Part shown: positions 1 through 64,000 of the stretch, in pieces
Layout of the letters: the number at the start of each line of letters is the position of its first letter
How positions within the stretch are numbered: the stretch's first letter is position 1
Assembly (NCBI GenBank): GCA_018712065.1
Contig: DVHL01000010.1
Span: 3,028 to 67,027, forward strand
Source of the DNA: Candidatus Fimimonas gallinarum
GTDB taxonomy: Bacteria > Bacillota > Clostridia > Christensenellales > CAG-314
DNA: 64,000 nucleotides
Direction: 5' to 3'
Notes under the pieces: model-generated
The model's input: only the letters and a program-made list of their open reading frames with translations
Told to the model about the DNA's origin: nothing
Databases searched by the model: none
Position numbers and translations under genes: made by a program

Positions 1-249
1 GTGCACACGCTGAAAAATCTCACCTTCCCCTTTGTGGGGTTGGACGACGTCAACTTTGCCATTGTAACGGCAGGGGGAGTGGACGTCAGGCAGATTAACC
101 CTTCCACAATGGAAAGCAAACTGCACAAAGGTTTGTACTTTGTAGGCGAAGAATTGGACGTGGACGCCTTTACAGGCGGATTCAACATACAAATTGCCCT
201 TTCAACGGGCTTCGTGGCGGGGACTTCCGCCGCAAAGGAAAAGGTATGA
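1..249 (+). CDS. HI0933/BaiN-family NAD(P)/FAD-dependent oxidoreductase, C-terminal part (5' truncated by window)
   Basis: Motifs AIVTAGGVDVRQINPSTMESK and GLYFVGEELDVDAFTGGFNIQIALSTG are typical of the family C-terminus. Confidence 0.9.
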   Translation: MHTLKNLTFPFVGLDDVNFAIVTAGGVDVRQINPSTMESKLHKGLYFVGEELDVDAFTGGFNIQIALSTGFVAGTSAAKEKV

Positions 250-587
250 AGGTAATACGTGGGGCCATTTGCGCCCAAAACACGGCAGAAAGCATCTCGG
301 AAAATGCACTTTTGCTGGTGAGCAGTATTTTGAAACGCAACAATCTGTCCGCCGACAGCGTTTCGGCGGTGTTTTTTTCCGCCACGGCGGATCTTGACGC
401 ATGCTATCCTGCAACGGCTGTGCGCCGTCAACTGTTGCCCGAGGCATCCTTTATGTGTTTCAGGGAAATGGACGTCAAAAACAGTTTGCCCAACTGCCTG
501 CGTGTGGCGGTGTTTGCCGATGTGCAGACAGCCGTTCATTGCTACATTGGCGAGGCAAAAAAACTGCGTCCCGATATCGACGGCTGA
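246..587 (+). CDS. aroH: Chorismate mutase, AroH class
   Basis: IRGA N-terminal motif, FSATADLDACYPA, EMDV..SLP.CLRV, HCY.GEA..LRPD. Confidence 0.9.
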   Translation: MKVIRGAICAQNTAESISENALLLVSSILKRNNLSADSVSAVFFSATADLDACYPATAVRRQLLPEASFMCFREMDVKNSLPNCLRVAVFADVQTAVHCYIGEAKKLRPDIDG

Positions 588-772
588 CAGGGCAGGAAAA
601 AGACAACGTTTTGTGCTTTTGGTGCGTACATGTCAAATTCAATGCCATGTGCGGTGTGGCGACAGGCAATATTGCGTTGTATTTGTTTGACATTTGCCAA
701 CTCAACTGGTAAAATTGAAAAAAACCGAACTTCCTTTCGGTTTTTGTCCGACAGAATTTTCGGAGGAATCCT

Positions 773-1498
773 TTGAATAAATTTGTAACTTTTCTTGCGT
801 CCATAGCCAAGGTGCTGATAAAACCCCTTTTCCCCGTGAAATTTTACGGCGAAAGAAAGTTGGACAGGAAAAAACTGCTTTTAATAGGCAATCACATTTC
901 CGGCTGGGATCCCGTCATCTACACACTGTGGTCCAAAACATGGATTTCCTTTGTGTACAAGGCGGAGTTTCGTAAGTCCTCTTTTTTGCGTTGGGTTTTT
1001 GACGGTTTGGAATGTGTGCCCATCAAACGTGGCGAGGTGGACCTTTACGCCACCAAAACCATTTTGAAACTGCTTCACGAAGATAAAATAGTGGGGCTTT
1101 TCCCCGAGGGTACACGCAACCCCGAAGTGGACTGTTTGCAGGCTTTTCACACGGGGGCGGCAATGTTTGCCATAAAAACACATTCGCCTCTGCGTCCTTT
1201 CTACATTTGGGAAAAGACAAAAGTGCTGCGTAAAAATTACATAATAGTCGGCGACGAATTCACCCTCGAAGAGTATTACGACCAGCCCATCACCAAAGAA
1301 ATGCTCACCGAAGCGACGGAAAAAGTGCGCAACCGTGTGGACGCTTTGCGTGTTCAACTCAACGGCATTTTGCAGGAAAAGGGAGTCAAACGTCGCAAAC
1401 GCACCAAAAAGGAAACGGAAAAAATCAACAAATACAATCAGAAACAAAAGACGCTTGCCAAGCAACTTGCAAAACAACAGCAGGAGGAGAAAAAATGA
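773..1498 (+). CDS. plsC: 1-acyl-sn-glycerol-3-phosphate acyltransferase
   Basis: NHxxxxD (NHISGWD) and FPEGTR motifs. Confidence 0.9.
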   Translation: MNKFVTFLASIAKVLIKPLFPVKFYGERKLDRKKLLLIGNHISGWDPVIYTLWSKTWISFVYKAEFRKSSFLRWVFDGLECVPIKRGEVDLYATKTILKLLHEDKIVGLFPEGTRNPEVDCLQAFHTGAAMFAIKTHSPLRPFYIWEKTKVLRKNYIIVGDEFTLEEYYDQPITKEMLTEATEKVRNRVDALRVQLNGILQEKGVKRRKRTKKETEKINKYNQKQKTLAKQLAKQQQEEKK

Positions 1499-3504
1499 AG
1501 TTTTTTCTTCCCAAGGAATACGGATTTTGCACGGGGGTGTCCACAGCCATTAACAAAGCCTTGTCCCTAAACGCCAAGGCTTATTGTTTGGGCGAACTGG
1601 TACACAACAGCCACGTTACGGAGATGCTTGCAGGGCACGGAATACAGACTGTGCAAAGCGTGGAGGATGTTCCCGACGGCGAAACGGTGATAATACGTGC
1701 TCACGGCGTGGGTCCCGACGTGTACCGCCGTGCCGAGGAAAAAAAATTGAAGGTGGTGGACGCCACCTGTCCCTACGTCAGGGCAATTCAGAAAAAGGCG
1801 AAAAAGTACCACGACGAAGGGTACACGGTGGTGCTTGTCGGCGACAAAACGCATGCTGAAATTGTAGGCATCAACGGCTGGTGCGACAACACTGCGGTGG
1901 TGTTTGACGGGAAAAGTCCTTTGCGACTTGACAAGTGCGAAAAGGCGTTGGTGTTGTTTCAGACAACCTACGATACGCGCAATTTTGAAAAAAGCGTAAA
2001 AAATATTTTTACAGACGGCATTAAAACGCTTGAAATATTCAACACAATTTGTTATACTACATTACAAAGGCAGTACTATGCCCAAATGCTGTCCAAGCGG
2101 TGTGATTTGGCAATCGTTGTGGGGGACAAAAACAGTTCCAACACACGTCGGTTGTTTGAAATTGCGTCGGAAAACTGTCGCACCGTGCTGTGCGACGGCA
2201 GCAATACGGATAGTATCGACTTGAAAAATAGCAGAAACGTATGTTTCGTTTCAGGAGCATCAACTCCGACCGAGTTGATCAAGGGGGTTTTTGAAAGAAT
2301 GGTTGAAAACGCAAAAGAAACCGTTTCCGTGGAAACGGTAGTATCCGCCGATGAAGTTGCGACGGATTCACAAAAAACAGCAAAAGTAATGGACAAAGAC
2401 GAAGCGATGATGGCGGAAGCAGTTTCCAAAATCAAGGAAGGCGCAAGATACAAAGTGGGACAAAAAGTTAAGTGCCACGTTGTACTTGTCAGCGAAGACG
2501 GCGTGTACGTCAGACTTCCCAGTTGGAAGCAGGACGCATTCGTTCCCAACGAGGAACTTGCGCTTGACGGCAACTATCAGGCAGTGAAGGATGCTCTTAC
2601 CACCAGCACAACTTTGGAATGTTCCATTTTATCCATAGAAAACGGAAAGATAACCCTTTCCAAAAAGGTTATCGACGAAAGATACAAGGACGACGCCCTC
2701 GTTGACGGCATCAAAGAAGGCAAAGAATTTTCCGTTGTTATGACGAGAGCAACGAAAAACTGCCTCACCGGTCGTTTGGGAAGTTACACGGTAGTGGTTC
2801 ACGCTTCTCAAATCCGCATAGGATACGTTAAGAATTTGGAACAGTACGTCGGCAAGACATTGCGTCTTGTAAGCAATGCCGAAAAGGTAGACGACAACAA
2901 ACGTGTTATCTACGCCAGCCAAAAGACAATTTTGCTTGCAGAAAAGAAGGCAAAGGAAGACGAATTCTGGAACAATATCGCCGTTGACGAAATTGTGGAA
3001 GGCAAAGTGTTGCGTTTTGCAAGTTTCGGCGCATTTGTGGACGTGCGTGGTTTCGATTGCCTTGCACACACTTCCGACCTTTCCTGGGAACGTGTAAACA
3101 CGCCGCAGGAAGTTTTGGAAATCGGCAAGACCTACGAATTCGTAGTGCTTGCTTTGGACAGAGAAAACAACCGTGTGTCCTTGGGATACAAACAGTTGCA
3201 ACCCAAACCGTGGGAACTTGCCGAGGAAAAATTCCCCGTCGGTTCCGTTGTTACGGGAAAAGTTGCTCGCCTGATGCCTTACGGCGCATTCATCGAACTT
3301 GACAAGCACATCGACGGATTGCTTCACGTTTCCAACTACTCTTGGGATTGGGTGGACGACATTTCCAAGGTGCTGAAAGTGGGCGACGAAGTGCAGGTTC
3401 AGGTAATGGAGTTTGACGCAGAAAACAGACGTATCACTCTTTCCCGCAAGGCTTTGCTGGAAAAACCCGATCACGTTGTTACAAAACCTGCCGACAACGA
3501 GTAA
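1495..3504 (+). CDS. ispH: Bifunctional IspH (HMBPP reductase) / ribosomal protein S1 fusion
   Basis: GFCTGV, DATCPYV, NTICYTT Fe-S cysteines, SSNT, GASTP; C-terminal S1 repeats (FGAFVD, YGAFIEL). The fusion is common in Clostridia. Confidence 0.93.
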   Translation: MKFFLPKEYGFCTGVSTAINKALSLNAKAYCLGELVHNSHVTEMLAGHGIQTVQSVEDVPDGETVIIRAHGVGPDVYRRAEEKKLKVVDATCPYVRAIQKKAKKYHDEGYTVVLVGDKTHAEIVGINGWCDNTAVVFDGKSPLRLDKCEKALVLFQTTYDTRNFEKSVKNIFTDGIKTLEIFNTICYTTLQRQYYAQMLSKRCDLAIVVGDKNSSNTRRLFEIASENCRTVLCDGSNTDSIDLKNSRNVCFVSGASTPTELIKGVFERMVENAKETVSVETVVSADEVATDSQKTAKVMDKDEAMMAEAVSKIKEGARYKVGQKVKCHVVLVSEDGVYVRLPSWKQDAFVPNEELALDGNYQAVKDALTTSTTLECSILSIENGKITLSKKVIDERYKDDALVDGIKEGKEFSVVMTRATKNCLTGRLGSYTVVVHASQIRIGYVKNLEQYVGKTLRLVSNAEKVDDNKRVIYASQKTILLAEKKAKEDEFWNNIAVDEIVEGKVLRFASFGAFVDVRGFDCLAHTSDLSWERVNTPQEVLEIGKTYEFVVLALDRENNRVSLGYKQLQPKPWELAEEKFPVGSVVTGKVARLMPYGAFIELDKHIDGLLHVSNYSWDWVDDISKVLKVGDEVQVQVMEFDAENRRITLSRKALLEKPDHVVTKPADNE

Positions 3505-3592
3505 TCAAAAGTCAACTACCGTTTTCTAGGAAATAAGACAACTCCGACTTTTTTCTTGGATGACGGCAAATATAAAAAAGGAGAAAACTACA
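3505..3592 (+). promoter_or_regulatory. Possible rpsO (S15) autoregulatory leader
   Basis: Intergenic segment directly before rpsO with pairing potential (ccgtt..ctagg / cttgg..gacgg around actccgac); based on position, no covariance model run. Confidence 0.4.
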
Positions 3593-3853
3593 ATGGAAAT
3601 GACAAAACAGGAAATCATCGCCAAATTTGGCAGAAAGGAAGGGGACACAGGTTCTCCCGAAGTACAGGTGGCTTTGCTGACACAGCGCATCAACCACCTT
3701 ACGGAACATTTGAGAACACACCAAAATGATCACCATTCCAGACGTGGTCTGCTTCAGATGGTAGGACACAGAAAGGGTCTTTTGGATTACCTCAAACAAA
3801 CGGACATTGAAAAGTACCGTCAGATCATTGCCGAATTGGGATTGAGAAAGTAA
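3593..3853 (+). CDS. rpsO: 30S ribosomal protein S15
   Basis: [28 protein letters not shown]; RBS aggag before ATG 3593. Confidence 0.97.
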
Positions 3854-4038
3854 TGAGAAAAAGGGTGGGGCCTAGTATTCTATGCCCTGTCCTTTTTTTA
3901 TTTTTTTGCATTTGACAGGCATATTTTGTGCTACTTTGGTACAAAAAAAGTTTGCAGTGCAAAAACGTGATGCGACTATTGCCGAAGGGCGACATGAGTT
4001 GTCTTTCGTATGGAAAATAAACAAGGAGAAACAGAAAA

Positions 4039-6162
4039 ATGCAAAAATTCAGAAAAATTGACGGACAGGTTGGCAATAGACCTTACCACATTTTCGAAAT
4101 GGAAGTTGGTGGTAGAACAGTCCGTGTGGAAGTAGGCAAGTACGCCGAACAGGCAAACGGTTCCTGCATGGTACAGTGCGGCGACACCGTTGTTATGACC
4201 AACGTAACTTTGGCAAAACAACCCCGTGACGGAATAGACTTTTTCCCTTTGGGCGTTGATTTTGAAGAAAAAATGTATTCCGTGGGTAAAATTCCAGGCG
4301 GATTCAAAAAACGTGAAGGCAGAGCAAGCGACAAGGCTATTCTGACTTCTCGTCTTATCGACAGACCCATCCGTCCGTTGTTCCCCAAGGGATTTTTGAA
4401 CGACGTGTCGGTAATTGCCACGGCAATGTCGGTGGAACCTGACATTCAGCCGGAAGTGTACGCAATGATGGGCAGTTCCATTGCTCTTTCCATTTCCGAC
4501 ATTCCCTTTGCAGGACCTACGGGAAGCGTCGTTGTGGGCTACGTTGACGGCAAGTACGTCATCAACCCCACGCAGGAACAAAAGGAACGCAGTTTGCTCA
4601 ACCTCAACCTTGCGGGAACCAAGGACGCCATAATGATGGTGGAAGCAGGCGCAAACGAAATATCCGAAAAGGAAATGCTTGACGCCATCATGTTCGGACA
4701 CGAGGCAATAAAGGAACAGTGCGAATTCATCGAATTCATCCGTCAGGAAGTGGGCAAACCCAAGGCGCAAATCGAACTGCACCTTCCCAGCAAGCAGCAC
4801 GAAGAAGTTGTGCGTGCCTATGCCGACGAAATGCTCACCGAAGCGCTCAAACCTTTCGACAGATACGAACGTCAGGCAAATCAGGACGAAGTGGAAAGAA
4901 AGGTTGTGGAACACTTTGAAAAGGTTGACCCCGACGTGGTTGCCGATGTAGGCGACATTCTGTACAAGATGACCAAAGAAAAGGTGCGTGCAAGAATCCT
5001 CAACGAAGGCGTGCGTCCCGACGGCAGAAAACTCACGGAAATCCGTCCCATCTGGTGTGAAACGGGAATCCTTCCCCGTGTACACGGCAGCGGCGTGTTT
5101 ACCCGTGGAATGACGCAGGTAATAACGACGGCAACTTTGGGAACAATTTCCGAAGTGCAAAAGTTGGAAAACCTCGACGACACCGACACCTACAAGAGAT
5201 ACATGCACCAATACAACATGCCCGGCTATTCTACAGGCGAGGCAAAGCCTTTGCGCAGTCCCGGCAGACGTGAAATAGGCCACGGCGCACTTGCGGAACG
5301 TGCTTTGGAACCGGTAATCCCCAGCGAGGCGGAATTCCCCTATGCAATCCGTACGGTTTCGGAAGTGGTAAGCAGTAACGGCAGTACGTCGCAGGCAAGC
5401 ATTTGCGGTTCTACGTTGGCGCTTATGGACGCAGGCGTTCCCATCAAGGCGCCCGTTGCAGGTATCGCAATGGGACTTATGAAGTCGGAAGACGGCTCCA
5501 AGGTGGCAATTTTGTCGGATATTCAGGGACTTGAAGACTTCCTTGGAGACATGGACTTCAAAGTTGCAGGTACGGCAAAGGGAATAACCGCCATTCAGAT
5601 GGACATCAAAATAAAGGGTATCGACGAAAACATTTTGCGTACCGCTTTGGAACAGGCTCGTCAGGGCAGACTGTACATTTTGGACAAAATGTTGCAGGTT
5701 CTTCCCGCACCTCGTGCGGAACTTTCCAAGTACGCACCCAAGATTATTTCCTTCAACATCGACCCCGACAAAATCCGTGAGGTTATCGGCAGCGGCGGAA
5801 AGGTTATCAACAAGATTATCGACGAAACAGGCGTCAAAATCGACATCACCGACGACGGCACGGTGTTTATTGCCACAGCCGACCAGCAAATGGCGGAAAA
5901 GGCAAAGAAATTGGTGCTTGCCATTGCCAAAGACCCCGAAGTGGGCGACGAATTCACAGGCAAAGTTGTGAGAATTTTGGACTTCGGCGCATTTGTGGAA
6001 CTTGCTCCCGGCAAAGACGGAATGATTCACATTTCCAAACTTGCAAAGGAACGTGTGGAAAAGGTTACCGACGTAGTCAACATTGATGACACGGTAGTGG
6101 TAAGAGTAATCAAAGTTGACGAAAAGGGACGTATCGACTTGCGTTTGGTGAAGAAACTGTAA
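4039..6162 (+). CDS. pnp: Polyribonucleotide nucleotidyltransferase (PNPase)
   Basis: RLIDRPIRPLF, RREIGHGALAERAL, DMDFKVAGT, KH and S1 domains; follows rpsO. Confidence 0.98.
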   Translation: MQKFRKIDGQVGNRPYHIFEMEVGGRTVRVEVGKYAEQANGSCMVQCGDTVVMTNVTLAKQPRDGIDFFPLGVDFEEKMYSVGKIPGGFKKREGRASDKAILTSRLIDRPIRPLFPKGFLNDVSVIATAMSVEPDIQPEVYAMMGSSIALSISDIPFAGPTGSVVVGYVDGKYVINPTQEQKERSLLNLNLAGTKDAIMMVEAGANEISEKEMLDAIMFGHEAIKEQCEFIEFIRQEVGKPKAQIELHLPSKQHEEVVRAYADEMLTEALKPFDRYERQANQDEVERKVVEHFEKVDPDVVADVGDILYKMTKEKVRARILNEGVRPDGRKLTEIRPIWCETGILPRVHGSGVFTRGMTQVITTATLGTISEVQKLENLDDTDTYKRYMHQYNMPGYSTGEAKPLRSPGRREIGHGALAERALEPVIPSEAEFPYAIRTVSEVVSSNGSTSQASICGSTLALMDAGVPIKAPVAGIAMGLMKSEDGSKVAILSDIQGLEDFLGDMDFKVAGTAKGITAIQMDIKIKGIDENILRTALEQARQGRLYILDKMLQVLPAPRAELSKYAPKIISFNIDPDKIREVIGSGGKVINKIIDETGVKIDITDDGTVFIATADQQMAEKAKKLVLAIAKDPEVGDEFTGKVVRILDFGAFVELAPGKDGMIHISKLAKERVEKVTDVVNIDDTVVVRVIKVDEKGRIDLRLVKKL

Positions 6163-6224
6163 TTTGTAGCGGACAGGTTGCGCCAACGGCAGTACTTTTG
6201 CAATGTCTGACAGGCAAACGTCAA

Positions 6225-6495
6225 CCAAAATTTTGCGTGCTGTTTTGCAATGCAGTTTTTCAGTGAGGTATTGCAAACGGTTACCGTAGCAAATTAAAAT
6301 GCAGTATTAAAAACCAAAATTTTGCGTGCCATTTTCTGCAATGCAGGTCGTTGGCGAGGTATTGCAAACGGTTACCATAGCAAATTAAAAAATGTAATAT
6401 TAAGCAAAGAACTATTGTGTGCTGTTTTCTGATAAATAGTTTATTTGCTAGGTATTGCACACGGTTGTTGCAACAAATTACAAAATGCAATATCA
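6225..6495. repeat. Three diverged ~91-93 bp tandem units
   Basis: Core aggtattgca(a/c)acggtt at 6266, 6357 and 6450. Confidence 0.75.
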
Positions 6496-6496
6496 G

Positions 6497-6530
6497 AAAA
6501 AACACCCCGATTTTTCGGGGTGTTTTTTGT
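6497..6530 (+). terminator. Intrinsic terminator (A/T-flanked hairpin) downstream of pnp
   Basis: aaaaaacaccccga-tttt-tcggggtgtttttt. Confidence 0.75.
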
Positions 6531-6724
6531 TGCTTTACGTAAAGTCAGGCAAAACGTCGCATTGAAAATGACTTATGCCAATAGTTGCGACCTTTTTCGA
6601 ATCAGGCGAAAAAGCGGGGGATGGCAACGGAAAAAGCGTGAAGATAAATGAAAGGAAAGGAAAAAGTACTGAAAAGTCGAAAAACTTGCCGGTGTTTTTT
6701 TACAGTCAATTTTGCCGTGAAAAC

Positions 6725-7055
6725 GGCGAAAAGTCGTGAATAAGTCCGTGATGTGTCCTTTGCCCTTTGAGCAGTGTTGCATTGTTGAAGTTTTGCGTGT
6801 AACAGTCAAAGTTTTGCAAAACAAAAAGCCTGCAAAAATAGCAGGCAGTTTTTTGTAGTGTGTTTTCCTTTCGTTACGAAAAGTGTGGCGAAAAGTCGTG
6901 AATAAGTCCGTGATGTGTCCTTTGCCCTTTGAGCAGTGTTGCATTGTTGAAGTTTTGCGTGTAACAGTCAAAGTTTTGCAAAACAAAAAGCCTGCAAAAA
7001 TTGCAGGCAGTTTTTTTGTAGTGTGTTTTCCTTTCGCTACGGAAAGTGTGGCAAA
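6725..7055. repeat. Near-identical 162-bp tandem duplication containing a terminator-like hairpin
   Basis: ggcgaaaagtcgtgaataagtccg... starts at 6725 and 6887; each copy has aaaaagcctgc..gcaggcagtttttt. Confidence 0.9.
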
Positions 7056-7062
7056 ACGTCGC

Positions 7063-8184
7063 TTAAATATTTTTTGTGTCAGGCGTTGCCTCTTCTTTTT
7101 CCTCGGGGGTTTCCGATGCGGTTTGGGAAGGTTGTTCGGGCTGTTGCTGTGTTTGTTCCTCTGCCGTATTGTCCGTTTCGGGGCTTGGTTCAATGTCGGC
7201 TGTGTCAACATTTTCTTCAACCGTATGTTCCTTTTTGGTCCATCCAAGTTTTTTCCACAGTTTTTCCGTCTGTGCAAACAGCAGTGGATACACTCCCAGA
7301 AGCAGGAAGACTATCACAGCGTAACGCAACACACGGAAGATGCTTTCAAACCAAAAGTCCCCTTCGTAGTCGGGGTAGATTGCGCCCACAATGGCTTTGA
7401 ACATGCTGTTCAGTCCGAGGTACAAACCGCCTCCCACAGCCACACGCAGAACAATTCTCCACCAAACTTTTGTGTTTTGAAATTTGGTAACTTTTTCTTC
7501 AAACAACATTCCGAAGGTGAATCCGACGGCAATGCCGTAGGCGGTAAAAAAGTCGCTTGTGGTGCAGTAGAAAAAGCCTGCAAGTCCGACAATCAAAATT
7601 CCGCCGTAAATAAAGTACTTTTTTTTGACAACTCTTGTCAGCCAATCCACCAAAAACACAACGGCAACGCCAAGGGCAAGCCCTGCGACAACGTCGGTGA
7701 GGTAGTGTGCGCCAAGGTAGTTGCGTGAAAGGGCAACAAGCAGGGGAATTATCACCGCAAGGGAAATCAGCCATTTGCTTTTCTTGTCCTTGTAGGCTAC
7801 TGCCGTGCCTACGAAAACCGATGTCGAACCGGACGAGTGTCCGCTGGGAAAAGAGTACCCGTCCACGTCACGAAGGTTGTCCACCAAGTCGGGATGACTG
7901 TCAAAGGGACGTGTACGGCAGGCGATATTTTTAATCATCGGGTTCACCAGGGCGGCGGTAAGCATAAACATTCCTATTTTTTCCCCACGCTTTTTGTCCA
8001 GTCCCCAGTACACAAAGCCCATCACGCCGACGAGTATCACCTCTTCGCCGAACATGGTGATGAAGTTCATCAGGTAGTACAAAAACGAGCCTTCTCCGCC
8101 CAGACTTTGCAACCACACTATGAAAGGTATTTCAAAGGGCAATTCCCACGTTGTGCCGATTGCCGCAGCAAGCAAATTTATCAT
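7063..8184 (-). CDS. PAP2-family membrane phosphatase
   Basis: K..ACRTRP, SFPSGH, SRNYLGAHYLTDV motifs; multiple TM helices; RBS aaggaga before ATG 8184. Confidence 0.9.
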   Translation of the reverse strand: MINLLAAAIGTTWELPFEIPFIVWLQSLGGEGSFLYYLMNFITMFGEEVILVGVMGFVYWGLDKKRGEKIGMFMLTAALVNPMIKNIACRTRPFDSHPDLVDNLRDVDGYSFPSGHSSGSTSVFVGTAVAYKDKKSKWLISLAVIIPLLVALSRNYLGAHYLTDVVAGLALGVAVVFLVDWLTRVVKKKYFIYGGILIVGLAGFFYCTTSDFFTAYGIAVGFTFGMLFEEKVTKFQNTKVWWRIVLRVAVGGGLYLGLNSMFKAIVGAIYPDYEGDFWFESIFRVLRYAVIVFLLLGVYPLLFAQTEKLWKKLGWTKKEHTVEENVDTADIEPSPETDNTAEEQTQQQPEQPSQTASETPEEKEEATPDTKNI

Positions 8185-8769
8185 AAGTTTTCTCCTTGAA
8201 AGCATTGTAACACATTTTACTTTGCTTTTCAATATATTGTTACATTTTTGCACCGTGTGCAAGAGTAATCGGACTTTTGCCGGCAACGGAATATTACAAA
8301 AACTTTTACTGTGCCGTGTGCAATTGACTTTCCGTTTGCCGTTTTACGGCGGGGCTTTGTTTTGAATTTTCGCCGTGCAGGCAGGTTACTCGGAATTTTG
8401 CAAATTGCTTCTTGACAATGCCCTCACGGCACAGGTAAAAAATTTGTTTGAACAACAGGCAATTTGCTTCCGTCCTTTTCTTTTTCGTTGCATTTGTTGT
8501 CGTAGCGGTGCAGCGTCCGCTACCCCAGGGCAACAAACACGGCAAAGCGAATGTCGGTTAAAGTCGTTGAAATTTATCTTTATTCGCTATCGTAAAAATC
8601 AGGCACTTTTGCAACTTGCGCCGTGCAGGCAGGTTTTGACAATCAAACAAAATTACGCCTTGGCAATGCAGGCAAAGCAAATGCTTGTCAAATTGTTTTT
8701 GACGGCGTGTTGCAAATGCCTTTGCCCGATTCTGACGAAATGTTCAACTGCAAACATATTTTTTGCACA

Positions 8770-8796
8770 AAAAAAGACTTCCGAAGAAGTCTTTTG
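8770..8796 (-). terminator. Terminator of rpmB
   Basis: aaaaaagacttc-cgaa-gaagtctttt hairpin just after the rpmB stop. Confidence 0.7.
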
Positions 8797-8809
8797 GGTA
8801 ACGGAATTA

Positions 8810-8995
8810 TTATTGCTCTTTATTTGCAGTTCTTATGCAACGAGTGCAAACATATTCGGTGGTTTCCTTTCCGTTTATTTCCACCTTTACTTTTTTGAGG
8901 TTGGCGCTGTACGTTCTCGGAGTCTTTCTGTTGGAGTGGCTCACAAGATTGCCGGACATCTTGCCTTTACCGCAAATTGCACAAACTTTTGACAT
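8810..8995 (-). CDS. rpmB: 50S ribosomal protein L28
   Basis: MSKVCAICGKGKMSGNLVSHSNRKT...VCTRCIRT; ggaggtg RBS. Confidence 0.97.
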   Translation of the reverse strand: MSKVCAICGKGKMSGNLVSHSNRKTPRTYSANLKKVKVEINGKETTEYVCTRCIRTANKEQ

Positions 8996-9213
8996 ATTCA
9001 CACCTCCGTGCAAGTAGAATGGGTTGTTTGATAACGCTAAAATATAATATCATTTTTCTTTTTTTTTGGCAAGTAAAATACAGCAAAAAAATGCCAAAGA
9101 GCAAAAAATATCATTTTTTTTGCCATAATTATACTATTTGAGGAAAAATTTACTTGTAAAAAAATGCTTAATGTTGTAAAATATAAGAGATTGAAAACGG
9201 AGGTGGAAAACCT

Positions 9214-9564
9214 ATGGCATTACGCACTAACAATTCTTACGGAACAATCACCGTGTCCGACGACGTGATTGCGTCTTTGGCGGGATATTTGGCAACGGAA
9301 TGTTACGGCGTTGTTGAAATGGTGCCTTTCGGTTTTTCCGACACCTTCACCGACCTTTTCAAACGGAACGGTAAAAGCCGTGGCGTACGTGTGGCTACCA
9401 AGGGCGACAGAATTTTCGTTGACCTGTTTGTCAAGTTCAAGTACGGTTTGCCCGTTACGGCAACTTCGGAAAGTTTGAAAAGCACCGTCAAATACGGTTT
9501 GGAACACTTCACCGGCATGATTGTGGCATCTGTAGATGTTCACGTGGTGGGCGTCAAACTGTAA
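9214..9564 (+). CDS. Asp23/Gls24 family protein (YloU-like)
   Basis: YGTITVSDDVIA..AG..A.ECYGVV; conserved rpmB/yloU/yloV context. Confidence 0.9.
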   Translation: MALRTNNSYGTITVSDDVIASLAGYLATECYGVVEMVPFGFSDTFTDLFKRNGKSRGVRVATKGDRIFVDLFVKFKYGLPVTATSESLKSTVKYGLEHFTGMIVASVDVHVVGVKL

Positions 9565-9596
9565 AATTCTACTATCGCTAAATCAAGGAGAACACA

Positions 9597-11273
9597 ATGT
9601 CTTCTGCATATTCCAACAAAACGCACATTACGGCATCCGTCATGAAACGTATGTTTATTGCAGGCGGAAAAATGCTTGAAGTAAACAAGGCGCAGGTGGA
9701 CGCATTGAACGTCTTTCCCGTTCCCGACGGAGATACCGGTACAAACATGTCGCTGACAATGATGTCGGCAGTCAAAGAGATAAATCAACTCACAAGCACA
9801 AGCATGGCGGAGTTTGCCGACAAACTTTCCAAAGGCGCACTGCGTGGCGCGAGAGGAAATTCCGGCGTTATTTTGTCGCAAATTCTCAAAGGTTTTTCCA
9901 ATGTTATTGCAGGCTACGAGGCGGTAGACGCAAGAGCCTTTGCCAAAGGATGGCGTGAGGGCGCACAACTTGCTTACAGCGCCGTTTCCAAACCCAAGGA
10001 AGGCACAATCCTCACCGTGGTGAGAGCCATGGCGGAAGAGGCAATCGACGTTGCCAAGCGCACCAACAGCATTGAAAAACTGATGAACGCCATTTTGGCA
10101 AAGGGCGAGGAAACTTTGGCGCAAACGCCGGACATGTTGGAAGTACTTAAACGTGCAGGCGTTGTGGACAGCGGCGGATTTGGACTTATCACCCTGTTCA
10201 AGGGGCTTATCATGGGCTACTTGGACCAGGAAGTAACCGGCGCCGACGAATATGCCGTTACGGAAAGTAAACCGCAAAAGACCAATTCCGATTTCCCCGA
10301 CGACAGCGAACTGTTTGTGGACTACGAATCGTTGGGACAGTTGGATTTCGGCTACTGCACGGAGTTTTTCATAATCAACATCAAAAAACGCACAACGGTT
10401 ACGGACATTGACAAACTGCGTGATTATCTCAACGAAATAGGCAACTCGGTAATTTGCATAGGCGACCTTTCCATGGTGAAGGTGCACGTTCACACCAACA
10501 ATCCCGGCAAAGCCCTTTCCAAAGCGCTGACATTGGGCGAACTCGACAAGGTAAAAATCGAAAACATGATGGAGCAAAACCGTCAGTTGCGTGCAAAGTA
10601 CGAGGCGGAACGCAAACCCATTGGCTTGCTTGCAGTGTGTTCCGGCGACGGATTTTCCGCAATCTTCAAGGATTTGCTGGTGGATCAGGTAATAGAAGGC
10701 GGTCAGACAATGAACCCCTCTGCCGAAGACATCGCATCTGCCGCACGAAAAATCAACGCCGAAAACATAATTATTTTGCCCAACAACAAAAACATTATTC
10801 TTTCGGCGGAACAATCCCGCACGTTGGTGCAACGCAGAAACATTTTCGTGTTGCCCACCAAGGATTTGCCTCAGGGAATTGCCGCTGTGCTCAATTACAG
10901 CCCCGACGCTTCCCTTTTGGAAAACCTGGAAAACATGACGGCGGCATTTTCCAACATAGACGCAGGTCAGGTAACCTACGCCGTGCGTGATACCGTCATT
11001 GACAATTTCGTCATCAAAAAGGGAAATATTATCGGACTTGACAAGGGAAGTATTGTAACTTCCGGCAAGAGCGTGGAAAAAGTTACAATGTCCCTTATCG
11101 ACAGGATGATGTCGGAAGACAAGGAAGTTGTAACGCTGTACTACGGCAGCGACGTCAAAGAGGAGGATGCCGAAGCCTTTGCTCAGAAGGTGCAGGAAAC
11201 CCACCCCGACATAGAAGTTATCTTGCATTACGGCGGACAGCCTTTGTACTACTACGTTTTGAGTGTGGAGTAG
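9597..11273 (+). CDS. fakA: DAK2-domain fatty acid kinase subunit (FakA/YloV)
   Basis: LNVFPVPDGDTGTNM, GARGNSGVILSQ, KVHVHT, GGQTMNPS, GGQPLYYY. Confidence 0.93.
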   Translation: MSSAYSNKTHITASVMKRMFIAGGKMLEVNKAQVDALNVFPVPDGDTGTNMSLTMMSAVKEINQLTSTSMAEFADKLSKGALRGARGNSGVILSQILKGFSNVIAGYEAVDARAFAKGWREGAQLAYSAVSKPKEGTILTVVRAMAEEAIDVAKRTNSIEKLMNAILAKGEETLAQTPDMLEVLKRAGVVDSGGFGLITLFKGLIMGYLDQEVTGADEYAVTESKPQKTNSDFPDDSELFVDYESLGQLDFGYCTEFFIINIKKRTTVTDIDKLRDYLNEIGNSVICIGDLSMVKVHVHTNNPGKALSKALTLGELDKVKIENMMEQNRQLRAKYEAERKPIGLLAVCSGDGFSAIFKDLLVDQVIEGGQTMNPSAEDIASAARKINAENIIILPNNKNIILSAEQSRTLVQRRNIFVLPTKDLPQGIAAVLNYSPDASLLENLENMTAAFSNIDAGQVTYAVRDTVIDNFVIKKGNIIGLDKGSIVTSGKSVEKVTMSLIDRMMSEDKEVVTLYYGSDVKEEDAEAFAQKVQETHPDIEVILHYGGQPLYYYVLSVE

Positions 11274-11502
11274 TAAATTTCTTTTTGCAGGCGTTTTGCG
11301 TTTCTTTCGGAAATAGCAAGGGTGATTTTGCAGTTGCCGAGAGATACCCTTGACGTGTAAACACGGTTTTAGACGTTTGTTGCCAAACTGTTGTGAAAGG
11401 ACATAAAAGCGGAAATAAAAGACACCAAAGGGCAGAAAGATAAAATACTAAAAAACAGACAACTTAAAACAAAATAGTTTGAACACATCAAACAATGCAA
11501 AA

Positions 11503-11712
11503 CAAACGGCGATACTAACGAGTGTCCGCCGTTTTTTTGGGGGTATTTTATTGTAGTGTAGCTATTTACAAGTGGTACAAAACACTTTGCTGGGCAAACT
11601 CGGCAAGACACGCCGTCGGTAAAATACAAACGAATGAAAGCAAAAGGCGACATTTCACAAACGGCAATGCCCTACAAACGGCGATACTAACGAGTATCCG
11701 CCGTTTTTTTTG
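11503..11712. repeat. Two copies of a ~35-bp terminator-like hairpin about 172 bp apart
   Basis: caaacggcgatactaacgagt(g/a)tccgccgttttttt at ~11503 and ~11675. Confidence 0.8.
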
Positions 11713-11913
11713 TGCAAAATGGAATTTCTCGGCATGGGTTTGAGGTGCGTTCGGCGCAATCAATTTGTGTGATTTTGCAGGCAAAAAGAAGGTTTTTCGT
11801 CTAAATTATTTCGAATGTCAATAAACTACAATAAGGTTAATTTTTCGACAAATATGTGCAGAAAGCGCAATGGTTTGTTGTTGTATAATACTACCGTGCG
11901 CAAAGGGGTGAAC

Positions 11914-12648
11914 GTGAAAAACCTTGTTGTTAGCGTGGCAATTTGCCTTGTAGCGGTGTGCATAGTGGGGGCAATAGGCTGTTATTCCGTGGTGTTTTCC
12001 CAAAAGCGTCAGGTACCGATCTACTGTGTGGACAGGTCGGACAATGTGGTGGCAATAAGTTTTGACGCCGCATGGGGTGCCGACAAAACACGGCAGATAA
12101 TGGACGTGTGTGAAAGTTACGGAGTGAAAGCCACCTTCTTTCTGGTGGGTTTTTGGATGGAAAAGTACCCCGAAATGGTGAAGGAAATAGACCAAAGAGG
12201 TTTCGAGATAGGAACGCACAGTCAGACGCATCCGCAAATGAGCAAACTTTCACGTCAGCAGTGCGCAGACGAGTTGATGCAGTCGTGCAGGACAATTTAT
12301 CAACTTACGGGAAAGCCTGTTTCGCTGTTTCGCCCGCCCTTTGGCGACTACAACAACACTCTTTTGGAAGTTTGCACCGATATGCAACTTTTTGCAGTGC
12401 AGTGGAGCGTGGACAGCCTGGACTGGAAGGGACTTTCCGCCGAGCAAATAGCGGTGCGTGTGCAAAAAGCGCAATCTGGCGACATTATTTTGTGCCACAA
12501 CAACAGCGACCACATTGTGGAAGCATTGCCCCTCATTTTTGAGTGGGCGAAACTGAAAGGGCTGACGTTTGTGCCTGTCGGCGACCTTATTTACCGAGAT
12601 AACTACCGCATCGACAACAGCGGCAAACAAATACAAAACGTAAACTGA
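11914..12648 (+). CDS. Polysaccharide deacetylase (PdaB-like, sporulation-associated)
   Basis: ISFDAAWG, KATFFLVG, GTHSQTHP, FRPPFG, WSVDSLDW, IILCHN; N-terminal TM; GTG start after aaggggtg. Confidence 0.9.
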   Translation: MKNLVVSVAICLVAVCIVGAIGCYSVVFSQKRQVPIYCVDRSDNVVAISFDAAWGADKTRQIMDVCESYGVKATFFLVGFWMEKYPEMVKEIDQRGFEIGTHSQTHPQMSKLSRQQCADELMQSCRTIYQLTGKPVSLFRPPFGDYNNTLLEVCTDMQLFAVQWSVDSLDWKGLSAEQIAVRVQKAQSGDIILCHNNSDHIVEALPLIFEWAKLKGLTFVPVGDLIYRDNYRIDNSGKQIQNVN

Positions 12649-12670
12649 CAAAACACAGAAGGAGAACAAT

Positions 12671-13315
12671 ATGAACAATTTGCAAAACAACGTGGTAACT
12701 CTTGCAGGGGAAATTGTATCGGGGGCGGTGTTTTCCCACGAAACCTACGGCGAAAAATTTTACGAAATAACCCTTGCGGTCAAACGACTTTCCGGCATGG
12801 ACGACTACTTGCCCGTGTCCGTTTCCGAACACCTGCTTTCTGCGGCGGTGAAGGTGGGCAACAAAATTACCGTCTGCGGACAGTTTCGCAGTTACAACAA
12901 GACGGTGGAGGAAAAAAGCAAACTTATGCTTACCGTGTTTGCACGGGACATAATGCCCTTTGACGACACGATAAACCCCAACACACTGAAACTCAACGGC
13001 TACATTTGCAAGCCTCCTGTCTACCGCAAAACGCCCTTCAACAGGGAAATTTGCGACGTACTGATTGCCGTCAACAGACAGTACGGAAAAAGCGACTACA
13101 TTCCTTGTATTGTGTGGGGCAGAAACGCACGATTTGCGCAAAACTTGTCCGTTGGAGAACACATTTGCGTCAGCGGAAGAGTTCAGTCACGCACTTACCA
13201 AAAGAAACTTTCGGAGGAAAACGTGGTTACACGCACGGCGTACGAAGTTTCCGTAAACAAAATAGACGTGGTGGACGACAGTATTTTGCCGACGCCTGCC
13301 GACACCGTTGTGTAA
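12671..13315 (+). CDS. ssb: Single-stranded DNA-binding protein, tandem OB-fold type
   Basis: Two OB repeats (KRLSGMDDYLPV..GQFRSYN; RQYGKSDYIPCIVWG..GRVQSRTYQK). Confidence 0.88.
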   Translation: MNNLQNNVVTLAGEIVSGAVFSHETYGEKFYEITLAVKRLSGMDDYLPVSVSEHLLSAAVKVGNKITVCGQFRSYNKTVEEKSKLMLTVFARDIMPFDDTINPNTLKLNGYICKPPVYRKTPFNREICDVLIAVNRQYGKSDYIPCIVWGRNARFAQNLSVGEHICVSGRVQSRTYQKKLSEENVVTRTAYEVSVNKIDVVDDSILPTPADTVV

Positions 13316-13518
13316 CAGGCGTAAGGTGATTTTACCGTAATGTTCCAAAAACTTGCACACGGTAACAACTTTTTGAAACACTGTGGCATGATACTTGGTC
13401 AATTTTCAACAACTTGCAAGTACTTTTTGAAAAAGCATTTTTGGGCAACAACTTAAATTGCATTGTGTTGAAGGAAAACATTTCCTGCATGTGGAGAACC
13501 TCTCGGATTGTTTTCTTC

Positions 13519-14000
13519 GCCTTGTAGTGCAATGTAAAACTACTTTGCAAAAATGGTACAGCAAAGTGTATTTTCCCTTTCCGACGGCTGTTTGCGGCGC
13601 AACGGACACGTTCACAATTACTGTTGACGTGAATTGCCTTGCGATACCTGAGGCAATACCTTTTGCATTGTCTGATGACAATATATTTCAAATCTGTTCT
13701 GTCAGCCTTGTGGTGCAATGTAGAACACCTTTTACAAAGAGGGTAACAAAAAAAGGTACTTTTCCTTTCCGACGGCTGTTTACGGTGCAACGGACACGTT
13801 CAGAATTACTACTGAATTGAATTTCCGTGCAATACCTGCTGACAATACCTTTTGCATTGTCTGATGACAATATATTCCAAACCTGTTCTGTCAGCCTTGT
13901 GGTGCAATGTAGAACACCTTTTACAAAGAGGGTAACAAAAAAAAGGTACTTTCCCTTTCCGACGGCTGTTTACGGTGCAACAGGAATGTTCACAGTTACT
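13519..14000. repeat. About 2.6 tandem copies of a ~186-189 bp unit
   Basis: gccttgt(a/g)gtgcaatgta at 13519, 13705 and 13894; ttccgacggctgttt in all three. Confidence 0.9.
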
Positions 14001-14069
14001 TTTGACGAAACTTTGTTGTCCATTGAAAGATTGTACAGTACCTTGTTTGAACGGGCGAAATACTACTTC

Positions 14070-14102
14070 AAAAAAAAGCAGACTGCGTAAGTCTGCTTTT
14101 TG
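14070..14102. terminator. Bidirectional intrinsic terminator
   Basis: aaaaaaagcagact-gcgta-agtctgcttttt between convergent ssb and the 14136 gene. Confidence 0.75.
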
Positions 14103-14135
14103 TTTTGCTTAATTTCAATTAGACGTAGAGGCTTT

Positions 14136-16004
14136 TCAGTCGTCAATGTCGTCATCTTCCACCTTGATGCGGATTTTTTTGCGTTTAACAAACAGCACCA
14201 CAAACACAACGGTGAGAATCAATGCAACGCCCAAAATGGAAAGACCCACAATGGCATTGGTGGTTATTTGGTGCAGTCCAATCAGGTTGTCGGTGGGAAT
14301 CCAGCCGTAGGAAGTGGAACCGTCGTTTTTGCGAATTTCCACAAATGTGGCGTTGTTTTCTTCCTTTACGGCAACTACCTGCGAGCCGGAATACAACTTG
14401 ATGACATCGCCGTACTCGTCGCAAATTGCTTCGTTTTCTTCCATGTCGCTTGTAAGATAGATTTTGACCGCTTCAAAAAGAGATGAGTTTATCTTTTTGT
14501 ATCCGATGACTTCTTCGGCGGAAGTGGGGGCGCCTGTAGCATGAAATTGTCCCACGTTACCTGCCGAAACAAAACCTGTTTTGCCTTCGCCGTATTCCAC
14601 ACGGTACCATTCCGTAACGGTGCCGTCGGCGTGATTTTCCGTAAACTTCTGCAAAAGTTTTGCTTCCTGCGGATTGGCTATTGACTGTTGGAAAGTGTCG
14701 CCAGGCTCTATGTCAGAAAGGGGCAACGGGTAGATGAACACCGTGTTGAGCGACGTAAATTTCGCCTTGTAGGTTACATCCTGGCTTATTTGCGTGTTTA
14801 CAATTGTAAGGCGACTGTCGTTTTGCGGTAGCGTTACGCCGTCGCTCTTTTGCACCCAGCCGAACTTGTCGCCAATCAAAACGTAGTAGAAGGGCAAGTC
14901 TTCCGCACCTTCAAAATCCAAAATGATAAATTGACCCGTGTAGTCGGTTTTAATTTCCGAAATGCTGGTGGATGCGTCGGTGGTTTTGTACACAATATTT
15001 GTGGGGTAGCCCTTTGACGACGCAAGCGTGAAACCCGTGAACTGTGCGGGAGTGGGAAGTTGTCCGTCTATCGTAATTGTATCGGTGCCGATGGTGGCTG
15101 GTTGACGTTCAAATTGTTGTTTTTCCGTGTTGTAGGAATAAATTTCCACTTCGTTGGCGCTGTTGAGCAGGAAAATTTTGCCTGCGCCGTAACACATGTC
15201 TTTTACAGTTACGTTGGTAGCGTTGATAAGTGTTCTTTCTGCCGAATATCTTCCGCCGGAAACTTGTTCCAACGTGAATGCTCCGTTTTCACCGAACAGT
15301 GCAAGTTGCGTTGCGCCGTTGACTTGGTAGGAGAATATTCCCAGTATTTCCGTCATTGCAAGGGAAACGCCGTTTTTGTTGAGGGGGTCGTTGGAGTCGA
15401 AACTGGGGGTTATACCTTCTCCTACATTGAGGTTAAGACGTTTCAGGGCGTTGCCGTCTTTTACAAAGTACAGTTGTCCGTCAACTACTGCACAAGCGGT
15501 GGCGTTTTCCGTCGCACTGTCCATAGGAAGGCTACTTGTGTCGTCCAAAGCGTAAACTCTGTCGGCGGCGTAATAGGGTAGAGCGTCGTCACCGTTGCGG
15601 TCTCCGTAGTAGCCGAAGGTGAAATCCACGACGTTTTCCAATTCCAACGTTTTTGTTTTTGTAAGTTGCGTTGCGCCAACTTCAAAAACTTCCACACTGT
15701 CGGCGTACATTACGTAAAGTTGTCCGTCCACTTCGGCAAGATTGACAATTTTTTGAGTAGTGGTGTAGGTGTAGCGGTAGGAAGGTTGACTTGCGGTAAC
15801 GTCAAAACACAAAACGGCGCTTTGATTGTTTGTTTCGTCAACGTTGTCCGCCACAAAAATGTAGTTGTAGACAGTAACTATCGCCGCAGGATTGATAAGA
15901 CTGCGGTTGGCGTCGGCTGTACTTTGCGCAAAAGCGGCAGCAGGTACAACCGCCAACAACACAAGCACTGTCAATACAAATAAAATTGTTGAAATTCGCT
16001 TCAT
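14136..16004 (-). CDS. Secreted, C-terminally membrane-anchored protein (propeller-like N-terminus, SH3b-like repeats)
   Basis: Signal peptide MKRISTILFVLTVLVLLAVVPAAAFA; WYRVEY..KTGFV and YGWIP SH3b-like motifs; C-terminal TM followed by KRKK. Confidence 0.7.
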   Translation of the reverse strand: MKRISTILFVLTVLVLLAVVPAAAFAQSTADANRSLINPAAIVTVYNYIFVADNVDETNNQSAVLCFDVTASQPSYRYTYTTTQKIVNLAEVDGQLYVMYADSVEVFEVGATQLTKTKTLELENVVDFTFGYYGDRNGDDALPYYAADRVYALDDTSSLPMDSATENATACAVVDGQLYFVKDGNALKRLNLNVGEGITPSFDSNDPLNKNGVSLAMTEILGIFSYQVNGATQLALFGENGAFTLEQVSGGRYSAERTLINATNVTVKDMCYGAGKIFLLNSANEVEIYSYNTEKQQFERQPATIGTDTITIDGQLPTPAQFTGFTLASSKGYPTNIVYKTTDASTSISEIKTDYTGQFIILDFEGAEDLPFYYVLIGDKFGWVQKSDGVTLPQNDSRLTIVNTQISQDVTYKAKFTSLNTVFIYPLPLSDIEPGDTFQQSIANPQEAKLLQKFTENHADGTVTEWYRVEYGEGKTGFVSAGNVGQFHATGAPTSAEEVIGYKKINSSLFEAVKIYLTSDMEENEAICDEYGDVIKLYSGSQVVAVKEENNATFVEIRKNDGSTSYGWIPTDNLIGLHQITTNAIVGLSILGVALILTVVFVVLFVKRKKIRIKVEDDDIDD

Positions 16005-16619
16005 TTTAACCTCAAAGTACAACATACTGCAAAGTCGGACATGTCGGCAACTTTCACGGCGCAACAATTGTTTTTACGAAAATGTCATGGCGCCACATTA
16101 CAACGAGTTACCAAATGGCTTTGCAAAACTTTTGGTGTATCAAGTTTTTATATTATAGCAAATATTACTTGTTTTTTCAACAGTTTAAGACATAAATAAA
16201 CATTTTTTGCACTTTTGATTTTTTCTCGATAATTTCTCGATAAAAAATTTTGTTTCAAGCATTTTTACTGTGTGTATTTTACGGAAAAATATCTTTTTGT
16301 AAAGTTCCGACGGTTAAAAGCAACAAAGCGTCTGCGTGTGGCGTTTCAACCTTTCACGACACGTTGCCCAATGCAAAACTTACTAAATTGCTGTTATAAA
16401 TGCGGACAAAATCACATTTCAAACACCTTTGTCGGACGGCGAAGGAAAAACTTCTTTGAAATGTAGCAAATTTAATCTTTCAAATTTTCCGAAAACAAAA
16501 AAGTTGCAAAAATAAGCATCATTTTGAAACGTTGCGATTTTTTTCGCTTAGGCACGGTAAAAATATGTCAAGCCTTTTCAATGCAATTTTACCGTAAAAT
16601 GTTTTTTTGAAAAATTACT

Positions 16620-16900
16620 CATTATGCCATCAAAGACATATTCGACAAAAAACGATGCTTTGTTTTCCATTGGACACAATAAAAATCCGCAAGCCTCTTT
16701 GGTAATCTTTCAGACAATTTATTTGTTGAAATAAACACGCTTATATGCCGTAAAAGACATATTCGACAAAACACAATGCTTTGTTTTCCATTGGAACAAT
16801 AAAAATTCGCAAACCTCTTTCAATGCAATTTTCTTATGAAATGTTGTTTGTCGGAAAAATCACGCTTAAATGTCACAAAAGACATATTCGACAAAAAAAA
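16620..16900. repeat. Three ~121-125 bp tandem units, each with aaagacatattcgacaaaa (includes TTCGACA, the reverse complement of the Spo0A box TGTCGAA)
   Basis: TTCGACA at 16641, 16762 and 16887. Confidence 0.8.
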
Positions 16901-16968
16901 TGATAAAAAAATCGTTGGATTTTGTGAGAAAAAATATTAAAACTGCCAGACTGTTGTCATATTTTCTT

Positions 16969-17003
16969 TGTTATTATAGCCGTGAAAATAGAACAAATGT
17001 TCG
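16969..17003 (+). promoter_or_regulatory. Extended -10 promoter followed by a Firmicutes LexA (Cheo) box
   Basis: TG-T-TATTAT at 16969-16977; aGAACaaatGTTCg at 16990-17003 (GAAC-N4-GTTC), just upstream of RBS aaggagg. Confidence 0.75.
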
Positions 17004-17027
17004 CGAACGATGAAAGGAGGTGTTAAA

Positions 17028-17495
17028 ATGAATTACGAATTGGTAATGTTGAGGGGCATTCCCTATTGTAAAAAAACGGCGCAGCGTTTGCAAAAGCAAT
17101 GCATGTCGACGGCGTTGCGTTCTTTTTCTTCGTCGCAGGCAAAAGGGGGCACATTGGGTCAGATGACGGAAGTTGCCGAACTTGCCCGCATGAGAGATGA
17201 TTTTTTGTATTTTCTTTCCTGCGTCAAAAGTGCGCTTACCGCATTGCCCGACTCTTTCCGAGCGTTACTGGTGGAAATTTACATAAAAAACATAAGCAAA
17301 GAACACATTTGCCAAACCTACGGCGTGTCCATGTCCACCCTGTACCGAAAACTTGCCCGAGCAAGACAGTGTTTCAAAGGCAAGTTGGAATTTTTGGGTT
17401 GCGACGAGCAGTGGTTTGAAAACACCTACGGCGACACCGATTGGGTGCGAAAGTTGCTGGACAAGCAACACAACGGCTCTCGCATTGCATTGTGA
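17028..17495 (+). CDS. RinA/ArpU-like transcriptional activator with C-terminal sigma70 region-4-type HTH
   Basis: ALTALPDSFRALLVEIYIKNISKEHICQTYGVSMSTLYRKLARARQCF fits the sigma4/HTH pattern; strong RBS aaggaggtg. Confidence 0.7.
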   Translation: MNYELVMLRGIPYCKKTAQRLQKQCMSTALRSFSSSQAKGGTLGQMTEVAELARMRDDFLYFLSCVKSALTALPDSFRALLVEIYIKNISKEHICQTYGVSMSTLYRKLARARQCFKGKLEFLGCDEQWFENTYGDTDWVRKLLDKQHNGSRIAL

Positions 17496-17855
17496 TTGCG
17501 CAATGCCGTCGTTGTGATTGTGTGCAACCTGAGGTTACGCTTTCGGTACTGTCTTGCGTGAACATATGCGCACATGTGCATTTGAAAGTTGCCCAAGACC
17601 GTTACTTTTAATCACAAACTTTCTGCGGTATTAAACGATGTTTTGGAAGGTAAAAAGGCAATTTGGAGGGATGTCATTCGGGACGTCTTTATTTTTGCGA
17701 AAATTGTCGCAAATCAACATTCAAATTGACGGCTATTTTGATGTTTGGCATGTTCAGGCACTTTCACAAGCGTTTCAGGCAGTGCGTAACTTTATTTGCA
17801 ACGAGTTCAATTTTTGTACGGTCAACAAGTACTTTTTTGCCTTAAAGTTGCGCCT

Positions 17856-18236
17856 CAGCCCAAAGGCAAGTTTGCTTGAACGTTTCGGGGTTGCAAAGGG
17901 CATTGAACTTTCTGCTGTTATCGTACAAGCATAGTTTACATTTGTTGCAAATGTCGCAAGTTGCCTGAAACGAACCACGGCATTTATCGCACAGCCCAAA
18001 GGCAAGTTTGCTTGAACGTTTCGGGGTTTCAAAGGGCAGTACCTTTTTGTTGTTACACGTCAGCATTAAGCACATTGTTCAGATGCCTGCAAGTTGCCTG
18101 AAACGAACCACGGCATTTATCGCACAGCCCGACGGCAATTTTGCCGTAACGTTTCGGGGTTGCAAAGGGCATTGAACTTTCTGCTGTTATCGTACAAGCA
18201 TAGTTTACATTTGTTGCAAATGTCGCAAGTTGCCTG
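17856..18236. repeat. Three ~133-136 bp tandem units (internal segment pattern A-B-A)
   Basis: cagccc..ggcaa.tttgc..aacgtttcggggtt.caaagggca at 17856, 17992 and 18125. Confidence 0.9.
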
Positions 18237-18377
18237 CAACACGTTGTTGCATCGGCTGTCTATCGCCTGTAAGTTGCAAAATTTTGTTGCCCTAGCCCTG
18301 TTGGTGTCATTGCACAGTAAAACAAACGTGTTTTTAAGGGCGGTGAAAGTCGGGGCAATTTTTGTCGGTGGTTACCG

Positions 18378-19109
18378 TCAGAGGTCTTTGTCGAAGACGT
18401 CTTTCTTTTTGAGGTTTCCCGGCAAAAACAATGCCAGACAAACGCTTACGGCTAGTATTGCCACAAACACGATGAGGAAAATTTCCGTTGTAATGCCCGT
18501 TTCGCCGTCAGGTTCCTCTTCCAAGGGAATGTCGGGAATTTCATCCGTTGGCGGAACAACGACGTCCTGTGGCAAAGGGGTGGGGTGCATGGCAATTATC
18601 GGTTTTGTTACGCAATCGGAGGTTACGTAACCGAATTTGCCGGCAAAGTACACGTAGTACCACGTTTCTCCGTAGGATTTTGTTTCACCGTAGTAACTCA
18701 TGGTTTGAGTGTTGGTAACGGTAATGAGCGTTTCGGCAGAAGGCACGGGAGAAAGTTTCAGTTGCGCCGAATCGGTGTTGACTGTTATTTTTTCCGTCGG
18801 ATAGTAGGGCGGTTGGGGCGGTTCGTCGCAGTCTTCCACCTCGATTTTCCACACGTACCCCGTTATTTGCGGAAAATCCTCTTCGTTTTGCATTATCGCA
18901 ACGTTGTACATGCCGTTTTTCTCCCCCAAAACCTGCAAGTAGTAACTTTTGGGAAGTTCAAACATAACTTTGGAATTTTCGCAGGTGGCGTAGAGATTCA
19001 CGTCATCTTCCGTAATTCTTACCCATTGCACGTCCTGCGCAACTGCCTTTTGGGGAAAGACGGCACACAGGAAAGACAACAGTAATATTGCAACACAAAA
19101 CCTTTTCAC
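18378..19109 (-). CDS. Secreted SH3b-like protein with Pro-rich linker and C-terminal TM anchor
   Basis: Signal peptide (VKRFCVAILLLSFLCAVFPQKAVA), ITGYVW and WYYVYFAGKFGYV motifs, TM followed by KKK; GTG start after ggaggt; divergent from terL. Confidence 0.7.
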   Translation of the reverse strand: MKRFCVAILLLSFLCAVFPQKAVAQDVQWVRITEDDVNLYATCENSKVMFELPKSYYLQVLGEKNGMYNVAIMQNEEDFPQITGYVWKIEVEDCDEPPQPPYYPTEKITVNTDSAQLKLSPVPSAETLITVTNTQTMSYYGETKSYGETWYYVYFAGKFGYVTSDCVTKPIIAMHPTPLPQDVVVPPTDEIPDIPLEEEPDGETGITTEIFLIVFVAILAVSVCLALFLPGNLKKKDVFDKDL

Positions 19110-19220
19110 AAATTTTACCTCCATGCAAATTGTAACGTAAACTTCACATCGGTTTTTGCCGAATATTGATTTTTGCGGGCGAGTATTGACTATTTGAAAA
19201 CTGTAACAGACGGTGGTGAT

Positions 19221-20633
19221 ATGAAAGAAATCGTTGAGCGTCTTTTGGACATCCAAAAGGAGGAAAACAGGCGCAAACACACCCCTTTGTCGGGGTACAA
19301 CAAAGTAAAAATACACAAAAAACAAATGGCTTTTCACAAATGTCAAAAGCGCAACAGGTGGGTTTTTGGCGGAAACAGAAGCGGCAAGACGGAGTGCGGC
19401 GCAGTGGAAACGGTGTGGCTCGCACGGGGAATTCACCCCTACCGCCCCAACAGAAAAGAAATAAGTTGCTGGGTCGTTTCCCTTTCTCAACAGGTGCAGA
19501 GGGACGTGGCGCAGCAAAAAATACTGTACTATCTCGATAAACGCTGGATAAGGCAGATCTCCATGCTGTCCGGTTCAAAATCCAGCCCCGAATACGGCGT
19601 GATAGATTACATCGTGATAGAAAACGTGTTTGGAGGCACATCGAAAATCGCCTTCAAAAGTTGTGAAGCGGGAAGGGAAAAGTTTCAGGGAACGTCGTTG
19701 GACTTCGTGTGGTTTGACGAAGAACCCCCAAAGGAAATTTACGAGGAATGCCGAATGAGAATTCTGGACAGGAAGGGGGAGATTTTCGGAACGATGACGC
19801 CTCTCAAAGGGCTGACGTGGGTGTACGACGAAATTTACCTCAACAGCAAAAACAGCAGCGAGGTGTGGTGCGAGTTTATGGAATGGGCGGACAACCCCTA
19901 TCTTTCGCAAAAGGAAATTGTCGCCATGTCGGAGACGCTTTCCGCGGACAGCCTGGAATCTCGCCGCTACGGAAGATTTCAGTCGCTGGGAGGAATGGTG
20001 TACAGCGAATTTTCCGAGCAAAACGTCATTCAACCCTTTGACGTGCCTGCGGAATGGCAGGACAAACTTTCCATCGACCCCGGTCTGAACAATCCGCTTT
20101 CCTGTCATTGGTACGCCAGGGATTTCGACGGCAACGTGTACGTTGTTGCGGAACATTACGAGGCAAAAAAGGACGTGGCTTACCACGCACAAAGAATACG
20201 GGAAATAAGCCGTCAACTCAATTGGCACAAGGACAAGTTCGGCAATTACACTGCGCTTATGGACAGTGCGGCAAACCAACGCACGCTGAACGGTCAAAAA
20301 AGCGTGGCGGAACTGTTTTGCCATGAAGGCATAGACGTGAACACCTGCGTCAACAAGGATTTGTACACAGGCATAAACAAGGTGAAATACATGCTTAAAC
20401 CTCTTAACGGTGCGCCCAAACTTTTTGTCTTTTCCTGTTGCGTCAACATGATAAGGGAATTCAAGGGGTATTTTTGGGGCGAAGGCGACAGACCCGTCAA
20501 AAAGGACGACCACGCAATGGACGAACTGCGTTACTACATCTCGTCCCTTTCCGAACGCAAAAAACCGCAGGAACAAAAGAGCGCAATAGCGTTGGACAAG
20601 GAAAAACTTGCAAGAAAACTGCGTCAAAGGTAG
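19221..20633 (+). CDS. Phage terminase large subunit
   Basis: Walker A GGNRSGKT, Walker B FVWFDEE, coupling motif TMTP, RNase H-like SIDPG...DDHAMDELRY. Confidence 0.93.
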   Translation: MKEIVERLLDIQKEENRRKHTPLSGYNKVKIHKKQMAFHKCQKRNRWVFGGNRSGKTECGAVETVWLARGIHPYRPNRKEISCWVVSLSQQVQRDVAQQKILYYLDKRWIRQISMLSGSKSSPEYGVIDYIVIENVFGGTSKIAFKSCEAGREKFQGTSLDFVWFDEEPPKEIYEECRMRILDRKGEIFGTMTPLKGLTWVYDEIYLNSKNSSEVWCEFMEWADNPYLSQKEIVAMSETLSADSLESRRYGRFQSLGGMVYSEFSEQNVIQPFDVPAEWQDKLSIDPGLNNPLSCHWYARDFDGNVYVVAEHYEAKKDVAYHAQRIREISRQLNWHKDKFGNYTALMDSAANQRTLNGQKSVAELFCHEGIDVNTCVNKDLYTGINKVKYMLKPLNGAPKLFVFSCCVNMIREFKGYFWGEGDRPVKKDDHAMDELRYYISSLSERKKPQEQKSAIALDKEKLARKLRQR

Positions 20634-20984
20634 CGCAGCACACGTGCTTTGAAAGTCCTTGAAACATGTTGAAAAGTTTTTGAAAACCTTTTGAAGTTCC
20701 GAAAAGGCTGTCGCCTTGCCTTGGCAAACGGTGCAGTTTTTGCGCATTGATGACGGACAACGGTTTGAAAGGTTTTGCCCAAGACGCACAAAAACCTGAA
20801 ATTTTTGTTTTGACAGGTGCGTCAAAAAAAGCGGCACGGGCAACGGTGCAAGAAACTTTCAGCATTTGCAACTACGGCACGCAACAAAGGGCGTCAAATG
20901 CCCTTTGTACACAAAATGTGCAACCGTATGTAAAAAGTTGGTACAAAATGCTTGTGCAAACAACTTTGCACGGGAGGGAAAACA

Positions 20985-21296
20985 ATGTTGGAATACAAAA
21001 AACTACTGACGGAAATATTGCTCAAAAAAGCCAAAGGATACAGTTTCCGTGAAAAAACGGAGGAGTACAACGTCAGCGACGGAAAGGCGCAACTGGTCAA
21101 AAGAAAGGTGGTAACAAAACGGGTGCATCCCGATGTTTCCGCCGTCAAAGCCCTGTTGCAACTTTCCGCCGAGCAAAATGAAATTTCCCAGATGACGGAC
21201 GAGCAGTTGCAGGTGGAAAAACTGCGTTTGTTGCAGTTGCTCAACATTTGCGACGAGCAGACATCGGCGCAGTGCGTCATCGAGGAAGAACAGTAA
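20985..21296 (+). CDS. Terminase small subunit-like protein (oligomerisation region only)
   Basis: LLKKAKGYSFREKTEEY...KRKVVTKRVHPDVSA resembles the 'LLKRALGY..EE...KK.VPPD..A' pattern of Firmicutes phage TerS-like proteins; ends with MTDEQL helix; RBS ggaggg. Confidence 0.55.
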   Translation: MLEYKKLLTEILLKKAKGYSFREKTEEYNVSDGKAQLVKRKVVTKRVHPDVSAVKALLQLSAEQNEISQMTDEQLQVEKLRLLQLLNICDEQTSAQCVIEEEQ

Positions 21297-21320
21297 CGCC
21301 CGACGGCGAAAGGAGGAAAA

Positions 21321-21542
21321 ATGATTACCGCAACAACAGACAAAACAAAGTGCGACGTAAGGGATTGTCGCAACATGGCGCAATACGTTTTGCCATGCAA
21401 GGGAAGAGGAGGCAAATTCTTTTTGTGTAAACAGTGCGCAGAAAAAATTGCCGACGCCATTAACGCAGAAAGAACGCCCAAAAGTCCCAAAAACGCCATC
21501 AAAAAAATGATAGACAAAAAGATGGAGGAAATGTATGAGTAA
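21321..21542 (+). CDS. Small putative Zn-finger protein
   Basis: CDVRDC...FFLCKQC; strong RBS aaggagg; overlaps the portal start. Confidence 0.6.
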   Translation: MITATTDKTKCDVRDCRNMAQYVLPCKGRGGKFFLCKQCAEKIADAINAERTPKSPKNAIKKMIDKKMEEMYE

Positions 21543-23355
21543 AAACAAGAAAAGGGAGGAAGTGCTGTTTGCCGAAGACGTGGTGGCGGATGTCAGGAAG
21601 GATTTTTCGGAAAGGCAAAACATGCGCCGTCCCTACGAACTTTCCTGGCAGTTGAACATGAACTTTATGATGGGCAATCAGTACTGTCAGATTACCCCAC
21701 GTGGGAGCATCGAACAGGAGGAAAAATTTTACTTCTGGCAGGAAAAGCAGGTGTACAACCACATTGCGCCCATTGTGGAAACACGTCTTTCCAGGCTGAA
21801 CCATGTTCGTCCACGTCCTATTGCCCGTCCCTTCTCAAACAGCGACAGCGACATCAGTTCCGCCAAAGTTTCCACAAAAATTTTGGACAGCGCACGGGAA
21901 AAAACGCACCTGGAAGAGGCTGTTACCCGTGCCACGCTGTGGAGCGAAGTGTGCGGAACGTCTTTTTACAAAATTACGTGGGACGCACAAAAGGGCGGCG
22001 ACGTGGCAATATCCGTGTGTTCCCCCTTTGAAATCTACCCCGATTCCAACGTGGCGCAGGGGTTGGAGGAATGCACGTCCGTCATTCACGCCAAAGTCTT
22101 TCCACGAAAGGAAATCGAAGAAAAATGGAAGGTTAGTCTGAAAGGGGAAAACATCAAGGTGTTTGCACTTTCTTCATCGGTGGGGATAGGCGGTTTGGGA
22201 TACAACTCCGCAGTGCCGTCCATTACGCAGGAAAGCAAAAGCGACCAAGTGTTGGTTTTGGAAAGGTACACCGCACCCGACGAAGCGCACCCCAACGGCA
22301 AACTGGAAATTGTAGCGGGGGACGTTTTGCTGTACACCGGCGACCTTCCCTACGCTTTGGGAGAGGACGGAAAACGCATTTTTCCCTTTGTGAGGCAAAT
22401 TTCCTCCGAACAGGCAGGTTGCTTTTGGGGGGCAAGCATTGTGGAAAGGGTAATTCCCGTGCAGAGGGCGTACAATGCCGTCAAAAACCGCAAACACGAA
22501 TTTATGAACAGGCTGGCAATGGGCGTGCTTACCGTCGAGGACGGTTCGGTGGACACCGACAATCTGGAAGAGGAAGGGCTTTCACCAGGGAAAATTCTGG
22601 TGTACAGGCAGGGCGCCGTCAAACCGCAACTTATGGACAGCGGTGCGGTGCCGTCGGATTTTTCCGACGAGGAAGACAGACTGTTGCAGGAATTCGTTAC
22701 CGTTTCCGGCGTGTCGGAATTTGCCCGCAACAGTACCACGCCCACAACGGTTACCAGCGGACTTGCATTGCAACTTATTGCCGAGCAGGACGACATACGT
22801 CTTGCAAGTTCCATCGACAGCGTCAAACTTGCCATCAAAAAACTTGCCAAATACATTTTGCGTATGTACAAGCAGTTTGTAACGGCAAGCAGGCTGGCAC
22901 GTCTTGCGGACGGTCAGGGGGGAGCGGAACTGTTTTACTTTTCCGCCAGCGACATAGGCAGCGACGATGTGGTTTTCGAAACGGAAAACGACCTTACGGA
23001 CACCCCGACAACAAGGCGCACCATGGTGATGGATTTGCTCAACGCAGGCATCATGAACGACGCCAACGGAAAACTTCCCGAAAGCACCAAGGCTAAAATT
23101 CTGACGCTGATGGGCTTCGGAAATTGGGAAAACGCACAGGACATAACGCAAATGCACTTGCAAAGGGCGGCAAAGGAAAACGTGGACATAGACAGTGCGG
23201 AAATTTTGCCCGTGGACGACCACGCTCTGCACATCGAGGAACACACCCGTTTTGTGATATCGGGCCTTACGGACGGCAACAAAGACTACCGCCAAAAGGT
23301 GCTGGACCACATTGCCATGCACCGCAAAATTTCGGCGCAGAAACAAGGAGAATAA
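21535..23355 (+). CDS. Phage portal protein (P22-like size and pattern)
   Basis: 606 aa between terminase and scaffold/capsid; YNHIAPIV..RL..L...RP, PVQRAYN, TSGLAL..IAEQD pattern; family assigned from recall and synteny. Confidence 0.75.
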   Translation: MSKNKKREEVLFAEDVVADVRKDFSERQNMRRPYELSWQLNMNFMMGNQYCQITPRGSIEQEEKFYFWQEKQVYNHIAPIVETRLSRLNHVRPRPIARPFSNSDSDISSAKVSTKILDSAREKTHLEEAVTRATLWSEVCGTSFYKITWDAQKGGDVAISVCSPFEIYPDSNVAQGLEECTSVIHAKVFPRKEIEEKWKVSLKGENIKVFALSSSVGIGGLGYNSAVPSITQESKSDQVLVLERYTAPDEAHPNGKLEIVAGDVLLYTGDLPYALGEDGKRIFPFVRQISSEQAGCFWGASIVERVIPVQRAYNAVKNRKHEFMNRLAMGVLTVEDGSVDTDNLEEEGLSPGKILVYRQGAVKPQLMDSGAVPSDFSDEEDRLLQEFVTVSGVSEFARNSTTPTTVTSGLALQLIAEQDDIRLASSIDSVKLAIKKLAKYILRMYKQFVTASRLARLADGQGGAELFYFSASDIGSDDVVFETENDLTDTPTTRRTMVMDLLNAGIMNDANGKLPESTKAKILTLMGFGNWENAQDITQMHLQRAAKENVDIDSAEILPVDDHALHIEEHTRFVISGLTDGNKDYRQKVLDHIAMHRKISAQKQGE

Positions 23356-23358
23356 CAC

Positions 23359-23844
23359 ATGGATTTCGGCAAATTCGCTTCGGCGGAAGAATTACTTAAA
23401 AGTTACAATCAACTGGAAAAAAGTTTCACGCAAAAGTGTCAGCAACTTTCCGCTTTGGAAAGGGAAAAGACCTTGCTGGAAGAAAAATTGAAGGGCGGTA
23501 CAAGCGAGAATACGCCACCGCAAGAGAGGGTGCAGTCAACGACGGTTGACAGTGCCGATACAGTCCCGCAAGACGCCTTTGACGCAAAGGCGGTTTTGAA
23601 CGGTCAGGCACCCGTATCGACGGCTGTTTCGGCAGACGGTTTGCAACAATTACCTTCTGACGGCGTCAGCGGTGAGGGGCACACGCCTCAAACCCTGCAA
23701 GATACGCCGTCGCAACTGCAAAACGTCGCCGCAGTGGCCGCTCCTTCCGTTATGTCGGGAGGGGGAAACGTGTCTATGGCGTTGCCGTCACGCCCCAAGA
23801 CACTGAAAGAAGCGTCATTGATGGCAAAAGAACTATTCAAATAA
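23359..23844 (+). CDS. Capsid scaffolding protein
   Basis: N-terminal GKFASAEELLKSYNQLEK coiled-coil resembles podovirus scaffold motif GK(F/Y)xSxEELxKxYxxLE; low-complexity middle; directly before the capsid gene. Confidence 0.7.
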   Translation: MDFGKFASAEELLKSYNQLEKSFTQKCQQLSALEREKTLLEEKLKGGTSENTPPQERVQSTTVDSADTVPQDAFDAKAVLNGQAPVSTAVSADGLQQLPSDGVSGEGHTPQTLQDTPSQLQNVAAVAAPSVMSGGGNVSMALPSRPKTLKEASLMAKELFK

Positions 23845-23856
23845 AGGAGAAAAAAT

Positions 23857-25023
23857 ATGGTAACTCTCACAAGTGCGGAAAATGCGCTGAAAACATTGTA
23901 TCTCGGCGTTGTGGCAGACCAACTCAACACCAACGTCAACCCCCTGCTTGCCAAAATATCTCAAACCACAAGCGATGTGTGGGGAAAAGAAATAAGAAAA
24001 CTTGCGCCCTTCGGCATTAACGGCGGTATCGGCGCAGGCACGGAAGACGGCACATTGCCCGGTGCTGCGTCCAACAATTACGCACAGTTCGTGCTTACGC
24101 TCAAAAACCTGTACGGCACCATCGAAATTTCCGACAAGGCAATCAGGGCAAGTCAAAACAACAGCGGCGCCTTCGTCAATTTGCTGGAAGCGGAAATGGA
24201 AGGACTGATTAAGGCATCCAAATTCAACTTCGGCAGAATGTTGTTCGGCGACGGCTCGGGCGTGCTGTGCAAGGCGTCGGCGCAAAGCGGCAACGTCATC
24301 ACCGTCGATTCCGTCAAAAACGTCATCGAAGGCATGGTGGTGGACGTTGTAGACGCTTCCACGAAAGGCGTGGTTGTTTCGGCAAGACGCATCACCGACG
24401 TGGACCGCAGCGCAAAAACAATAACTTTGGCGGGCGCATCCATTGCGGCGTCCACCGTTTCCGCAGGCGACTGTGTAACGGTGCAGGGCAGTTACGGCAA
24501 CGAACTTACGGGGCTGGGAGCAATTTTCGGCAATTCCGAAACGTTGTACGGACTTGCCCGTTCGGCAAACAAGTGGCTTGCGCCCTACAAGGCAACGTCT
24601 ACGGAAATAAACGACGTGGTAATTCAGAAGGCAATAGACACCCTGGACGAAGTGGCAGGTTCCGTAGCCGACTTCATCGTGTGTTCGGCAGGGGTGAAGC
24701 GTGCCTATCAGGATTACCTCATCACCAACAGAAGCAACATCGACGTGATGAACCTGCAAGGAGGCTACAAAGCCATTTCCTACAACGGCATTCCCGTCGT
24801 GTCCGACAGATTTGCCCCCGAAGGCACAATGTACATTCTCAACACGTCGGATTTCCACCTTCACCAACTTTGCGATTGGCGTTGGTTGGAGGGCGACGAC
24901 GGCAGAGTAATCAAACAGGTGGCAAACAAGCCTGTGTACACGGCAACTCTTGTCAAGTACGCCGACATGATTTGCGACAGACCCATCGGACAGGCTGTTA
25001 TCAGCGGTATCACCGAAAAGTAA
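23857..25023 (+). CDS. Phage major capsid protein (HK97 fold inferred)
   Basis: 388 aa; LKNLYGTIEISDKAIRAS spine-helix region, GLGAIF, YNGIPVVSDRFAPEGTMYILN P-domain pattern; strong RBS. Confidence 0.85.
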   Translation: MVTLTSAENALKTLYLGVVADQLNTNVNPLLAKISQTTSDVWGKEIRKLAPFGINGGIGAGTEDGTLPGAASNNYAQFVLTLKNLYGTIEISDKAIRASQNNSGAFVNLLEAEMEGLIKASKFNFGRMLFGDGSGVLCKASAQSGNVITVDSVKNVIEGMVVDVVDASTKGVVVSARRITDVDRSAKTITLAGASIAASTVSAGDCVTVQGSYGNELTGLGAIFGNSETLYGLARSANKWLAPYKATSTEINDVVIQKAIDTLDEVAGSVADFIVCSAGVKRAYQDYLITNRSNIDVMNLQGGYKAISYNGIPVVSDRFAPEGTMYILNTSDFHLHQLCDWRWLEGDDGRVIKQVANKPVYTATLVKYADMICDRPIGQAVISGITEK

Positions 25024-25033
25024 CAAATTACAA

Positions 25034-25061
25034 GGCGTTTGCGGACTTTTCCGCAAACGCC
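25034..25061 (+). promoter_or_regulatory. Perfect 12-bp stem-loop right after the capsid gene
   Basis: ggcgtttgcgga-cttt-tccgcaaacgcc, no U-tract. Confidence 0.7.
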
Positions 25062-25085
25062 CTCTTGACAAGGAGGGATTTTTCC

Positions 25086-25373
25086 GTGAAAAATTTGATT
25101 GCAATTACCGACGATTTGTTTGATATTGCCAACAGGCTGAAAGCAATCGACCAAAACTATCGGGTGTTTTTCAACGTGGAAACGCAAAAATTCGAGGTGC
25201 ACAACATGGCTCAACGGTTGGGCACGCTGGCATTTGTGGTGCCTTTCGACGAGTTGGACGCCCGCACGGTGCAGTACGCACGTTTTACCCGTGTGGAAAA
25301 CGCTCAAAAACTGTTTGACGAGGTGGACAAACACAATCAGTCGCTGGAAAAGTCTTGCTTGGACATTGTGTAA
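25086..25373 (+). CDS. Hypothetical phage-module protein (95 aa)
   Basis: GTG start after aggaggg; 3' part of track ORF 24267..25373 (MKNLIAITDDLFDIANRLKAID...); fills the gap between capsid and adaptor genes. Confidence 0.7.
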   Translation: MKNLIAITDDLFDIANRLKAIDQNYRVFFNVETQKFEVHNMAQRLGTLAFVVPFDELDARTVQYARFTRVENAQKLFDEVDKHNQSLEKSCLDIV

Positions 25374-25385
25374 AGAGGAGGTACA

Positions 25386-25937
25386 ATGAAAGTTCTGGAA
25401 ATATTGAAACTGTGCAACGGAATGGCGGATTTGCAACTGCCCGAAAGGTACTTTGCCGAGCAAAGCGATGCGCTTGCCGACGAAAGAATTACAAAACTTG
25501 TGTATTGTTGCAACAGCCTTTTGGAACAACTGTACTGCGATTACGCAACGGCTTTGAAAAAATGCACGCTGGTGGCAACGGACGGATTTGCCGATACTTC
25601 CGGTCTCGATTTCAACCGAGTGGTTTCCCTTGTGGATTCAAACGGCAACAACGTGCGTTACCGCTACACCAAAGGCGGTTTGAGCGTTGCCGACGGCACC
25701 TACACCCTTACCTACGCTTCGTTGCCTCAACGTGTCGGGTGGACGGAGGAAGTGGAAATGCCTTCGCCACGCATTACGCCTCGCATTTTTGCCTACGGTT
25801 GCCTTGCGGAGTACTTTTTTTCCGTCGGAGACGTGGGGCAGTCGTCGTTGTGGAATGACAAATTCCTCAATGCGCTGAAAACGGCAAACGTGAAAAAATC
25901 CGCAATGACCATGCCCCCTGTGGGGAGGTGGTTGTGA
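25386..25937 (+). CDS. Putative head-tail adaptor (T7 gp11/P22 gp4-like position)
   Basis: 183 aa, helix-beta-helix layout ending FAYGCLAEYF...WNDKF..AL; synteny after the capsid; RBS gaggagg. Confidence 0.55.
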   Translation: MKVLEILKLCNGMADLQLPERYFAEQSDALADERITKLVYCCNSLLEQLYCDYATALKKCTLVATDGFADTSGLDFNRVVSLVDSNGNNVRYRYTKGGLSVADGTYTLTYASLPQRVGWTEEVEMPSPRITPRIFAYGCLAEYFFSVGDVGQSSLWNDKFLNALKTANVKKSAMTMPPVGRWL

Positions 25938-27154
25938 TGTTTTCGGCTACTCGGACAAACGTTTCTGCCGAAAAAATTTTGGTAAACACAAGTTTTGACG
26001 GTGAAAAAGGCGGTTTTACCCCTAAAAAACAGCAAAACGTAGTTGTAAAAAGGGGAAGCCTGCATCCCGCATGCAAGTCGCAGCAGGTGTTTTCCACCGA
26101 CAAAGAGGTGTATTCCGCATTCGAGTTGCCCAACCAAATTGTGTTTTTTGCATGGAACGGCTTTTCCCGAATAACGGACGGTAAAGAGGAAAAAATCGGA
26201 AGCCTGCAATTCACCCGCCCCGTCTATCTGCACTGTCAGAAGCAAAATGCGTTGATTTTGTCGCAGAAGGGGGAATACACGGCAATGTACACGGAAGAGG
26301 GCGTTTCCACAATCTGCAACGTCGGCATGGAAAGCCTTGCGCTTTGTAAGGAGAGAGTAGTAGGCGTTGCGGACAACAAGGTGTATTTTTCCGATGTGGA
26401 CGATTTTTCCAGTTGGAACGAGATAACGTTGCCGGAAAAGGTGTGCGCCGTAACACAACTGCAGGAGGATGTTCTGCTTTTCGGAAAAGACGTTTTAAGG
26501 CTCAATTTCGGCAAAGACGTTGCCGACACTACCGTGGAAACGGTGTGCCGTAACGTAGGAATACCCTTTGCGCAAACTCTTTGCGCAGTTGGCAACAGCG
26601 TTGTGTATCTCACGGCAAACGGACTGATGAAGTTTAAAAATTCTTCCGTTACGAAGTTGGCGGAGGCATTCGCCGACAATGCCGAAGCGCAGGCAACGGT
26701 TTTTGGCGGAAAGTACGTTGTTTGTTGCAACACCGAGGAACAAAAGGGCGTTTTGCTGGAAACGGACTGCGAAACGGGGCAAAGCGTCGTTATCGGTAAA
26801 GCCGATTTTGTTACAGCAAACGGCGACAGACTGCTGTTTGGCATGGACGGAAAGGTTTGCACCTTCGGCGAGGAAAAAGCCGACGCTTTCTGGCAAAGTT
26901 ATCCGCAAAGTTTCGGTAACGCCGCAGCAAAAAAACATTTGCGCAAACTGACGGTGGACGCAGTGGGAAGCGTGGAAGTGCGCCTCATCGGTGAAATTGA
27001 CAAAAAAGTTTTCCGAATGCAGTGCAAAAATCCGCAAACGGTGCATTTGCAGGGAACGTTTCACAAACTGACTTTGGAAATTCTGACGTTTGGCAACGCC
27101 GTGGTTCATTCCGTCGGCGTTCTGGCGGAGATTTTCCGTTTGGGGGAGGTGTAG
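25937..27154 (+). CDS. Putative tail nozzle/DNA-stabilisation protein (P22 gp10/T7 gp12-like, beta-propeller)
   Basis: Beta-rich; KVYFSD..D...W, GNSVVYLTANGL, WQS...FG....KH pattern; TGATG coupling to the upstream gene. Confidence 0.55.
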   Translation: MFSATRTNVSAEKILVNTSFDGEKGGFTPKKQQNVVVKRGSLHPACKSQQVFSTDKEVYSAFELPNQIVFFAWNGFSRITDGKEEKIGSLQFTRPVYLHCQKQNALILSQKGEYTAMYTEEGVSTICNVGMESLALCKERVVGVADNKVYFSDVDDFSSWNEITLPEKVCAVTQLQEDVLLFGKDVLRLNFGKDVADTTVETVCRNVGIPFAQTLCAVGNSVVYLTANGLMKFKNSSVTKLAEAFADNAEAQATVFGGKYVVCCNTEEQKGVLLETDCETGQSVVIGKADFVTANGDRLLFGMDGKVCTFGEEKADAFWQSYPQSFGNAAAKKHLRKLTVDAVGSVEVRLIGEIDKKVFRMQCKNPQTVHLQGTFHKLTLEILTFGNAVVHSVGVLAEIFRLGEV

Positions 27155-27157
27155 AGT

Positions 27158-28090
27158 ATGGCAGAGATTTCCGCCGACAGGCAACAGAAACTGCTGGAAG
27201 AATACGAGCAACTGAAAGAAAAAATACTGGAAATCGACCACAAATACAGCCTTTCCTACCACGAGGTTAAGTTGGACATGCCGGAATCGTTGGGGTTGCA
27301 GAAACTGACGTTTACTCCCCACACCGAGGAAGAATTGCAACAACTGGCATTGCAGGAAGTGAAACCCAAGTACGACGAAAAATTGCGTGTGCTGCAAAAA
27401 AGCACAGACACGTCCAAAAACACCGTTTTGTACAACATAAGCGTTCAGGAAGAGAAAAACCGACAGCAACTGTCGCAACTTGAGGAACAACTTTCCGACG
27501 ACAAAAAATCGCTGTCAGACAAACTTGCGTACAACGGATTGTGGTATTCTACCATCAAACAGCAGGCGGAAAACAGTTTGCAACAGGACTACCTTGCGTC
27601 GGTGGAGGAGCAAAACACACGCCACGAAGCGCAGATTGCCGCCCTTGAAGAGAAAATCACCCAACTTGACAGCGTGTACAGCGAAGGTGCGGCAAGCATC
27701 CAAGAGCAACTGCAAACGGCATTGGCTGCGGAAATAGAGGTTTTCAGGGAAAAGGACGAAAAACAACGCATCGCCGTGGAAAAGTACAACAACACGGTGG
27801 ACGAAAAGGAAAACAAATACAAGGCAAGTTGCGCACGTGCGTTGCAGTACGCCATTCAGGCAGAGTACGAGCGTGCTTTCGAAGCGGCGAAAATCTATGC
27901 CGAACTTGGCGAAGCAGGCGTGCAGCAACAAATGATGTCGGAAAAACTGAGTTGTTGCAAAATACAGTTCACCGCCTACAACAGGACGGAAGCGTTGTTT
28001 GTAATGAGTATCGATTCTTTTTTGCAAACTAACCTTGGCGACTACTATTCCGCTTTGGAAGATTGGGTAAACACAATTTTGCGTCCGTAA
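27158..28090 (+). CDS. Coiled-coil protein, last gene of the phage-like operon (possible internal/ejection protein)
   Basis: Q/E/K-rich heptads; RBS ggaggtg; function inferred only from position. Confidence 0.5.
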   Translation: MAEISADRQQKLLEEYEQLKEKILEIDHKYSLSYHEVKLDMPESLGLQKLTFTPHTEEELQQLALQEVKPKYDEKLRVLQKSTDTSKNTVLYNISVQEEKNRQQLSQLEEQLSDDKKSLSDKLAYNGLWYSTIKQQAENSLQQDYLASVEEQNTRHEAQIAALEEKITQLDSVYSEGAASIQEQLQTALAAEIEVFREKDEKQRIAVEKYNNTVDEKENKYKASCARALQYAIQAEYERAFEAAKIYAELGEAGVQQQMMSEKLSCCKIQFTAYNRTEALFVMSIDSFLQTNLGDYYSALEDWVNTILRP

Positions 28091-28136
28091 AAATAACAAC
28101 TAACCTTACGCACACAACGGACGTAAAAATGTTTGC

Positions 28137-28365
28137 CACAGTCACAAGCGGTGAAGTGCAAAATACGGCGTTTTGCAACTTGTTGCAACTTGTCGCAGGT
28201 TTATTGCAAAAGCAACTTTGTTTTGCAATTGGTAGTAACGAAAAAAACGTTTCTTTGCACACAGCCACAAGCGTGAAGTGCAAAAATACAGTGCTTTGCA
28301 ACTTGTCGCATGTTCTTACAAAAAGTAACTTTGTTTTGCAACGGGTAGTAGCGGAAAAAAGCGTT
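28137..28365. repeat. Two diverged ~123-bp tandem units
   Basis: cacag.cacaagcg(g)tgaagtgcaaaa..gcaacttgtcgca..aactttgttttgcaa at ~28137 and ~28260. Confidence 0.75.
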
Positions 28366-28851
28366 GTTTTTGTTTGCCCTGCCCGAAATTTTGTTTTTTG
28401 AATTTGCACCCTTTGTTTTTCCTTGCAACGTGTTTTTCACGGCATTGCGACGAGGTTTCGGGGAAAAATTTTTGCAATGCCTGTTGTGGCGAGGGCAAGT
28501 GCCAACTTCGCCACGTGTTTTGTGCAACAAGCGCAAAGGGGCAAAAGCAATAGTTTCAACTTGTAAATTTTTTCAGGGGGCGGTTTCCGCTCCCTTTTGT
28601 TTTGCAAAAAATTGCCTTCTGTTTTGCAAAATTTACCGTTGTGTTTCAAACAACGAAATTGACGGCAAATGAAAGGCAGTACCTTGCAAAAATTCGGGCA
28701 GAAAAATTATTTCGGGGTAGGTTTTGGGCAATAAAATAACTGTTGTTTCAAAGACTTGCTTAAAAAATATAATTGTTGTATAATATCTGCAAAAGGACGG
28801 CGTGAAACGCTGTGCGTGAGCGTTGTCCAAAACTTTTACGGAGAAATTGCT

Positions 28852-29670
28852 GTGAGATATCAAAGTAAATCGGCAATTGCATATTTTTTCCGCAACTTCT
28901 GGCATCTTGTTCCGTGGAGCGTGGTGTCGGCTGTTTTGCTGGGAATGTTTTGCAACAACAATACGGTAATTGTGGTGTATCACGATTTTATTGCGGGAAA
29001 CATTACCGCCGAAAACGTCGCCACTACGGTTTTGAACTACGCCGGCGTTTTGCGTTTCGGGCAGTATTGGTGGGGGTTGCTTGTGGCATTGGTGGTGTTT
29101 TCCTTCACGGAAAGCCTGCTGATGGTAAAGGTGGAACGCCACATGCGTGTAGGGGAAATGAAAGCCTTTCCCTTCCGCCGTGCTTTGTCCCTTACGCCCA
29201 CGGTGTTTGTGTTTGTGCTGTGCGTAACTGCGGTGCTGGAATGTCTTAACCTCATTGTAGTGGGAATTGCCTTTCTTTTGCAATCGTTTGGGGTAACGGC
29301 GGTGCTGTGGACAAGTGCGGCTTTGCTTGTATTGGTAAAGGTGCTGTTGATGCTTCTCATCGGAACTTTGCTTGTGGCGTTTCCCATAATGATTTTGGAA
29401 AATTACAGTTTCAATCAGGCGTTGTCCTACTCGGTGAGATTGATGAGCGAAAAACGCAGGTTTTTGTGGTTGCTTGCAACGCTGTATCCCCTCACGGAAA
29501 TAGTGCTGACGGTAATTTCCGCTTTGATTGACGTTTATGCCGTTACCGTTACTTTATTTGCGCTGATGTACCTTGTCGGCATTGCTCTTATGCCCAGCGT
29601 AACTTTCAAATTGTACTACGACAGCGTCGGCGGCGAGCGCAGAGATATTTCCTGCGTTATGTTCGGCTGA
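28852..29670 (+). CDS. Hypothetical polytopic membrane protein
   Basis: About 6 hydrophobic segments; probable GTG start after ggag. Confidence 0.7.
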   Translation: MRYQSKSAIAYFFRNFWHLVPWSVVSAVLLGMFCNNNTVIVVYHDFIAGNITAENVATTVLNYAGVLRFGQYWWGLLVALVVFSFTESLLMVKVERHMRVGEMKAFPFRRALSLTPTVFVFVLCVTAVLECLNLIVVGIAFLLQSFGVTAVLWTSAALLVLVKVLLMLLIGTLLVAFPIMILENYSFNQALSYSVRLMSEKRRFLWLLATLYPLTEIVLTVISALIDVYAVTVTLFALMYLVGIALMPSVTFKLYYDSVGGERRDISCVMFG

Positions 29671-29683
29671 CAACGGGGGCGTT

Positions 29684-30685
29684 ATGTTACTTAACAAAGC
29701 ATTGATTCTTTCTGCAAACAACTGGAAAGTAATGGTGAAAGCGCTGATTTTTCAGGTGCTTATTCTTGCATTGCTTGTCGCCCTGTGCTTTTTGATTTTC
29801 GGCGGAATAGTAAACGACATCATCAGCGTTTCCACGGCAGGCGGTTGGGATGATTTTTTCCGTGATACCGTTCAATCAATTGCCGACGGTACTTTCGACG
29901 GCACAACGTTTGCACAACAGTTGGCGCAAAGCATAGACAAAACGCAGGCGGCAATAGAGGCAATCCCCAACATGTGGAACAGGGTGGAATTTTCCTACAT
30001 CACCTGCATAATACTTGTAATTTTGTACCGCATGCTCATTTCCTTTTCCGACGTTGCGGTATGTTTTCAGATTGCGGAATTCATGACGTCCAACACGGAA
30101 CGTCCCTTCACATGGTTTGTGGTGAAAAAATTCGGCGAAAGTTGCAGTTTCATTTTCCGTCAGATGCTGTTGGCTTTGCCGTTGGATTTGCTGGTACTTA
30201 TCGGCAGTACGGGGCTCAGCCTCATCTTTGTGCTGACTCTCAGATGGTGGTCCATCATTCCCGCAGCGATAATTGCATTGTTTATGTATTCGGCAAGGCA
30301 CGCCTATCTTGCTTTTTGGCTTCCTTCGCTTGTTACCGAGGGCAAAAACGTGCGTCAAAGTTGCATAAACGGGCTTACCGTCATTCCCCGCCGTTTCTGG
30401 CACGTTTTCTGGAAAACTTTTGTGGTAATTTTGCTTATGGCGTGCATTTCGTTGGTGTCGTTGCTGTACATCGACAACGCGTTGCTGAAACTTGCCGTAG
30501 GCACGGTACCCAACCTTTGCCTGTTTTTCATTTTGAAATGTATCAACCTTGTGGAATACTTTCAGGCAACCAACAAACCTTACTTCTACAAAAAGGTGTA
30601 CGTCGAAGGTACCGACCAGTTCAACAAAAAAATGGCAAGAGAAAAACGCTCTTCCAAATCGGCAAAGACAACAAAAAACAAGTGA
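29684..30685 (+). CDS. Hypothetical polytopic membrane protein
   Basis: About 6 hydrophobic segments, basic C-tail; co-oriented with the previous gene. Confidence 0.75.
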   Translation: MLLNKALILSANNWKVMVKALIFQVLILALLVALCFLIFGGIVNDIISVSTAGGWDDFFRDTVQSIADGTFDGTTFAQQLAQSIDKTQAAIEAIPNMWNRVEFSYITCIILVILYRMLISFSDVAVCFQIAEFMTSNTERPFTWFVVKKFGESCSFIFRQMLLALPLDLLVLIGSTGLSLIFVLTLRWWSIIPAAIIALFMYSARHAYLAFWLPSLVTEGKNVRQSCINGLTVIPRRFWHVFWKTFVVILLMACISLVSLLYIDNALLKLAVGTVPNLCLFFILKCINLVEYFQATNKPYFYKKVYVEGTDQFNKKMAREKRSSKSAKTTKNK

Positions 30686-30876
30686 GGAATTTTTGCTGTA
30701 AATTTTGCCGACACTCAAAATGATACTTCGTTTGCCATGGAGTGGCAAACTGCCGTTGCCTTTTCAAAGGCAACACAGTCAGGTTGCATCTGACAAAAAA
30801 TTTGACAAAAAGACAAAATATTGGCAAACAATCTTCGAGGAGATTGTCTTTTTGTGTTGTTAACAAGAGGAATTTT

Positions 30877-32778
30877 ATGAATAGAAACAAAACAAGAGGC
30901 GCAGCGACAAAACCTGCGTCAAACGGGAGGTTTGCCAAAGCCTCAAAGACGGCAGGCAGGCAAACTACCGATATCGGACGGTACAGGCGAGCCAAAGGCA
31001 GTGCCAAAACCGCCGATAACAGACAAAAAAAGGAAAACATGAAAAACAGTCAACAAAAATCGCTTTCCCAACAAAATGCGGAACGCAACGGCGTTTTTCG
31101 TTACGGACACCCCAAAGGCAAACTTAAAGTAATGTTTTTGGGCGGAGTGGGCGAGATAGGCAAAAATATGACGGTTTTCGAGTACGGCGACAGCATTGTC
31201 GTTATTGATGCGGGAATGTCTTTCCCGGGAAACGACATGCCCGGCGTGGACGTAGTCATTCCCGATTTTTCCTACCTTGTGCAAAACCGCAACAAGATAA
31301 AAGCGGTGCTTCTCACCCACGGGCACGAAGACCACATCGGCGCCATTGCATTTTTGGTGGAAAGGTTGGGCGGTAAGTTGGATTTGTACGGAACCAAACT
31401 CACTTTGGCTTTGGTGGAAAACAAACTTGCCGAACACAGCCTTACGGACAAAGTCAACCTTGTGACTATTTCCGACAAAAGCGTGGTGTCTTTGGGAGAT
31501 TTCACGGCGGAATTTATACACGTTTCCCACTCCGTTGCCGGAAGCGTGGCAATTTGTCTGCGTACACCTGTGGGCGTGGTGCTTCACACGGGCGATTTCA
31601 AAATCGACTACACGCCGCTTGGAAACGAAATAATGAACCTCAACCGCATTGCCGAAGTGGGCAAGCAGGGTGTGCTGCTGTTGATGAGCGAATCCACCAA
31701 CGTGGAAAAGGCAGGCTACACCATGAGCGAATCGGTTGTGGAAGACACAATGAACAAGGTGTTTCACGAGGCTAAGGGCAGAAGAATCATCGTTGCCACC
31801 TTTGCATCCAACGTCGACCGCATCGGCATGATTATTCACCTTGCCAAATTGTACAAACGCAAAATTGCCGTTTCCGGCAGAAGCATGATAAAGTACATCG
31901 AAACAGCCTGCCGTGTCGGGCAGATGTCGGTGGACAACGACATTTTTGTGGACATTGACAAAATAAACAACGTGGAAGACGGCAAATTGCTTATTCTTTC
32001 CACGGGAAGTCAGGGCGAGCCTATGTCGGCGCTCACCCGCATGGCAAGCGGCGAATTCAACAAAGTGCACATCGGAAGCAACGACACGATTGTAATTTCC
32101 GCCACGCCCATTCCCGGTAACGAAAGGGACATTTACAACGTAATAAACAAACTGTACCGTTTGGGCGCAATGGTGGTGTACTCCGCCTTGGAAGCGGTGC
32201 ACGTTTCCGGACACGCCTGCCAGGAAGAACTGAAACTCATCTACACGTTGGTAAAGCCCAAGTACTTCATTCCCATTCACGGCGAGTACCGACATCTCAA
32301 ACAGCACGCCATGCTGGTGGAAAAATTGGGGCACAAGCGTTCCAACATAATTATTCCCGACATAGGTGACTGTGTGGAATTGGACAACAGCGTCTTTAAG
32401 GTGTGCGGCACCGTTACCAGCGGCAGCGTGATGGTGGACGGTCTTGGCGTTGGGGACGTTGGCAACATCGTGCTTAAAGACAGGCTTTCCCTTGCCGAAG
32501 AGGGCATCTTGGTGTGCAGCGTTGCCGTCAACGAAAAGGGACGTGTGGTGTCTTCCGTCGAGGTGGCAAGCCGAGGCTGTTTCTTTGTGGGGGACGACCA
32601 CAACGACGCAATGGTGGACGAACTCAAACGTCTGTTGACGGAGGAAATTTATTCGGCGCTAAGAAACGGCAAAAACGTGCCTGCGGTTAAATCGGCAATT
32701 CAACGCACGGCAAGAAGTTACTTCCGCAGTAAGTACAAGCGCAATCCCGTTGTGTTGCCTTTGGTGTTGGAAGTGTAG
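30877..32778 (+). CDS. rnj: Ribonuclease J (alternative start 31039)
   Basis: LGGVGEIGKNM, THGHEDHIG, HTGDFKID, STGSQGEP, HVSGHA, PIHGEYRH. Confidence 0.95.
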   Translation: MNRNKTRGAATKPASNGRFAKASKTAGRQTTDIGRYRRAKGSAKTADNRQKKENMKNSQQKSLSQQNAERNGVFRYGHPKGKLKVMFLGGVGEIGKNMTVFEYGDSIVVIDAGMSFPGNDMPGVDVVIPDFSYLVQNRNKIKAVLLTHGHEDHIGAIAFLVERLGGKLDLYGTKLTLALVENKLAEHSLTDKVNLVTISDKSVVSLGDFTAEFIHVSHSVAGSVAICLRTPVGVVLHTGDFKIDYTPLGNEIMNLNRIAEVGKQGVLLLMSESTNVEKAGYTMSESVVEDTMNKVFHEAKGRRIIVATFASNVDRIGMIIHLAKLYKRKIAVSGRSMIKYIETACRVGQMSVDNDIFVDIDKINNVEDGKLLILSTGSQGEPMSALTRMASGEFNKVHIGSNDTIVISATPIPGNERDIYNVINKLYRLGAMVVYSALEAVHVSGHACQEELKLIYTLVKPKYFIPIHGEYRHLKQHAMLVEKLGHKRSNIIIPDIGDCVELDNSVFKVCGTVTSGSVMVDGLGVGDVGNIVLKDRLSLAEEGILVCSVAVNEKGRVVSSVEVASRGCFFVGDDHNDAMVDELKRLLTEEIYSALRNGKNVPAVKSAIQRTARSYFRSKYKRNPVVLPLVLEV

Positions 32779-32779
32779 C

Positions 32780-33370
32780 ATGAGCGTGGATTTGCAGGAA
32801 CTTTTGCGTTACGCACGCCAAAGATACATTCCCGTTATGCTGGACGACACCCGTCAACTTTTGTTTGACGTTGTCAGCCGTTGCCGTCCCAAACGTATTT
32901 TGGAAATCGGCACTGCAATAGGGTACAGCGGAATAATTATGCTTACGGCAAGCCCTCTTGCCACCCTCAACACCATCGAACTGGACGAACAGGTGGCAAA
33001 CATTGCCAGGCAAAACTTTCAAAAGGCGGAAATGTCCGACAGGGTTAACCTGTTTGTGGGGGACGCAAGGGAAATTGTAACTTTGCTCACGGGCAGTTAC
33101 GATTTTATATTTATGGACGGTCCAAAGGGACAGTACGAGGTGTTTTTGCCCTATCTGACGGAGGTGCTGGAAGTGGGGGGAACGCTTGTGTGCGACAACG
33201 TGCTGTACAAGGGACTTGCGGAAAACGTCCCCGAAAACAAACGGCACAAACACATCACCGTGGCACGCAACATGCACGCTTTTTTGCAGGACATAACCAC
33301 AAACCAACGTTACCGCACGCAACTGTACCGAACAGGCGACGGAGTCAGCGTGTCGGTAAAATTGAAGTGA
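32780..33370 (+). CDS. O-methyltransferase (YrrM/TrmR-like tRNA 5-hydroxyuridine methyltransferase)
   Basis: ILEIGTAIGYS, FMDGPKGQY, CDNVLYKG; adjacent to a U32 gene. Confidence 0.85.
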   Translation: MSVDLQELLRYARQRYIPVMLDDTRQLLFDVVSRCRPKRILEIGTAIGYSGIIMLTASPLATLNTIELDEQVANIARQNFQKAEMSDRVNLFVGDAREIVTLLTGSYDFIFMDGPKGQYEVFLPYLTEVLEVGGTLVCDNVLYKGLAENVPENKRHKHITVARNMHAFLQDITTNQRYRTQLYRTGDGVSVSVKLK

Positions 33371-33384
33371 AGCGTTTGCCGTGA

Positions 33385-33780
33385 AAAGCAGTGCGACAAA
33401 AGTTTGTACAAAATACGTTTCGCACTTTCCAACTGCGGAACAAGTGTTTTCATGTTTTACGAGCGTTGTTCGTTCAACGTGGCTTGCTGAAATGATTGCA
33501 CGAAACGCTGTGCGTACTGTTTGCTACGGTGGAAGCAGTAGCGACACAGTTTGTCCAAAATACGTTTCGCACTTTCCAACTGCGGACAATCGTTTTCATG
33601 TTTTGCAAGCGTTGTCCATTTAATGTGGCTTGCTGAAATGATTGCACGAAACGCTGTACTGTACTGTTTGCCCCTGTGAAGCAGTAGCGACACAGTTTGT
33701 ACAAAATACGTTTCGCACTTTCCAACTGCGGAACAATAGTTTTCATGTTTTGTAAGCGTTGTTCTTTTAACGTGGCTTAC
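33385..33780. repeat. About 2.7 tandem copies of a ~146-147 bp unit
   Basis: aaaatacgtttcgcactttccaactgcgga at 33410, 33557 and 33703. Confidence 0.92.
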
Positions 33781-34098
33781 GCTGAAAAAGTTACAAAAAC
33801 GCAGTAGGCTGACTGACGGGCGTAAAGGTAAGTAATTTGTCTGCCTGTAATAAAGTGGATAAAACGCCACTGTCGGGCAGTCGGCTTCAAATAGAGTAGT
33901 GTATTTCTCCGCAGAACGGGAGTTCGGTTGCCCTTTTTGCGGAGTTTTCGCTGTAATTGCATTGCGAGCGTGCGTGTAACGCTCAATGCACAGCAAAGTG
34001 AATGGTACGCCGCATTTTGCCGTCAAAAAGCGTTTTTGTTGCGAAAAAAGGGATTTTTTCGCAACACAATTTAAAAAACAAAGGAATTGAAGAATACT

Positions 34099-35322
34099 AT
34101 GACAAACATAATCCCCCAAAAAATGGAATTACTTGCACCGGCAGGCAACATGGAAAAACTGAAAACCGCCTTTCACTTCGGGGCAGACGCCGTGTATCTT
34201 GCAGGTAAGCGTTACGGCTTGCGGGCATTTGCCGATAATTTCAGCGACGAGGAAATAGTCGAGGCTGTGCAATACGCCCATTCTTTGGGAAAAAAGGTGT
34301 ACGTAACGTTGAACATTTTTGCCAAGAATTCCGACTTCGACACGCTTGCCGACTATCTTTCTTTGCTGGAAAAAGCGCAGGTGGACGCAGTGCTTGTAAG
34401 CGATGTCGGGGTGTTGGACTTTGTGCGCAGTCACAGTAAGTTGCGTGTACATGTTTCCACTCAGGCAAACACAACAAATGCCTACGCCGTGGGTTTTTGG
34501 AGCAAAATGGGCGCCGAAAGAGTGGTGCTTGCAAGGGAAATGTCCATGCAGGACATAGCCGAAACTCACCGCCGTTACCCCGACGTGCAGTTGGAGTGTT
34601 TTGTTCACGGCGCAATGTGCATCAGTTATTCTGGGCGTTGTCTTTTGTCCAACTATCTCACTTCACGGGACAGCAACAGGGGCGAATGTGTTCAGGCGTG
34701 CCGTTGGAAGTGGACTGTGCGGGAAGTTTCCCGAGAGGACAGCCTGCCTGTGGAAGAGGATAGCCGTGGCACCTATATTTTCAATTCCAAGGATATGAAC
34801 ATGCTTGCCCATTTGCAGGATTTTGCAAATGTCGGCGTGGTAAGTTTGAAAATAGAAGGAAGAATGAAATCGCCTTTCTACGTTGCAACGGTAGTCAATG
34901 CCTACCGAAGGGCGTTGGACGCTTTGTACAACGGTACACTTACCCAAAACCTTGTGCAAACGCTCAACTCGGAACTTGACAAGGCTTCGCACCGAGAGTA
35001 CACAACGGGTTTCTACTACCACGAGGAAGAAAGCCGTCAGTACTACAACGACAGCAAGGCGGTGGAAGAGTACAAGTTCATTGCCGTCGTCAGACAGGTT
35101 TTGGATGGCAAAATTGTAGTGGAACAACGCAACAGATTTGTTGTGGGCGACTGTCTGGAAACGCTTTCCAACACGGAATTTTCCTCCAAAAACTTTGTTG
35201 TCAGGGAGATTTTCGACGAAACGGGCAACACCGTGCAGGTGGCAAACAGGGTACAGCAAATTTTGACGATAAACTGTCCCTACAAACTTTCCGTCGGCGA
35301 CATTCTGCGCAGAAAAAACTGA
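34099..35322 (+). CDS. Peptidase U32 family (TrhP/YrrO-like tRNA hydroxylation protein)
   Basis: ELLAPAG, GADAVY, HGAMCISYSGRCLLS, NRGECVQACRW, KIEGRMK. Confidence 0.92.
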   Translation: MTNIIPQKMELLAPAGNMEKLKTAFHFGADAVYLAGKRYGLRAFADNFSDEEIVEAVQYAHSLGKKVYVTLNIFAKNSDFDTLADYLSLLEKAQVDAVLVSDVGVLDFVRSHSKLRVHVSTQANTTNAYAVGFWSKMGAERVVLAREMSMQDIAETHRRYPDVQLECFVHGAMCISYSGRCLLSNYLTSRDSNRGECVQACRWKWTVREVSREDSLPVEEDSRGTYIFNSKDMNMLAHLQDFANVGVVSLKIEGRMKSPFYVATVVNAYRRALDALYNGTLTQNLVQTLNSELDKASHREYTTGFYYHEEESRQYYNDSKAVEEYKFIAVVRQVLDGKIVVEQRNRFVVGDCLETLSNTEFSSKNFVVREIFDETGNTVQVANRVQQILTINCPYKLSVGDILRRKN

Positions 35323-35430
35323 CCTTGCCCATTTGACGGGAAAAGTCAGTTTTGCGTGAAAAACGTTTTTGCGCCCCAAAACCGCCCTGTTGCTACGTGG
35401 AAGTTTTGTGTTTCAAGTAACTTTTCAACC

Positions 35431-35650
35431 GTTAATTACTCTGTCCGTCAGCATTGCGGGCAGAGTTTTTTATGCAAAAAAAGTAGTGCTTTTTTCATAA
35501 ATTCGGTGTCTTGCGTTTATTTGGCGTTTTAATTCATTTTTCAAGTGTTAATTACTCTGTCCGTCAGCATTGCGGACAGAGTTTTTTATGCAAAAAAAGT
35601 AGTGCTTTTTTCGTAAATTTGGTGTCTTGCGTTTGTTTGGCGTTTCAATT
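35431..35650. repeat. 116-bp tandem duplication, each copy with an intrinsic terminator
   Basis: gttaattactctgtccgtcagcattgcgg(g/a)cagagtttttt at 35431 and 35547. Confidence 0.9.
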
Positions 35651-35651
35651 T

Positions 35652-36272
35652 TCAATTTGTTTTGTTTTGTAGCATTTCTTCCGCCCTACGTACTGCGCCC
35701 AAAGCGAAAATTTCCACGTTTTCCGCCTGATGAGTAACGGTTATGCTTTCGCCGTCGGTGGCAAAAACAACTTGGTGCTTGCCGAAATTGCTTCCGCAAC
35801 GCAAAGAATGTACACGTACAATGCGTGTGCCGTTTTGCATAATGTCGCAGGCAAGCAGTTTAGCCGTACCGCTGGGGCAATCGGCTTTTTGCTTGCGGTG
35901 CGTTTCCACAATTTCGCAGTCCCAGCCCAAACGGGCAAGCACCTTGCACACCTTTCTCATGGCGTCTATGCCTATGCTGAAATTTGCGCTTTCGCACACT
36001 TCAACGCTCTTTTTCAACTCATCCAACAACCGTTGCTGATTTTCGTTTCTGCCTGTTACGCCCGTTACGAGGGGGCAACGCATTTTTCTGCAAAAGTCGC
36101 ACACCTGCCGTGTGGCTTCAGCCGTGGAAAAATCCACAACGATGTCCACCTGCTCCGTTGTGTAAAGGTCGTCGCCCTTTTCAATGGGAACAACCGTGTG
36201 TTTTCTCTCTTTGGCTATTTTGCAAACGCTTTTGCCCACTCTGCCTTTTGCCCCGAAAACTGCCAGTTTCAT
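35652..36272 (-). CDS. dapB: 4-hydroxy-tetrahydrodipicolinate reductase (short, divergent)
   Basis: GAKGRVG, VDFS, GVTG, SANFSIG, ETHRKQKADCPSGTA, HSLR...GKHQV. Confidence 0.88.
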   Translation of the reverse strand: MKLAVFGAKGRVGKSVCKIAKERKHTVVPIEKGDDLYTTEQVDIVVDFSTAEATRQVCDFCRKMRCPLVTGVTGRNENQQRLLDELKKSVEVCESANFSIGIDAMRKVCKVLARLGWDCEIVETHRKQKADCPSGTAKLLACDIMQNGTRIVRVHSLRCGSNFGKHQVVFATDGESITVTHQAENVEIFALGAVRRAEEMLQNKTN

Positions 36273-36321
36273 TTTGCCTCCTTTATTTGTGCGTTCAATT
36301 TTTTCAACAGTGCGGTAGTTG

Positions 36322-37302
36322 TCACCGTAAAAAGGGTAAAAATTGCCGCAAAAATTCGTCTGCGTCCTTTTGCAGATTTTGGCTTGCTTTTGTAAGAGGT
36401 AAGCGCATTTCAAAGTTGTCAAACACGCCCGTTTTGTACAGCAGATATTTTATGGGCAGAGGGTTTATTTCTCTGAAACACAGCGATGCAAGCGCAGCAA
36501 AAACTTCTTGCTCTCGGCAACTTTCCGACGTAGGGCAAAGGCTGTGCAAGGACTTTTCAAGGCACGTTTCTTTTTTGCAAGTGTATTCCGCATTGCTGTT
36601 GCAACGGCACGGTTCGTCCTCGGTTTTTGCGGTAAATTCGCCATTTTTTACGGCATTTTCACCGTCGCAGTGTAACGAGTGCAAAACGTCGGCAGTAAGA
36701 TGCGGTGCTACGTTGCTTACCACCGACACAACGCCGTACATGTCCGTTTTGCAAAATTCCGACAGTTTTTCCTCGTTTCCGCACAGCAATTTGATGTGCT
36801 TTTCGCAGTTTTCGGCGTACCCGATGTCGCTTCCTGCGTCTTTGAGGTATTCTATGCCCTCTTGCGCAAGTTGTTTTACGGCGTCTTCCCACAAAACATA
36901 TCCGCAACGGGATGGCGCATTGTACAGCATTATCGGCAAATCGCAAGCCTCTTTTATCAGTTGCACGTGTCGCACAAACCCTTCCTTTGTACATTTGGAA
37001 AAGGACGGCGGAGTAACAAGCACCCCGTAAACGCCGTTTTTTGCGGCAAATTCCGCCTCAACCTGTGCAACGGCGGTAACGGAAGAGGAAACTCCCAACC
37101 AGATTTGCTTGTCGGGCAACACGGCTTTGCAGGCGTTAAGCAACAATTTTTTTTCACAGGCGCACAGTGCCGCCCCTTCGCCCGTAGTGCCTGCGCACAG
37201 CACGCCGTCGGCACAAATCTGGCTTTCCAGCAGTTTAACAAAACTTTCCAAATGTATTTTGCCATGCAAAAAGGGTGTGGCAAGCGCAGTAATTAGTTTC
37301 AT
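36322..37302 (-). CDS. dapA: 4-hydroxy-tetrahydrodipicolinate synthase (divergent, with insertion)
   Basis: TALATPF, GTTGEG, LYNAPSRCG, YLKDA Schiff-base Lys, EINPLPIK, RLPL. Confidence 0.85.
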   Translation of the reverse strand: MKLITALATPFLHGKIHLESFVKLLESQICADGVLCAGTTGEGAALCACEKKLLLNACKAVLPDKQIWLGVSSSVTAVAQVEAEFAAKNGVYGVLVTPPSFSKCTKEGFVRHVQLIKEACDLPIMLYNAPSRCGYVLWEDAVKQLAQEGIEYLKDAGSDIGYAENCEKHIKLLCGNEEKLSEFCKTDMYGVVSVVSNVAPHLTADVLHSLHCDGENAVKNGEFTAKTEDEPCRCNSNAEYTCKKETCLEKSLHSLCPTSESCREQEVFAALASLCFREINPLPIKYLLYKTGVFDNFEMRLPLTKASQNLQKDADEFLRQFLPFLR

Positions 37303-38279
37303 TGCAAATCTCCGTTGTTTTTCATACATTGAATCAGTATTTGATAGGCGTTGTAGGCTGCGCCACGCAAAAGATTGTCCGCCACGACAAACATGTTGAC
37401 CCCTTTGCCCGTGTCGTCTCGGAAAATTCTTCCCACACCCACAAAGTGAGTGTGGCGCAACACGGCAGGCATCGGAAACAGTTGTTGTTGAGCGTCGTCA
37501 AACAAAAGTACGTCTTTGGTGTTTTTAAGCAATGACCGTATCTGTTCTATTTCAAACGATTGTTGCAGGCGGACGTTGACAAAAGCGCAATGTCCCACCG
37601 TTACAGGCACACGCACGCAAAAAGCGTTTACTGCAAGTGAGGATTGGTGCAAAATCTTTCCCGTTTCAAAACGCAACTTGTTTTCCTCGGTAGTGTTGCC
37701 ACTTGGCAACACATTGCCTATTTGTGCAATGACGTTGTCGAACAGCGGATGCGGAAAACTTTTCAGTTTGCCGTAGGTTCGTTTTTCCGTAAGGTCCGTC
37801 AGTCCCTCTTTGCCTGCGCCGCTCGCCGCCTGGTAGGTTACCACGGTGAGATGTTCCATTCCCAACTTTTGCAAAGGCGCAAGGGCTATTGCAACCTGAA
37901 TTGTGGTGCAGTTTGGATTGGAAACTAGTTTGCATCTGCCAATATCCTGCGCATTTATTTGCGGAACAACCAACGGCACGTCTTTTTTCATGCGAAACGC
38001 CGAACTGTTGTCGATGCACACAACCTTTTTCTCTACAAGTTGCGGTATGTACTTTGCGGAAACTTCTTCGTTTGTCATAAACAGTGCGTAGTCTACATCG
38101 TCATCTTTAAGACTGTCTATGTGTTTTACCGTGTAAGTTTTACCGAAATAGCACAGTTTCTGCCCCACGCTGGCATTGCCGTACATTACAATTTTTTCAC
38201 CGTCAAGTTTGTCCGTAAGGATTTCACACAGTTTGCTTCCCGTAATACCGCTTGCTCCCACAATAGCAATAGTCGACAT
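37299..38279 (-). CDS. asd: Aspartate-semialdehyde dehydrogenase
   Basis: VGASGITG, IDNSSAFRM, NPNCTT, YQAASGAG, CVRVPV..GH, DNLLRGAA. Confidence 0.95.
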   Translation of the reverse strand: MSTIAIVGASGITGSKLCEILTDKLDGEKIVMYGNASVGQKLCYFGKTYTVKHIDSLKDDDVDYALFMTNEEVSAKYIPQLVEKKVVCIDNSSAFRMKKDVPLVVPQINAQDIGRCKLVSNPNCTTIQVAIALAPLQKLGMEHLTVVTYQAASGAGKEGLTDLTEKRTYGKLKSFPHPLFDNVIAQIGNVLPSGNTTEENKLRFETGKILHQSSLAVNAFCVRVPVTVGHCAFVNVRLQQSFEIEQIRSLLKNTKDVLLFDDAQQQLFPMPAVLRHTHFVGVGRIFRDDTGKGVNMFVVADNLLRGAAYNAYQILIQCMKNNGDLQ

Positions 38280-38752
38280 CAATTTCTCCGTACTACTACA
38301 ATATTACTTTTCACCGCAAAAATTACCAACGCAAGCACCCTGCACAAGACCACACTTGTACACAATTTGCATTTGTGGTGTTTGTCGTGGAAAAATGCCG
38401 AAAATACAAGGGGCGAATTGCGGTTGGGGTATGGTGCAAAACGAAGTTGCACACATGCCGTGAAGAACACAATGCCGTTGTAGTCGTTGAAACATTCAGC
38501 ACCGTTGAAAAAGTGTAGTTGCAAAATATTTTCCAAAACACAACTGCGGTAAGCATTTTCAAACAAATTTCAGGTGTTTGGCGGATAATAAGGGTGCAAT
38601 AAAATTTAATTAAAAAACCAAACAATATAATTGAAAAAATAAATATTTTTTGATATAATAACTAAATGTAGTGGCTTTTTGCGCAATTACTTGCAAAAAG
38701 CCGTAGCAACAATAAACATTTAGGGGTTGTTTGCAACTCCGAAGGAATTTTT

Positions 38753-39925
38753 ATGGATTTCAGCAAAATCAGGCTCAACAATGAGCGCAACTCTCACGTT
38801 GTCAAAAGACTCAACCGTCTCAGCACCACGAAGTTTTTCGGCGTGCTGTACCGTGAAAACATGTTTCGCCTTTTCGGTTTCAGTCTGCTGATGATAATTT
38901 GCATGGCTCCCATTTTCGGCATGCAATTTTTTGCCACCATGCAGTTGACGGAATTGAAACAGACCTTGCCCACATTGAACGGTTTCGGATTTTCCACCGG
39001 CGTGTGGATGGGCGTTGATGGATACTACGCACAGCAAGTGGCGTCCAAAAACGTCTACTACGGTTTGCTCACAGTGGCGTCTTCCCTTTTGGTGTCGGTG
39101 GTGTTCAGCGGCGGCTTTGCCGTAATTCGTGACTCTTTCTGGACGGGTAAACTTTCCAAAGTGGGCGTTTTCAGAAGTATCGGCAAGGGAATTGCCGCAA
39201 ACTTTTTGTACGCTGTGGCTTCGGTGGTAATAATTGCCTTCGGCGTGTTTGGAATTTTTATGTTCTATCCTTGGGCGGCAACGGTAATGCCCGTTTGGCT
39301 GGCAATCGTTCTCACCGTCGTGTTGAGTTTGGTTTTGTTTTTGATTACATGCTACCTCATGATTTTGTGTTCGGTGGCGGTAACCTACAAACAAACTTTG
39401 TACGAAAACCTCGATGACAGTTGGCGTCTGCTGTGGCTCAACTTCCTGCCCAACATTCTCCACCTGATAATGGCTTTGTTGCCCATTCCCCTTTACTTCG
39501 TATTCTCCGGCGGTTCGCTGCAAATTTTGTACATTACGGTTTTGCTTTTTGTTGGCGGAATGTACTTCCCCCTTGTTTGGCACACCCACATGATGAGAAC
39601 GTTTGCATTGTTCCATCCCGTGGCAAGTAAAAAGAAAAAGGAAGTGCGCAAGGAATTGGAAGCAATGGAACAGGCTCAGGCTCAGGCAAAGGAACAGAAA
39701 AAACAGCGTGCTTTGGAAAAGAAACAGTCCAACAAAAAAGCAAAAGTCGTTGTTAAACCTGCTCAACCCACAGTCAAACCCTCCGTTAAGCCCTCTGTCG
39801 TAACAGAAATTGTAACGGAAGAAACATTAGTGGAAGACCCATTAGCGGAAGAAACCCTAGTGGAGGTAACGGAAGAAACTTCCGTAACTTCCGAAGCGGA
39901 ACCTCAAAGCGACAACAACAAATAA
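38753..39925 (+). CDS. Hypothetical membrane protein with acidic low-complexity C-tail
   Basis: About 6 TM segments; tail with EET(L/S)V repeats. Confidence 0.75.
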   Translation: MDFSKIRLNNERNSHVVKRLNRLSTTKFFGVLYRENMFRLFGFSLLMIICMAPIFGMQFFATMQLTELKQTLPTLNGFGFSTGVWMGVDGYYAQQVASKNVYYGLLTVASSLLVSVVFSGGFAVIRDSFWTGKLSKVGVFRSIGKGIAANFLYAVASVVIIAFGVFGIFMFYPWAATVMPVWLAIVLTVVLSLVLFLITCYLMILCSVAVTYKQTLYENLDDSWRLLWLNFLPNILHLIMALLPIPLYFVFSGGSLQILYITVLLFVGGMYFPLVWHTHMMRTFALFHPVASKKKKEVRKELEAMEQAQAQAKEQKKQRALEKKQSNKKAKVVVKPAQPTVKPSVKPSVVTEIVTEETLVEDPLAEETLVEVTEETSVTSEAEPQSDNNK

Positions 39926-39928
39926 CAA

Positions 39929-40648
39929 ATGAAAAACTACTCGATACTTGCAAAGTACTACGACAGATTTTCTCACAACGATTGCGACTACGAAAGTTGG
40001 TCGCAATATTTGTTGAATGAGGCAAAAAAACGCCACGTCAAAACGGTGGCGGATATTGCATGCGGCACAGGCAAAATGTCGGTGTTGTTGTGGCGTTCGG
40101 GGCTTGCCGTAACGGGTGTGGATTGCAGTGAAGAAATGCTTTGTCAGGCAGCCGACAAATGCCGTGGCGTGTTTGTTTTGCAGGATATGCGCCGTTTGCA
40201 ACTGACGCAGCCGGTGGACATGGCGGTGTGTGTAAACGACGGTGTCAACTACCTCAAACCCAACGAGGTGCAGCCTTTTTTTTGCCGAGTTGCGGAAAAC
40301 ATCAAGCAAGGTGCACCTTTCGTGTTTGACGTGTCTTCGCCCTACAAGTTGCAAAATGCGTTGGGAAACAATGTCTTTTTTGTCGATGACGACGACGCAA
40401 CTTTGCTTTGGACAAATGCTTTCCGTTCGGGGAAAGCAACTCTTTCGCTTACATTGTTTGAAAGGCAAAGTAACGGCAGTTACCTGCGTTTTGACGAAAA
40501 ACACATTCAGTATGCGCACAGCGTGGAATTTTTGATGCAGTGTCTGAAAGAAGCGGGATTTGCCGTTGCGGAAATAACATCCGACTACGGCGAAAAACTT
40601 TCTGCCGAGAGTTTGCGTATTACGTTTTTGACGAGAAAAGAGGTGTAA
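39929..40648 (+). CDS. Class I SAM-dependent methyltransferase
   Basis: DIACGTG motif I, GVDCSEEML, QDMR, NDGVNY. Confidence 0.9.
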   Translation: MKNYSILAKYYDRFSHNDCDYESWSQYLLNEAKKRHVKTVADIACGTGKMSVLLWRSGLAVTGVDCSEEMLCQAADKCRGVFVLQDMRRLQLTQPVDMAVCVNDGVNYLKPNEVQPFFCRVAENIKQGAPFVFDVSSPYKLQNALGNNVFFVDDDDATLLWTNAFRSGKATLSLTLFERQSNGSYLRFDEKHIQYAHSVEFLMQCLKEAGFAVAEITSDYGEKLSAESLRITFLTRKEV

Positions 40649-40650
40649 CA

Positions 40651-41517
40651 ATGGCTAGTGTGCTTGTAAAGGCTTTGGTGGAAAATTCTCTTATCATTTC
40701 CGCCGTGGAAAGCCGTGATTTGGTGAACAAAGTAATAAAAATTCACAATCTGTCGCCTATGGGGGCGGCAGCGTTGGGAAGAGCGTTGACCATGGCAAGT
40801 CTTATGGGTGCGGAACTTAAAAATGCCGACGACTACCTCACGGCAATTATCAAAGGCAACGGTCCGTTGGGTACAATCACCGTGTGCGCCGACGGCAAAG
40901 GACACGTCAAAGGCACTGTTCAAAACCCCGTAGTGGAAACGGTAGTGCGTGAGGACGGACATCTGGACGTTGGTGCCGCCGTGGGAAAGCAGGGACAACT
41001 TACCGTAATAAAGGACATAGGTCTGAAACAGCCGTACGTAGGCACGTCTCAACTTGTAAACGGCGAAATTGCCGCCGACTTTGCCTACTATTTTGCCACA
41101 AGCGAACAGCAACCCTGCGGAGTAACGCTGGGTGTGGGATTGCAAAACGGAAAGTGCAAATCGGCAGGGGGCGTCTTTGTGCAGGTGTTGCCCAACTGTG
41201 ACGGCAAGTTGCTGGAACAGGTGGAAAGGGTAATGTACGCCATGGACGAAATGAGTTACCAGTTTGAAAACAACACCGCAAGACAGGTAATTGAAAAGTT
41301 TTTCGGCAGTTTTTCCCCCGTGTTCACGTTGGAACGCCCCGTTACCTACAAGTGTAATTGCAGTAAAAGAAAAATTGACGGAATTGTGCGCGGTCTGGGC
41401 AAAGAGGAAGCGCAATCGATAATTGACGATGTCGGTAAAATTGAGGTTTGTTGCCATTTTTGTGGCAAAAAGTACGTCTACACCCAATCCGACGCCGACA
41501 AACTGTTTGAAAAATGA
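40651..41517 (+). CDS. hslO: Hsp33 redox-regulated chaperone
   Basis: ALGRALT, GNGPLG, YFATSEQQP, CNCS...CHFC Zn motif. Confidence 0.93.
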   Translation: MASVLVKALVENSLIISAVESRDLVNKVIKIHNLSPMGAAALGRALTMASLMGAELKNADDYLTAIIKGNGPLGTITVCADGKGHVKGTVQNPVVETVVREDGHLDVGAAVGKQGQLTVIKDIGLKQPYVGTSQLVNGEIAADFAYYFATSEQQPCGVTLGVGLQNGKCKSAGGVFVQVLPNCDGKLLEQVERVMYAMDEMSYQFENNTARQVIEKFFGSFSPVFTLERPVTYKCNCSKRKIDGIVRGLGKEEAQSIIDDVGKIEVCCHFCGKKYVYTQSDADKLFEK

Positions 41518-43259
41518 AAATAGAGTTGACAGATAAAACCAAAATGCACACGGCGCTGTCCCTTGCCGACAAGGGGCAGTTTTATGACGCTTTGTGCATT
41601 TTTTCACAAGTGGACAGTTACGAAAGCATGATAAACCGCATCATGTGTCTGTGCCAGACGGAGGACAGCGCCTATGCCGTTGACGTGTACCGCCTTGCAA
41701 AACAAAAGTACGGTCTTACGCACGCCCTCTACACCGATTGCATGAAGTTGGCGGAAAATTTTTCCGCTTTGAAAAGCGTAGTGCAGTTTTGTGAACCGGA
41801 CAGAACGGTAACTTTGAAGTACGAAGGTACAATTCACGCCGACAAATCGCTGCTTGTCAACTTCTACGACGAGTTTGACGACAACTATCCGTCGCCCGAC
41901 CTCAACTATGCAGGCGACACGGCAATGTTTGACGATCCGCAGTACGCATCCAACAATTTTTACGACGTAAAGTCGGTAAAGTATTTGGAAAGTTTGCGTG
42001 TCAACATGGAAAGATGCTACATGGAGGGCGACGACGAAGGCGCCGAGAAATATGCCCGTCGTCTGTTGGATGCCGACACCGACCACATTCCCACCTTGGA
42101 AGCGCAAATATCTTTGGCTTTGTACAGGGAAGACTACAAAAAAGGCGTTCGGTTTGCCAAGCGGCTGGCAAACACCGACGGCGGTTCCTATGCCTCGATA
42201 GGCGGTGCGATAGAAATACTTTTCAAAGTAAACGACAAGCGTCTGCGTTCCACTCTGAAAAAACTGATGACCAAGGCGCTGGCTGTAAAAGAGGAAGCGA
42301 CGCTGTACGATTTGGAAGATTTTGTGCATATTGCCACCGTACACCTCAACGATGTGGAAATGGCGGTGCAATTTGCACAGCAACTGTACGCCAATTTCAA
42401 AAACACCAGTTTGGAAGCGTTGAAACTGTGTTCTATGGCGTTTTACAACGTCGGAAATTTGGCAATGGCGCAGGAGGCGGCATTCAATCTGTTGCGAGCC
42501 GTGCCTGAAGATTGTTACGCCAAGGTGCTGTGCGACTACTTGAAACAAAACAGACCCGAAGAGGAACTGACGCATTTCGATTCTTCCGCAAGGGTTTTCC
42601 GCCACTTTTTCGTGCCTTACAAGTTGTTGTATTTTGCAGGAACGCAGTGCTACAAGTATCTGCAAATGCCTGCCGACTCACAAACGTCGGAAAAACTCAT
42701 GTTTTACATCGAGCCGATAATTTACAACAGCAAAGCAATGTTTCTGGCAGGAAAAAGTGAGGAATACTACGAAAATCTTCCTTTTGTGGCGCAGGTGCTG
42801 GGTGCATTTCCCTTTCTGGACAGTCACTATCTGGCTTTTGCTTCCCGACAGTTGTTTTCAACATTGTGCGACCAGGGCGTGGCACAGGTGCTTGTGGAAA
42901 ACTTGGTGCGACTGCATTACGACGGAAAATTGTTTGTTTGCGTAACAAACGCCTACAATCTGGTGGATTTTTCCGTTCTGGGTGAATTTGCCGAAAACGA
43001 GGCGTTTATTCGGGCGTTTGCAACATGCGTAACAATTGCACGCAGGGTGGAAACGCAGGCACTGGTGGACGCCTACAACACGGTGAAACAATTTTTGTCG
43101 GAAAAGCCGAAGGAAAACGTAAGCAATATGCTTGCCTACGCCATGCTGAAGGTGTGCGACATCAGTTTTGACGACAACTACCTTGACGAATACTTTTTGC
43201 ACGGTGATGAAAAACTGTACGCAAAATACATTGCCGAAAGCGAAAAACAAACACGCTGA
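41514..43259 (+). CDS. Hypothetical alpha-helical (TPR-like) protein
   Basis: 581-aa ORF coupled to hslO, helical repeat character; no family recognised. Confidence 0.7.
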   Translation: MKIELTDKTKMHTALSLADKGQFYDALCIFSQVDSYESMINRIMCLCQTEDSAYAVDVYRLAKQKYGLTHALYTDCMKLAENFSALKSVVQFCEPDRTVTLKYEGTIHADKSLLVNFYDEFDDNYPSPDLNYAGDTAMFDDPQYASNNFYDVKSVKYLESLRVNMERCYMEGDDEGAEKYARRLLDADTDHIPTLEAQISLALYREDYKKGVRFAKRLANTDGGSYASIGGAIEILFKVNDKRLRSTLKKLMTKALAVKEEATLYDLEDFVHIATVHLNDVEMAVQFAQQLYANFKNTSLEALKLCSMAFYNVGNLAMAQEAAFNLLRAVPEDCYAKVLCDYLKQNRPEEELTHFDSSARVFRHFFVPYKLLYFAGTQCYKYLQMPADSQTSEKLMFYIEPIIYNSKAMFLAGKSEEYYENLPFVAQVLGAFPFLDSHYLAFASRQLFSTLCDQGVAQVLVENLVRLHYDGKLFVCVTNAYNLVDFSVLGEFAENEAFIRAFATCVTIARRVETQALVDAYNTVKQFLSEKPKENVSNMLAYAMLKVCDISFDDNYLDEYFLHGDEKLYAKYIAESEKQTR

Positions 43260-43400
43260 CTTGGCCTTTCTACATGAAAAAAGGAACTTTGCAAATCGGT
43301 AAAGTGCCTTTTTTTCGTGTTTAGAAACAACGGATTCAGCACATTTTGCCTCAGGCGTCATGATATATTGGTGAAATTGTAATAAATTTTCACAACCGTA

Positions 43401-44414
43401 CTAACGTTTTGTGTACAAACCGTGTTTGGTATTACAATTTTTGCACATGGATTTTTTGTGTGAGAGATGTCCGCATTTTTTGCCGAGTTTCACAGTTGCA
43501 GTCAAAAGCAACACCAATCCGACGGCGGAAACAAACACATATCCGTACTTCAATGCAAAGTCAAACCCGAAAAGCGAAAACGCCAACGCAGGGCAAAACA
43601 ACGTGAAAAGCGTCAATGTCTTGTCGGGAATTACCGTTTCCAAGAAATCCGTCAACGGCAGGGCATTTGCCACAACGCCGATAACGGTAGTAAGTACTAT
43701 TGCGGCACATCCCAAAATGTTCACGGCAACGTTGTCCGTCTTTGCAAAAAGAGGCAGACTCAGCGAAAAGTCGGAAATGTACAGCACGGCAAGCATGGAT
43801 ATCGTCAGCAGTGCGGTGGCTACCAAAGTTGCTTGGGTGTTACGTTTGCTTTGTGACAACGGTACAATCACGCCAAGCGACATCGTTGTGGAAAACAGCG
43901 CATATTGTATCGGCATGAAAAGAGGCGTTTCTGCCCTTTGAAACGTGTTGCTTGTGGTGAAAGCCAATGCAACAAGGTAGGCTACTGCAAGCAACAGCGA
44001 CAGCGCATTGAGTACTTTCAATGCAGTCAATCCCTTTTTCAGAAGTAGTGCGGAAATGACCGCCACAGCCACGGAAAACAGCGGCAACGGTGTGGGGAAA
44101 AAAGAGGCTGCGCAGTCCTGCACACCTGCAAGCATGGTTACCACGCACACAAAACTGCAAGTCAGAAACAGCGTGAGAAACACACCCGCCGTTTTGGGAA
44201 AGCAGGCGTGCAAAAGGTCGGCAACGTTTTTACAGTTTTTTTGGTAGCAAAAGCGTCTTAGAATGGTGTTTGCCACAAAAAAACACAGAGCAAAAATGCC
44301 TATGCCGGCAAAATTTCCCCAAAACAATTGCGCTTCCTTGCCACTTAGAAAACCTACGCCTATGCAACAGCCTGCAACCGTTGCGCCGTCGGACAAAACA
44401 TCTTTCATCTTCAT
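43401..44414 (-). CDS. YkvI-like membrane protein
   Basis: N-terminal G..IGVGFLSGKE..LF motif; ~10 TM segments. Confidence 0.7.
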   Translation of the reverse strand: MKMKDVLSDGATVAGCCIGVGFLSGKEAQLFWGNFAGIGIFALCFFVANTILRRFCYQKNCKNVADLLHACFPKTAGVFLTLFLTCSFVCVVTMLAGVQDCAASFFPTPLPLFSVAVAVISALLLKKGLTALKVLNALSLLLAVAYLVALAFTTSNTFQRAETPLFMPIQYALFSTTMSLGVIVPLSQSKRNTQATLVATALLTISMLAVLYISDFSLSLPLFAKTDNVAVNILGCAAIVLTTVIGVVANALPLTDFLETVIPDKTLTLFTLFCPALAFSLFGFDFALKYGYVFVSAVGLVLLLTATVKLGKKCGHLSHKKSMCKNCNTKHGLYTKR

Positions 44415-44744
44415 GCTTTACAAATATTTTTCTGTTCGTAAATTTATTCCTGTAACTGCAAAGTCGGAAATATCTGAAACTTTCAGTAAAGCGTTGTCAA
44501 CGTCGTTAGTAAGGCGAGCGGAAACTTGGCAGGTAAAAATGCTTTCAAACCTTGTCCGAGCGGAATTTTTTCGTTGTTTTACCGTACTGCAACATGCTTT
44601 TGGCAACAAAAACAAGCACACGGTACAAAGTTTTGCGTACCGTGTGCCATTGTGGCTCTGTGTGCGTCGTAGCAGAATTGCCTTGTGCCACTTTCAACTT
44701 TTTCAATTTGTTTACCTTTCTGCTTACAAAGTTTCAAAATATGT

Positions 44745-45100
44745 TTGACTTACTATTTGTCCTTGACAGGCTGTCTGAATACATCTTCTGAATACCGCCT
44801 TTTTCGTTTGCCTTGTCAAAAACGGCATGCCGTTGTTGTGTTGCAACCTGCAAGTTTTGTACTAAGTTGTTTTGAACATTGTTTGTGTCTTTTACTTTGC
44901 AAGAATTTATACGGCTTAGTATTCTTCCTTGACAGGCTGTGTAAATACATTTTTCGTATACCGCCTGTTTCGTTTTACTTGTCAAAACACGGCACGCCGT
45001 TGTTTGCAACCTGCAAGTTTTGTACAAAGTTGTTTTGAACTTTGTTTGCGTCTTTTACTTTGGCTGAATTTTTACGCCTAAATCATTGTACTTGACAGCC
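44745..45100. repeat. About 2 diverged ~165-bp tandem units
   Basis: ccttgacaggctgt at 44761 and 44927, partial at 45091; gcaacctgcaagttttgtac in both. Confidence 0.85.
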
Positions 45101-45329
45101 GTGTTACAGGCATTTTGGCGTTTTGTGCAATTTCAATTGACCTTTTCAAAAAGGTCAACAACTTTAAGTATTTTTCCATATTTTCTTTGAACAACGCTTT
45201 GCTGTGTAAAATGTCAAAGTCTTGTTTAATTTCACGGTTTTGACGTTTCACCTTGCAAAATAAACGTCGGTTTGTAAAAGTTTCCTTTTCAAAGTTTGTG
45301 TTTTGCAAACACTCGTTTACACACTGCTG

Positions 45330-46133
45330 TCAACGGTAGTTTTTGACTACTATTTTTTCCAGCAAAGCCACAAGCGCATACATCACGCCCGCCAAGGCAC
45401 ACAGCACAATGGTGCATGTCATCACCAAATCCAGGCGGAAAACCTGCGACCCGTACACGAGCAAATATCCAAGGCCTTCTTTGGACACAAGGTATTCGCC
45501 CATGATTGAGCCTATCCACGCCATACCGACGTTTATTTTGAGCGTCGCCATAAGCGTCGGAACATTTGCAGGGGCAACAAGTTTGGTAAAAATCTGCCAT
45601 CTGTTGGCACGCATGGAGCGCAACAGCAAAATTTTTCCGCTGTCCGTTTCCAAAAAGCCGTTTAGCATGGTGATGGTGGTGATAACTACGGAAATCAGCA
45701 CAGCCATGGTGATTATTGCCGTTTTTCCCGTGCCTGCCCAAATTATTATTACAGGTCCCAGCGCAATTTTGGGCAAACTGTTAAGTACAACGACGTAAGG
45801 CTCGAAAACTTCCTTCAAAAAGTTGTTCCACCACAAAACGACGGCAACAACGTACCCCAAAATTGTGCCAATGGCAAATCCTGCCAACGTTTCCACCGTG
45901 GAAACCCACGCATGACGGAATATAGTTCCGTCGGCGACAAGTTCTTTAAGCGTTGCCCAAATGCGTGACGGACTGCTGGTGATGAAACTGTCTATCCAGC
46001 CCAGTTGCGCCGCAAGTTCCCACACGGCAAGCATAATAAACAGCACAACTACCTGCGTTACGTGCACGGTGATTTTGTGTATCTTTTGTTTTCTCAAAAA
46101 TTGCAGATGTTCCGCAGTAAATTGCCTATTCAT
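45330..46133 (-). CDS. ABC transporter permease (NitT/TauT type)
   Basis: SLPKIALGP, EAA-like loop, GEYL.SKEGLGYL. Confidence 0.9.
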   Translation of the reverse strand: MNRQFTAEHLQFLRKQKIHKITVHVTQVVVLFIMLAVWELAAQLGWIDSFITSSPSRIWATLKELVADGTIFRHAWVSTVETLAGFAIGTILGYVVAVVLWWNNFLKEVFEPYVVVLNSLPKIALGPVIIIWAGTGKTAIITMAVLISVVITTITMLNGFLETDSGKILLLRSMRANRWQIFTKLVAPANVPTLMATLKINVGMAWIGSIMGEYLVSKEGLGYLLVYGSQVFRLDLVMTCTIVLCALAGVMYALVALLEKIVVKNYR

Positions 46134-46872
46134 TGGCGTTCTCCGTCAGGTATTTGTGAAGTTTTTCAAACTGTTTGGCAAAATCGGGGCTTTCCCTGCG
46201 TTTTAAGGGCGTCGCTATGTGTTGAAGATTGGTGTTGTGCACCGTCAGCACAGTTGCGGGACGTTTTGTAAGCACGACGATTGTGTCTGCCATGGAAATG
46301 GCTTCGGAAATATCGTGCGTAACAAGCACCGCCGTTTTGTTTTCCTTTTTGATGATGGAATACACGTCGTCGCACACTTCCAGACGTGTCTGAAAGTCCA
46401 ATGCGGAAAACGGTTCGTCCAAAAGCAACAGTCCGGGGCTTGTTGCAAGCGTGCGTATCAGCGCTGCCCTTTGGCGCATACCGCCGGAAAGTTCCGTCGG
46501 GTAGTGATTGCGAAATTCCCACAAACCGTATTTTTTAAGCAACTGTTCCACAACGGGTTTTCTTTGGGCAACGTTGCCCTTAATCTCGGGGCCGAGAAGC
46601 ACGTTTTTCCAAATGGTGCGCCACTCGAAAAGTTGATCACGCTGCAACATGTACCCTACGGAATTTTCCTGCGAAAACACAACTTTTCCGCTTGTCGGTT
46701 GAATCAAACCGCACACCAGCGACAAAATTGTGGTTTTTCCGCAACCGGAAGGTCCGATAATCGCCACAAACTGTCCTTCCTCTACGGAAAAAGATACGTC
46801 GTGCAGCGCCGTTGTCTGTTGCGTCTTGGTGTAAAACACCTTGCTTACTTTGTCAAATTGCAAAATTTTCAT
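46126..46872 (-). CDS. ABC transporter ATP-binding protein (NitT/TauT type)
   Basis: GPSGCGKT, LSGGMRQR, LLLDEPFSALD, VTHD. Confidence 0.95.
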   Translation of the reverse strand: MKILQFDKVSKVFYTKTQQTTALHDVSFSVEEGQFVAIIGPSGCGKTTILSLVCGLIQPTSGKVVFSQENSVGYMLQRDQLFEWRTIWKNVLLGPEIKGNVAQRKPVVEQLLKKYGLWEFRNHYPTELSGGMRQRAALIRTLATSPGLLLLDEPFSALDFQTRLEVCDDVYSIIKKENKTAVLVTHDISEAISMADTIVVLTKRPATVLTVHNTNLQHIATPLKRRESPDFAKQFEKLHKYLTENANE

Positions 46873-46905
46873 TTGCTCCTCCTCGCTGGTAAGCCTTCTC
46901 GGGCT

Positions 46906-47901
46906 TTACTTGACGGGGGAAATTTTGTTGGCACAGGTATTGTCCACAATTTTTTCGTAATCCACCCTTTGCGACAGTTCTCCCGCATTTTCCATGATGT
47001 CCTGAATACGGCTGAAAGCCTCTCTGTCGGTAACGGGGGTTACCGTCCACACGTCAAAGTCCTGGTAGTTTTGAATGGCAGTTGTCAGCAACTCCAACGT
47101 CGTGCCTTCAAAGTAGGGGGCAACAAGTCTTGCGCAATCTTCCGCCGAGTGGGACAGGGCATATTCCGTACCACGCCAAACGGCACGCAAAAATTTTTCC
47201 ACCTTTTCCGAGTTGTCTTTCAGAAATTCCGCCGTTGCGGTGTAGCAGGTGTAGGGGATTTCTCCGCTGTCCATTCCGATAGCCGAAACAATGTATCCCT
47301 TGCCTTCCTGCACAAGTTGACTTGCCGCCGGTTCAAACAACGGCACGAAATCGCCCGTACCGCCGGTAAAAGCAGGTCCCAATGCGCCAAACTGAATGGA
47401 GTAGTCCATTGTGATGTTGACGCCGTCGGTGTAGCCTTTGTTGTTTAGTACGTATTGCAAAATCATTGCCGGCATACCGCCCTTTCTGCCCATAAGCACG
47501 GTGCTTCCCTCTATGTTTGAGTAGTCGAAGTTTTCCGTGTCCGTGCGAGCCACCAAAAAACTGCCGTCACGTTTGGTCAGTTGTCCGATAACTTTCGGGT
47601 AGTCCTTTTTCCCTTGCAAATACACGTAGATGTTGGCTTCGCAACCCATAAGTCCGATGTCCGCTTCCCCCGTGAGCAATGCCGTCATCACGTTGTCTGC
47701 GCCGTTGCCGTTGGTAACTTCCACTTCAAGTCCTTCTTCTTCAAAATATCCCAACGCCATTGCCAGGTATTGGGGCATGTAAAACAAACTGTGCGTAACT
47801 TCGTTTACACGCACGACGTTGTCCTTTTTGTCGCATGCCGTTGCAACAACTGCAACGCACACAAGCAGTGCTACAAGTAAGATTGCTATGGTTTTTTTCA
47901 A
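46906..47901 (-). CDS. ABC substrate-binding lipoprotein (NMT1/SsuA-like)
   Basis: Lipobox VATAC, EVTHSLFY.PQYLA...GYFEEEGL; TTG start after gggagg. Confidence 0.88.
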   Translation of the reverse strand: MKKTIAILLVALLVCVAVVATACDKKDNVVRVNEVTHSLFYMPQYLAMALGYFEEEGLEVEVTNGNGADNVMTALLTGEADIGLMGCEANIYVYLQGKKDYPKVIGQLTKRDGSFLVARTDTENFDYSNIEGSTVLMGRKGGMPAMILQYVLNNKGYTDGVNITMDYSIQFGALGPAFTGGTGDFVPLFEPAASQLVQEGKGYIVSAIGMDSGEIPYTCYTATAEFLKDNSEKVEKFLRAVWRGTEYALSHSAEDCARLVAPYFEGTTLELLTTAIQNYQDFDVWTVTPVTDREAFSRIQDIMENAGELSQRVDYEKIVDNTCANKISPVK

Positions 47902-48335
47902 GTTGTACCTCCCGTTTGCATATTGCATACTACTGTTTTTACAAAAAAAATGTGCCGATGTGAGGCGGTAAAAAAGGAATTTTACCCTAAACTTTTTTAC
48001 ACGTGCCGTTTCAGTACTGCAAATGCGGTGTAAAATCGGGTTGTTTCCGCCAAAAATACTACAAACGACGCAAAACTTCTTGTGCCGTTTTGGTTATCGG
48101 TGTTGTTTTGCAGACAATTTTGCAACCCAATTGCCCACAGGGCGGAGGGGGGATTGAAAAGTGTTGTCGGCAACCTTTTTGTTTGTCTTGGAAGTTTTTC
48201 AAGGTCTTTGAGTTTTGCAACGAAGTTCAATGTAAAAGCAATTTGCATTGCAAGTGCCGTTGTCGTTTGCCGAAAACCGTCATTAAATGCGTTGTGTCTG
48301 TTGAAATTTCATAAAAATAGTGGTACAATTTTCCC

Positions 48336-48614
48336 ATGAATTACAGTTACATGTTGAACGGACGTACGGCAGACGGTACGCTTCTGAAAAATCACGGCTT
48401 CGTGCAAGAGGGAAACTGCTTTTCGTTGAGAGTGGAATTGCAAAACGGTTTGTACACGGTAATTAAAATTTACAACAACAAACTTGACGTTGATGTTTTC
48501 GACGAAATTTTTCACAAAAAGTACACGGCATTTTCTTCCGGCCACAGTGGCAGTGCCATTCGCACTCAGGTGAGGGAAATAGTGGAAAAAATTCTGAACG
48601 ATTGCTGTGTGTGA
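48336..48614 (+). CDS. Hypothetical protein resembling the N-terminal domain of Firmicutes MmcQ/YjbR-fusion proteins
   Basis: 92-aa ORF (GFVQEG..F...VFD....Y..F......IR..V..I...I...C) after ttgaaa/tacaat promoter-like elements; similarity from recall only. Confidence 0.45.
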   Translation: MNYSYMLNGRTADGTLLKNHGFVQEGNCFSLRVELQNGLYTVIKIYNNKLDVDVFDEIFHKKYTAFSSGHSGSAIRTQVREIVEKILNDCCV

Positions 48615-48774
48615 CGTTGGCAAAGGGGCAAATTGCATTTGCAACATTGGCAATGAGGGCTTTTGAAAAAAGTCGTCAATTTTTCCAAGCCTTTCGTTGT
48701 TGCCCTGCAAAAGGCACAAAAACAAGCGCAAAACACTTGCCAAAATCGCCTGCAATGTGGTACACTTGCAATCA

Positions 48775-49020
48775 GAAAGACTGCGGACAAAAGGTTTTTC
48801 GTTAGCGTCGGTTTCAGAGAGCGGACTGCGGTGAAAATTCCGTACCGATGTGCGAAAAATGTAGTTTGTTCTGTCGACGGGGAGAAACGGCGCAATTTGC
48901 GAAAGTATCTTCGTACGGGTGGCTCCGTTAGAGGCATCGAGGACGGTTTTCCGTTGAAAAAAGGTGGTACAGCGACGTAGTTCGCCCTTTATTGGGCGTA
49001 CTGCGTTTTTTTTGTTTTCA
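48775..49020 (+). promoter_or_regulatory. T-box riboswitch (Val specifier) upstream of valS
   Basis: Stem I with AGAGA and GGTGAAA motifs, specifier GTA at 48861, T-box aaaaaaggtggtacagcg ~48957-48975, antiterminator partner tcgccctt, terminator with T-run. Confidence 0.9.
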
Positions 49021-49148
49021 AAATGCCTTTTTGTGCATGTAACGGCGCACAGGAAAAGCCTTTCGGCACAACGAACGTCCGAAACGTGCATGCACGTTAA
49101 TTTGCTGAACTGCCTGAACAAAGTCAAAAAATTTTCGGGAGAAAAGTT

Positions 49149-51761
49149 ATGATAGAAAAAACTTATCAGCCAAATTTGTTTGAAAAGCAACTGTATTTGC
49201 GTTGGCTCAAAAACGGTTACTTCACCCCAAAAGCGGAAATAGGCAAACCCTATTTTTCCATGGTTACGCCTCCGCCCAACATCACGGGGCAACTGCACTT
49301 GGGGCACGCTCTTGACAACGCCATTCAGGACAGCCTCATTCGTTTCAAACGTATGCAGGGTTTCAACACCTTGTGGTTGCCGGGCACCGATCACGCCAGC
49401 ATTGCCACGGAAGTGAAAATCATCGAAGCGTTGAAAAAACAAGGCATAGACAAGCACGACCTTGGAAGAGAAGGCTTTTTGCAACGTGCTTGGGAATGGA
49501 AAAAGCAGTACGGCGGACGCATTGTGGAACAACTCAAATACTTGGGAAGCAGTTGCGACTGGACACGTCTTGCCTTCACCATGGACGAAAATTGCAGCAA
49601 AGCGGTGCGTCAGGCGTTTGTCAGAATGTACAAAGAGGGGCTTATCTACCGTGGCGACAGAATAATCAACTGGTGTCCTCACTGTCAGACGGCACTGTCC
49701 GACGCCGAGGTGGAATATGCCGAACAGGACGGATTTTTCTGGCATTACGGATACACCACAAAGGACGGCAAAACTACCGTAACGTTTGCCACAACACGTC
49801 CCGAAACAATGCTGGGCGACACGGCTGTGGCGGTAAACCCCAACGACGAGCGTTACAAACACCTTGTCGGCAAAACCGTCATCGTGCCTTTTGTCAACAG
49901 GGAAATTCCCGTAATTGCCGACGAGTACGTGGATATGTCTTTCGGTACGGGCGTTGTTAAAATCACGCCTGCGCACGACCCCAACGACTTTGAAGTGGGC
50001 GTAAGGCACAATTTGCCGATAATCCGTGTTATGAACGACGACGGCACAATGAACGAAAATGCAGGCGAATTTGCCGGTTTGGACAGATACGAAGCACGCA
50101 AGCGCATTGTTGCCAGATTGAAAGAAATGGGAATTTTGCAAAAAGTGGAACCTCACAAGCACAATGTGGGCAGTTGCTACCGTTGCCACACAACGGTGGA
50201 GCCCATCGTTTCCAAGCAGTGGTTTGTCAAGATGGCACCCCTTGCAAAACCTGCCATCGACGCAGTCAGAAATGGCGAAATAAAGTTTCACCCCGAACGT
50301 TTTGAAAAGACCTACTTCAACTGGATGGAAAATGTGCGGGATTGGTGCATATCCCGTCAACTGTGGTGGGGACACCGCATACCCGTGTGGTACTGCGACG
50401 ATTGCGGAGCGGAAATTTGCGAAGAAACAGACCCCAAAGTGTGTCCTCATTGCGGAAGCGCACACCTTCACCAAGACGAAGACGTGTTGGATACATGGTT
50501 TTCCAGCGCTTTGTGGCCCTTCTCGACATTGGGATTCTGTTCCGACAGCGACGATTTCAAAGCATTTTTCCCGACCAGCGTGCTTTCTTGTGGCTACGAC
50601 ATAATTTTCTTCTGGGTGGCAAGGATGATTTTCAGTTCGCTGTACGCCACAGGCAAAGTACCCTTCAAAGATGTACTTATGCACGGCATTGTGCGTGACG
50701 AACAGGGCAGAAAAATGAGTAAATCCTTGGGCAACGGCATCGACCCTGTGGAATTTATCGACAAGTACGGCGCAGACACGTTGCGTTTCGCATTGCTCAA
50801 CGGCGTTGCAAACGGTTCGGACATTCGTTTCTCTTCCGACAAAATCGAAGGCACCCGCAACTTTATGAACAAAATCTGGAATGCAAGCCGTTTTGTTTTG
50901 ATGAATTGCGAAGGCAAAACGCTTGTAGATTTGTCGCAATGCAAACTGACGCTTGCAGATAAGTGGATTTTAACACGCCTAAACGACATTACACGTCAGG
51001 CAACGGACCTCATTGAAAAGTTCGAACTCGGACTTGCCTGCCAGACGCTGTTCGACTTTGTTTGGAGCGAATTTTGCGATTGGTACATCGAACTCACCAA
51101 GCCGGTACTGTACGGCACCGACGACGTTGCACGCAGGGACACTCTTTCGGTGTTGGTGTACGTTTTGGACAAAATTCTCAAACTGTTGCATCCCTTTGTG
51201 CCTTTCATCACAGAGGAAATCTATCAGGCTTTGCCACAACACGGCGAAAGCATAATGATAGAAAGGTACCCCGTCTATGACGAAAAACTCAACTTCGCCT
51301 CCGATTGCCAACTTGTGGAAGAATTGAAAGACCTTGTTGCAAAGATAAGAAACATTCGTTCGCAGTACGGCGTGGCGCCTTCCAAACGTATCCGCCTGTA
51401 CATCAAGGCGGGGGACGACAGGCTCAATTGTTGCGATATGTACCTTTCCAAACTGTGCGGACTGGAAGAGGTCATTTGCAGTTGCGCTCCCGCTGGCGAA
51501 AAATGCGTAAAAGCGGTGAGCAGCGCCGCCACATGCGAAGTGCCTTTGGGCGATTTGGTGGACAGGGACAAGGAAATTGCCCGTCTTACCAAGGAATTGG
51601 AAAATGCCGAAAGCGAAATTGCCCGTGCAAAGGGTAAGTTGAACAATCAGGGCTTTTTGTCCAAGGCACCGCAAAACTTGGTGGAAAATGAAAAAGCAAA
51701 ACTCGCCAAATTCACCGATTTGCGCAAGGAACTGCTTGACCGTCTGGAAGAATTGAAGTAG
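49149..51761 (+). CDS. valS: Valine--tRNA ligase
   Basis: PPPNITGQLHLGH, ATTRPET, DWCISRQLWWGHRIP, KMSKS, C-terminal coiled-coil. Confidence 0.98.
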   Translation: MIEKTYQPNLFEKQLYLRWLKNGYFTPKAEIGKPYFSMVTPPPNITGQLHLGHALDNAIQDSLIRFKRMQGFNTLWLPGTDHASIATEVKIIEALKKQGIDKHDLGREGFLQRAWEWKKQYGGRIVEQLKYLGSSCDWTRLAFTMDENCSKAVRQAFVRMYKEGLIYRGDRIINWCPHCQTALSDAEVEYAEQDGFFWHYGYTTKDGKTTVTFATTRPETMLGDTAVAVNPNDERYKHLVGKTVIVPFVNREIPVIADEYVDMSFGTGVVKITPAHDPNDFEVGVRHNLPIIRVMNDDGTMNENAGEFAGLDRYEARKRIVARLKEMGILQKVEPHKHNVGSCYRCHTTVEPIVSKQWFVKMAPLAKPAIDAVRNGEIKFHPERFEKTYFNWMENVRDWCISRQLWWGHRIPVWYCDDCGAEICEETDPKVCPHCGSAHLHQDEDVLDTWFSSALWPFSTLGFCSDSDDFKAFFPTSVLSCGYDIIFFWVARMIFSSLYATGKVPFKDVLMHGIVRDEQGRKMSKSLGNGIDPVEFIDKYGADTLRFALLNGVANGSDIRFSSDKIEGTRNFMNKIWNASRFVLMNCEGKTLVDLSQCKLTLADKWILTRLNDITRQATDLIEKFELGLACQTLFDFVWSEFCDWYIELTKPVLYGTDDVARRDTLSVLVYVLDKILKLLHPFVPFITEEIYQALPQHGESIMIERYPVYDEKLNFASDCQLVEELKDLVAKIRNIRSQYGVAPSKRIRLYIKAGDDRLNCCDMYLSKLCGLEEVICSCAPAGEKCVKAVSSAATCEVPLGDLVDRDKEIARLTKELENAESEIARAKGKLNNQGFLSKAPQNLVENEKAKLAKFTDLRKELLDRLEELK

Positions 51762-51774
51762 TCAATACGACAAG

Positions 51775-51808
51775 AAACAACGTCCTTTTGTGGGCGTTGT
51801 TTTTTTTG
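51775..51808 (+). terminator. valS terminator
   Basis: aaacaacgtcc-ttttgt-gggcgttgttttttt. Confidence 0.75.
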
Positions 51809-51911
51809 TCCAAAACAAATTTCTATGAGTTTAATTTTTGAGAAAACGGCAACCAACACATTTTTGCACAATTTTTGCCGATGTAGTTTTCTTTATTTTG
51901 CAGTCTTCTTA

Positions 51912-51980
51912 CCGTTGAAGTTTTCTTTCTGTTGTAGTTTATTGCCGTTGCAGTTTTCTTTCTGTTGTAGTTTGCCGTTG
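51912..51980. repeat. Short ~33-bp tandem repeat
   Basis: ccgttg(a/c)agttttctttctgttgtagttt at 51912 and 51945. Confidence 0.75.
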
Positions 51981-52155
51981 GTCTTCTTTCCGTTGTGTAC
52001 ATTGTTTGCTTTCTGTTCGGGTTTGATTTGTCAAACTGTGTTTTTGTAAAACCGTCAAAGTTTTTTGCTGTTTCAAAATGCGTGGCAGTAAAACTTCACA
52101 CAAACAACTGAGGTGTTTTCGTCGCCAATTCATACAATGAAAAAGCCTCGGATTT

Positions 52156-52497
52156 TCAAAATCCAAGGCTCAAAAGCAAAGCGTCGTTTATTTGTTGCAT
52201 AACTTCCGGAGGCAGTTCGCCGATTTTTTCCTTTATTCTGCTTTTGTCTATTGTTCGTATTTGCTCCAACAGCACAACGGAATCCTTTGGCAACGGCGAA
52301 AGTTCCTTCGCCAGAGGAATGTGCGTCGGTAATTTGGCTTTTGTAAGTTTGGAAGTGGTGGCGGCGGCAATCACCGTCGGACTGTACTTGTTCCCCACGT
52401 TGTTTTGCAACACCACAACGGGGCGTATTCCTCCCTGTTCGCTTCCCACAACTGGGTTGAGATCGGCGTAGTAAACTTCTCCACGTTTGATGGTCAT
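52156..52497 (-). CDS. mazF: PemK/MazF (NdoA-like) endoribonuclease toxin
   Basis: [42 protein letters not shown]; RBS aggaga. Confidence 0.95.
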
Positions 52498-53608
52498 TTG
52501 CAGGTTCTCCTTGCAGTTATTTGCGGCGAACACTGTTCGGACGTATCAACAAAAACACAAATGCTCCGTTGTATTGTTATGTAAATTGGCGTAAAACTGT
52601 GTCCGTAGCATTAGTTAGTTTTGCCACGTTTTAAGGTATCTATACCTGTGTGTTCTTACTTAACAGCGGTGCAACGTACAAACACGCAACATGACGTTTT
52701 TTATTTTCAGAAATTACAAGGTAGTTGTTTCAAAGTGTTAAGCGTAGATAATTTTTACGGTGTCGTTTTGTGAAAGTCTGTAACTTTTAAGTTTTTTCTG
52801 CAATGAAAAAGTGCTTTGCTTGCGCTGAAATTCAAGCAGAGATTTTAACTTGCAAGTACCGAATTGGCAGTCAAAGCACGTCGTTATTTATGGCAAGTGT
52901 GCCTTTGTTTAACCTCATCACAACACTTTTGAACAGCAGCATTCATTGATTTTCCTCCTATATCTCAATTAGAACAGACTTTTTGCAGGCGCCCCCCTCT
53001 TTTAGCGCAATGCTAGGCTGTTTTAAGCAAATCGTCCTAAACTGACAAAAATGCCCTGCAGTTTTACTTGCGGCGACGGGCGCATTTTGCAGCCGTCGGC
53101 AATACAAAAACGCCCTAATGCACTTACTAACGGCAGAATTATGCAAAACTATGACGAAAAAGAAGGAAAAATCACGCAAAATGTTATTTAACCTCGCCAA
53201 GTCGTTTGACAGCGCATTGCTGTTATAGTATAATGTGTAAAAGCAAATATTTCTGTTATTTATATATATCAGAAAATGACACACCCGATAATCTGCAAAA
53301 CGTCGCGCCGTCCGACGGTGAAAGGCTTTGGCGCAAGGTCGTACAGGCTCCGAAAGTTTCGCCTGCGGCGGGCGGTGCGCCGACAGCCGTGGCAGACAGA
53401 GAAACAGGCAGGCGCGGCGTCACTCGGCACAAGGCAGGCGTTGCCGGCGGCAGTAGGGCGGTCTGGTAGTAACAATGCGGCAGGGCAATCTTCAAAGAAG
53501 GGCAAATTGCCTGTTCGGTCGCACACGGGACGTCACACGCGGCGCATATTCGCTGCGTTTAGCATATACAACTACAAAAACGACATTCCTATCGAGGAGG
53601 ACGATAAA

Positions 53609-56600
53609 ATGAAAACGAACAAAATTCTGATAATACTTTTGCTGACTGCGGCAATGGCGTTCTGCGGAGCGCTGGCGGCATGTCAGCCGCAGGAAGAGCA
53701 GTTTACCGTCACCTTCATTTCGGAGGGAGAGCAGTTCCACTCCTACACGGAGGAAAAAGGCTCCGAGGTGCAGTTCCCCGAAAGTCAGCCGCAAAAGACG
53801 GAAGACGAGCAGTACACCTATCAGTTTGTGGGCTGGTCACTTTCGGAAGGTGGCGTCACGGTGCAGTCGCACACGGTAACGCAAAACGTTACGTTCTATG
53901 CCGTGTTCGAAGCACACGAAAAACAGCCTCCCGCTCCCGTGGAATACACCGTCACCTTTATCGACGGCGTAACGCAGCAGGTGCTCAAAACGGAAAAGGT
54001 GCCCGCAGGGGGCAACGCTACTCCGCCGCAGGCTCCGCAGCACGTCGGCTACGAGTTCTCTCGTTGGCAGGGCAATTATCAAAACGTCACCGCCCGCACC
54101 GACGTGACGGCGGTATACGTGCAGAAGCAATACACCCTCGTGCGCCACTATCTGGGCAAACAGGTAACGCAGACGTTGCACTACGGCGACGCCATTCCTG
54201 CCGAATCGTTGGAAAGCCCCGTCGGGCTCAACTTCTTGGGCTGGTTTGCCGACAGCGACTGCACGCAGCCCGTCAGCGAGGTTTATCCCGACGGTATGCC
54301 CGACGCCGAAGGAGCGGTGGAAGTGTACGCAGGCTACGAGGTGGATCTTTCCTCCGCAGTCATCAACCTGCCCGCAAACCCCGTCTACGGCGACAGCGTA
54401 ACGCTTTCCCTGCCCAATACGGAAAACGTGGCGTTTTCCTACAAATGGCAGACTGCGGCGGGCGAAAGGGAGGGCGCAAGCTTTCCGTTTGAGGGCGCCG
54501 GCAGTCAGACCGTCACGGCGGTAGTCACGGCAAACTATATGGACGGCTTGGTGATAACGAAAAAAACCCTTTCGGCAACTGCGAAAGTGGCAAAGCGTCC
54601 GTTGCAGATAACGCTGGACGTGGAAAAGGAAATAATCTACGGTCAGACGGCGCAGCCCGTGGTGACGGTGACGGGGCTTCTCGAACGCGACTCCGAGCTT
54701 AAAAACAACGTCACGGCGGACATCGTCTGCGACGGCGACAAACTTGCCGTGGGGCAGTATTCCGTCACCGTCACGGCGCATGGGCTGGACAACTACTCCT
54801 ACACTTTGCCCTCCGCCTCTCTTACGGTAAAACGCGCCCCCTTAAAGGTGACCGTTTCCGCCAATAACGTCACCTACGGCGAAGAGGCAGACGTAAATTA
54901 CAGCGTTACGGGCTTTGTGTATGGCGAGGACGAAAGCGTGCTGGGCGGCAGCATTGTCTACACCTACCAAAAGGATAGTGAAAACTATACTCAAAGCGTG
55001 TTTACCGTGGGAAACTACACCGTCACGGCAAGCGGTCTTTCGGCAGACAACTACGACTTCAAGTATACGCAAGCCTCCTTCGAGGTGACAAAGCGCACCG
55101 CATACGTCACCCTTTCCGCCAATGACGTCACCTACGGCGAAAAGCCCCAAGTCACCTTTTCTCACAGCGGCTTCATCGCAGAGGACGCAGACAAAATAAG
55201 CCTCGACTTTACCTTCAACGGCAAGCTTACCGTGGGCAGTCACACCGTCACGGCAACAATTACCGACGAATATATCAACAAAAACTACGACGTGCAGGTG
55301 ACGGACGCACAGTTTTCCGTAGCCAAAGCGACGCTCCAAGTCACCGTCACGGCGAAAGACGTAACCTACGGGCAAAATCCCGCCGTCAGCTACGACGTGA
55401 CGGGCTTTGCCGACGGCGAAGACGACGGCGTGCTGGGCGGCAGCATTGTCTACACCTACCAAAAGGATAGAGAAAACTATACTCAAAGCGTGTTTACCGT
55501 GGGAAACTACACCGTCACGGCAAGCGGTCTTTCGGCAGACAACTACGACTTCAACTATACGCAAGCCTCCTTCGAGGTAAGCAAAAAGCAAGTCACGGTA
55601 ACGGTTTCGGCGCAGGACGTCACCTTCGGGCAAAGCGCCGACGTCAGCTTTACGGTTAGCGAACTTGCCTTCGAGGACACGCAGCAGGCGCTGGGAAACC
55701 TTGCCGTGCAGATATTGAAGGACGGCGAGCCCTACTACGGCTACGAGCAAAGTAAACTGCTTGCAGCAGGCGTATATACCGCCACCGTCACGGGCTTTAA
55801 CAACGACAACTACGACGTGCAGGTGCAGCAGGACGAGTTTACCGTGCAAAAAGCCACCTTCACCGTCACCGCCAATATGCAGGGTGCGGCGGACGCAAGC
55901 CTTTCCTACACCGTGCCCGAACAATTCGGCATTTTCACCTTCAAAGGCACCTTCTATCTTACCACTACCGACGAAGGCGTGTACGAGGCGACGGACGAAA
56001 CTTCCTTCAACAACTATTTCGCGTGGCAAAACGGCTATGCCATTACCGTCACCGAAACGGGCGAGGACGTGACGGCAAACTTCCGGCTTGCCTACGACGT
56101 CACCTTCACGCTGACTGCGTCGGACTTTGTCATAACGCTGCCCTCGCAGCTTACGGTGGTGTACACCGGCAAACCCAATTCTTACGGCATAACGGTGCAG
56201 GACGCCGACCAAATTGAGGGGATTTCCGTAACCTACGCTGTCAAAAAGGACGGAACCCTTTCCCAATTTACCGAAACGGTGCCCGAGCTTACTTACGCAG
56301 GACAATACACGGTGTACTATCGCGTGTCGGCACCCGGCTACAAAATGCAAGCAGGCAGCTTCACCGTTACGGTGCAAAAGGCAAAGCCTGAAATTAACGT
56401 GCCCCAGCAGGCAACGGAGTTCACCTACACCGGCGAAAGGCAGTATTTCAACGCTGACGGCGTCACGTGGAGCAGCCGCGAAGATGGCGCAGAGCTGGCG
56501 ATAGAGTCCTTTTCCTTCGTCACCGTGGCGGAAGGCAACGGCAAACAGATAAAGATAACCAGCACGGAAACGGAAAACTACCTGTCGGCGGAAATAACGG

Positions 56601-59023
56601 TAACGCTCACCGTCTGCAAGGCGCAGTTCACCCTGTCGCAGCCGGAAACTCAAAGCTACGTCTACACGGGCAGTGCACAGGGCGCGCCCATTTCGGTAAC
56701 GGCGCTGGGCGACGACCAATTCACCGTTTGGTATAACGGCGGCACAACCGTGGCGCAGTTTACCGACGCGGGCAGCTACGAAGTGACCGTTCAGGTGGGC
56801 GGCAACGACAACTACGAGGTCGCAAGCACGGTGTACCGCGTGGAAATTGCCAAGGCAACTCACAACGAAATAAACGTTTCCGGCGTCAACACGCAATACG
56901 TCTGGGACGGGCAGTCCGTCACCGTCAGCGGCGCAACGGCGCTGTTCGGCACGGTGCAGTACGAAAACGGCGTGCTTCCCTCCGCCGGTCAATGGCAGGT
57001 AACGGCGTACGTCGAGGAAACGACCAACTACGTCGGTGCGGAGAAGGAATTTACCGTGTACGTAGCAAAAGGCACCTACACCGACGAACAGCTGCAACAG
57101 GCATTGCAAAACGCCGTGACGGGCAAAGTGGTGTTCGGCTTGGGCAAAACGCTTGCCGACGTCCCCCTTGCCGAAGGGTTTGCGTTCAGCAATCCGAGTG
57201 CGGCGCTTTCCGCTAAAAACTTCACCCTGTCCGACGGCGCATACGTGGGCAGATTTGACGGCACCTATTGCGGCGACGCCGTCAACTACAATCCCGCCGA
57301 CGTCACCATCACCTTTACCGCCCGCAAGCAAAAGGTAACGGTATCCGTAGAGGGCGTTTCCCGCAAAATCGGCGATGTGGAAAGCGACGACGGGCTGTTT
57401 ACCGTAACGGCGCAGGGCGAAAACGGCGCGCTTTCGGCAGAGGAGATAGAGGTACTTTCCGTCAGCGTCAGCCACGGCATAAACTTCGCCGTGGGCGGCA
57501 CCTACGACGTGACTTACACCCTCGGGCAAAACTACTACTACGACGCCGCCTTTGAAAACGGCGAAAAGGAAATCGCTTCGTGGTTCAAGCTTTGCTCCGT
57601 GCTGTACGACAACACTTGGTACACCTTGCAGGACGCGCTAAAGAATGCCACAAGCGGCACGGTCATAGTTGCCGCAAACACCGTGGCTTCCAACAGTTCG
57701 GCATATGACGGCGCCGACTATGACGCCTATTACACCGTCAAAAAGGGCGTAACGTTGCTTGTGCCCTACGACAAAAATCATAGCACAAACACCAAGGACA
57801 TTCAGCGGTGCTACAAGAACGGCGTTACCATTCCCGCTGTGGGCACGGCGTATCGTACGCTTACTCTGGCGGCAGGCGTAACTCTGACGGTGGAAAATGG
57901 CGCAACGCTTATCGTCAACGCCAAAGTGGTGTCGGCAAGTGCGCCCGTCACCGGCATAGTGTACGGCAGTAACTTTGGTCAACTGGAAGTGCAGAAAGAC
58001 GCCCAAGTTGTCGTCAACGGTACCTTCGAGTGTATCGGCTTCACCTACGGCGAGGGCAGCGTCACCGTCAACAGCGGCGCATATCTGTACGAGCTGTTCA
58101 ACATGATAGCATACAAGGGCGGCACGAATTCTTTGAGTCTTAAAAATAAACTGTTTCCCTTAAACCAATACACGCTCACAAGCCTTTCCTGCCAAACCAC
58201 CTTTGTGAGCGGCAGCAGCTACTACGCCAAGGCTTTTGTGACGGGAAAACTTCCGTTTTTTGGTATTATGGATCAAAACGCCGACGTGCAATTCGCGTCC
58301 AACAGCCCCGACGCCTTCATTCAGATGAACAGCGAAAATGCATATGTGGAAAAGCGTATCGACGAAAAGACCGGCAGGACATCTTTCGACTGCTACGGCG
58401 ACGTGATCCTCAACAATATCACCCTGTCGTTGGGAGGCATATTTGCTTTCGATACCGCCGGCTTGCCGGTGCCCGTTCCGGGGCATTTCTCCATCACCGT
58501 GCACGGCAATGCTTCAATGGCAAAGGAAACGCAGATAAAGCTGCTGCCCGGGGCGCAGCTCACGGTGGAAAAGGGCGCGACACTCACAGTCGAAGGTTCC
58601 GACAGCTCCGTCAAGGGCGGTCTGTCCTCCTACGACGGCAACGCCGCGTTCGATAGCGGCGTGACGCAATGGAAGGACGGCACTGATGCCTATTCCATAG
58701 CGCAGTTCAAAACGGTGTACCGCACCGTTCCCACCAACCTCGATTACGATTCGTCAAGCTCCGCCGTGATATTGGTAAAGGGCACTCTGACAGTCAGCTC
58801 CTCGGCGTACTTTGCCGGCGTGGTCACAGGCGAGGAGGGCGGTACCGTCGAGCTTGCAGAGGGAGCGGCGACCACCGTCACCTTAAATGAAATTCTCAGC
58901 GGTTCAGACACCTACACGGCAACGCTCAACGCCATTCTCAAGGGCGCAAACACCATAAACCAAGTCACTGCGGGAACCTATACGTACACCGACGGCAGTT
59001 GGGTGCTTAAACCCGCTGCGTAA
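53609..59023 (+). CDS. Large surface lipoprotein (1804 aa) with InlB-B-like and MBG/Ig-like repeats
   Basis: RBS gaggagg, lipobox ALAAC; YTVTF..G...GYEF..W repeats, VTYG..P..Y...G..NY repeats; beta-rich C-terminus. Confidence 0.85.
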   Translation: MKTNKILIILLLTAAMAFCGALAACQPQEEQFTVTFISEGEQFHSYTEEKGSEVQFPESQPQKTEDEQYTYQFVGWSLSEGGVTVQSHTVTQNVTFYAVFEAHEKQPPAPVEYTVTFIDGVTQQVLKTEKVPAGGNATPPQAPQHVGYEFSRWQGNYQNVTARTDVTAVYVQKQYTLVRHYLGKQVTQTLHYGDAIPAESLESPVGLNFLGWFADSDCTQPVSEVYPDGMPDAEGAVEVYAGYEVDLSSAVINLPANPVYGDSVTLSLPNTENVAFSYKWQTAAGEREGASFPFEGAGSQTVTAVVTANYMDGLVITKKTLSATAKVAKRPLQITLDVEKEIIYGQTAQPVVTVTGLLERDSELKNNVTADIVCDGDKLAVGQYSVTVTAHGLDNYSYTLPSASLTVKRAPLKVTVSANNVTYGEEADVNYSVTGFVYGEDESVLGGSIVYTYQKDSENYTQSVFTVGNYTVTASGLSADNYDFKYTQASFEVTKRTAYVTLSANDVTYGEKPQVTFSHSGFIAEDADKISLDFTFNGKLTVGSHTVTATITDEYINKNYDVQVTDAQFSVAKATLQVTVTAKDVTYGQNPAVSYDVTGFADGEDDGVLGGSIVYTYQKDRENYTQSVFTVGNYTVTASGLSADNYDFNYTQASFEVSKKQVTVTVSAQDVTFGQSADVSFTVSELAFEDTQQALGNLAVQILKDGEPYYGYEQSKLLAAGVYTATVTGFNNDNYDVQVQQDEFTVQKATFTVTANMQGAADASLSYTVPEQFGIFTFKGTFYLTTTDEGVYEATDETSFNNYFAWQNGYAITVTETGEDVTANFRLAYDVTFTLTASDFVITLPSQLTVVYTGKPNSYGITVQDADQIEGISVTYAVKKDGTLSQFTETVPELTYAGQYTVYYRVSAPGYKMQAGSFTVTVQKAKPEINVPQQATEFTYTGERQYFNADGVTWSSREDGAELAIESFSFVTVAEGNGKQIKITSTETENYLSAEITVTLTVCKAQFTLSQPETQSYVYTGSAQGAPISVTALGDDQFTVWYNGGTTVAQFTDAGSYEVTVQVGGNDNYEVASTVYRVEIAKATHNEINVSGVNTQYVWDGQSVTVSGATALFGTVQYENGVLPSAGQWQVTAYVEETTNYVGAEKEFTVYVAKGTYTDEQLQQALQNAVTGKVVFGLGKTLADVPLAEGFAFSNPSAALSAKNFTLSDGAYVGRFDGTYCGDAVNYNPADVTITFTARKQKVTVSVEGVSRKIGDVESDDGLFTVTAQGENGALSAEEIEVLSVSVSHGINFAVGGTYDVTYTLGQNYYYDAAFENGEKEIASWFKLCSVLYDNTWYTLQDALKNATSGTVIVAANTVASNSSAYDGADYDAYYTVKKGVTLLVPYDKNHSTNTKDIQRCYKNGVTIPAVGTAYRTLTLAAGVTLTVENGATLIVNAKVVSASAPVTGIVYGSNFGQLEVQKDAQVVVNGTFECIGFTYGEGSVTVNSGAYLYELFNMIAYKGGTNSLSLKNKLFPLNQYTLTSLSCQTTFVSGSSYYAKAFVTGKLPFFGIMDQNADVQFASNSPDAFIQMNSENAYVEKRIDEKTGRTSFDCYGDVILNNITLSLGGIFAFDTAGLPVPVPGHFSITVHGNASMAKETQIKLLPGAQLTVEKGATLTVEGSDSSVKGGLSSYDGNAAFDSGVTQWKDGTDAYSIAQFKTVYRTVPTNLDYDSSSSAVILVKGTLTVSSSAYFAGVVTGEEGGTVELAEGAATTVTLNEILSGSDTYTATLNAILKGANTINQVTAGTYTYTDGSWVLKPAA
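54936..55578 (+). repeat. Intragenic ~151-bp near-identical direct repeat, period 492
   Basis: 54936-55086 vs 55428-55578 (VLGGSIVYTYQKD.ENYTQSVFTVGNY...), two mismatches seen. Confidence 0.9.
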
Positions 59024-59135
59024 ATGACGGAGAGCCCTCTTCCCATCGGGAAGGGGCACTCTGTCTGTACGGACATTTTTTGCGGCGGCTGCCGCACACT
59101 AATACAGGAGAAGCCTCTGTTTGGGGGCAAAGGAT

Positions 59136-59873
59136 ATGCAACAGACTATTCTTCAGGTAAAGGATCTTTGCAAAAAATATTCCGCCAAGGCGGACTACGC
59201 CGTGCAAAACGTCACCTTCGACTGCGCCGCAGGCGAGGTGGTGGGCATTCTGGGACACAACGGCGCCGGCAAAAGCACCACGTTGAAGTGCCTCGAGGGC
59301 ATGATCCCCTTCGACAAGGGGGAAATTTCCGTGTGCGGCTTCGACGTAAAAACGCAGGCGGTGCAGGCAAAAAGCAATATGGGCTTTGTCACCGACGACC
59401 ACGCCGTGTTCGTCAACATGACGGGCTTGCAGTATCTGGAATTTATGTGCGACGTCTACAAGGTGCCCGCAGGCGAAAGGCAAAGCCGTCTGGAGCAACT
59501 TCAGCAGATATTGGATCTGGGCGACAGCGTCTACGACGTCATTTCTTCCTATTCCCACGGCATGAAGCAAAAAATCTGCATGATGGGTTCCCTTATGCAC
59601 CGCCCCAAGCTGTGGATACTTGACGAACCTATGACGGGGCTGGATCCCGTCACCATGCGTTCGGTGCTGCAATTTATGCGCAGCTACGTTTCGCACGGCA
59701 ACGCCATACTGTTTTCCTCTCACGACCTCAACGTGGTGGCGAAGGTGTGCGACAGAGTGGTTATGCTGCGCAAGGGCAAACAGCTGTTGAACCTCGACGT
59801 GGCGGTGCAAAAGGCGCAGGATCCCAATTTCGATTTCGAGGAGTACTTTTTGGCACATGAAGCAAAAAATTGA
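59136..59873 (+). CDS. ABC-2 type transporter ATP-binding protein
   Basis: GHNGAGKST, YSHGMKQK, WILDEP, SSH. Confidence 0.93.
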   Translation: MQQTILQVKDLCKKYSAKADYAVQNVTFDCAAGEVVGILGHNGAGKSTTLKCLEGMIPFDKGEISVCGFDVKTQAVQAKSNMGFVTDDHAVFVNMTGLQYLEFMCDVYKVPAGERQSRLEQLQQILDLGDSVYDVISSYSHGMKQKICMMGSLMHRPKLWILDEPMTGLDPVTMRSVLQFMRSYVSHGNAILFSSHDLNVVAKVCDRVVMLRKGKQLLNLDVAVQKAQDPNFDFEEYFLAHEAKN

Positions 59874-61533
59874 TTTCACGCTTTTGCGCGCGCTGTTCCG
59901 CAAACAGCGTCAGGAGCGGCTTTCCGCCTTCAAAAAGAACTTCGATTTCGTGGGATTTGTCATGCGCATAGTGCTGTACGGCGCATTGATAGCGGTGCTT
60001 TCGGTGTTTCTGGCGCGGTTTGCCGATATGTATCTGGACGTAATGGTAAACTACGAAATCAACCCCGCCGAGCGCGCCTACGAGGTGCTGACCTTGTGCT
60101 ATTCGGCGGTGCTGGCGCTGATGGTGCTTTCCGCCGTGGCGCAGATAAACCGCGAGCTGTTTTTCGGCGACGACGTCAGGATACTTTCCGCCCTGCCCGT
60201 AAACGCCAAAACGCTGTACGTTTCCAAGCTTGCCTCCATCTATCTGGGGCAGGCGGCGTTTTCCGCAGTGACCGTCACGCCCATCAGCATTGCGCTGGGC
60301 AGCGTGCTGCCACAGGGCGCGTGGTTTTGGTGTATGACGGCGGTGGCGGTGTTCACCCTGCCGCTGGTATCGCTGGGCATTGCCTCGTTGCTTGCCCTTC
60401 CCTACTACTATCTGCGGCTTATTCTGCGCCGCAGGTACGTTTTGAATTTCGTGGTTGTCACGCTGACAACGGCGGCGCTGATAGCGGTGTATTGGGCGTT
60501 GCTGGAAGGCATAAAACAACTGCTTTTGGGGGACGACCTCAAATACTTTTTCAACGAAAAGGTAATGAGCGGCATAGCGGCTACGGTGCACGCGCTGTTC
60601 CCCGCCAACTGCATAGCCTCCTTCGTGCTGGGCAGGTACGCCCTGTCCTCGGCGGGTTGGGTGGCGCTGCTGCTGGCAATATGCACGGCGGTGGGGCTGG
60701 TGTTCACCCGCCTGCTGCTGGTGCGCTCCATGCAGCAGTGCATAGGCGGCGTTCCCCGCTACCGTGGCAGACGGCGCCCCTTCGGCAAAGCAAAAAAGCC
60801 CTTTGCGGCGTTGGTAAAAAAGGAATTTCTTGCCATTTTCCGCACGCCTAACTACTCCTTTTCCTACTTTTCGATGGCGCTGGTACAGCCTCTCATGGTG
60901 TATCTGTGCATGTCCGTAGGTTCCTCGCTGGTGGTGCAGCTGCTGGGCATAGCCTGCAACTGGGAAATAGCGGTGTTTCTCACCCTGCTGTTCGGGTGTC
61001 TGGCAAATATGTTCTGCACCACAAACGTCAGCCGCGACGGGGCGATGTTTTTCTCCGTCAAGGCAATGCCGCTGAGCGGCAAAGCCGTCATGTACTCCAA
61101 GATGGCTTTGTGCATGGTGGTCACCGCCGCTTCGCAGTTGTTCTCCGCCCTGCTTTTGGGCGTTACGGGCAGCCTTGCGTGGTACTACGCGGCGTATCTG
61201 TTCGCGCTGGGCACCGCCTTCGGCTTTGCGCAGGTGTGTCTGGCAACGGCTATCGACTTCCGCCGTCCGCATTTTGCCGTGGCAAAAGGCAATGCGGAGG
61301 AGGGCAACACCGTCAGCACCGTCGCGCTTTTGGGCATAGCCATAGCCTTCGTGGTGGGCATCTGCCTGCTGGTGCTGCGCATGGCAATTTCCCTTCGCAA
61401 CCTCAAAAATCTGGAATTTTTGTCCTACGTCGTTTGCGCCGTGGCGGCGGTGGCGGCTGCGACTGTGGGGGCTGTGTGCCTCACGCACAGGCTGGAAGAC
61501 AAATACTACAACTTCGAGGGCAGCGCGCACTGA
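59857..61533 (+). CDS. ABC-2 type exporter permease (fused double permease)
   Basis: About 14 TM segments; D..ILSALPV..K, KKEF..IFR.P, SRDG...VK.MP motifs. Confidence 0.85.
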   Translation: MKQKIDFTLLRALFRKQRQERLSAFKKNFDFVGFVMRIVLYGALIAVLSVFLARFADMYLDVMVNYEINPAERAYEVLTLCYSAVLALMVLSAVAQINRELFFGDDVRILSALPVNAKTLYVSKLASIYLGQAAFSAVTVTPISIALGSVLPQGAWFWCMTAVAVFTLPLVSLGIASLLALPYYYLRLILRRRYVLNFVVVTLTTAALIAVYWALLEGIKQLLLGDDLKYFFNEKVMSGIAATVHALFPANCIASFVLGRYALSSAGWVALLLAICTAVGLVFTRLLLVRSMQQCIGGVPRYRGRRRPFGKAKKPFAALVKKEFLAIFRTPNYSFSYFSMALVQPLMVYLCMSVGSSLVVQLLGIACNWEIAVFLTLLFGCLANMFCTTNVSRDGAMFFSVKAMPLSGKAVMYSKMALCMVVTAASQLFSALLLGVTGSLAWYYAAYLFALGTAFGFAQVCLATAIDFRRPHFAVAKGNAEEGNTVSTVALLGIAIAFVVGICLLVLRMAISLRNLKNLEFLSYVVCAVAAVAAATVGAVCLTHRLEDKYYNFEGSAH

Positions 61534-61733
61534 CGGGCAAATTGCACGAAGGCTGCGTTGTGAGCGGCTTCGGCAATAGCGTTCGACGCCCTTTCAACCC
61601 GACCGACGTGCGGCAGCCCCGCAACAACGGCGGTGCGCTTTGAATATACACAAACGACTATGACAATGACAACAAAAATTTTATGCAAAACGCAGCGCAA
61701 TGCGCTTTTTTACAATGGTAAGGGAGGTAACGA

Positions 61734-64000
61734 ATGAAAAAGAACGTAATAGCGTTGATGCTGGTTCTGCCTTTGCTGTTCGTGTTCACGGTGTTTTCCT
61801 CCGGCAACGTGGCAAGCCTCGGCGTGTCCGTTTCTGTAAACGGCGTGGAAATTCTCAACTCGCCGCAAAACGACACTTTGCACGTCGATCTGGTAAGCTA
61901 TAACGGCGATTTTGCGCTGGACGTCAAGGTCACTCCGGAAAACGCCTCCGACAAAAAGGTGTCCTTCGTGGTGGAGGAGGTGCCCGGCTCCGCCTTTGCC
62001 GACGTTTCCGTAAGCGAAGCGGGCGTCGTCACGGCAAAAAGCACGGGCATTGCCCGCATAAGCGCAGTCACTAACGACGGCGGCTACCGCGACAACATAA
62101 CCGTCAACGTCACTTCCTCCAAGCCCTACGGCATGAACGTTTCTCTCTACGGCTTAAACAGCGACGAAAATCTGCTTACGCCCACGGCGAACGGCTACAC
62201 CGCGCAGGTAACTACCGGCACCTACCGCTACGAAACCTCGCTGTATCCCGAAGGCTACGGCGTAAAGGCGGAGGTGCAAAGCGGCTTCGCCGTGATAGAC
62301 GGCAACGCCGGCACGTTGCTTTTGCCCTTCTCGGGCGAAACGGTGGTGGATTTTTACTACGACAACGGCGCCTTCGGCGTCATACGCAAGCGGGTGACGC
62401 TTTCGGTGCGGCAGTCGTCGGAAAGCGGGCTGACCGTAAACGGCGAGGAAAGCTGCACTTTGGCATTGGAGCAGGGCAGCACGTCCTGTGCCTTCTACGT
62501 GCAGGCACAGCAATCTCCCGTGGTCAAAGAAAACGCATACGTACAGGGTTTTTCCGTACAGCAGTTGCAGCAAAACTGCTACAAAGTGGCCGTCGAGCTT
62601 TCTCCCGACGCCACCGACACCGTTTTGGAAGTGGCTGTGGGAGACAAGACGGCTTTTGTAAACGTGGTATATGCCGAATTTGCCTTTTCCGTGCGCGGCG
62701 ACGTGGCGGTAACGGATGACAGCGCGGTGGTGCTGGCAGGCTCTCCCGTCACCTTCTATGCCGTGGCAGAGGTTGCTGCGGAAAACGTCACCTATCGGTG
62801 GAACGGCGACGGGTTGCGGCTGGACGAGTCGCAGGACGGCGCTTCCTGCACGGTTACTGCGGCGCAGGCAGGCAGCTATTCCCTTACCGTCACCGCATTG
62901 AAAAACGGCGTGGCAATGGATATCTACCCCGTTACGTTGTCCGTTCAGGCGGTGGTGCCCGTGTCCTCCGTGCAGTTTAAGAGCGTAGCCTCGGGGCTGG
63001 CAATGCAGCGCGCCGTGGCAGGCTACAAGTACAGCGACAGCAGCCTTGTGCGCAACAGCTTCACGGTAGATTTCTTTGCCTACTACAACGGTCAGACGGT
63101 GCAAAACGCCTTGCAATATATGGACGTAGAGTACGACGAAAAAATTGCCTACGTGGAAATTTCCCAAAGCGGCATAATCGTCACTCCCAAAGCCAAAGGG
63201 GAGGTTACCGTTTCCGTCAGGTGGAAGGGCAACGCCTCCTTCGGCACCGACGTGGGAGCGCAGGTGACGTTATTGTGTCTTCCCGACGCGGTGGCCGTTT
63301 CCACAAGCGATCAGGCGTTTGCCGCTTCCAAGGCGGGGCTTGCCATGGTGCTGGAAAATGACGTCGTGCTGGGCACGGCGGAGGACGGCAGCGTGTATTC
63401 GGTGGAGGAGCGCAAAGCCATGATGGGCACAATGCAGTCCACCTACAATACTCAGTACTTCCACAACGTCGGTCAGGCGGAGCAGGCAAAGGTAAACTAC
63501 GTGCTGGAATTCCGCAACGACGTGTACGGTAACGGCTATTCCATAAACGCCATGCACTTCACCGCCGTCAAGGATTCCTCCGGCGTAAGCCAGATTTTCC
63601 GCGGGCCGCTGCACTTTGTCAGCTACGGTCAGGTGGCTTCGGTGGCGGGGCAGGATAACTCGGCATATCTGGTGCGCACTGACGGCATTACGCTGTGCAA
63701 CGTAACGCTGCTGGGCTGTTCGGACGAAACGCTGTCCGACGGCAAAGGGGGCTACGACCTCTCCGCCCTCAACGAAACGGGCACCGTGCTGGAAGTCAAC
63801 GCCGATTGCAGCATTATCAACTGCCGCATACGCAACGGCAGAAACGGCGTAAGAATTTACGGCGGCAACAGGCAGGGCAACGGCTACTTTATTCAAAGTC
63901 TGGCGCAAAACGACGGCGCATGTCGTCACCGTGCCGACGTCACCATCGAAGGGTGCATAATTTCACAGGCGAGGGAGTTTTTGGTAAAGATAGGCTCCAA
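61734..64000 (+). CDS. Large secreted protein with Big_2-type Ig-like domain and probable beta-helix region (3' truncated by window; absent from the ORF track)
   Basis: RBS gggagg, ATG 61734: MKKNVIALMLVLPLLFVFTVFS...VTPENASDKKVSF...GVVTAKSTGIARISAVTNDGG; I translated the N-terminus, and the frame appears open to the window end. Confidence 0.8.
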   Translation, partial: MKKNVIALMLVLPLLFVFTVFSSGNVASLGVSVSVNGVEILNSPQNDTLHVDLVSYNGDFALDVKVTPENASDKKVSFVVEEVPGSAFADVSVSEAGVVTAKSTGIARISAVTNDGGYRDNITVNVTSSKPYGMNVSLYGLNSDENLLTPTANGYTAQVTTGTYRYETSLYPEGYGVKAEVQSGFAVIDGNAGTLLLPFSGETVVDFYYDNGAFGVIRKRVTLSVRQSSESGLTVNGEESCTLALEQGSTSCAFYVQAQQSPVVKENAYVQGFSVQQLQQNCYKVAVELSPDATDTVLEVAVGDKTAFVNVVYAEFAFSVRGDVAVTDDSAVVLAGSPVTFYAVAEVAAENVTYRWNGDGLRLDESQDGASCTVTAAQAGSYSLTVTALKNGVAMDIYPVTLSVQAVVPVSSVQFKSVASGLAMQRAVAGYKYSDSSLVRNSFTVDFFAYYNGQTVQNALQYMDVEYDEKIAYVEISQSGIIVTPKAKGEVTVSVRWKGNASFGTDVGAQVTLLCLPDAVAVSTSDQAFAASKAGLAMVLENDVVLGTAEDGSVYSVEERKAMMGTMQSTYNTQYFHNVGQAEQAKVNYVLEFRNDVYGNGYSINAMHFTAVKDSSGVSQIFRGPLHFVSYGQVASVAGQDNSAYLVRTDGITLCNVTLLGCSDETLSDGKGGYDLSALNETGTVLEVNADCSIINCRIRNGRNGVRIYGGNRQGNGYFIQSLAQNDGACRHRADVTIEGCIISQAREFLVKIGS

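Follow-up and report, generated by a model that had tools for sequence, protein, structure and literature searches.

In Candidatus Fimimonas gallinarum, a 155-aa regulator that we call REG is encoded ahead of a domesticated module of capsid and packaging genes, and our comparisons support the prediction that host LexA directly gates its gene. What can be read directly from the window (the whole 64,000-nucleotide stretch of DNA that was analysed) and from its relatives is the anatomy of the REG promoter and its conservation, the identity of its LexA motif with that at host SOS genes, the synteny of the module, and an operator shared with the gene of a WYL-domain regulator. We favour, with moderate confidence, a joint model in which LexA and the WYL protein gate REG, and REG acts as the master late activator of a gene transfer agent (GTA)-like cluster. 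The features are collected in Table 1.

Table 1 Features of the REG promoter and of the particle module (positions are those of the window)
Feature	Position	Strand	Remarks
643-aa SH3-domain protein	14136-16067	-	
Palindromic operator TGCCA-N6-TGTCA	16944-16959	+	centred at about -32.5, covers the missing -35 region
Extended -10, TG-T-TATTAT	16969-16977	+	read from the sequence
LexA-type operator AGAACAAATGTTCG	16990-17003	+	13 nt 3' of the -10, where transcription is expected to start
Ribosome-binding site AAAGGAGG	17013-17020	+	7 nt 5' of the ATG
REG, 155 aa	17028-17495	+	start ATG at 17028; basic, 17.8 kDa, pI 9.3
Terminator-like hairpin and T-run 3' of REG	17667-17700	+	consensus match only
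MEM, 243 aa, convergent gene between REG and terL	18378-19109	-	signal peptide, SH3_3, C-terminal membrane anchor
Candidate REG-dependent late promoter	19154-19190	+	TTTTGCCGAATATTGA ... GAGTATTGAC, MEM/terL divergent region
terL, large terminase	19173-20633	+	probable start ATG 19221; Pfam Terminase_6N/6C, phrog_2
P22-like portal protein	21535-23355	+	profile matches, conserved in loci
Major capsid protein (MCP)	23857-25023	+	phrog_14242 at E 8e-73
Conserved particle gene	25386-25937	+	
Conserved particle gene	25928-27154	+	internal-virion-like
Conserved particle gene	27158-28090	+	DUF7934
Conserved particle gene	28756-29670	+	
Conserved particle gene	29684-30685	+	
Host RNase J	begins 30742		just beyond the particle genes

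The original prediction had described an extended -10, a LexA-type box, a strong ribosome-binding site and a 155-aa ORF with a sigma-4 helix-turn-helix (HTH), lying 1.7 kb upstream of terL on the same strand, and each of these is present: the box reads A-GAAC-AAAT-GTTC-G, residues 60-125 of the ORF match sigma-70 region 4, and terL starts at 19173 or 19221. Aligned REG promoters give the extended -10 the genus consensus TGTGnTATAAT, with no -35 hexamer 16-18 nt from it, and the promoter is not listed by a sigma-70 consensus scan, which requires both hexamers. No autoregulatory site was seen at REG, and an Rfam search of positions 16000-19300 returned nothing at E<=0.1. One contig of RNA library X17 begins at 16994, inside the LexA box, which is a weak hint, and in two RNA libraries contigs cross the REG promoter unbroken; contigs cannot show starts or levels. 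Beyond the 3' end of REG, an ORF at 17638-17934 was dropped as a gene, as it falls within species-specific repeats.

GAAC-N4-GTTC is the consensus of the Gram-positive LexA operator (Cheo box), and AGAACAAATGTTCG has its attributes, being a palindrome with an A/T-rich spacer that lies over the core promoter or the expected start of transcription and recurs in the promoters of REG orthologues. The significance of the box comes from this conservation across species and not from its count. Specifically, GAAC-N4-GTTC occurs twice in the window against 1.84 expected, at least two copies were obtained in 53 of 100 shuffles, and the 1.43-Mb genome holds 12, mostly within ORFs, versus about 21 expected from its composition, so the count, being no higher than chance, was dropped as evidence. 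The REG box, written GAAC-N4-GTT[CT], was retained in 30 of 30 promoters (within 500 nt upstream; our species and 29 others, with REG orthologues at 31-44% protein identity to REG), all sampled species belonging to one genus and not being independent samples. The perfect GAAC-N4-GTTC was found in 29 of these 30, and in the aligned promoters the box is placed 11-17 nt 3' of the -10. Across the 30 loci, 33 of 45 relaxed boxes fall within the regions upstream of REG (14,571 of 97,513 nt), an enrichment of about 16-fold over the remainder of the loci.

A single LexA gene was found in the genome (G000:C20:19102-19722), and its product carries both the DNA-binding domain (PF01726, E 2.5e-13) and the S24 peptidase (PF00717, E 1.4e-32). 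Recognised SOS genes have this motif too: upstream of lexA it takes the form TAGAACAAAAGTTTG, also written GAACAAAAGTTT, in 26 of 30 genus loci, and the IMS-family (Y-family) polymerase gene of this genome has AGAACATTTGTTTG 27 nt 5' of its start. No box was found in the 450 nt upstream of recA, which is preceded by another coding sequence, leaving two known genes in the local SOS regulon. The idea that host LexA controls the late activator is supported by the single LexA, by the motif common to REG, lexA and the IMS gene, and by the unbroken series of boxes at REG, and we keep it as a prediction.

The original prediction had also remarked on the absence of CI/Cro, and the window indeed encodes neither; a second operator that is conserved at the REG promoter points, however, to a WYL-domain regulator encoded elsewhere. 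This palindrome, TGMCA-N6-TGKCA (genus consensus ACTGACAnACnGTTGTCA), overlaps the -35 region and lies 45-53 nt 5' of the LexA box in 24 of 30 REG promoters. It is also found upstream of 24 of 30 WYL genes, and the exact pattern has 82 matches in 47 genomes; sorting by hand assigned 34 of them to REG promoters and 27 to the region upstream of the WYL gene. The half-site variants TGACA/TGCCA and TGTCA/TGGCA combine freely, with no covariation, which favours a degenerate site for a protein over a hairpin. The WYL regulator itself (G000:C32:8380-9300) has the HTH-WYL-WCX domain architecture (HTH_11 2.6e-12, WYL 8.4e-18 and WCX 4.7e-7, all over cut-offs), and matches PafBC (6sj9) at E 1.3e-10. Since the second operator is shared almost only with the gene of this regulator, the sequences suggest dual control of REG by LexA and an autoregulated, PafBC-like WYL-domain protein. 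A similar palindrome accompanies a PadR-like gene at G000:C20:15383.

In its AlphaFold model (pLDDT 90.1), REG opens with a hairpin of two helices, continues with the sigma-70 region-4 HTH and ends in two short helices. The match of residues 60-125 to Pfam Sigma70_r4_2 has E 0.0043, short of the cut-off, and the only Pfam matches at E<=0.01 are HTH_7, Phage_antitermQ, DUF1492 and Sigma70_r4_2, those to sigma70_r4 and DUF1492 not reaching the cut-off. The assignment to region 4, which recognises the -35, is borne out by the profile of REG orthologues, which matches sigma4 of SigL (3hug) at E 6.4e-6, and by structure comparison of the REG model with the same entry (80 residues, Z 7.8). Region 2, which binds core and recognises the -10, gave no profile match; residues 1-71 model as a two-helix hairpin, and residues 1-80 retrieve from the PDB generic helical hairpins only, with Z about 8, which is background for helical models. 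Among 43 distant full-length relatives of REG, region 2 is found in none, region 4 in 28 and DUF1492 in six. Over its full length the model matches (TM about 0.6-0.7) small proteins of phages that are annotated as transcriptional activator, DUF1492 or sigma-70 region 4, and REG matches phrog_248, 'transcriptional activator', at E 2.6e-6.

The class proposed for REG, RinA/ArpU-like, holds for its fold class and for the position of its gene only; the profile matches listed are to sigma70_r4, DUF1492 and ECF sigma region 4. Neither RinA nor ArpU is among the profile matches listed for REG (Pfam at E<=0.01; NCBIfam best 25), and the NCBIfam matches are sigma factors only, among the best 25 of 36 for REG and the best 25 of 89 for all members. 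A tblastn search of 50,697 phage and 72,556 plasmid records with REG found nothing at E<=0.01, and BLAST therefore cannot link REG to RinA, ArpU or SigN. As in the Ltr super-family, REG is small and basic, has a region-4-like C-terminal HTH and is encoded just before packaging genes. By the profile matches listed, it is closer to the sigma70_r4/DUF1492 class among the small late activators of phages than to RinA or ArpU.

REG and terL are not one operon. The convergent gene MEM, found at this position in 14 of 14 loci, separates them, and because of this REG must act in trans. Two ORFs on the plus strand, at 18094-18630 and at 18585-19085, are antisense shadows of MEM and were not counted as genes. 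Together with the 643-aa protein, MEM forms a pair of opposite-strand SH3-domain genes that flank REG in all 14 loci. The site at 19154-19190, between MEM and terL, is the own-clade variant of a genus motif, TTTTGCCGAGTTRTGT, that lies upstream of terL (within 260 nt) in 21 of 38 relatives. Of 14 long (20-kb) loci, 11 contain this motif a single time and three lack it or have a divergent form; this window, too, departs from it in having the variant. Most of the scored sites also built the matrix, with only two independent (L043 and L047), and the window's own variant scores below 12 in the matrix scan. When the genome was scanned with this matrix, the top matches were inside ORFs or in unrelated places, and no second REG-controlled locus was identified. 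We take the conserved motif as a candidate target of REG; as it lies in a divergent promoter, it could serve MEM instead of terL.

The element is domesticated and GTA-like. Domestication, which the original prediction had assumed, follows from the presence of TerL and MCP in 47 of 47 genus genomes and of the same host genes on both sides of the single-copy module in 14 of 14 loci. REG orthologues were found in 35 of 36 same-genus genomes. The gene order (deacetylase, SSB-like, SH3 protein, REG, MEM, TerL ... RNase J) is identical in all 14 loci, where conservation of the head genes equals that of the housekeeping genes beside them; MCP identity across the 47 genus genomes is 58-90%, and the best phage matches of MCP reach only 27-31%. 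The ORFs of the module gave no match to an integrase or replication family, and no lysis genes were recognised within the window. The module has the make-up by which GTAs are recognised, namely chromosomal, vertically inherited particle and packaging genes without integrase or replication genes. Outside the genus, 20 loci from other families were compared, and in 14 of them a REG-like ORF lies upstream of the capsid cluster. A LexA-type box is 5' of this ORF in seven of the 14; the other seven have no box in the examined region, which in one comprises only 79 nt. In these loci, nine of the 18 boxes in 185,664 nt fall in the regions upstream of the REG-like gene.

From these observations we infer the binding of LexA and the WYL protein, the induction by damage, the target of REG and the direction of its effect. 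REG would be the master late activator of a vertically inherited, domesticated podovirus-like particle cluster of the gene-transfer-agent kind. Host LexA on AGAACAAATGTTCG, over the transcription start of an extended -10 promoter without a -35, would hold REG off, and DNA damage, through RecA-stimulated self-cleavage of LexA, would allow REG to be made. A second gate would most likely be formed by a dimeric HTH-WYL-WCX protein (PafBC/BrxR-type) on the palindrome over the -35 region, and we lean slightly towards a co-repressor over a required activator. REG, acting in trans on the motif in the MEM/terL divergent promoter, would then switch on terL, portal, capsid and downstream genes. DNA damage would, on this chain of steps, probably trigger particle production.

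A two-key damage gate, with LexA on the start and the PafBC-like WYL regulator on the -35-less promoter, is a possibility that we put forward only tentatively; on this reading the other conserved targets of the WYL regulator in the genus are only its own gene and a divergent 63-aa gene. If true, particles, and probably cell death, would need SOS derepression plus a WYL signal (for example single-stranded DNA), and both known bacterial damage-response systems would be joined at one promoter of a domesticated virus.

Several other explanations were weighed against this joint model. REG might be a true alternative sigma factor (SigN/TcdR/UviA-like) that replaces sigma-A and reads the terL promoter itself, as its NCBIfam matches (among those listed) and PDB matches are all ECF-type sigma factors, the terL-upstream motif is unlike a sigma-A promoter, and SigN offers a precedent for a LexA-repressed sigma gene on a phage-like element (PMC6751061). 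We nevertheless consider this unlikely: every match is limited to region 4, the N-terminal 71 residues are modelled as a plain two-helix hairpin that matches generic coiled coils only, none of the distant relatives has a Sigma70_r2 match and six of them match DUF1492 (the LtrB activator class), and REG has no BLAST match in plasmids or phages. PafBC-type WYL proteins run damage responses independent of LexA, and it is conceivable that the WYL-domain regulator, which resembles this type in sequence, is the real switch, with the LexA box contributing little or nothing naturally. Although the REG promoter, which lacks a -35 box, has the palindrome over its -35 region, and although this palindrome recurs almost only in the promoter region of the WYL gene itself, the LexA box is the stricter of the two (30 of 30, versus 24 of 30 strict for the palindrome) and persists outside the genus, where only one of 14 loci with a REG-like ORF has the palindrome, and we judge this explanation very unlikely.

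The target, rather than the switch, is at issue if REG is LexA-controlled but regulates the SH3-domain envelope genes (MEM and the 643-aa protein), or something elsewhere, and not the capsid operon. The two SH3-domain genes on either side of REG in all 14 loci, and the conserved motif in the promoter region common to MEM and terL, fit this reading, but the capsid cluster has a REG-like gene ahead of it in other families of the order as well, and the fold class is one known from late activators that phages encode upstream of their packaging genes (PMC3753634); the probability of this reading is lower again, if by little. To the proposal that the box is a chance palindrome or another protein's site and the cluster a decaying prophage we give almost no credence. 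One such palindrome per 64 kb is indeed expected by chance, but the box is present in every species examined despite the divergence of REG, the same motif occurs at lexA and at the IMS polymerase gene, and decay is already contradicted by genes that are all intact, syntenic and genus-wide.

In the preferred, joint model, a conserved LexA operator on the master activator provides a concrete trigger for a GTA-like element. In abundant uncultured gut bacteria, drugs and diet compounds that damage DNA would then promote gene exchange by way of capsids, and probably lysis as well; the present organism occurs in public chicken-gut runs. The operator would also represent a host takeover of a domesticated virus, in which the SOS repressor of the host, and apparently a WYL regulator too, has been placed on the one phage regulator that was retained. 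Moreover, each part involved, from the promoter through the activator to the candidate target motif, is short and defined. Titles and abstracts of the literature on gene transfer agents and LexA in Firmicutes contained no description of this element, and those on UviA and LexA yielded only reviews.

Among known systems, the SaPIs are mobile islands that depend on a helper phage, and LexA reportedly controls their operon I, that is, the packaging operon itself (Ubeda et al. 2007). As is said of SaPIs, host LexA is predicted here to control directly the packaging functions of a phage-related chromosomal element; unlike there, it would do so at the activator gene of an immobile, genus-wide element. 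The candidate second regulator resembles PafBC in having HTH_11, WYL and WCX domains and in the palindromic operators that overlap its own promoter. BrxR/CapW are HTH-WYL-WCX regulators alongside PafBC, and some members of the family sense single-stranded DNA or phage attack.

The closest published analogue of the REG switch is SigN (ZpdN) of the Bacillus subtilis plasmid pBS32 (PMC6751061). There, chromosomal LexA is described as repressing a sigma-A promoter, damage derepresses it, and SigN switches on genes of the element; SigN is a proven, plasmid-borne sigma factor with positive feedback on its own promoter, and its regulon largely excludes prophage structural genes (PMC6751061). Like SigN so described, REG is a small sigma-like regulator of a phage-like element with a LexA-type operator at its promoter. 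Unlike SigN, it shows no region 2, no BLAST match in the plasmid collection and no autoregulatory site that we could see, and it heads a chromosomal, vertically inherited capsid cluster.

The Ltr super-family comprises RinA, ArpU, LtrA (sigma70_r4), LtrB (DUF1492) and LtrC, proteins with a region-4-like C-terminal domain whose gene lies just 5' of the packaging genes and, in the phages, is under the phage CI repressor (PMC3753634). By analogy with them, REG, also small and basic, would be expected to recognise short repeats upstream of the late promoter, with no other element-encoded factor being needed (PMC3753634). It departs from the Ltr phages in having no CI in the window and a predicted host LexA operator on its promoter, and from Ltr proteins in its length (155 aa versus about 130) and in the convergent gene between REG and terL.

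GTA-like packaging of host DNA has recently been reported to be common in gut Clostridia, Christensenellaceae genomes included, in the study on FpGTA of Faecalibacterium prausnitzii (PMC12946183). That study gives no account of how such elements are switched on, with 0 mentions of 'LexA' in its text; it describes a podovirus-like TerL/portal/capsid operon of roughly 10 kb without lysogeny genes, and particles of about 40 nm that hold about 9 kb of host DNA (PMC12946183). The module described here is like FpGTA in being a podovirus-like TerL/portal/capsid cluster of gut Clostridia.

The original prediction had placed an extended -10, a LexA-type box, a ribosome-binding site (RBS) and a 155-aa ORF (here REG, a region-4 HTH protein) ahead of terL and the capsid module, with host LexA controlling the activator directly. 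All four features match the sequence exactly. Since no hexamer lies 16-18 nt 5' of the -10, and a two-hexamer promoter scan did not include this promoter, we judge it to be of the extended -10 type, with a predicted LexA site over the expected start. Taken alone the box does not exceed chance: the window has two occurrences of GAAC-N4-GTTC (1.84 expected), and the 1.43-Mb genome has 12, mostly within long ORFs, against about 21 expected from composition.

Features of the REG promoter and the adjoining capsid and packaging element (window positions)
Feature	Position	Strand	Details
SH3-domain protein, 643 aa	14136-16067	-	
Palindrome TGMCA-N6-TGKCA	16944-16959		
Extended -10, TG-T-TATTAT	16969-16977	+	sequence
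LexA-type box, A-GAAC-AAAT-GTTC-G	16990-17003	+	12 nt 3' of extended -10
RBS, AAAGGAGG	17013-17020	+	7 nt 5' of ATG at 17028
REG ORF, 155 aa	17028-17495	+	17.8 kDa, pI 9.3
MEM, SH3 protein, 243 aa	18378-19109	-	signal peptide, SH3_3 domain, C-terminal membrane anchor
Large terminase TerL	3' of REG		Terminase_6N/6C, phrog_2
Portal, P22-like	3' of REG		
Major capsid protein	3' of REG		phrog_14242, E 8e-73
Internal-virion-like protein	3' of REG		
DUF7934 protein and several unknowns	up to 30685		
Host RNase J	start 30742		
Host FakA, deacetylase, SSB-like gene	upstream side of element		

A single REG orthologue was found in 35 of 36 genomes of the genus, the remaining genome being 83% complete. 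Conservation of the box was borne out across 30 promoter loci (our own and 29 from other species, with REG identities of 31-44%): every locus carries it within 500 nt 5' of REG, 29 as perfect GAAC-N4-GTTC and one as GAACATTTGTTT. When relaxed boxes were counted in these loci, 33 of 45 fell within REG-upstream windows, which make up 14,571 of 97,513 nt. Aligned on the box, the promoters share an A-rich tract, ACTGACAnACnGTTGTCA, TATTTnnTGTGnTATAAT, 11-17 nt and TAGAACAAAnGTTCGAAAA. Seven of the 30 have long leaders, with the box 97-473 nt from the start codon (L007, L010, L013, L017, L019, L024 and L034); in several of these a short hairpin directly precedes the RBS (for example GTCCAACAAGnnGGAC), and may add a layer of control. 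Beyond the genus, 50 of the 121 genomes of the order have the capsid protein, and among 20 loci fetched the REG profile identified a REG-like ORF 5' of the capsid cluster in 14. Seven of these 14 have a LexA-type box upstream, one of the seven boxless loci offering only 79 nt of upstream sequence; of the 18 boxes counted in 185,664 nt, 9 lie upstream of the REG-like ORFs.

The source genome (94% complete; the window is G000:C42:3028-67027) encodes one LexA, with LexA_DNA_bind and S24 peptidase domains. Its lexA gene is preceded by AGAACAAAAGTTTC, and AGAACATTTGTTTG lies 27 nt 5' of an IMS-family (Y-family) polymerase gene. Across the genus GAAC-N4-GTTT occupies one conserved position in 26 of 30 lexA loci (consensus TTTTAGAACAAAAGTTTG), none of the 30 having the perfect GAAC-N4-GTTC palindrome there; no box was found within the 450 nt read upstream of recA. 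The lexA and polymerase sites point to GAAC-N4-GTTY as the local LexA motif, to which the REG box is the best match in the genome. Separately, GAACAAGTGTTT at 33438-33449, a sequence that two sister species have as their lexA operator variant, sits in a repeat-rich non-coding stretch of about 700 nt between O-methyltransferase and U32 peptidase genes and may be a further SOS site.

REG gave only sub-threshold Pfam matches (HTH_7, Phage_antitermQ, DUF1492 and Sigma70_r4_2). In PHROGs it matched 'RNA polymerase sigma factor' (3.2e-8) and, over residues 8-112, the 'transcriptional activator' phrog_248 (2.6e-6). The NCBIfam matches listed are ECF-type sigma factors, through region 4 only and all well under cut-offs. 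A profile of 30 orthologues reached the sigma4 domain of SigL (3hug, E 6.4e-6). The AlphaFold model (pLDDT 90.1, pTM 0.80) has long N-terminal helices (3-32 and 41-71), a region-4 HTH (75-122) and two short helices; in PDB searches the match was confined to region 4, and the N-terminal hairpin found generic coiled coils only. Compared with predicted viral structures, the whole protein resembles small phage proteins (TM 0.6-0.7, best E 5e-4) named transcriptional activator, DUF1492 or sigma-70 region 4. An exhaustive profile search returned 1287 representatives at E<=0.001, of which 109 reach E<=1e-10; among 43 distant full-length relatives region 4 was present in 28, DUF1492 in 6 and region 2 in none. 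A true sigma factor is the less likely reading. These profile, structure and relative matches therefore place REG best in the sigma70_r4 (LtrA) and DUF1492 (LtrB) classes of the Ltr late activators as set out in PMC3753634. The 'RinA/ArpU-like' label holds for fold class and gene position only, with no RinA or ArpU profile among the matches listed. A tblastn search of phage and plasmid collections with REG gave no match.

All 47 genus genomes have TerL and the capsid protein, mostly in single copy. The gene order does not vary among the 14 loci fetched, each of about 20 kb: deacetylase, SSB-like, SH3 protein (-), REG, MEM (-), TerL, portal and capsid, with RNase J, methyltransferase and U32 peptidase after the capsid genes. 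Across these loci TerL, portal and capsid, at 59-89% identity, show the same degree of conservation as the housekeeping genes on either side (62-82%), REG identity being just 32-46%. The capsid protein shares 27-31% identity with its best phage matches. The module ORFs gave no match to an integrase or replication family. The element is no recent prophage but a domesticated particle cluster that is inherited vertically. GTA-like packaging has been shown in gut Clostridia, Christensenellaceae included, in the FpGTA paper (PMC12946183), whose text does not mention LexA. In all 14 loci REG sits between two opposite-strand genes for SH3-domain envelope proteins; these, MEM and the 643-aa protein, could provide the element's cell-wall or release functions, and the window gave no match to an endolysin or holin family.

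REG is followed by a terminator-like hairpin (about 17667-17690), and the convergent MEM separates it from terL here and in 14 of 14 loci; the two genes are predicted not to be co-transcribed. In the divergent region between MEM and terL, 21 of 38 relatives carry the motif TTTTGCCGAGTTRTGT no more than 260 nt from the terL start. Of 14 loci of 20 kb, 11 have a single copy of it, including L043 and L047, whose sites were left out of the matrix. The window's variant, TTTTGCCGAATATTGA (19154-19169) followed by GAGTATTGAC (19181-19190), is a candidate REG target, a step that we infer; the motif could instead serve MEM. According to PMC3753634, the binding sites of Ltr activators are short direct repeats immediately distal to their own genes. 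Two copies of a direct repeat, TTGTGATTG, lie 22 nt apart, starting in the region of the REG stop codon (17490-17520); the repeat is not conserved among relatives.

Of 30 REG promoters, 24 have the palindrome listed in the table 45-53 nt 5' of the LexA box; among the six misses, two were clipped at the edge of the upstream sequence taken and four are off by one base or one spacing. Beyond REG, the source genome has only two sites of the extended palindrome, 53 nt apart, between the gene for a 306-aa WYL regulator (HTH_11-WYL-WCX, G000:C32:8380-9300; PafBC 6sj9, E 1.3e-10) and a divergent 63-aa ORF. All 47 genus genomes have this regulator, with at least one palindrome site upstream in 24 of 30 loci. 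In its promoter (TTGACA-17-TATAAT) one half-site doubles as the -35 box, which suggests autorepression. The divergent promoter copies that of REG (GTTGKCATATTTnnTGTGCTAYAAT); in this locus (L078, G000:C32:8380-9640) the 63-aa ORF belongs to no known family and its promoter resembles the REG promoter without the LexA box. The pattern CTGMCANNNNGTTGKCA gave 82 matches in 43 of 47 genomes, sorted by hand, against 29 for its reversed control. Of the 82, 34 are at REG promoters (28 no more than 500 nt from a mapped REG, the other 6 located 1.4-2.1 kb 5' of terL in genomes where REG is unmapped), 27, from 20 genomes, are upstream of the WYL gene, and 21 are elsewhere. On this distribution REG would belong to a very small set of targets of the WYL regulator, which at the REG promoter might act either as a repressor or as an activator supplying the missing -35 contact. 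In the sister genome G015 five identical REG-type palindromes, CTGACAGACAGTTGTCA, on three contigs (C21, C37 and C39) suggest that the promoter region has been duplicated. A PadR-like regulator gene has a similar palindrome, TGCCAACGATTTGTCA (G000:C20:15383), 35 nt 5' of it, either by chance or as a possible additional site.

Tandem repeats lie on both sides of REG, with three copies of about 121 nt 5' of the REG promoter (16538-16900) and, in the stretch separating REG from MEM (17820-18240), three of about 133 nt. Both sets are species-specific, relatives lacking them and having the REG stop abutting the MEM stop; neither matched Rfam, and both break assembly in public runs. The stretch was found in chicken-gut runs, six of them RNA libraries, as contigs, from which expression levels cannot be read. 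One run has a contig that starts at 16994, within the box, with nearly no cover just 5', and in two others contigs span the promoter; that start is at most a weak hint of expression.

Among known systems, the packaging genes of SaPI operon I are reportedly under LexA control, as Ubeda and colleagues are said to have described in 2007. In the SigN system of pBS32, as presented in PMC6751061, LexA represses the sigma-like regulator of a phage-like element, and the shared logic is the predicted LexA repression of such a regulator. What would be new relative to the searchable literature is the predicted LexA wiring on a genus-wide, partly order-wide, GTA-like element, the putative activator from a sigma4-only family without a sequenced phage relative, and the candidate WYL-regulator operator on the same promoter as the LexA box.

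What the first reader, a model, noticed from the sequence alone, without database searches (positions are those of the whole stretch)
19221..28090. Candidate podovirus-type gene transfer agent or domesticated capsid system in Clostridia
Seen: intact terL (Walker A/B and nuclease Asp residues present), TerS-like, Zn-finger, portal, scaffold, major capsid, small ORF, adaptor-like, nozzle-like and coiled-coil genes, with good RBSs and no evident frameshifts. Nowhere in the 64 kb is there a recognisable integrase, repressor, replication, tape-measure, fibre, holin or endolysin gene. Neighbours are host genes (ssb, pdaB-like, rnj), composition looks host-like by eye, and host-style tandem repeats lie on both sides. 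Known: GTAs such as RcGTA are compact morphogenesis clusters with host-controlled expression that package host DNA, and a decaying prophage usually shows pseudogenes and leftover early genes. Inference: a vertically inherited short-tailed GTA-like element. I know of no characterised one from this group but cannot run a search.
Basis: partly seen in the sequence, partly recalled or inferred. Interest (0 to 1): 0.9.

Follow-up and report, generated by a model that had tools for sequence, protein, structure and literature searches.

The report
Inherited short-tailed phage capsid cluster
A compact set of phage head and short-tail genes has become a permanent, inherited part of the chromosome in a large group of gut Clostridia, and most likely builds particles that package DNA, much like a gene transfer agent.

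Summary
Window 19221-28090 holds ten co-oriented genes: TerL, a truncated TerS-like protein, a Zn-ribbon protein, portal, scaffold, major capsid, a 95-aa protein, a podovirus head-tail adaptor and a tail nozzle (both by fold), and DUF7934. The 64 kb has no recognisable integrase, repressor, replication, fibre or lysis gene.

- The capsid gene is in 36/36 species of the genus, single copy and syntenic between pda/ssb-like and rnj.
- It is in 142/301 genomes of the order (Christensenellales, by record titles), all-or-none by family, including 0.8-1.2 Mb genomes.
- dN/dS is 0.03-0.2, like rnj.
- The capsid tree mirrors the rnj tree (15/16 supported splits).
- TerL catalytic motifs are invariant (65/65).
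- In the smallest genomes terL lies 38-52 kb from the capsid genes yet is intact.

A sigma-like regulator and a membrane-anchored SH3b protein belong to the conserved core. Other families carry fuller versions at the same locus, with tail protein, tail fibre and two holins. The window's genus has a reduced version.

Closest known is FpGTA of Faecalibacterium (2026). Homology to it could not be tested. DNA packaging and transfer are inferred, not shown.

The parts
14136..16004 (-). Surface protein of 622 aa: signal peptide, large ectodomain (possibly a beta-propeller), SH3b domains and a C-terminal membrane anchor. It is syntenic in the genus. Its membership of the element is uncertain.
   Evidence: SH3_3 at 29.9 bits. 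The hydropathy scan found two hydrophobic segments, at the N terminus and residues 588-606; reading them as signal peptide and anchor is mine. Found in 30 of 81 loci scanned (80 relatives plus the window). dN/dS 0.08-0.21. A roughly 867-aa beta-propeller gene holds the same position in 10-11 distant loci. The Atlas lead scored only 0.86.
17010..17495 (+). Sigma-70 region-4-like regulator, resembling a phage late activator. The likely true start is the ATG at 17028, which follows an AGGAGG site.
   Evidence: phrog_1740 'RNA polymerase sigma factor' E 3.5e-8 and phrog_248 'transcriptional activator' E 2.9e-6. The Pfam hits Sigma70_r4_2, DUF1492 and antitermQ are all below their cut-offs. Conserved next to the cluster in 23 of 44 distant loci. 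dN/dS 0.06 in the closest pair.
18378..19109 (-). m243: a membrane-anchored SH3b protein transcribed divergently from terL. It is part of the conserved core.
   Evidence: Translation: GTG start, GGAGG ribosome-binding site, N- and C-terminal hydrophobic segments that I read as signal peptide and membrane anchor. SH3_3 at 32.8 bits, above the cut-off of 27. Found on the minus strand just upstream of terL in 50 of 80 loci and in 31 of 44 distant loci.
19110..19220 (.). Divergent promoter region between m243 and terL, with the shared motifs TTTTGCCGA(G/A)T... and TATTGAC.
   Evidence: The motifs recur in many genus-level loci among 48 intergenic regions listed. I did not count them formally. A genome-wide search was uninformative.
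19221..20633 (+). Large terminase, with ATPase and nuclease domains.
   Evidence: Catalytic motifs invariant in 65/65 orthologues. Intact in 65 of 70 loci, with 4 more cut by a contig end. dN/dS 0.05-0.14.
20985..21296 (+). Truncated TerS-like protein of about 103 aa, without the N-terminal part of TerS profiles.
   Evidence: 15/15 orthologues match phrog_309, only at profile positions about 202-242 of 319. Found in 65 of 80 loci. dN/dS 0.06-0.28.
21321..21542 (+). Zn-ribbon protein of 73 aa.
   Evidence: Sequence motif read. Found in 38 loci. dN/dS 0.06-0.2.
21535..23355 (+). Portal protein.
   Evidence: P22_portal E 5.3e-22 and phrog_156 E 5e-38. 71 full-length plus 3 cut by a contig end, of 74 loci. 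dN/dS 0.04-0.12.
23359..23844 (+). Putative scaffolding protein.
   Evidence: Called by position between portal and capsid, and by its low-complexity middle region. No family match. Found in 61 loci. dN/dS 0.2-0.44.
23857..25023 (+). Major capsid protein.
   Evidence: phrog_14242 E 8.1e-73. 80 full-length plus 1 cut by a contig end, of 81 loci. dN/dS 0.03-0.11.
25032..25063 (+). GC-rich hairpin directly after the capsid gene's stop codon.
   Evidence: 14-bp stem. A hairpin with different sequence sits in the same place in 53 of 79 loci (MFE <= -15 kcal/mol). Mean MFE is -19.0 against -12.2 for shuffled sequence.
25086..25373 (+). Conserved 95-aa protein of unknown role. A head-completion or decoration role is only a guess.
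   Evidence: found in 49 of 80 other loci. No family match.
25386..25937 (+). Head-to-tail adaptor with a T7 gp11 / SU10-type fold.
   Evidence: AlphaFold2 pLDDT 86.2. Foldseek: 9nwi_A E 1.3e-6, SU10 7z47, KHP30, N4, crAss001, T7 7box.
25928..27154 (+). Tail nozzle or hub with a P22 gp10 / T7 gp12-type beta-propeller fold.
   Evidence: AlphaFold2 pLDDT 88.9. Foldseek: 9nwi_Y E 2.1e-16 with TMq 0.73, P22 8eap_D E 1e-14, Sf6, SU10, T7.
27158..28090 (+). DUF7934 protein. It may be a tail-tip, plug or ejection protein; that is an inference from gene order only.
   Evidence: PF25588 E 3.4e-15. Found in 23 of 44 distant loci. No phage hit. No PDB hit.
28575..28595 (+). Terminator-like hairpin, probably the end of the operon.
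   Evidence: 9 base pairs, 7 of them GC, followed by a T run.
28756..29670 (+). Membrane protein with about 6 transmembrane segments. Its membership of the element is uncertain.
   Evidence: Hydropathy. Syntenic in the genus. Found in 5 of 44 distant loci.
29684..30685 (+). Membrane protein with about 6 transmembrane segments. It closes the cluster in several families and is only partly linked to it.
   Evidence: Hydropathy. At the end of the cluster in 14 of 44 distant loci. Found in 67 of 301 order genomes, some of which lack the capsid gene.

Best explanation
This is a domesticated, vertically inherited remnant of a podovirus: a head, packaging and short-tail gene cluster that the host lineage has kept under selection, most likely to build small DNA-filled particles in the manner of a gene transfer agent.

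Inferred mechanism, step by step:
1. The adjacent sigma-region-4-like protein switches on the terL-to-DUF7934 operon from the divergent promoter.
2. A hairpin after the capsid gene raises the share of capsid message.
3. Scaffold, capsid and portal build procapsids.
4. The ATPase- and nuclease-competent TerL, helped by a TerS-like protein that lacks the usual N-terminal part, fills them by the headful with whatever DNA is at hand.
5. Adaptor and nozzle close the portal and form a short tail.

Shown here: gene identities, folds, synteny, co-divergence with the host, purifying selection, and retention after the cluster was split.

Inferred only: particle formation, unspecific packaging, release and delivery.

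Fuller versions in other families of the order add a tail protein, a tail fibre and two holins at the same locus. That fits lytic release and receptor binding. The window's genus has a reduced version without recognisable fibre or holin, so its route of release and uptake is open.
For: Presence and synteny:
- The capsid gene is in 36/36 other species of the genus, one match each.
- The gene order pda-ssbL-SH3(-)-sig-m243(-)-terL...DUF7934-o304-o333-rnj is kept. rnj lies downstream in 13/13 genus loci fetched. pda/ssbL lies upstream in 10/13; the other three stretches ended early.
- Among 80 named loci, 29 reach rnj and 22 reach pda/ssbL.

Integrity and selection:
- Intact frames: terL 65/70, portal 71/74, capsid 80/81.
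- NG86 dN/dS in the closest pair (dS about 0.35): terL 0.074, portal 0.037, capsid 0.031, adaptor 0.16, nozzle 0.18, DUF7934 0.15. rnj gives 0.08-0.15 in other pairs.
- TerL motifs are invariant in 65/65.
- Codon usage is host-like.

Co-divergence with the host:
- Pairwise identities correlate with rnj: r = 0.92, 0.94 and 0.81 over 25 taxa.
- The capsid and rnj trees share 15/22 splits. 15/16 supported capsid splits appear in the rnj tree. Label shuffles give a mean of 0.24 and a maximum of 3.

Wider distribution:
- Order: 142/301 genomes. By family it is all-or-none, for example 13/13, 13/14, 12/14, 6/6 and 10/11 against 0/14 in five families and 0/12 in a sixth.
- It is kept in 0.8-1.2 Mb genomes that are 98-100% complete.
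- In three of those genomes terL (64-65% identity, open frame) lies 38-52 kb from the capsid genes.

What is missing or weak elsewhere:
- The 64 kb has no integrase, att, replication or lysogeny genes.
- The nearest phages in INPHARED are only 25-31% (capsid) and 21-25% (portal) identical.

Fuller versions:
- Syntenic versions carry a tail protein (phrog_5302, E 7e-25), a tail fibre (phrog_4176, E 2.5e-8), a BhlA holin (E 6.6e-16) and a two-TM holin (phrog_297, E 1e-11).
- Four of these loci are followed by rnj.

Literature:
- PMC12946183 (section 9 read in full, plus passages) shows that a cluster of this description makes about 40-nm particles holding about 9 kb of host DNA in Faecalibacterium.
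- The same paper reports GTA-like packaging from two Christensenellaceae genera, with no locus assigned.
Against: - No particle, packaged DNA or transfer has been observed for this cluster.
- In the window's genus, and in its whole assembly (94% complete), I found no tail fibre, holin or endolysin with the queries used. Release and adsorption are therefore unexplained.
- Capsid capacity is unknown. The nearest phages have 42-47 kb genomes, so the capsid might be large enough to carry its own cluster.
- Kinship among the genomes inflates the correlation and the tree statistics.
- Linked genes could co-diverge through shared recombination history alone.
- Metatranscriptome contigs cover the flanks as well as the cluster, and DNA carry-over is not excluded.
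- One species (G032) has the capsid gene broken by an inserted element carrying two serine recombinases, so loss is tolerated at least once.
Confidence: 0.6

Rival explanations
1. The cluster is domesticated and functional, but its selected role is not gene transfer. Candidates include a killing or bacteriocin-like particle (as PBSX is described), a defence that diverts invading phage or host DNA into dead-end capsids, or a DNA-export or cell-wall-associated device that uses the co-conserved SH3b and multi-pass membrane proteins.
For: - The window's genus has lost any recognisable fibre and holins, yet keeps all head, packaging, adaptor and nozzle genes under strong purifying selection.
- A membrane-anchored SH3b protein is part of the core in 31 of 44 distant loci.
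- PMC12946183 itself leaves open whether FpGTA delivers DNA or acts like PBSX (Discussion passage).
- The BhlA family protein hits PHROGs annotated 'involved in bacteriocin production or immunity' (phrog_2429, E 1e-13).
Against: - An intact terminase nuclease and ATPase in 65/65 orthologues shows that DNA packaging itself is selected.
- I found no toxin or killing module.
- No defence family was searched for, so this reading is untested rather than contradicted.
Confidence: 0.28
2. It is an active temperate podophage, or a phage satellite or capsid-forming island, that repeatedly integrates at a hot spot next to rnj.
For: - Virus-prediction pipelines call it viral: 21 IMG/VR contigs carry the same gene order.
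- NCBI names the protein 'phage major capsid protein'.
- A few genomes have two copies: G045, and G219 in tandem.
Against: - There is no integrase, att repeat, tRNA, replication or lysogeny gene.
- There is one copy in each of 36/36 species, at one locus.
- The capsid tree matches the rnj tree.
- terL sits 38-52 kb from the rest in some genomes, which rules out mobilisation as a unit.
- The IMG/VR contigs are 2-27 kb fragments, plus one 55-kb contig that touches the cluster only at its edge.
- It encodes its own adaptor and nozzle, unlike tail-stealing islands (that property is recalled, not tested).
Confidence: 0.04
3. It is an inert, decaying prophage remnant fixed by chance in an ancestor.
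For: - It lacks most phage modules.
- The window's genus has lost the fibre and holins seen in relatives.
- One species has a disrupted capsid gene.
Against: - dN/dS is 0.03-0.2 over divergences where dS is saturated.
- There are open frames in 65/70 to 80/81 loci.
- Catalytic residues are invariant.
- It is retained in 0.8-1.2 Mb genomes.
- The capsid evolves more slowly than RNase J: mean pairwise identity 0.79 against 0.66.
Confidence: 0.03

Closest known systems
FpGTA of Faecalibacterium prausnitzii (PMC12946183, Nat Commun 2026; section 9 read in full, other sections as passages)
   Same: [quoted passage not shown]
- Near-ubiquitous in its genus.
- Gut Clostridia.
- No replication or integration genes.
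- FpGTA has a second operon with fibre, receptor-binding protein, holin and endolysin. The fuller Christensenellales versions carry fibre and holins next to the cluster.
   Different: - Sequence homology could not be tested, because no named Faecalibacterium sequence was reachable with these tools.
- The host belongs to a different order.
- Here the element spans many families, with deep co-divergence.
- terL precedes the TerS-like gene.
- A sigma-like regulator and a divergently transcribed SH3b membrane protein are core parts.
- The window's genus has no recognisable fibre or lysis genes.
- Particles and packaged DNA are demonstrated for FpGTA and not for this cluster.
Alphaproteobacterial GTAs such as RcGTA (properties as summarised in the Introduction of PMC12946183; the rest recalled)
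   Same: - A phage-derived structural cluster without replication genes.
- Vertical inheritance.
- Purifying selection.
- Genes can lie in several loci.
- A terminase thought to be unspecific.
   Different: - RcGTA is siphovirus-like, with a tape measure and a long tail. This cluster has a podovirus adaptor and nozzle.
- The capsid lineages are unrelated.
- The regulation is different.
PBSX of Bacillus subtilis (as described in PMC12946183; otherwise recalled)
   Same: - A Gram-positive, chromosomally fixed defective phage that packages about 13-kb random host DNA.
   Different: - PBSX is myovirus-like, is confined to a narrow group, and acts as a killing particle.
- It has no gene homology with this cluster, as far as was tested here.
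Virion modules of P22, SU10, T7 and Pa223-type podoviruses (PDB 8eap, 7z47, 7box, 9nwi)
   Same: - Portal family (P22_portal).
- Adaptor fold and nozzle fold.
- The gene order portal-scaffold-capsid-adaptor-nozzle.
   Different: - Sequence identity is only 9-16% in the fold matches.
- There is no tailspike or fibre and there are no recognisable ejection proteins in the window.
- There is no phage genome around the cluster.
Actinobacteriophages: Microbacterium phage Shocker, Arthrobacter phages Jasmine and Adat, Cellulosimicrobium phage DS1
   Same: - These are the nearest sequenced phages for both capsid (25-31%) and portal (21-25%).
- Shocker shows the same order: terminase, two small ORFs, portal, two ORFs, capsid.
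   Different: - They are complete 42-47 kb phages of another phylum.
- The relationship is very distant.

Membership tests
Gene transfer agent (GTA / GTA-like element) | A phage-like structural and packaging gene set without replication, integration or lysogeny genes | tested here: met
   Pfam and PHROG scans of about 48 window ORFs found only head, packaging and short-tail genes. No integrase or tRNA.
Gene transfer agent (GTA / GTA-like element) | Vertical inheritance at a fixed chromosomal place, co-diverging with the host | tested here: met
   36/36 species of the genus, syntenic. The capsid and rnj trees share 15/22 splits, against a maximum of 3 in 1000 shuffles.
Gene transfer agent (GTA / GTA-like element) | Purifying selection on the structural genes | tested here: met
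   NG86 dN/dS 0.03-0.22 for all genes except the scaffold (0.2-0.44). TerL motifs 65/65.
Gene transfer agent (GTA / GTA-like element) | Genes may be dispersed over several loci and are not mobilisable as a unit | tested here: met
   Not in the window's genome, where there is one cluster. In three 0.8-0.9 Mb relatives terL lies 38-52 kb from the capsid genes. In G426 it is on another contig.
Gene transfer agent (GTA / GTA-like element) | Particles package quasi-random host DNA without enriching their own locus | not testable with these tools
   This needs particle-protected DNA. The runs found were bulk metagenomes or metatranscriptomes kept as contigs.
Gene transfer agent (GTA / GTA-like element) | Delivery of the DNA to recipient cells | not testable with these tools
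   This needs an experiment.
Gene transfer agent (GTA / GTA-like element) | A means of release (lysis genes) | tested here: inconclusive
   A BhlA holin is in 6 of 44 distant loci and a phrog_297 holin in 10 of 44. Neither was found in the window, in the closer loci L034-L079, or in the G000 assembly.
FpGTA family (Faecalibacterium) | Operon architecture: TerS without DNA-binding domain, TerL, portal, scaffold, capsid, short-tail-type hypotheticals, about 10 ORFs in about 10 kb | tested here: met
   Ten ORFs lie in 8.9 kb (19221-28090). The TerS-like protein covers only the C-terminal core of phrog_309. Compared with the text of PMC12946183 section 9.
FpGTA family (Faecalibacterium) | Sequence homology to FpGTA proteins (capsid RCH50849.1, portal RCH50851.1) | not testable with these tools
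In a class-wide draw, the 15 matching genomes of 383 outside the order included none that looked like Faecalibacterium: the 8 strongest are one 1.3-2.1 Mb genus, and the three largest-genome hits I fetched have local GC 0.33-0.53 (recalled Faecalibacterium GC about 56%). This is a weak negative.
Podovirus virion (P22 / SU10 / T7-like) | Portal, adaptor and nozzle of the short-tail type | tested here: met
   P22_portal Pfam. Adaptor fold E 1.3e-6. Nozzle fold E 2.1e-16.
Podovirus virion (P22 / SU10 / T7-like) | Receptor-binding fibre or spike | tested here: not met
   None is recognisable in the window or in G000. Present in 9-10 distant loci as phrog_5302 and phrog_4176.
Temperate prophage | Integrase and att sites, lysogeny and replication modules, patchy distribution | tested here: not met
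   None were found. Distribution within the genus is universal. The only recombinases in G000 are on other contigs.
Capsid-forming phage satellite (cf-PICI; defining features recalled, not looked up) | A mobile island with integrase and replication genes, its own capsid genes but no tail genes | tested here: not met
   No integrase or replication genes. Its own adaptor and nozzle are present. Fixed locus.

The most novel reading that the evidence does not exclude
One ancient domestication of a podovirus gave the order Christensenellales a chromosomal capsid system that has been inherited across many families. It survives even in 0.8-0.9 Mb genomes, and sometimes its genes are scattered.

In the window's genus it has shed fibre and holins. 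It has kept an active terminase, portal, capsid, adaptor and nozzle, together with a sigma-like regulator, membrane-anchored SH3b proteins and two six-pass membrane proteins.

On this reading the reduced form is no longer a lytic gene transfer agent. It would be a new kind of capsid-based DNA-handling device that works at, or is released through, the intact cell envelope.
Probability: 0.15. Interest if true: 0.88.

Novelty: new member of a known kind. Interest (0 to 1): 0.72.

Why it matters
- **Link to a published signal.** Christensenellales are widespread gut bacteria of people and farm animals. A capsid system fixed in their chromosomes would be a built-in route for moving host DNA. It would also give a candidate genetic basis for the GTA-like packaging of Christensenellaceae DNA seen in human faecal particle fractions, for which no locus was assigned in the text I read (PMC12946183).
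- **A wider phenomenon.** It would extend short-tailed GTA-like elements from one genus (Faecalibacterium) to a whole order. Unusually clear comparative evidence supports this: co-divergence with the host, retention in minimal genomes, and gene dispersal.
- **A practical warning.** Virus-finding pipelines already file this host locus as viral. There are 21 IMG/VR contigs, and NCBI names the protein 'phage major capsid protein'. This inflates provirus counts and can mislead virome studies.

Tried and rejected
**Searches that led nowhere**
- Profile searches of the adaptor, nozzle and DUF7934 alignments against PDB sequences gave nothing useful. Only the fold searches worked.
- ESM Atlas on DUF7934 returned only DUF7934 clusters. 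On the ectodomain of the 622-aa surface protein it gave leads below 0.9: SH3 and PQQ/BamB-like propeller.
- DUF7934 has no match in 50,697 phage records.
- The search for homologous proteins listed only close relatives: 6469 proteins at E <= 1e-5 among the 8000 candidates scored. It could not reach Faecalibacterium.
- The representative search gave the family size only, without names: 3101 clusters at E <= 1e-3 and 385 at E <= 1e-30.

**Motif and paralogue searches**
- The promoter motif is too common in its short form. In its long form it is unique to the terL promoter, so no second locus was found.
- No paralogues of any cluster protein exist elsewhere in the assembly.

**Complex prediction**
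- The predicted complex of nozzle with DUF7934 returned 'no answer' (score 0.00). This is neither evidence for nor against binding.

**Metatranscriptomes**
- Six RNA-labelled runs from four studies hold 67-73% of the cluster's words.
- Four of them were laid on 12001-32000. They cover all 30 bins, flanks included.
- Single contigs span m243 to DUF7934, and contig depths differ several-fold from neighbouring contigs. In X15, for example, depth is 159 against 11.5 and 93.
- These are contigs and DNA carry-over is not excluded, so I count this only as a weak hint of transcription.

**My own errors, corrected**
- The + strand ORFs 18094-18630 and 18585-19085 were at first treated as genes. They gave dN/dS of about 1 and proved to be antisense to m243.
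- Three dN/dS cells with dN > 2 (rnj L036/L037, the surface protein WIN/L034, o304 L057/L062) were wrong ORF picks. I dropped them.
- A notebook entry says 10/24 other families hold the capsid gene. The correct count is 9/24.

**Readings considered and rejected**
- Encapsulin-like compartment: rejected because portal, terminase, adaptor and nozzle are present.
- Sporulation-linked excision element at this locus: no recombinase here.

- Supplements of PMC12946183 could not be seen. Its Supplementary Data File 1 lists the packaging events; fragment sizes for the Christensenellaceae events are not in the text I read and may be there.

**Claim of no prior description**
- It rests on four full-text searches. 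Only PMC12946183 was relevant.

Full report
**What is in the window**

The window is part of a 1.43-Mb, 94%-complete assembly. Between housekeeping genes lies a block with phage-type genes on the + strand. On the left are fakA, a polysaccharide deacetylase and an SSB-like gene. On the right are RNase J, peptidase U32, dapB, dapA, asd and hsp33.

- TerL: Terminase_6N E 6.9e-12, phrog_2 E 5.6e-31.
- A 103-aa TerS-like protein.
- A 73-aa Zn-ribbon protein.
- Portal: P22_portal E 5.3e-22.
- A 161-aa scaffold candidate.
- Major capsid protein: phrog_14242 E 8.1e-73.
- A 95-aa protein.
- Three further proteins of 183, 408 and 310 aa.

AlphaFold2 models built from orthologue alignments were confident (pLDDT 86 and 89). 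Foldseek against the PDB placed the two models as follows:
- The 183-aa protein falls among phage head-to-tail adaptors, nearly all from podoviruses: Pa223, SU10, KHP30, N4, crAss001 and T7 gp11. The best E is 1.3e-6 and the top 25 hits are all of this kind.
- The 408-aa protein falls among tail nozzles or hubs: Pa223, P22 gp10, Sf6 gp8, SU10 and T7 gp12. The best E is 2.1e-16 with TMq 0.73.

The last gene is DUF7934. It has no phage or PDB relative that I could find.

**Corrections to the gene map**

- The + strand ORFs just upstream of terL are antisense artefacts. The real gene (18378-19109, minus strand) encodes a protein with a signal peptide, a bona fide SH3_3 domain (32.8 bits) and a C-terminal membrane anchor.
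- Further upstream lies a sigma-70 region-4-like regulator (17010-17495; phrog_1740 E 3.5e-8).
- On the minus strand there is a 622-aa surface protein with SH3b domains and a membrane anchor.
- A strong hairpin follows the capsid gene's stop codon. A hairpin of different sequence sits at the same place in 53 of 79 loci.
- A terminator-like hairpin at 28575-28595 probably ends the operon.
- Two six-pass membrane proteins follow before rnj.

**No sign of a prophage**

- No integrase, repressor, replication, tape-measure, fibre, holin or endolysin family was found in about 48 window ORFs. There is no tRNA.
- The rest of the assembly has no HK97-type capsid family. Its only recombinases are on other contigs, and no cluster protein has a paralogue.
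- Codon usage of the cluster genes lies inside the host's range, at percentiles 47-85.
- Long-period tandem repeats occur in intergenic gaps all over the window, not just beside the cluster.

**Distribution and synteny**

The capsid gene was found in 36 of 36 other species genomes of the genus, one match each. Of these, 34 are essentially full length and two are partial at contig ends. It was also found in 9 of 24 single representatives of other families.

In 13 genus loci fetched with flanks, the order pda-ssbL-surface protein(-)-regulator-m243(-)-terL...DUF7934-o304-o333-rnj is the same. rnj is downstream in 13/13. pda/ssbL is upstream in the 10 loci whose stretch reached that far.

A scan of named species genomes found 257 stretches encoding a relative. 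The 80 best (64-90% identity) are gut MAGs of chicken, rabbit, ruminants, mouse and human. Their labels include Candidatus Fimimonas, Heteroclostridium, Limihabitans, Borkfalkia, Christensenella and 'Christensenellaceae'. 29 of them reach rnj and 22 reach pda/ssbL.

NCBI files Borkfalkia under Christensenellales. It files Fimimonas, evidently by error, under Myxococcaceae. My naming of the order as Christensenellales therefore rests on these titles.

In an even draw of 301 genomes of the order, 142 have the gene, almost always once. By family the pattern is close to all-or-none: 13/13, 13/14, 12/14, 6/6, 6/7 and 10/11, against 0/14 in five families and 0/12 in a sixth. Carriers include genomes of 0.8-1.2 Mb that are 98-100% complete.

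Outside the order it is rare, in 15 of 383 genomes in a class-wide draw. Eight of those lie in one genus, at 49-51% identity.

**Selection and co-divergence**

- Open frames: terL 65 of 70 (4 more cut by contig ends), portal 71 of 74 (3 cut), capsid 80 of 81 (1 cut), adaptor 46 of 53, DUF7934 41 of 43.
- Nei-Gojobori dN/dS in the closest pair (dS about 0.35): TerL 0.074, portal 0.037, capsid 0.031, TerS-like 0.06, Zn ribbon 0.06, adaptor 0.16, nozzle 0.18, DUF7934 0.15, regulator 0.06, scaffold 0.41.
- rnj gives 0.08-0.15 in the other pairs. Three aberrant cells were wrong ORF picks and were dropped.
- TerL's Walker A, Walker B and nuclease aspartates are invariant in 65/65.
- Over 25 taxa, pairwise identities of TerL, portal and capsid correlate with those of RNase J (r = 0.92, 0.94, 0.81). 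The capsid is on average more conserved than RNase J (0.79 against 0.66).
- ML trees of TerL+portal+capsid and of RNase J share 15 of 22 splits. 15 of the 16 capsid-tree splits with support of 90 or more are in the RNase J tree. 1000 label shuffles gave a mean of 0.24 and a maximum of 3.

Two caveats apply. These taxa are kin, and the genes are linked.

**Dispersal of the genes**

In three 0.8-0.9 Mb genomes the portal-to-nozzle genes sit between an ABC transporter and the germination protease gene, with no terL beside them. An intact terL (64-65% identical) lies 38-52 kb away on the same contig. In a genome of the outside genus it is on another contig. A gene set that stays intact after being split cannot be a mobile unit. 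This is what is seen in classical GTAs.

**The conserved core and fuller versions**

I clustered the ORFs of 44 more distant loci. The recurrent set, with the number of loci holding each gene, is:

| Gene | Loci (of 44) |
|---|---|
| Regulator | 23 |
| m243-like SH3b protein | 31 |
| terL | 34 |
| TerS-like | 24 |
| Portal | 36 |
| Scaffold | 36 |
| Capsid | 37 |
| 95-aa protein | 18 |
| Adaptor | 35 |
| Nozzle | 32 |
| DUF7934 | 23 |
| o333-like membrane protein | 14 |

Many loci are cut by contig ends, so these counts are floors.

A subset carries extra genes between the nozzle and the end of the cluster:
- A roughly 790-aa tail protein (phrog_5302, E 7e-25; 9-10 loci).
- A 670-800-aa tail-fibre protein (phrog_4176, E 2.5e-8; 8-9 loci).
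- An 83-aa protein.
- A BhlA-family holin (PF10960, E 6.6e-16; 6 loci, including the smallest genomes).
- A two-transmembrane holin (phrog_297, E 1e-11; 10 loci).

In four of these fuller loci rnj follows downstream. The element was therefore already next to rnj before these families split. It then carried fibre and lysis genes.

None of these extra genes was found in the window, in the closer loci L034-L079, or anywhere in the window's assembly. The window's genus thus has a reduced version.

**Relation to phages and to databases**

The nearest sequenced phages are actinobacteriophages of 42-47 kb: Shocker, Jasmine, Adat and DS1. They share 25-31% capsid identity and 21-25% portal identity. 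Shocker has the same order: terminase, two small ORFs, portal, two ORFs, capsid.

IMG/VR holds 21 contigs with the same gene order. All are 2-27 kb fragments, except one 55-kb contig that touches the cluster only at its edge. The capsid family is large: 3101 representative clusters at E <= 1e-3.

**Expression**

Six RNA-labelled runs of four studies hold 67-73% of the cluster's words. In four runs that I laid, contigs span the whole operon. Their depths differ several-fold from neighbouring contigs of the same genome. The flanks are covered too, and DNA carry-over cannot be excluded. I treat this as a weak hint only.

**Literature**

Four full-text searches found one relevant paper, PMC12946183. 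I read its section 9 in full and other sections as passages.

The paper describes FpGTA of Faecalibacterium:
- A 10.5-kb, ten-ORF operon with TerS lacking a DNA-binding domain, TerL, portal, scaffold, capsid and short-tail-type hypotheticals.
- Particles of about 40 nm that hold about 9 kb of host DNA.
- A second operon with fibre, receptor-binding protein, holin and endolysin.

It also reports GTA-like packaging from two Christensenellaceae genera (3 of 25 events). The locus search it describes covered MAGs of other genera only.

The present cluster fits that description closely and is a natural candidate for those events. Human-gut MAGs carry it (L081, L083, L089, L092, L095).

**Verdict**

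- Best explanation (confidence 0.6): a domesticated podovirus-derived head, packaging and short-tail system that fills capsids with DNA.
- Main rival (0.28): the same domesticated machine serving a purpose other than gene transfer. This gains weight from the loss of fibre and holins in the window's genus.
- An active prophage or satellite (0.04) and an inert remnant (0.03) are contradicted by the data.

Particle formation, cargo and transfer remain to be shown.

Noticed in passing
L033 (G032:C6) 3695-7852, beside the capsid fragment at 8301-8417: In one species of the genus, only a C-terminal capsid fragment (residues 342-380) remains next to the 95-aa gene. The two are separated by about 5 kb carrying two large serine recombinases (499 and 543 aa) and a 301-aa ORF. 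A mobile or excisable element appears to have been inserted into the capsid gene. The contig ends 160 bases further on.
   Followed up: partly
window 6223-7061, 13519-14000, 16623-16902, 17856-18240, 33386-33787, 35410-35650, 44749-45098; also 28183-28369 and 11493-11710: Intergenic gaps throughout the window hold 2-3 tandem copies of long units (91-189 nt, 76-96% matching). This seems to be a genome-wide habit of this organism. Metatranscriptome and metagenome contigs break or skip copies at these places.
   Followed up: partly
window 12671-13315: A second SSB-like gene with two OB folds (PF00436 at 61 bits; full-length match to phrog_26861 of unknown function) sits beside the block. The canonical SSB is on contig C35. 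It stays linked upstream of the cluster even in some distant families (L093, L108, L111).
   Followed up: partly
window 53000-64000: GC rises from about 0.46 to 0.55-0.58. The region encodes giant surface proteins: one of 1915 aa with MBG_2 and Listeria-Bacteroides repeats, and one of more than 755 aa with PKD and Big_2 domains.
   Followed up: no
window 20634-20984: A roughly 350-nt non-coding insert separates terL from the TerS-like gene in the window. In most relatives the two genes abut.
   Followed up: no
G219:C2:8035-10364; G045:C1 988373 and 2225465: One small genome has two tandem capsid genes (48% and 50% identical to the query). Another genome has two separate copies of the terL-portal-capsid set (59% and 44% capsid identity, local GC 0.63-0.67).
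   Followed up: no
L115, L124, L125 and L130 (genus g227 of family f96, outside the order): Eight genomes of one genus outside the order carry the capsid gene and the 95-aa gene at 49-51% identity. No recognisable portal or terL lies beside them. In the one genome checked, terL (54% identity) is on another contig. This may be a second lineage with a dispersed, domesticated copy.
   Followed up: partly
NCBI taxonomy, Candidatus Fimimonas: NCBI places Candidatus Fimimonas in Myxococcaceae, and several sister MAGs are labelled 'Corallococcus sp.'. Gene content and relatives place them in Clostridia. This looks like a propagated mislabel.
   Followed up: no
L116 16064-16840: In the 0.9-Mb genomes the cluster is followed by a germination protease gene (Peptidase_A25, E 5.4e-32). 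These minimal genomes therefore keep sporulation-type genes.
   Followed up: no
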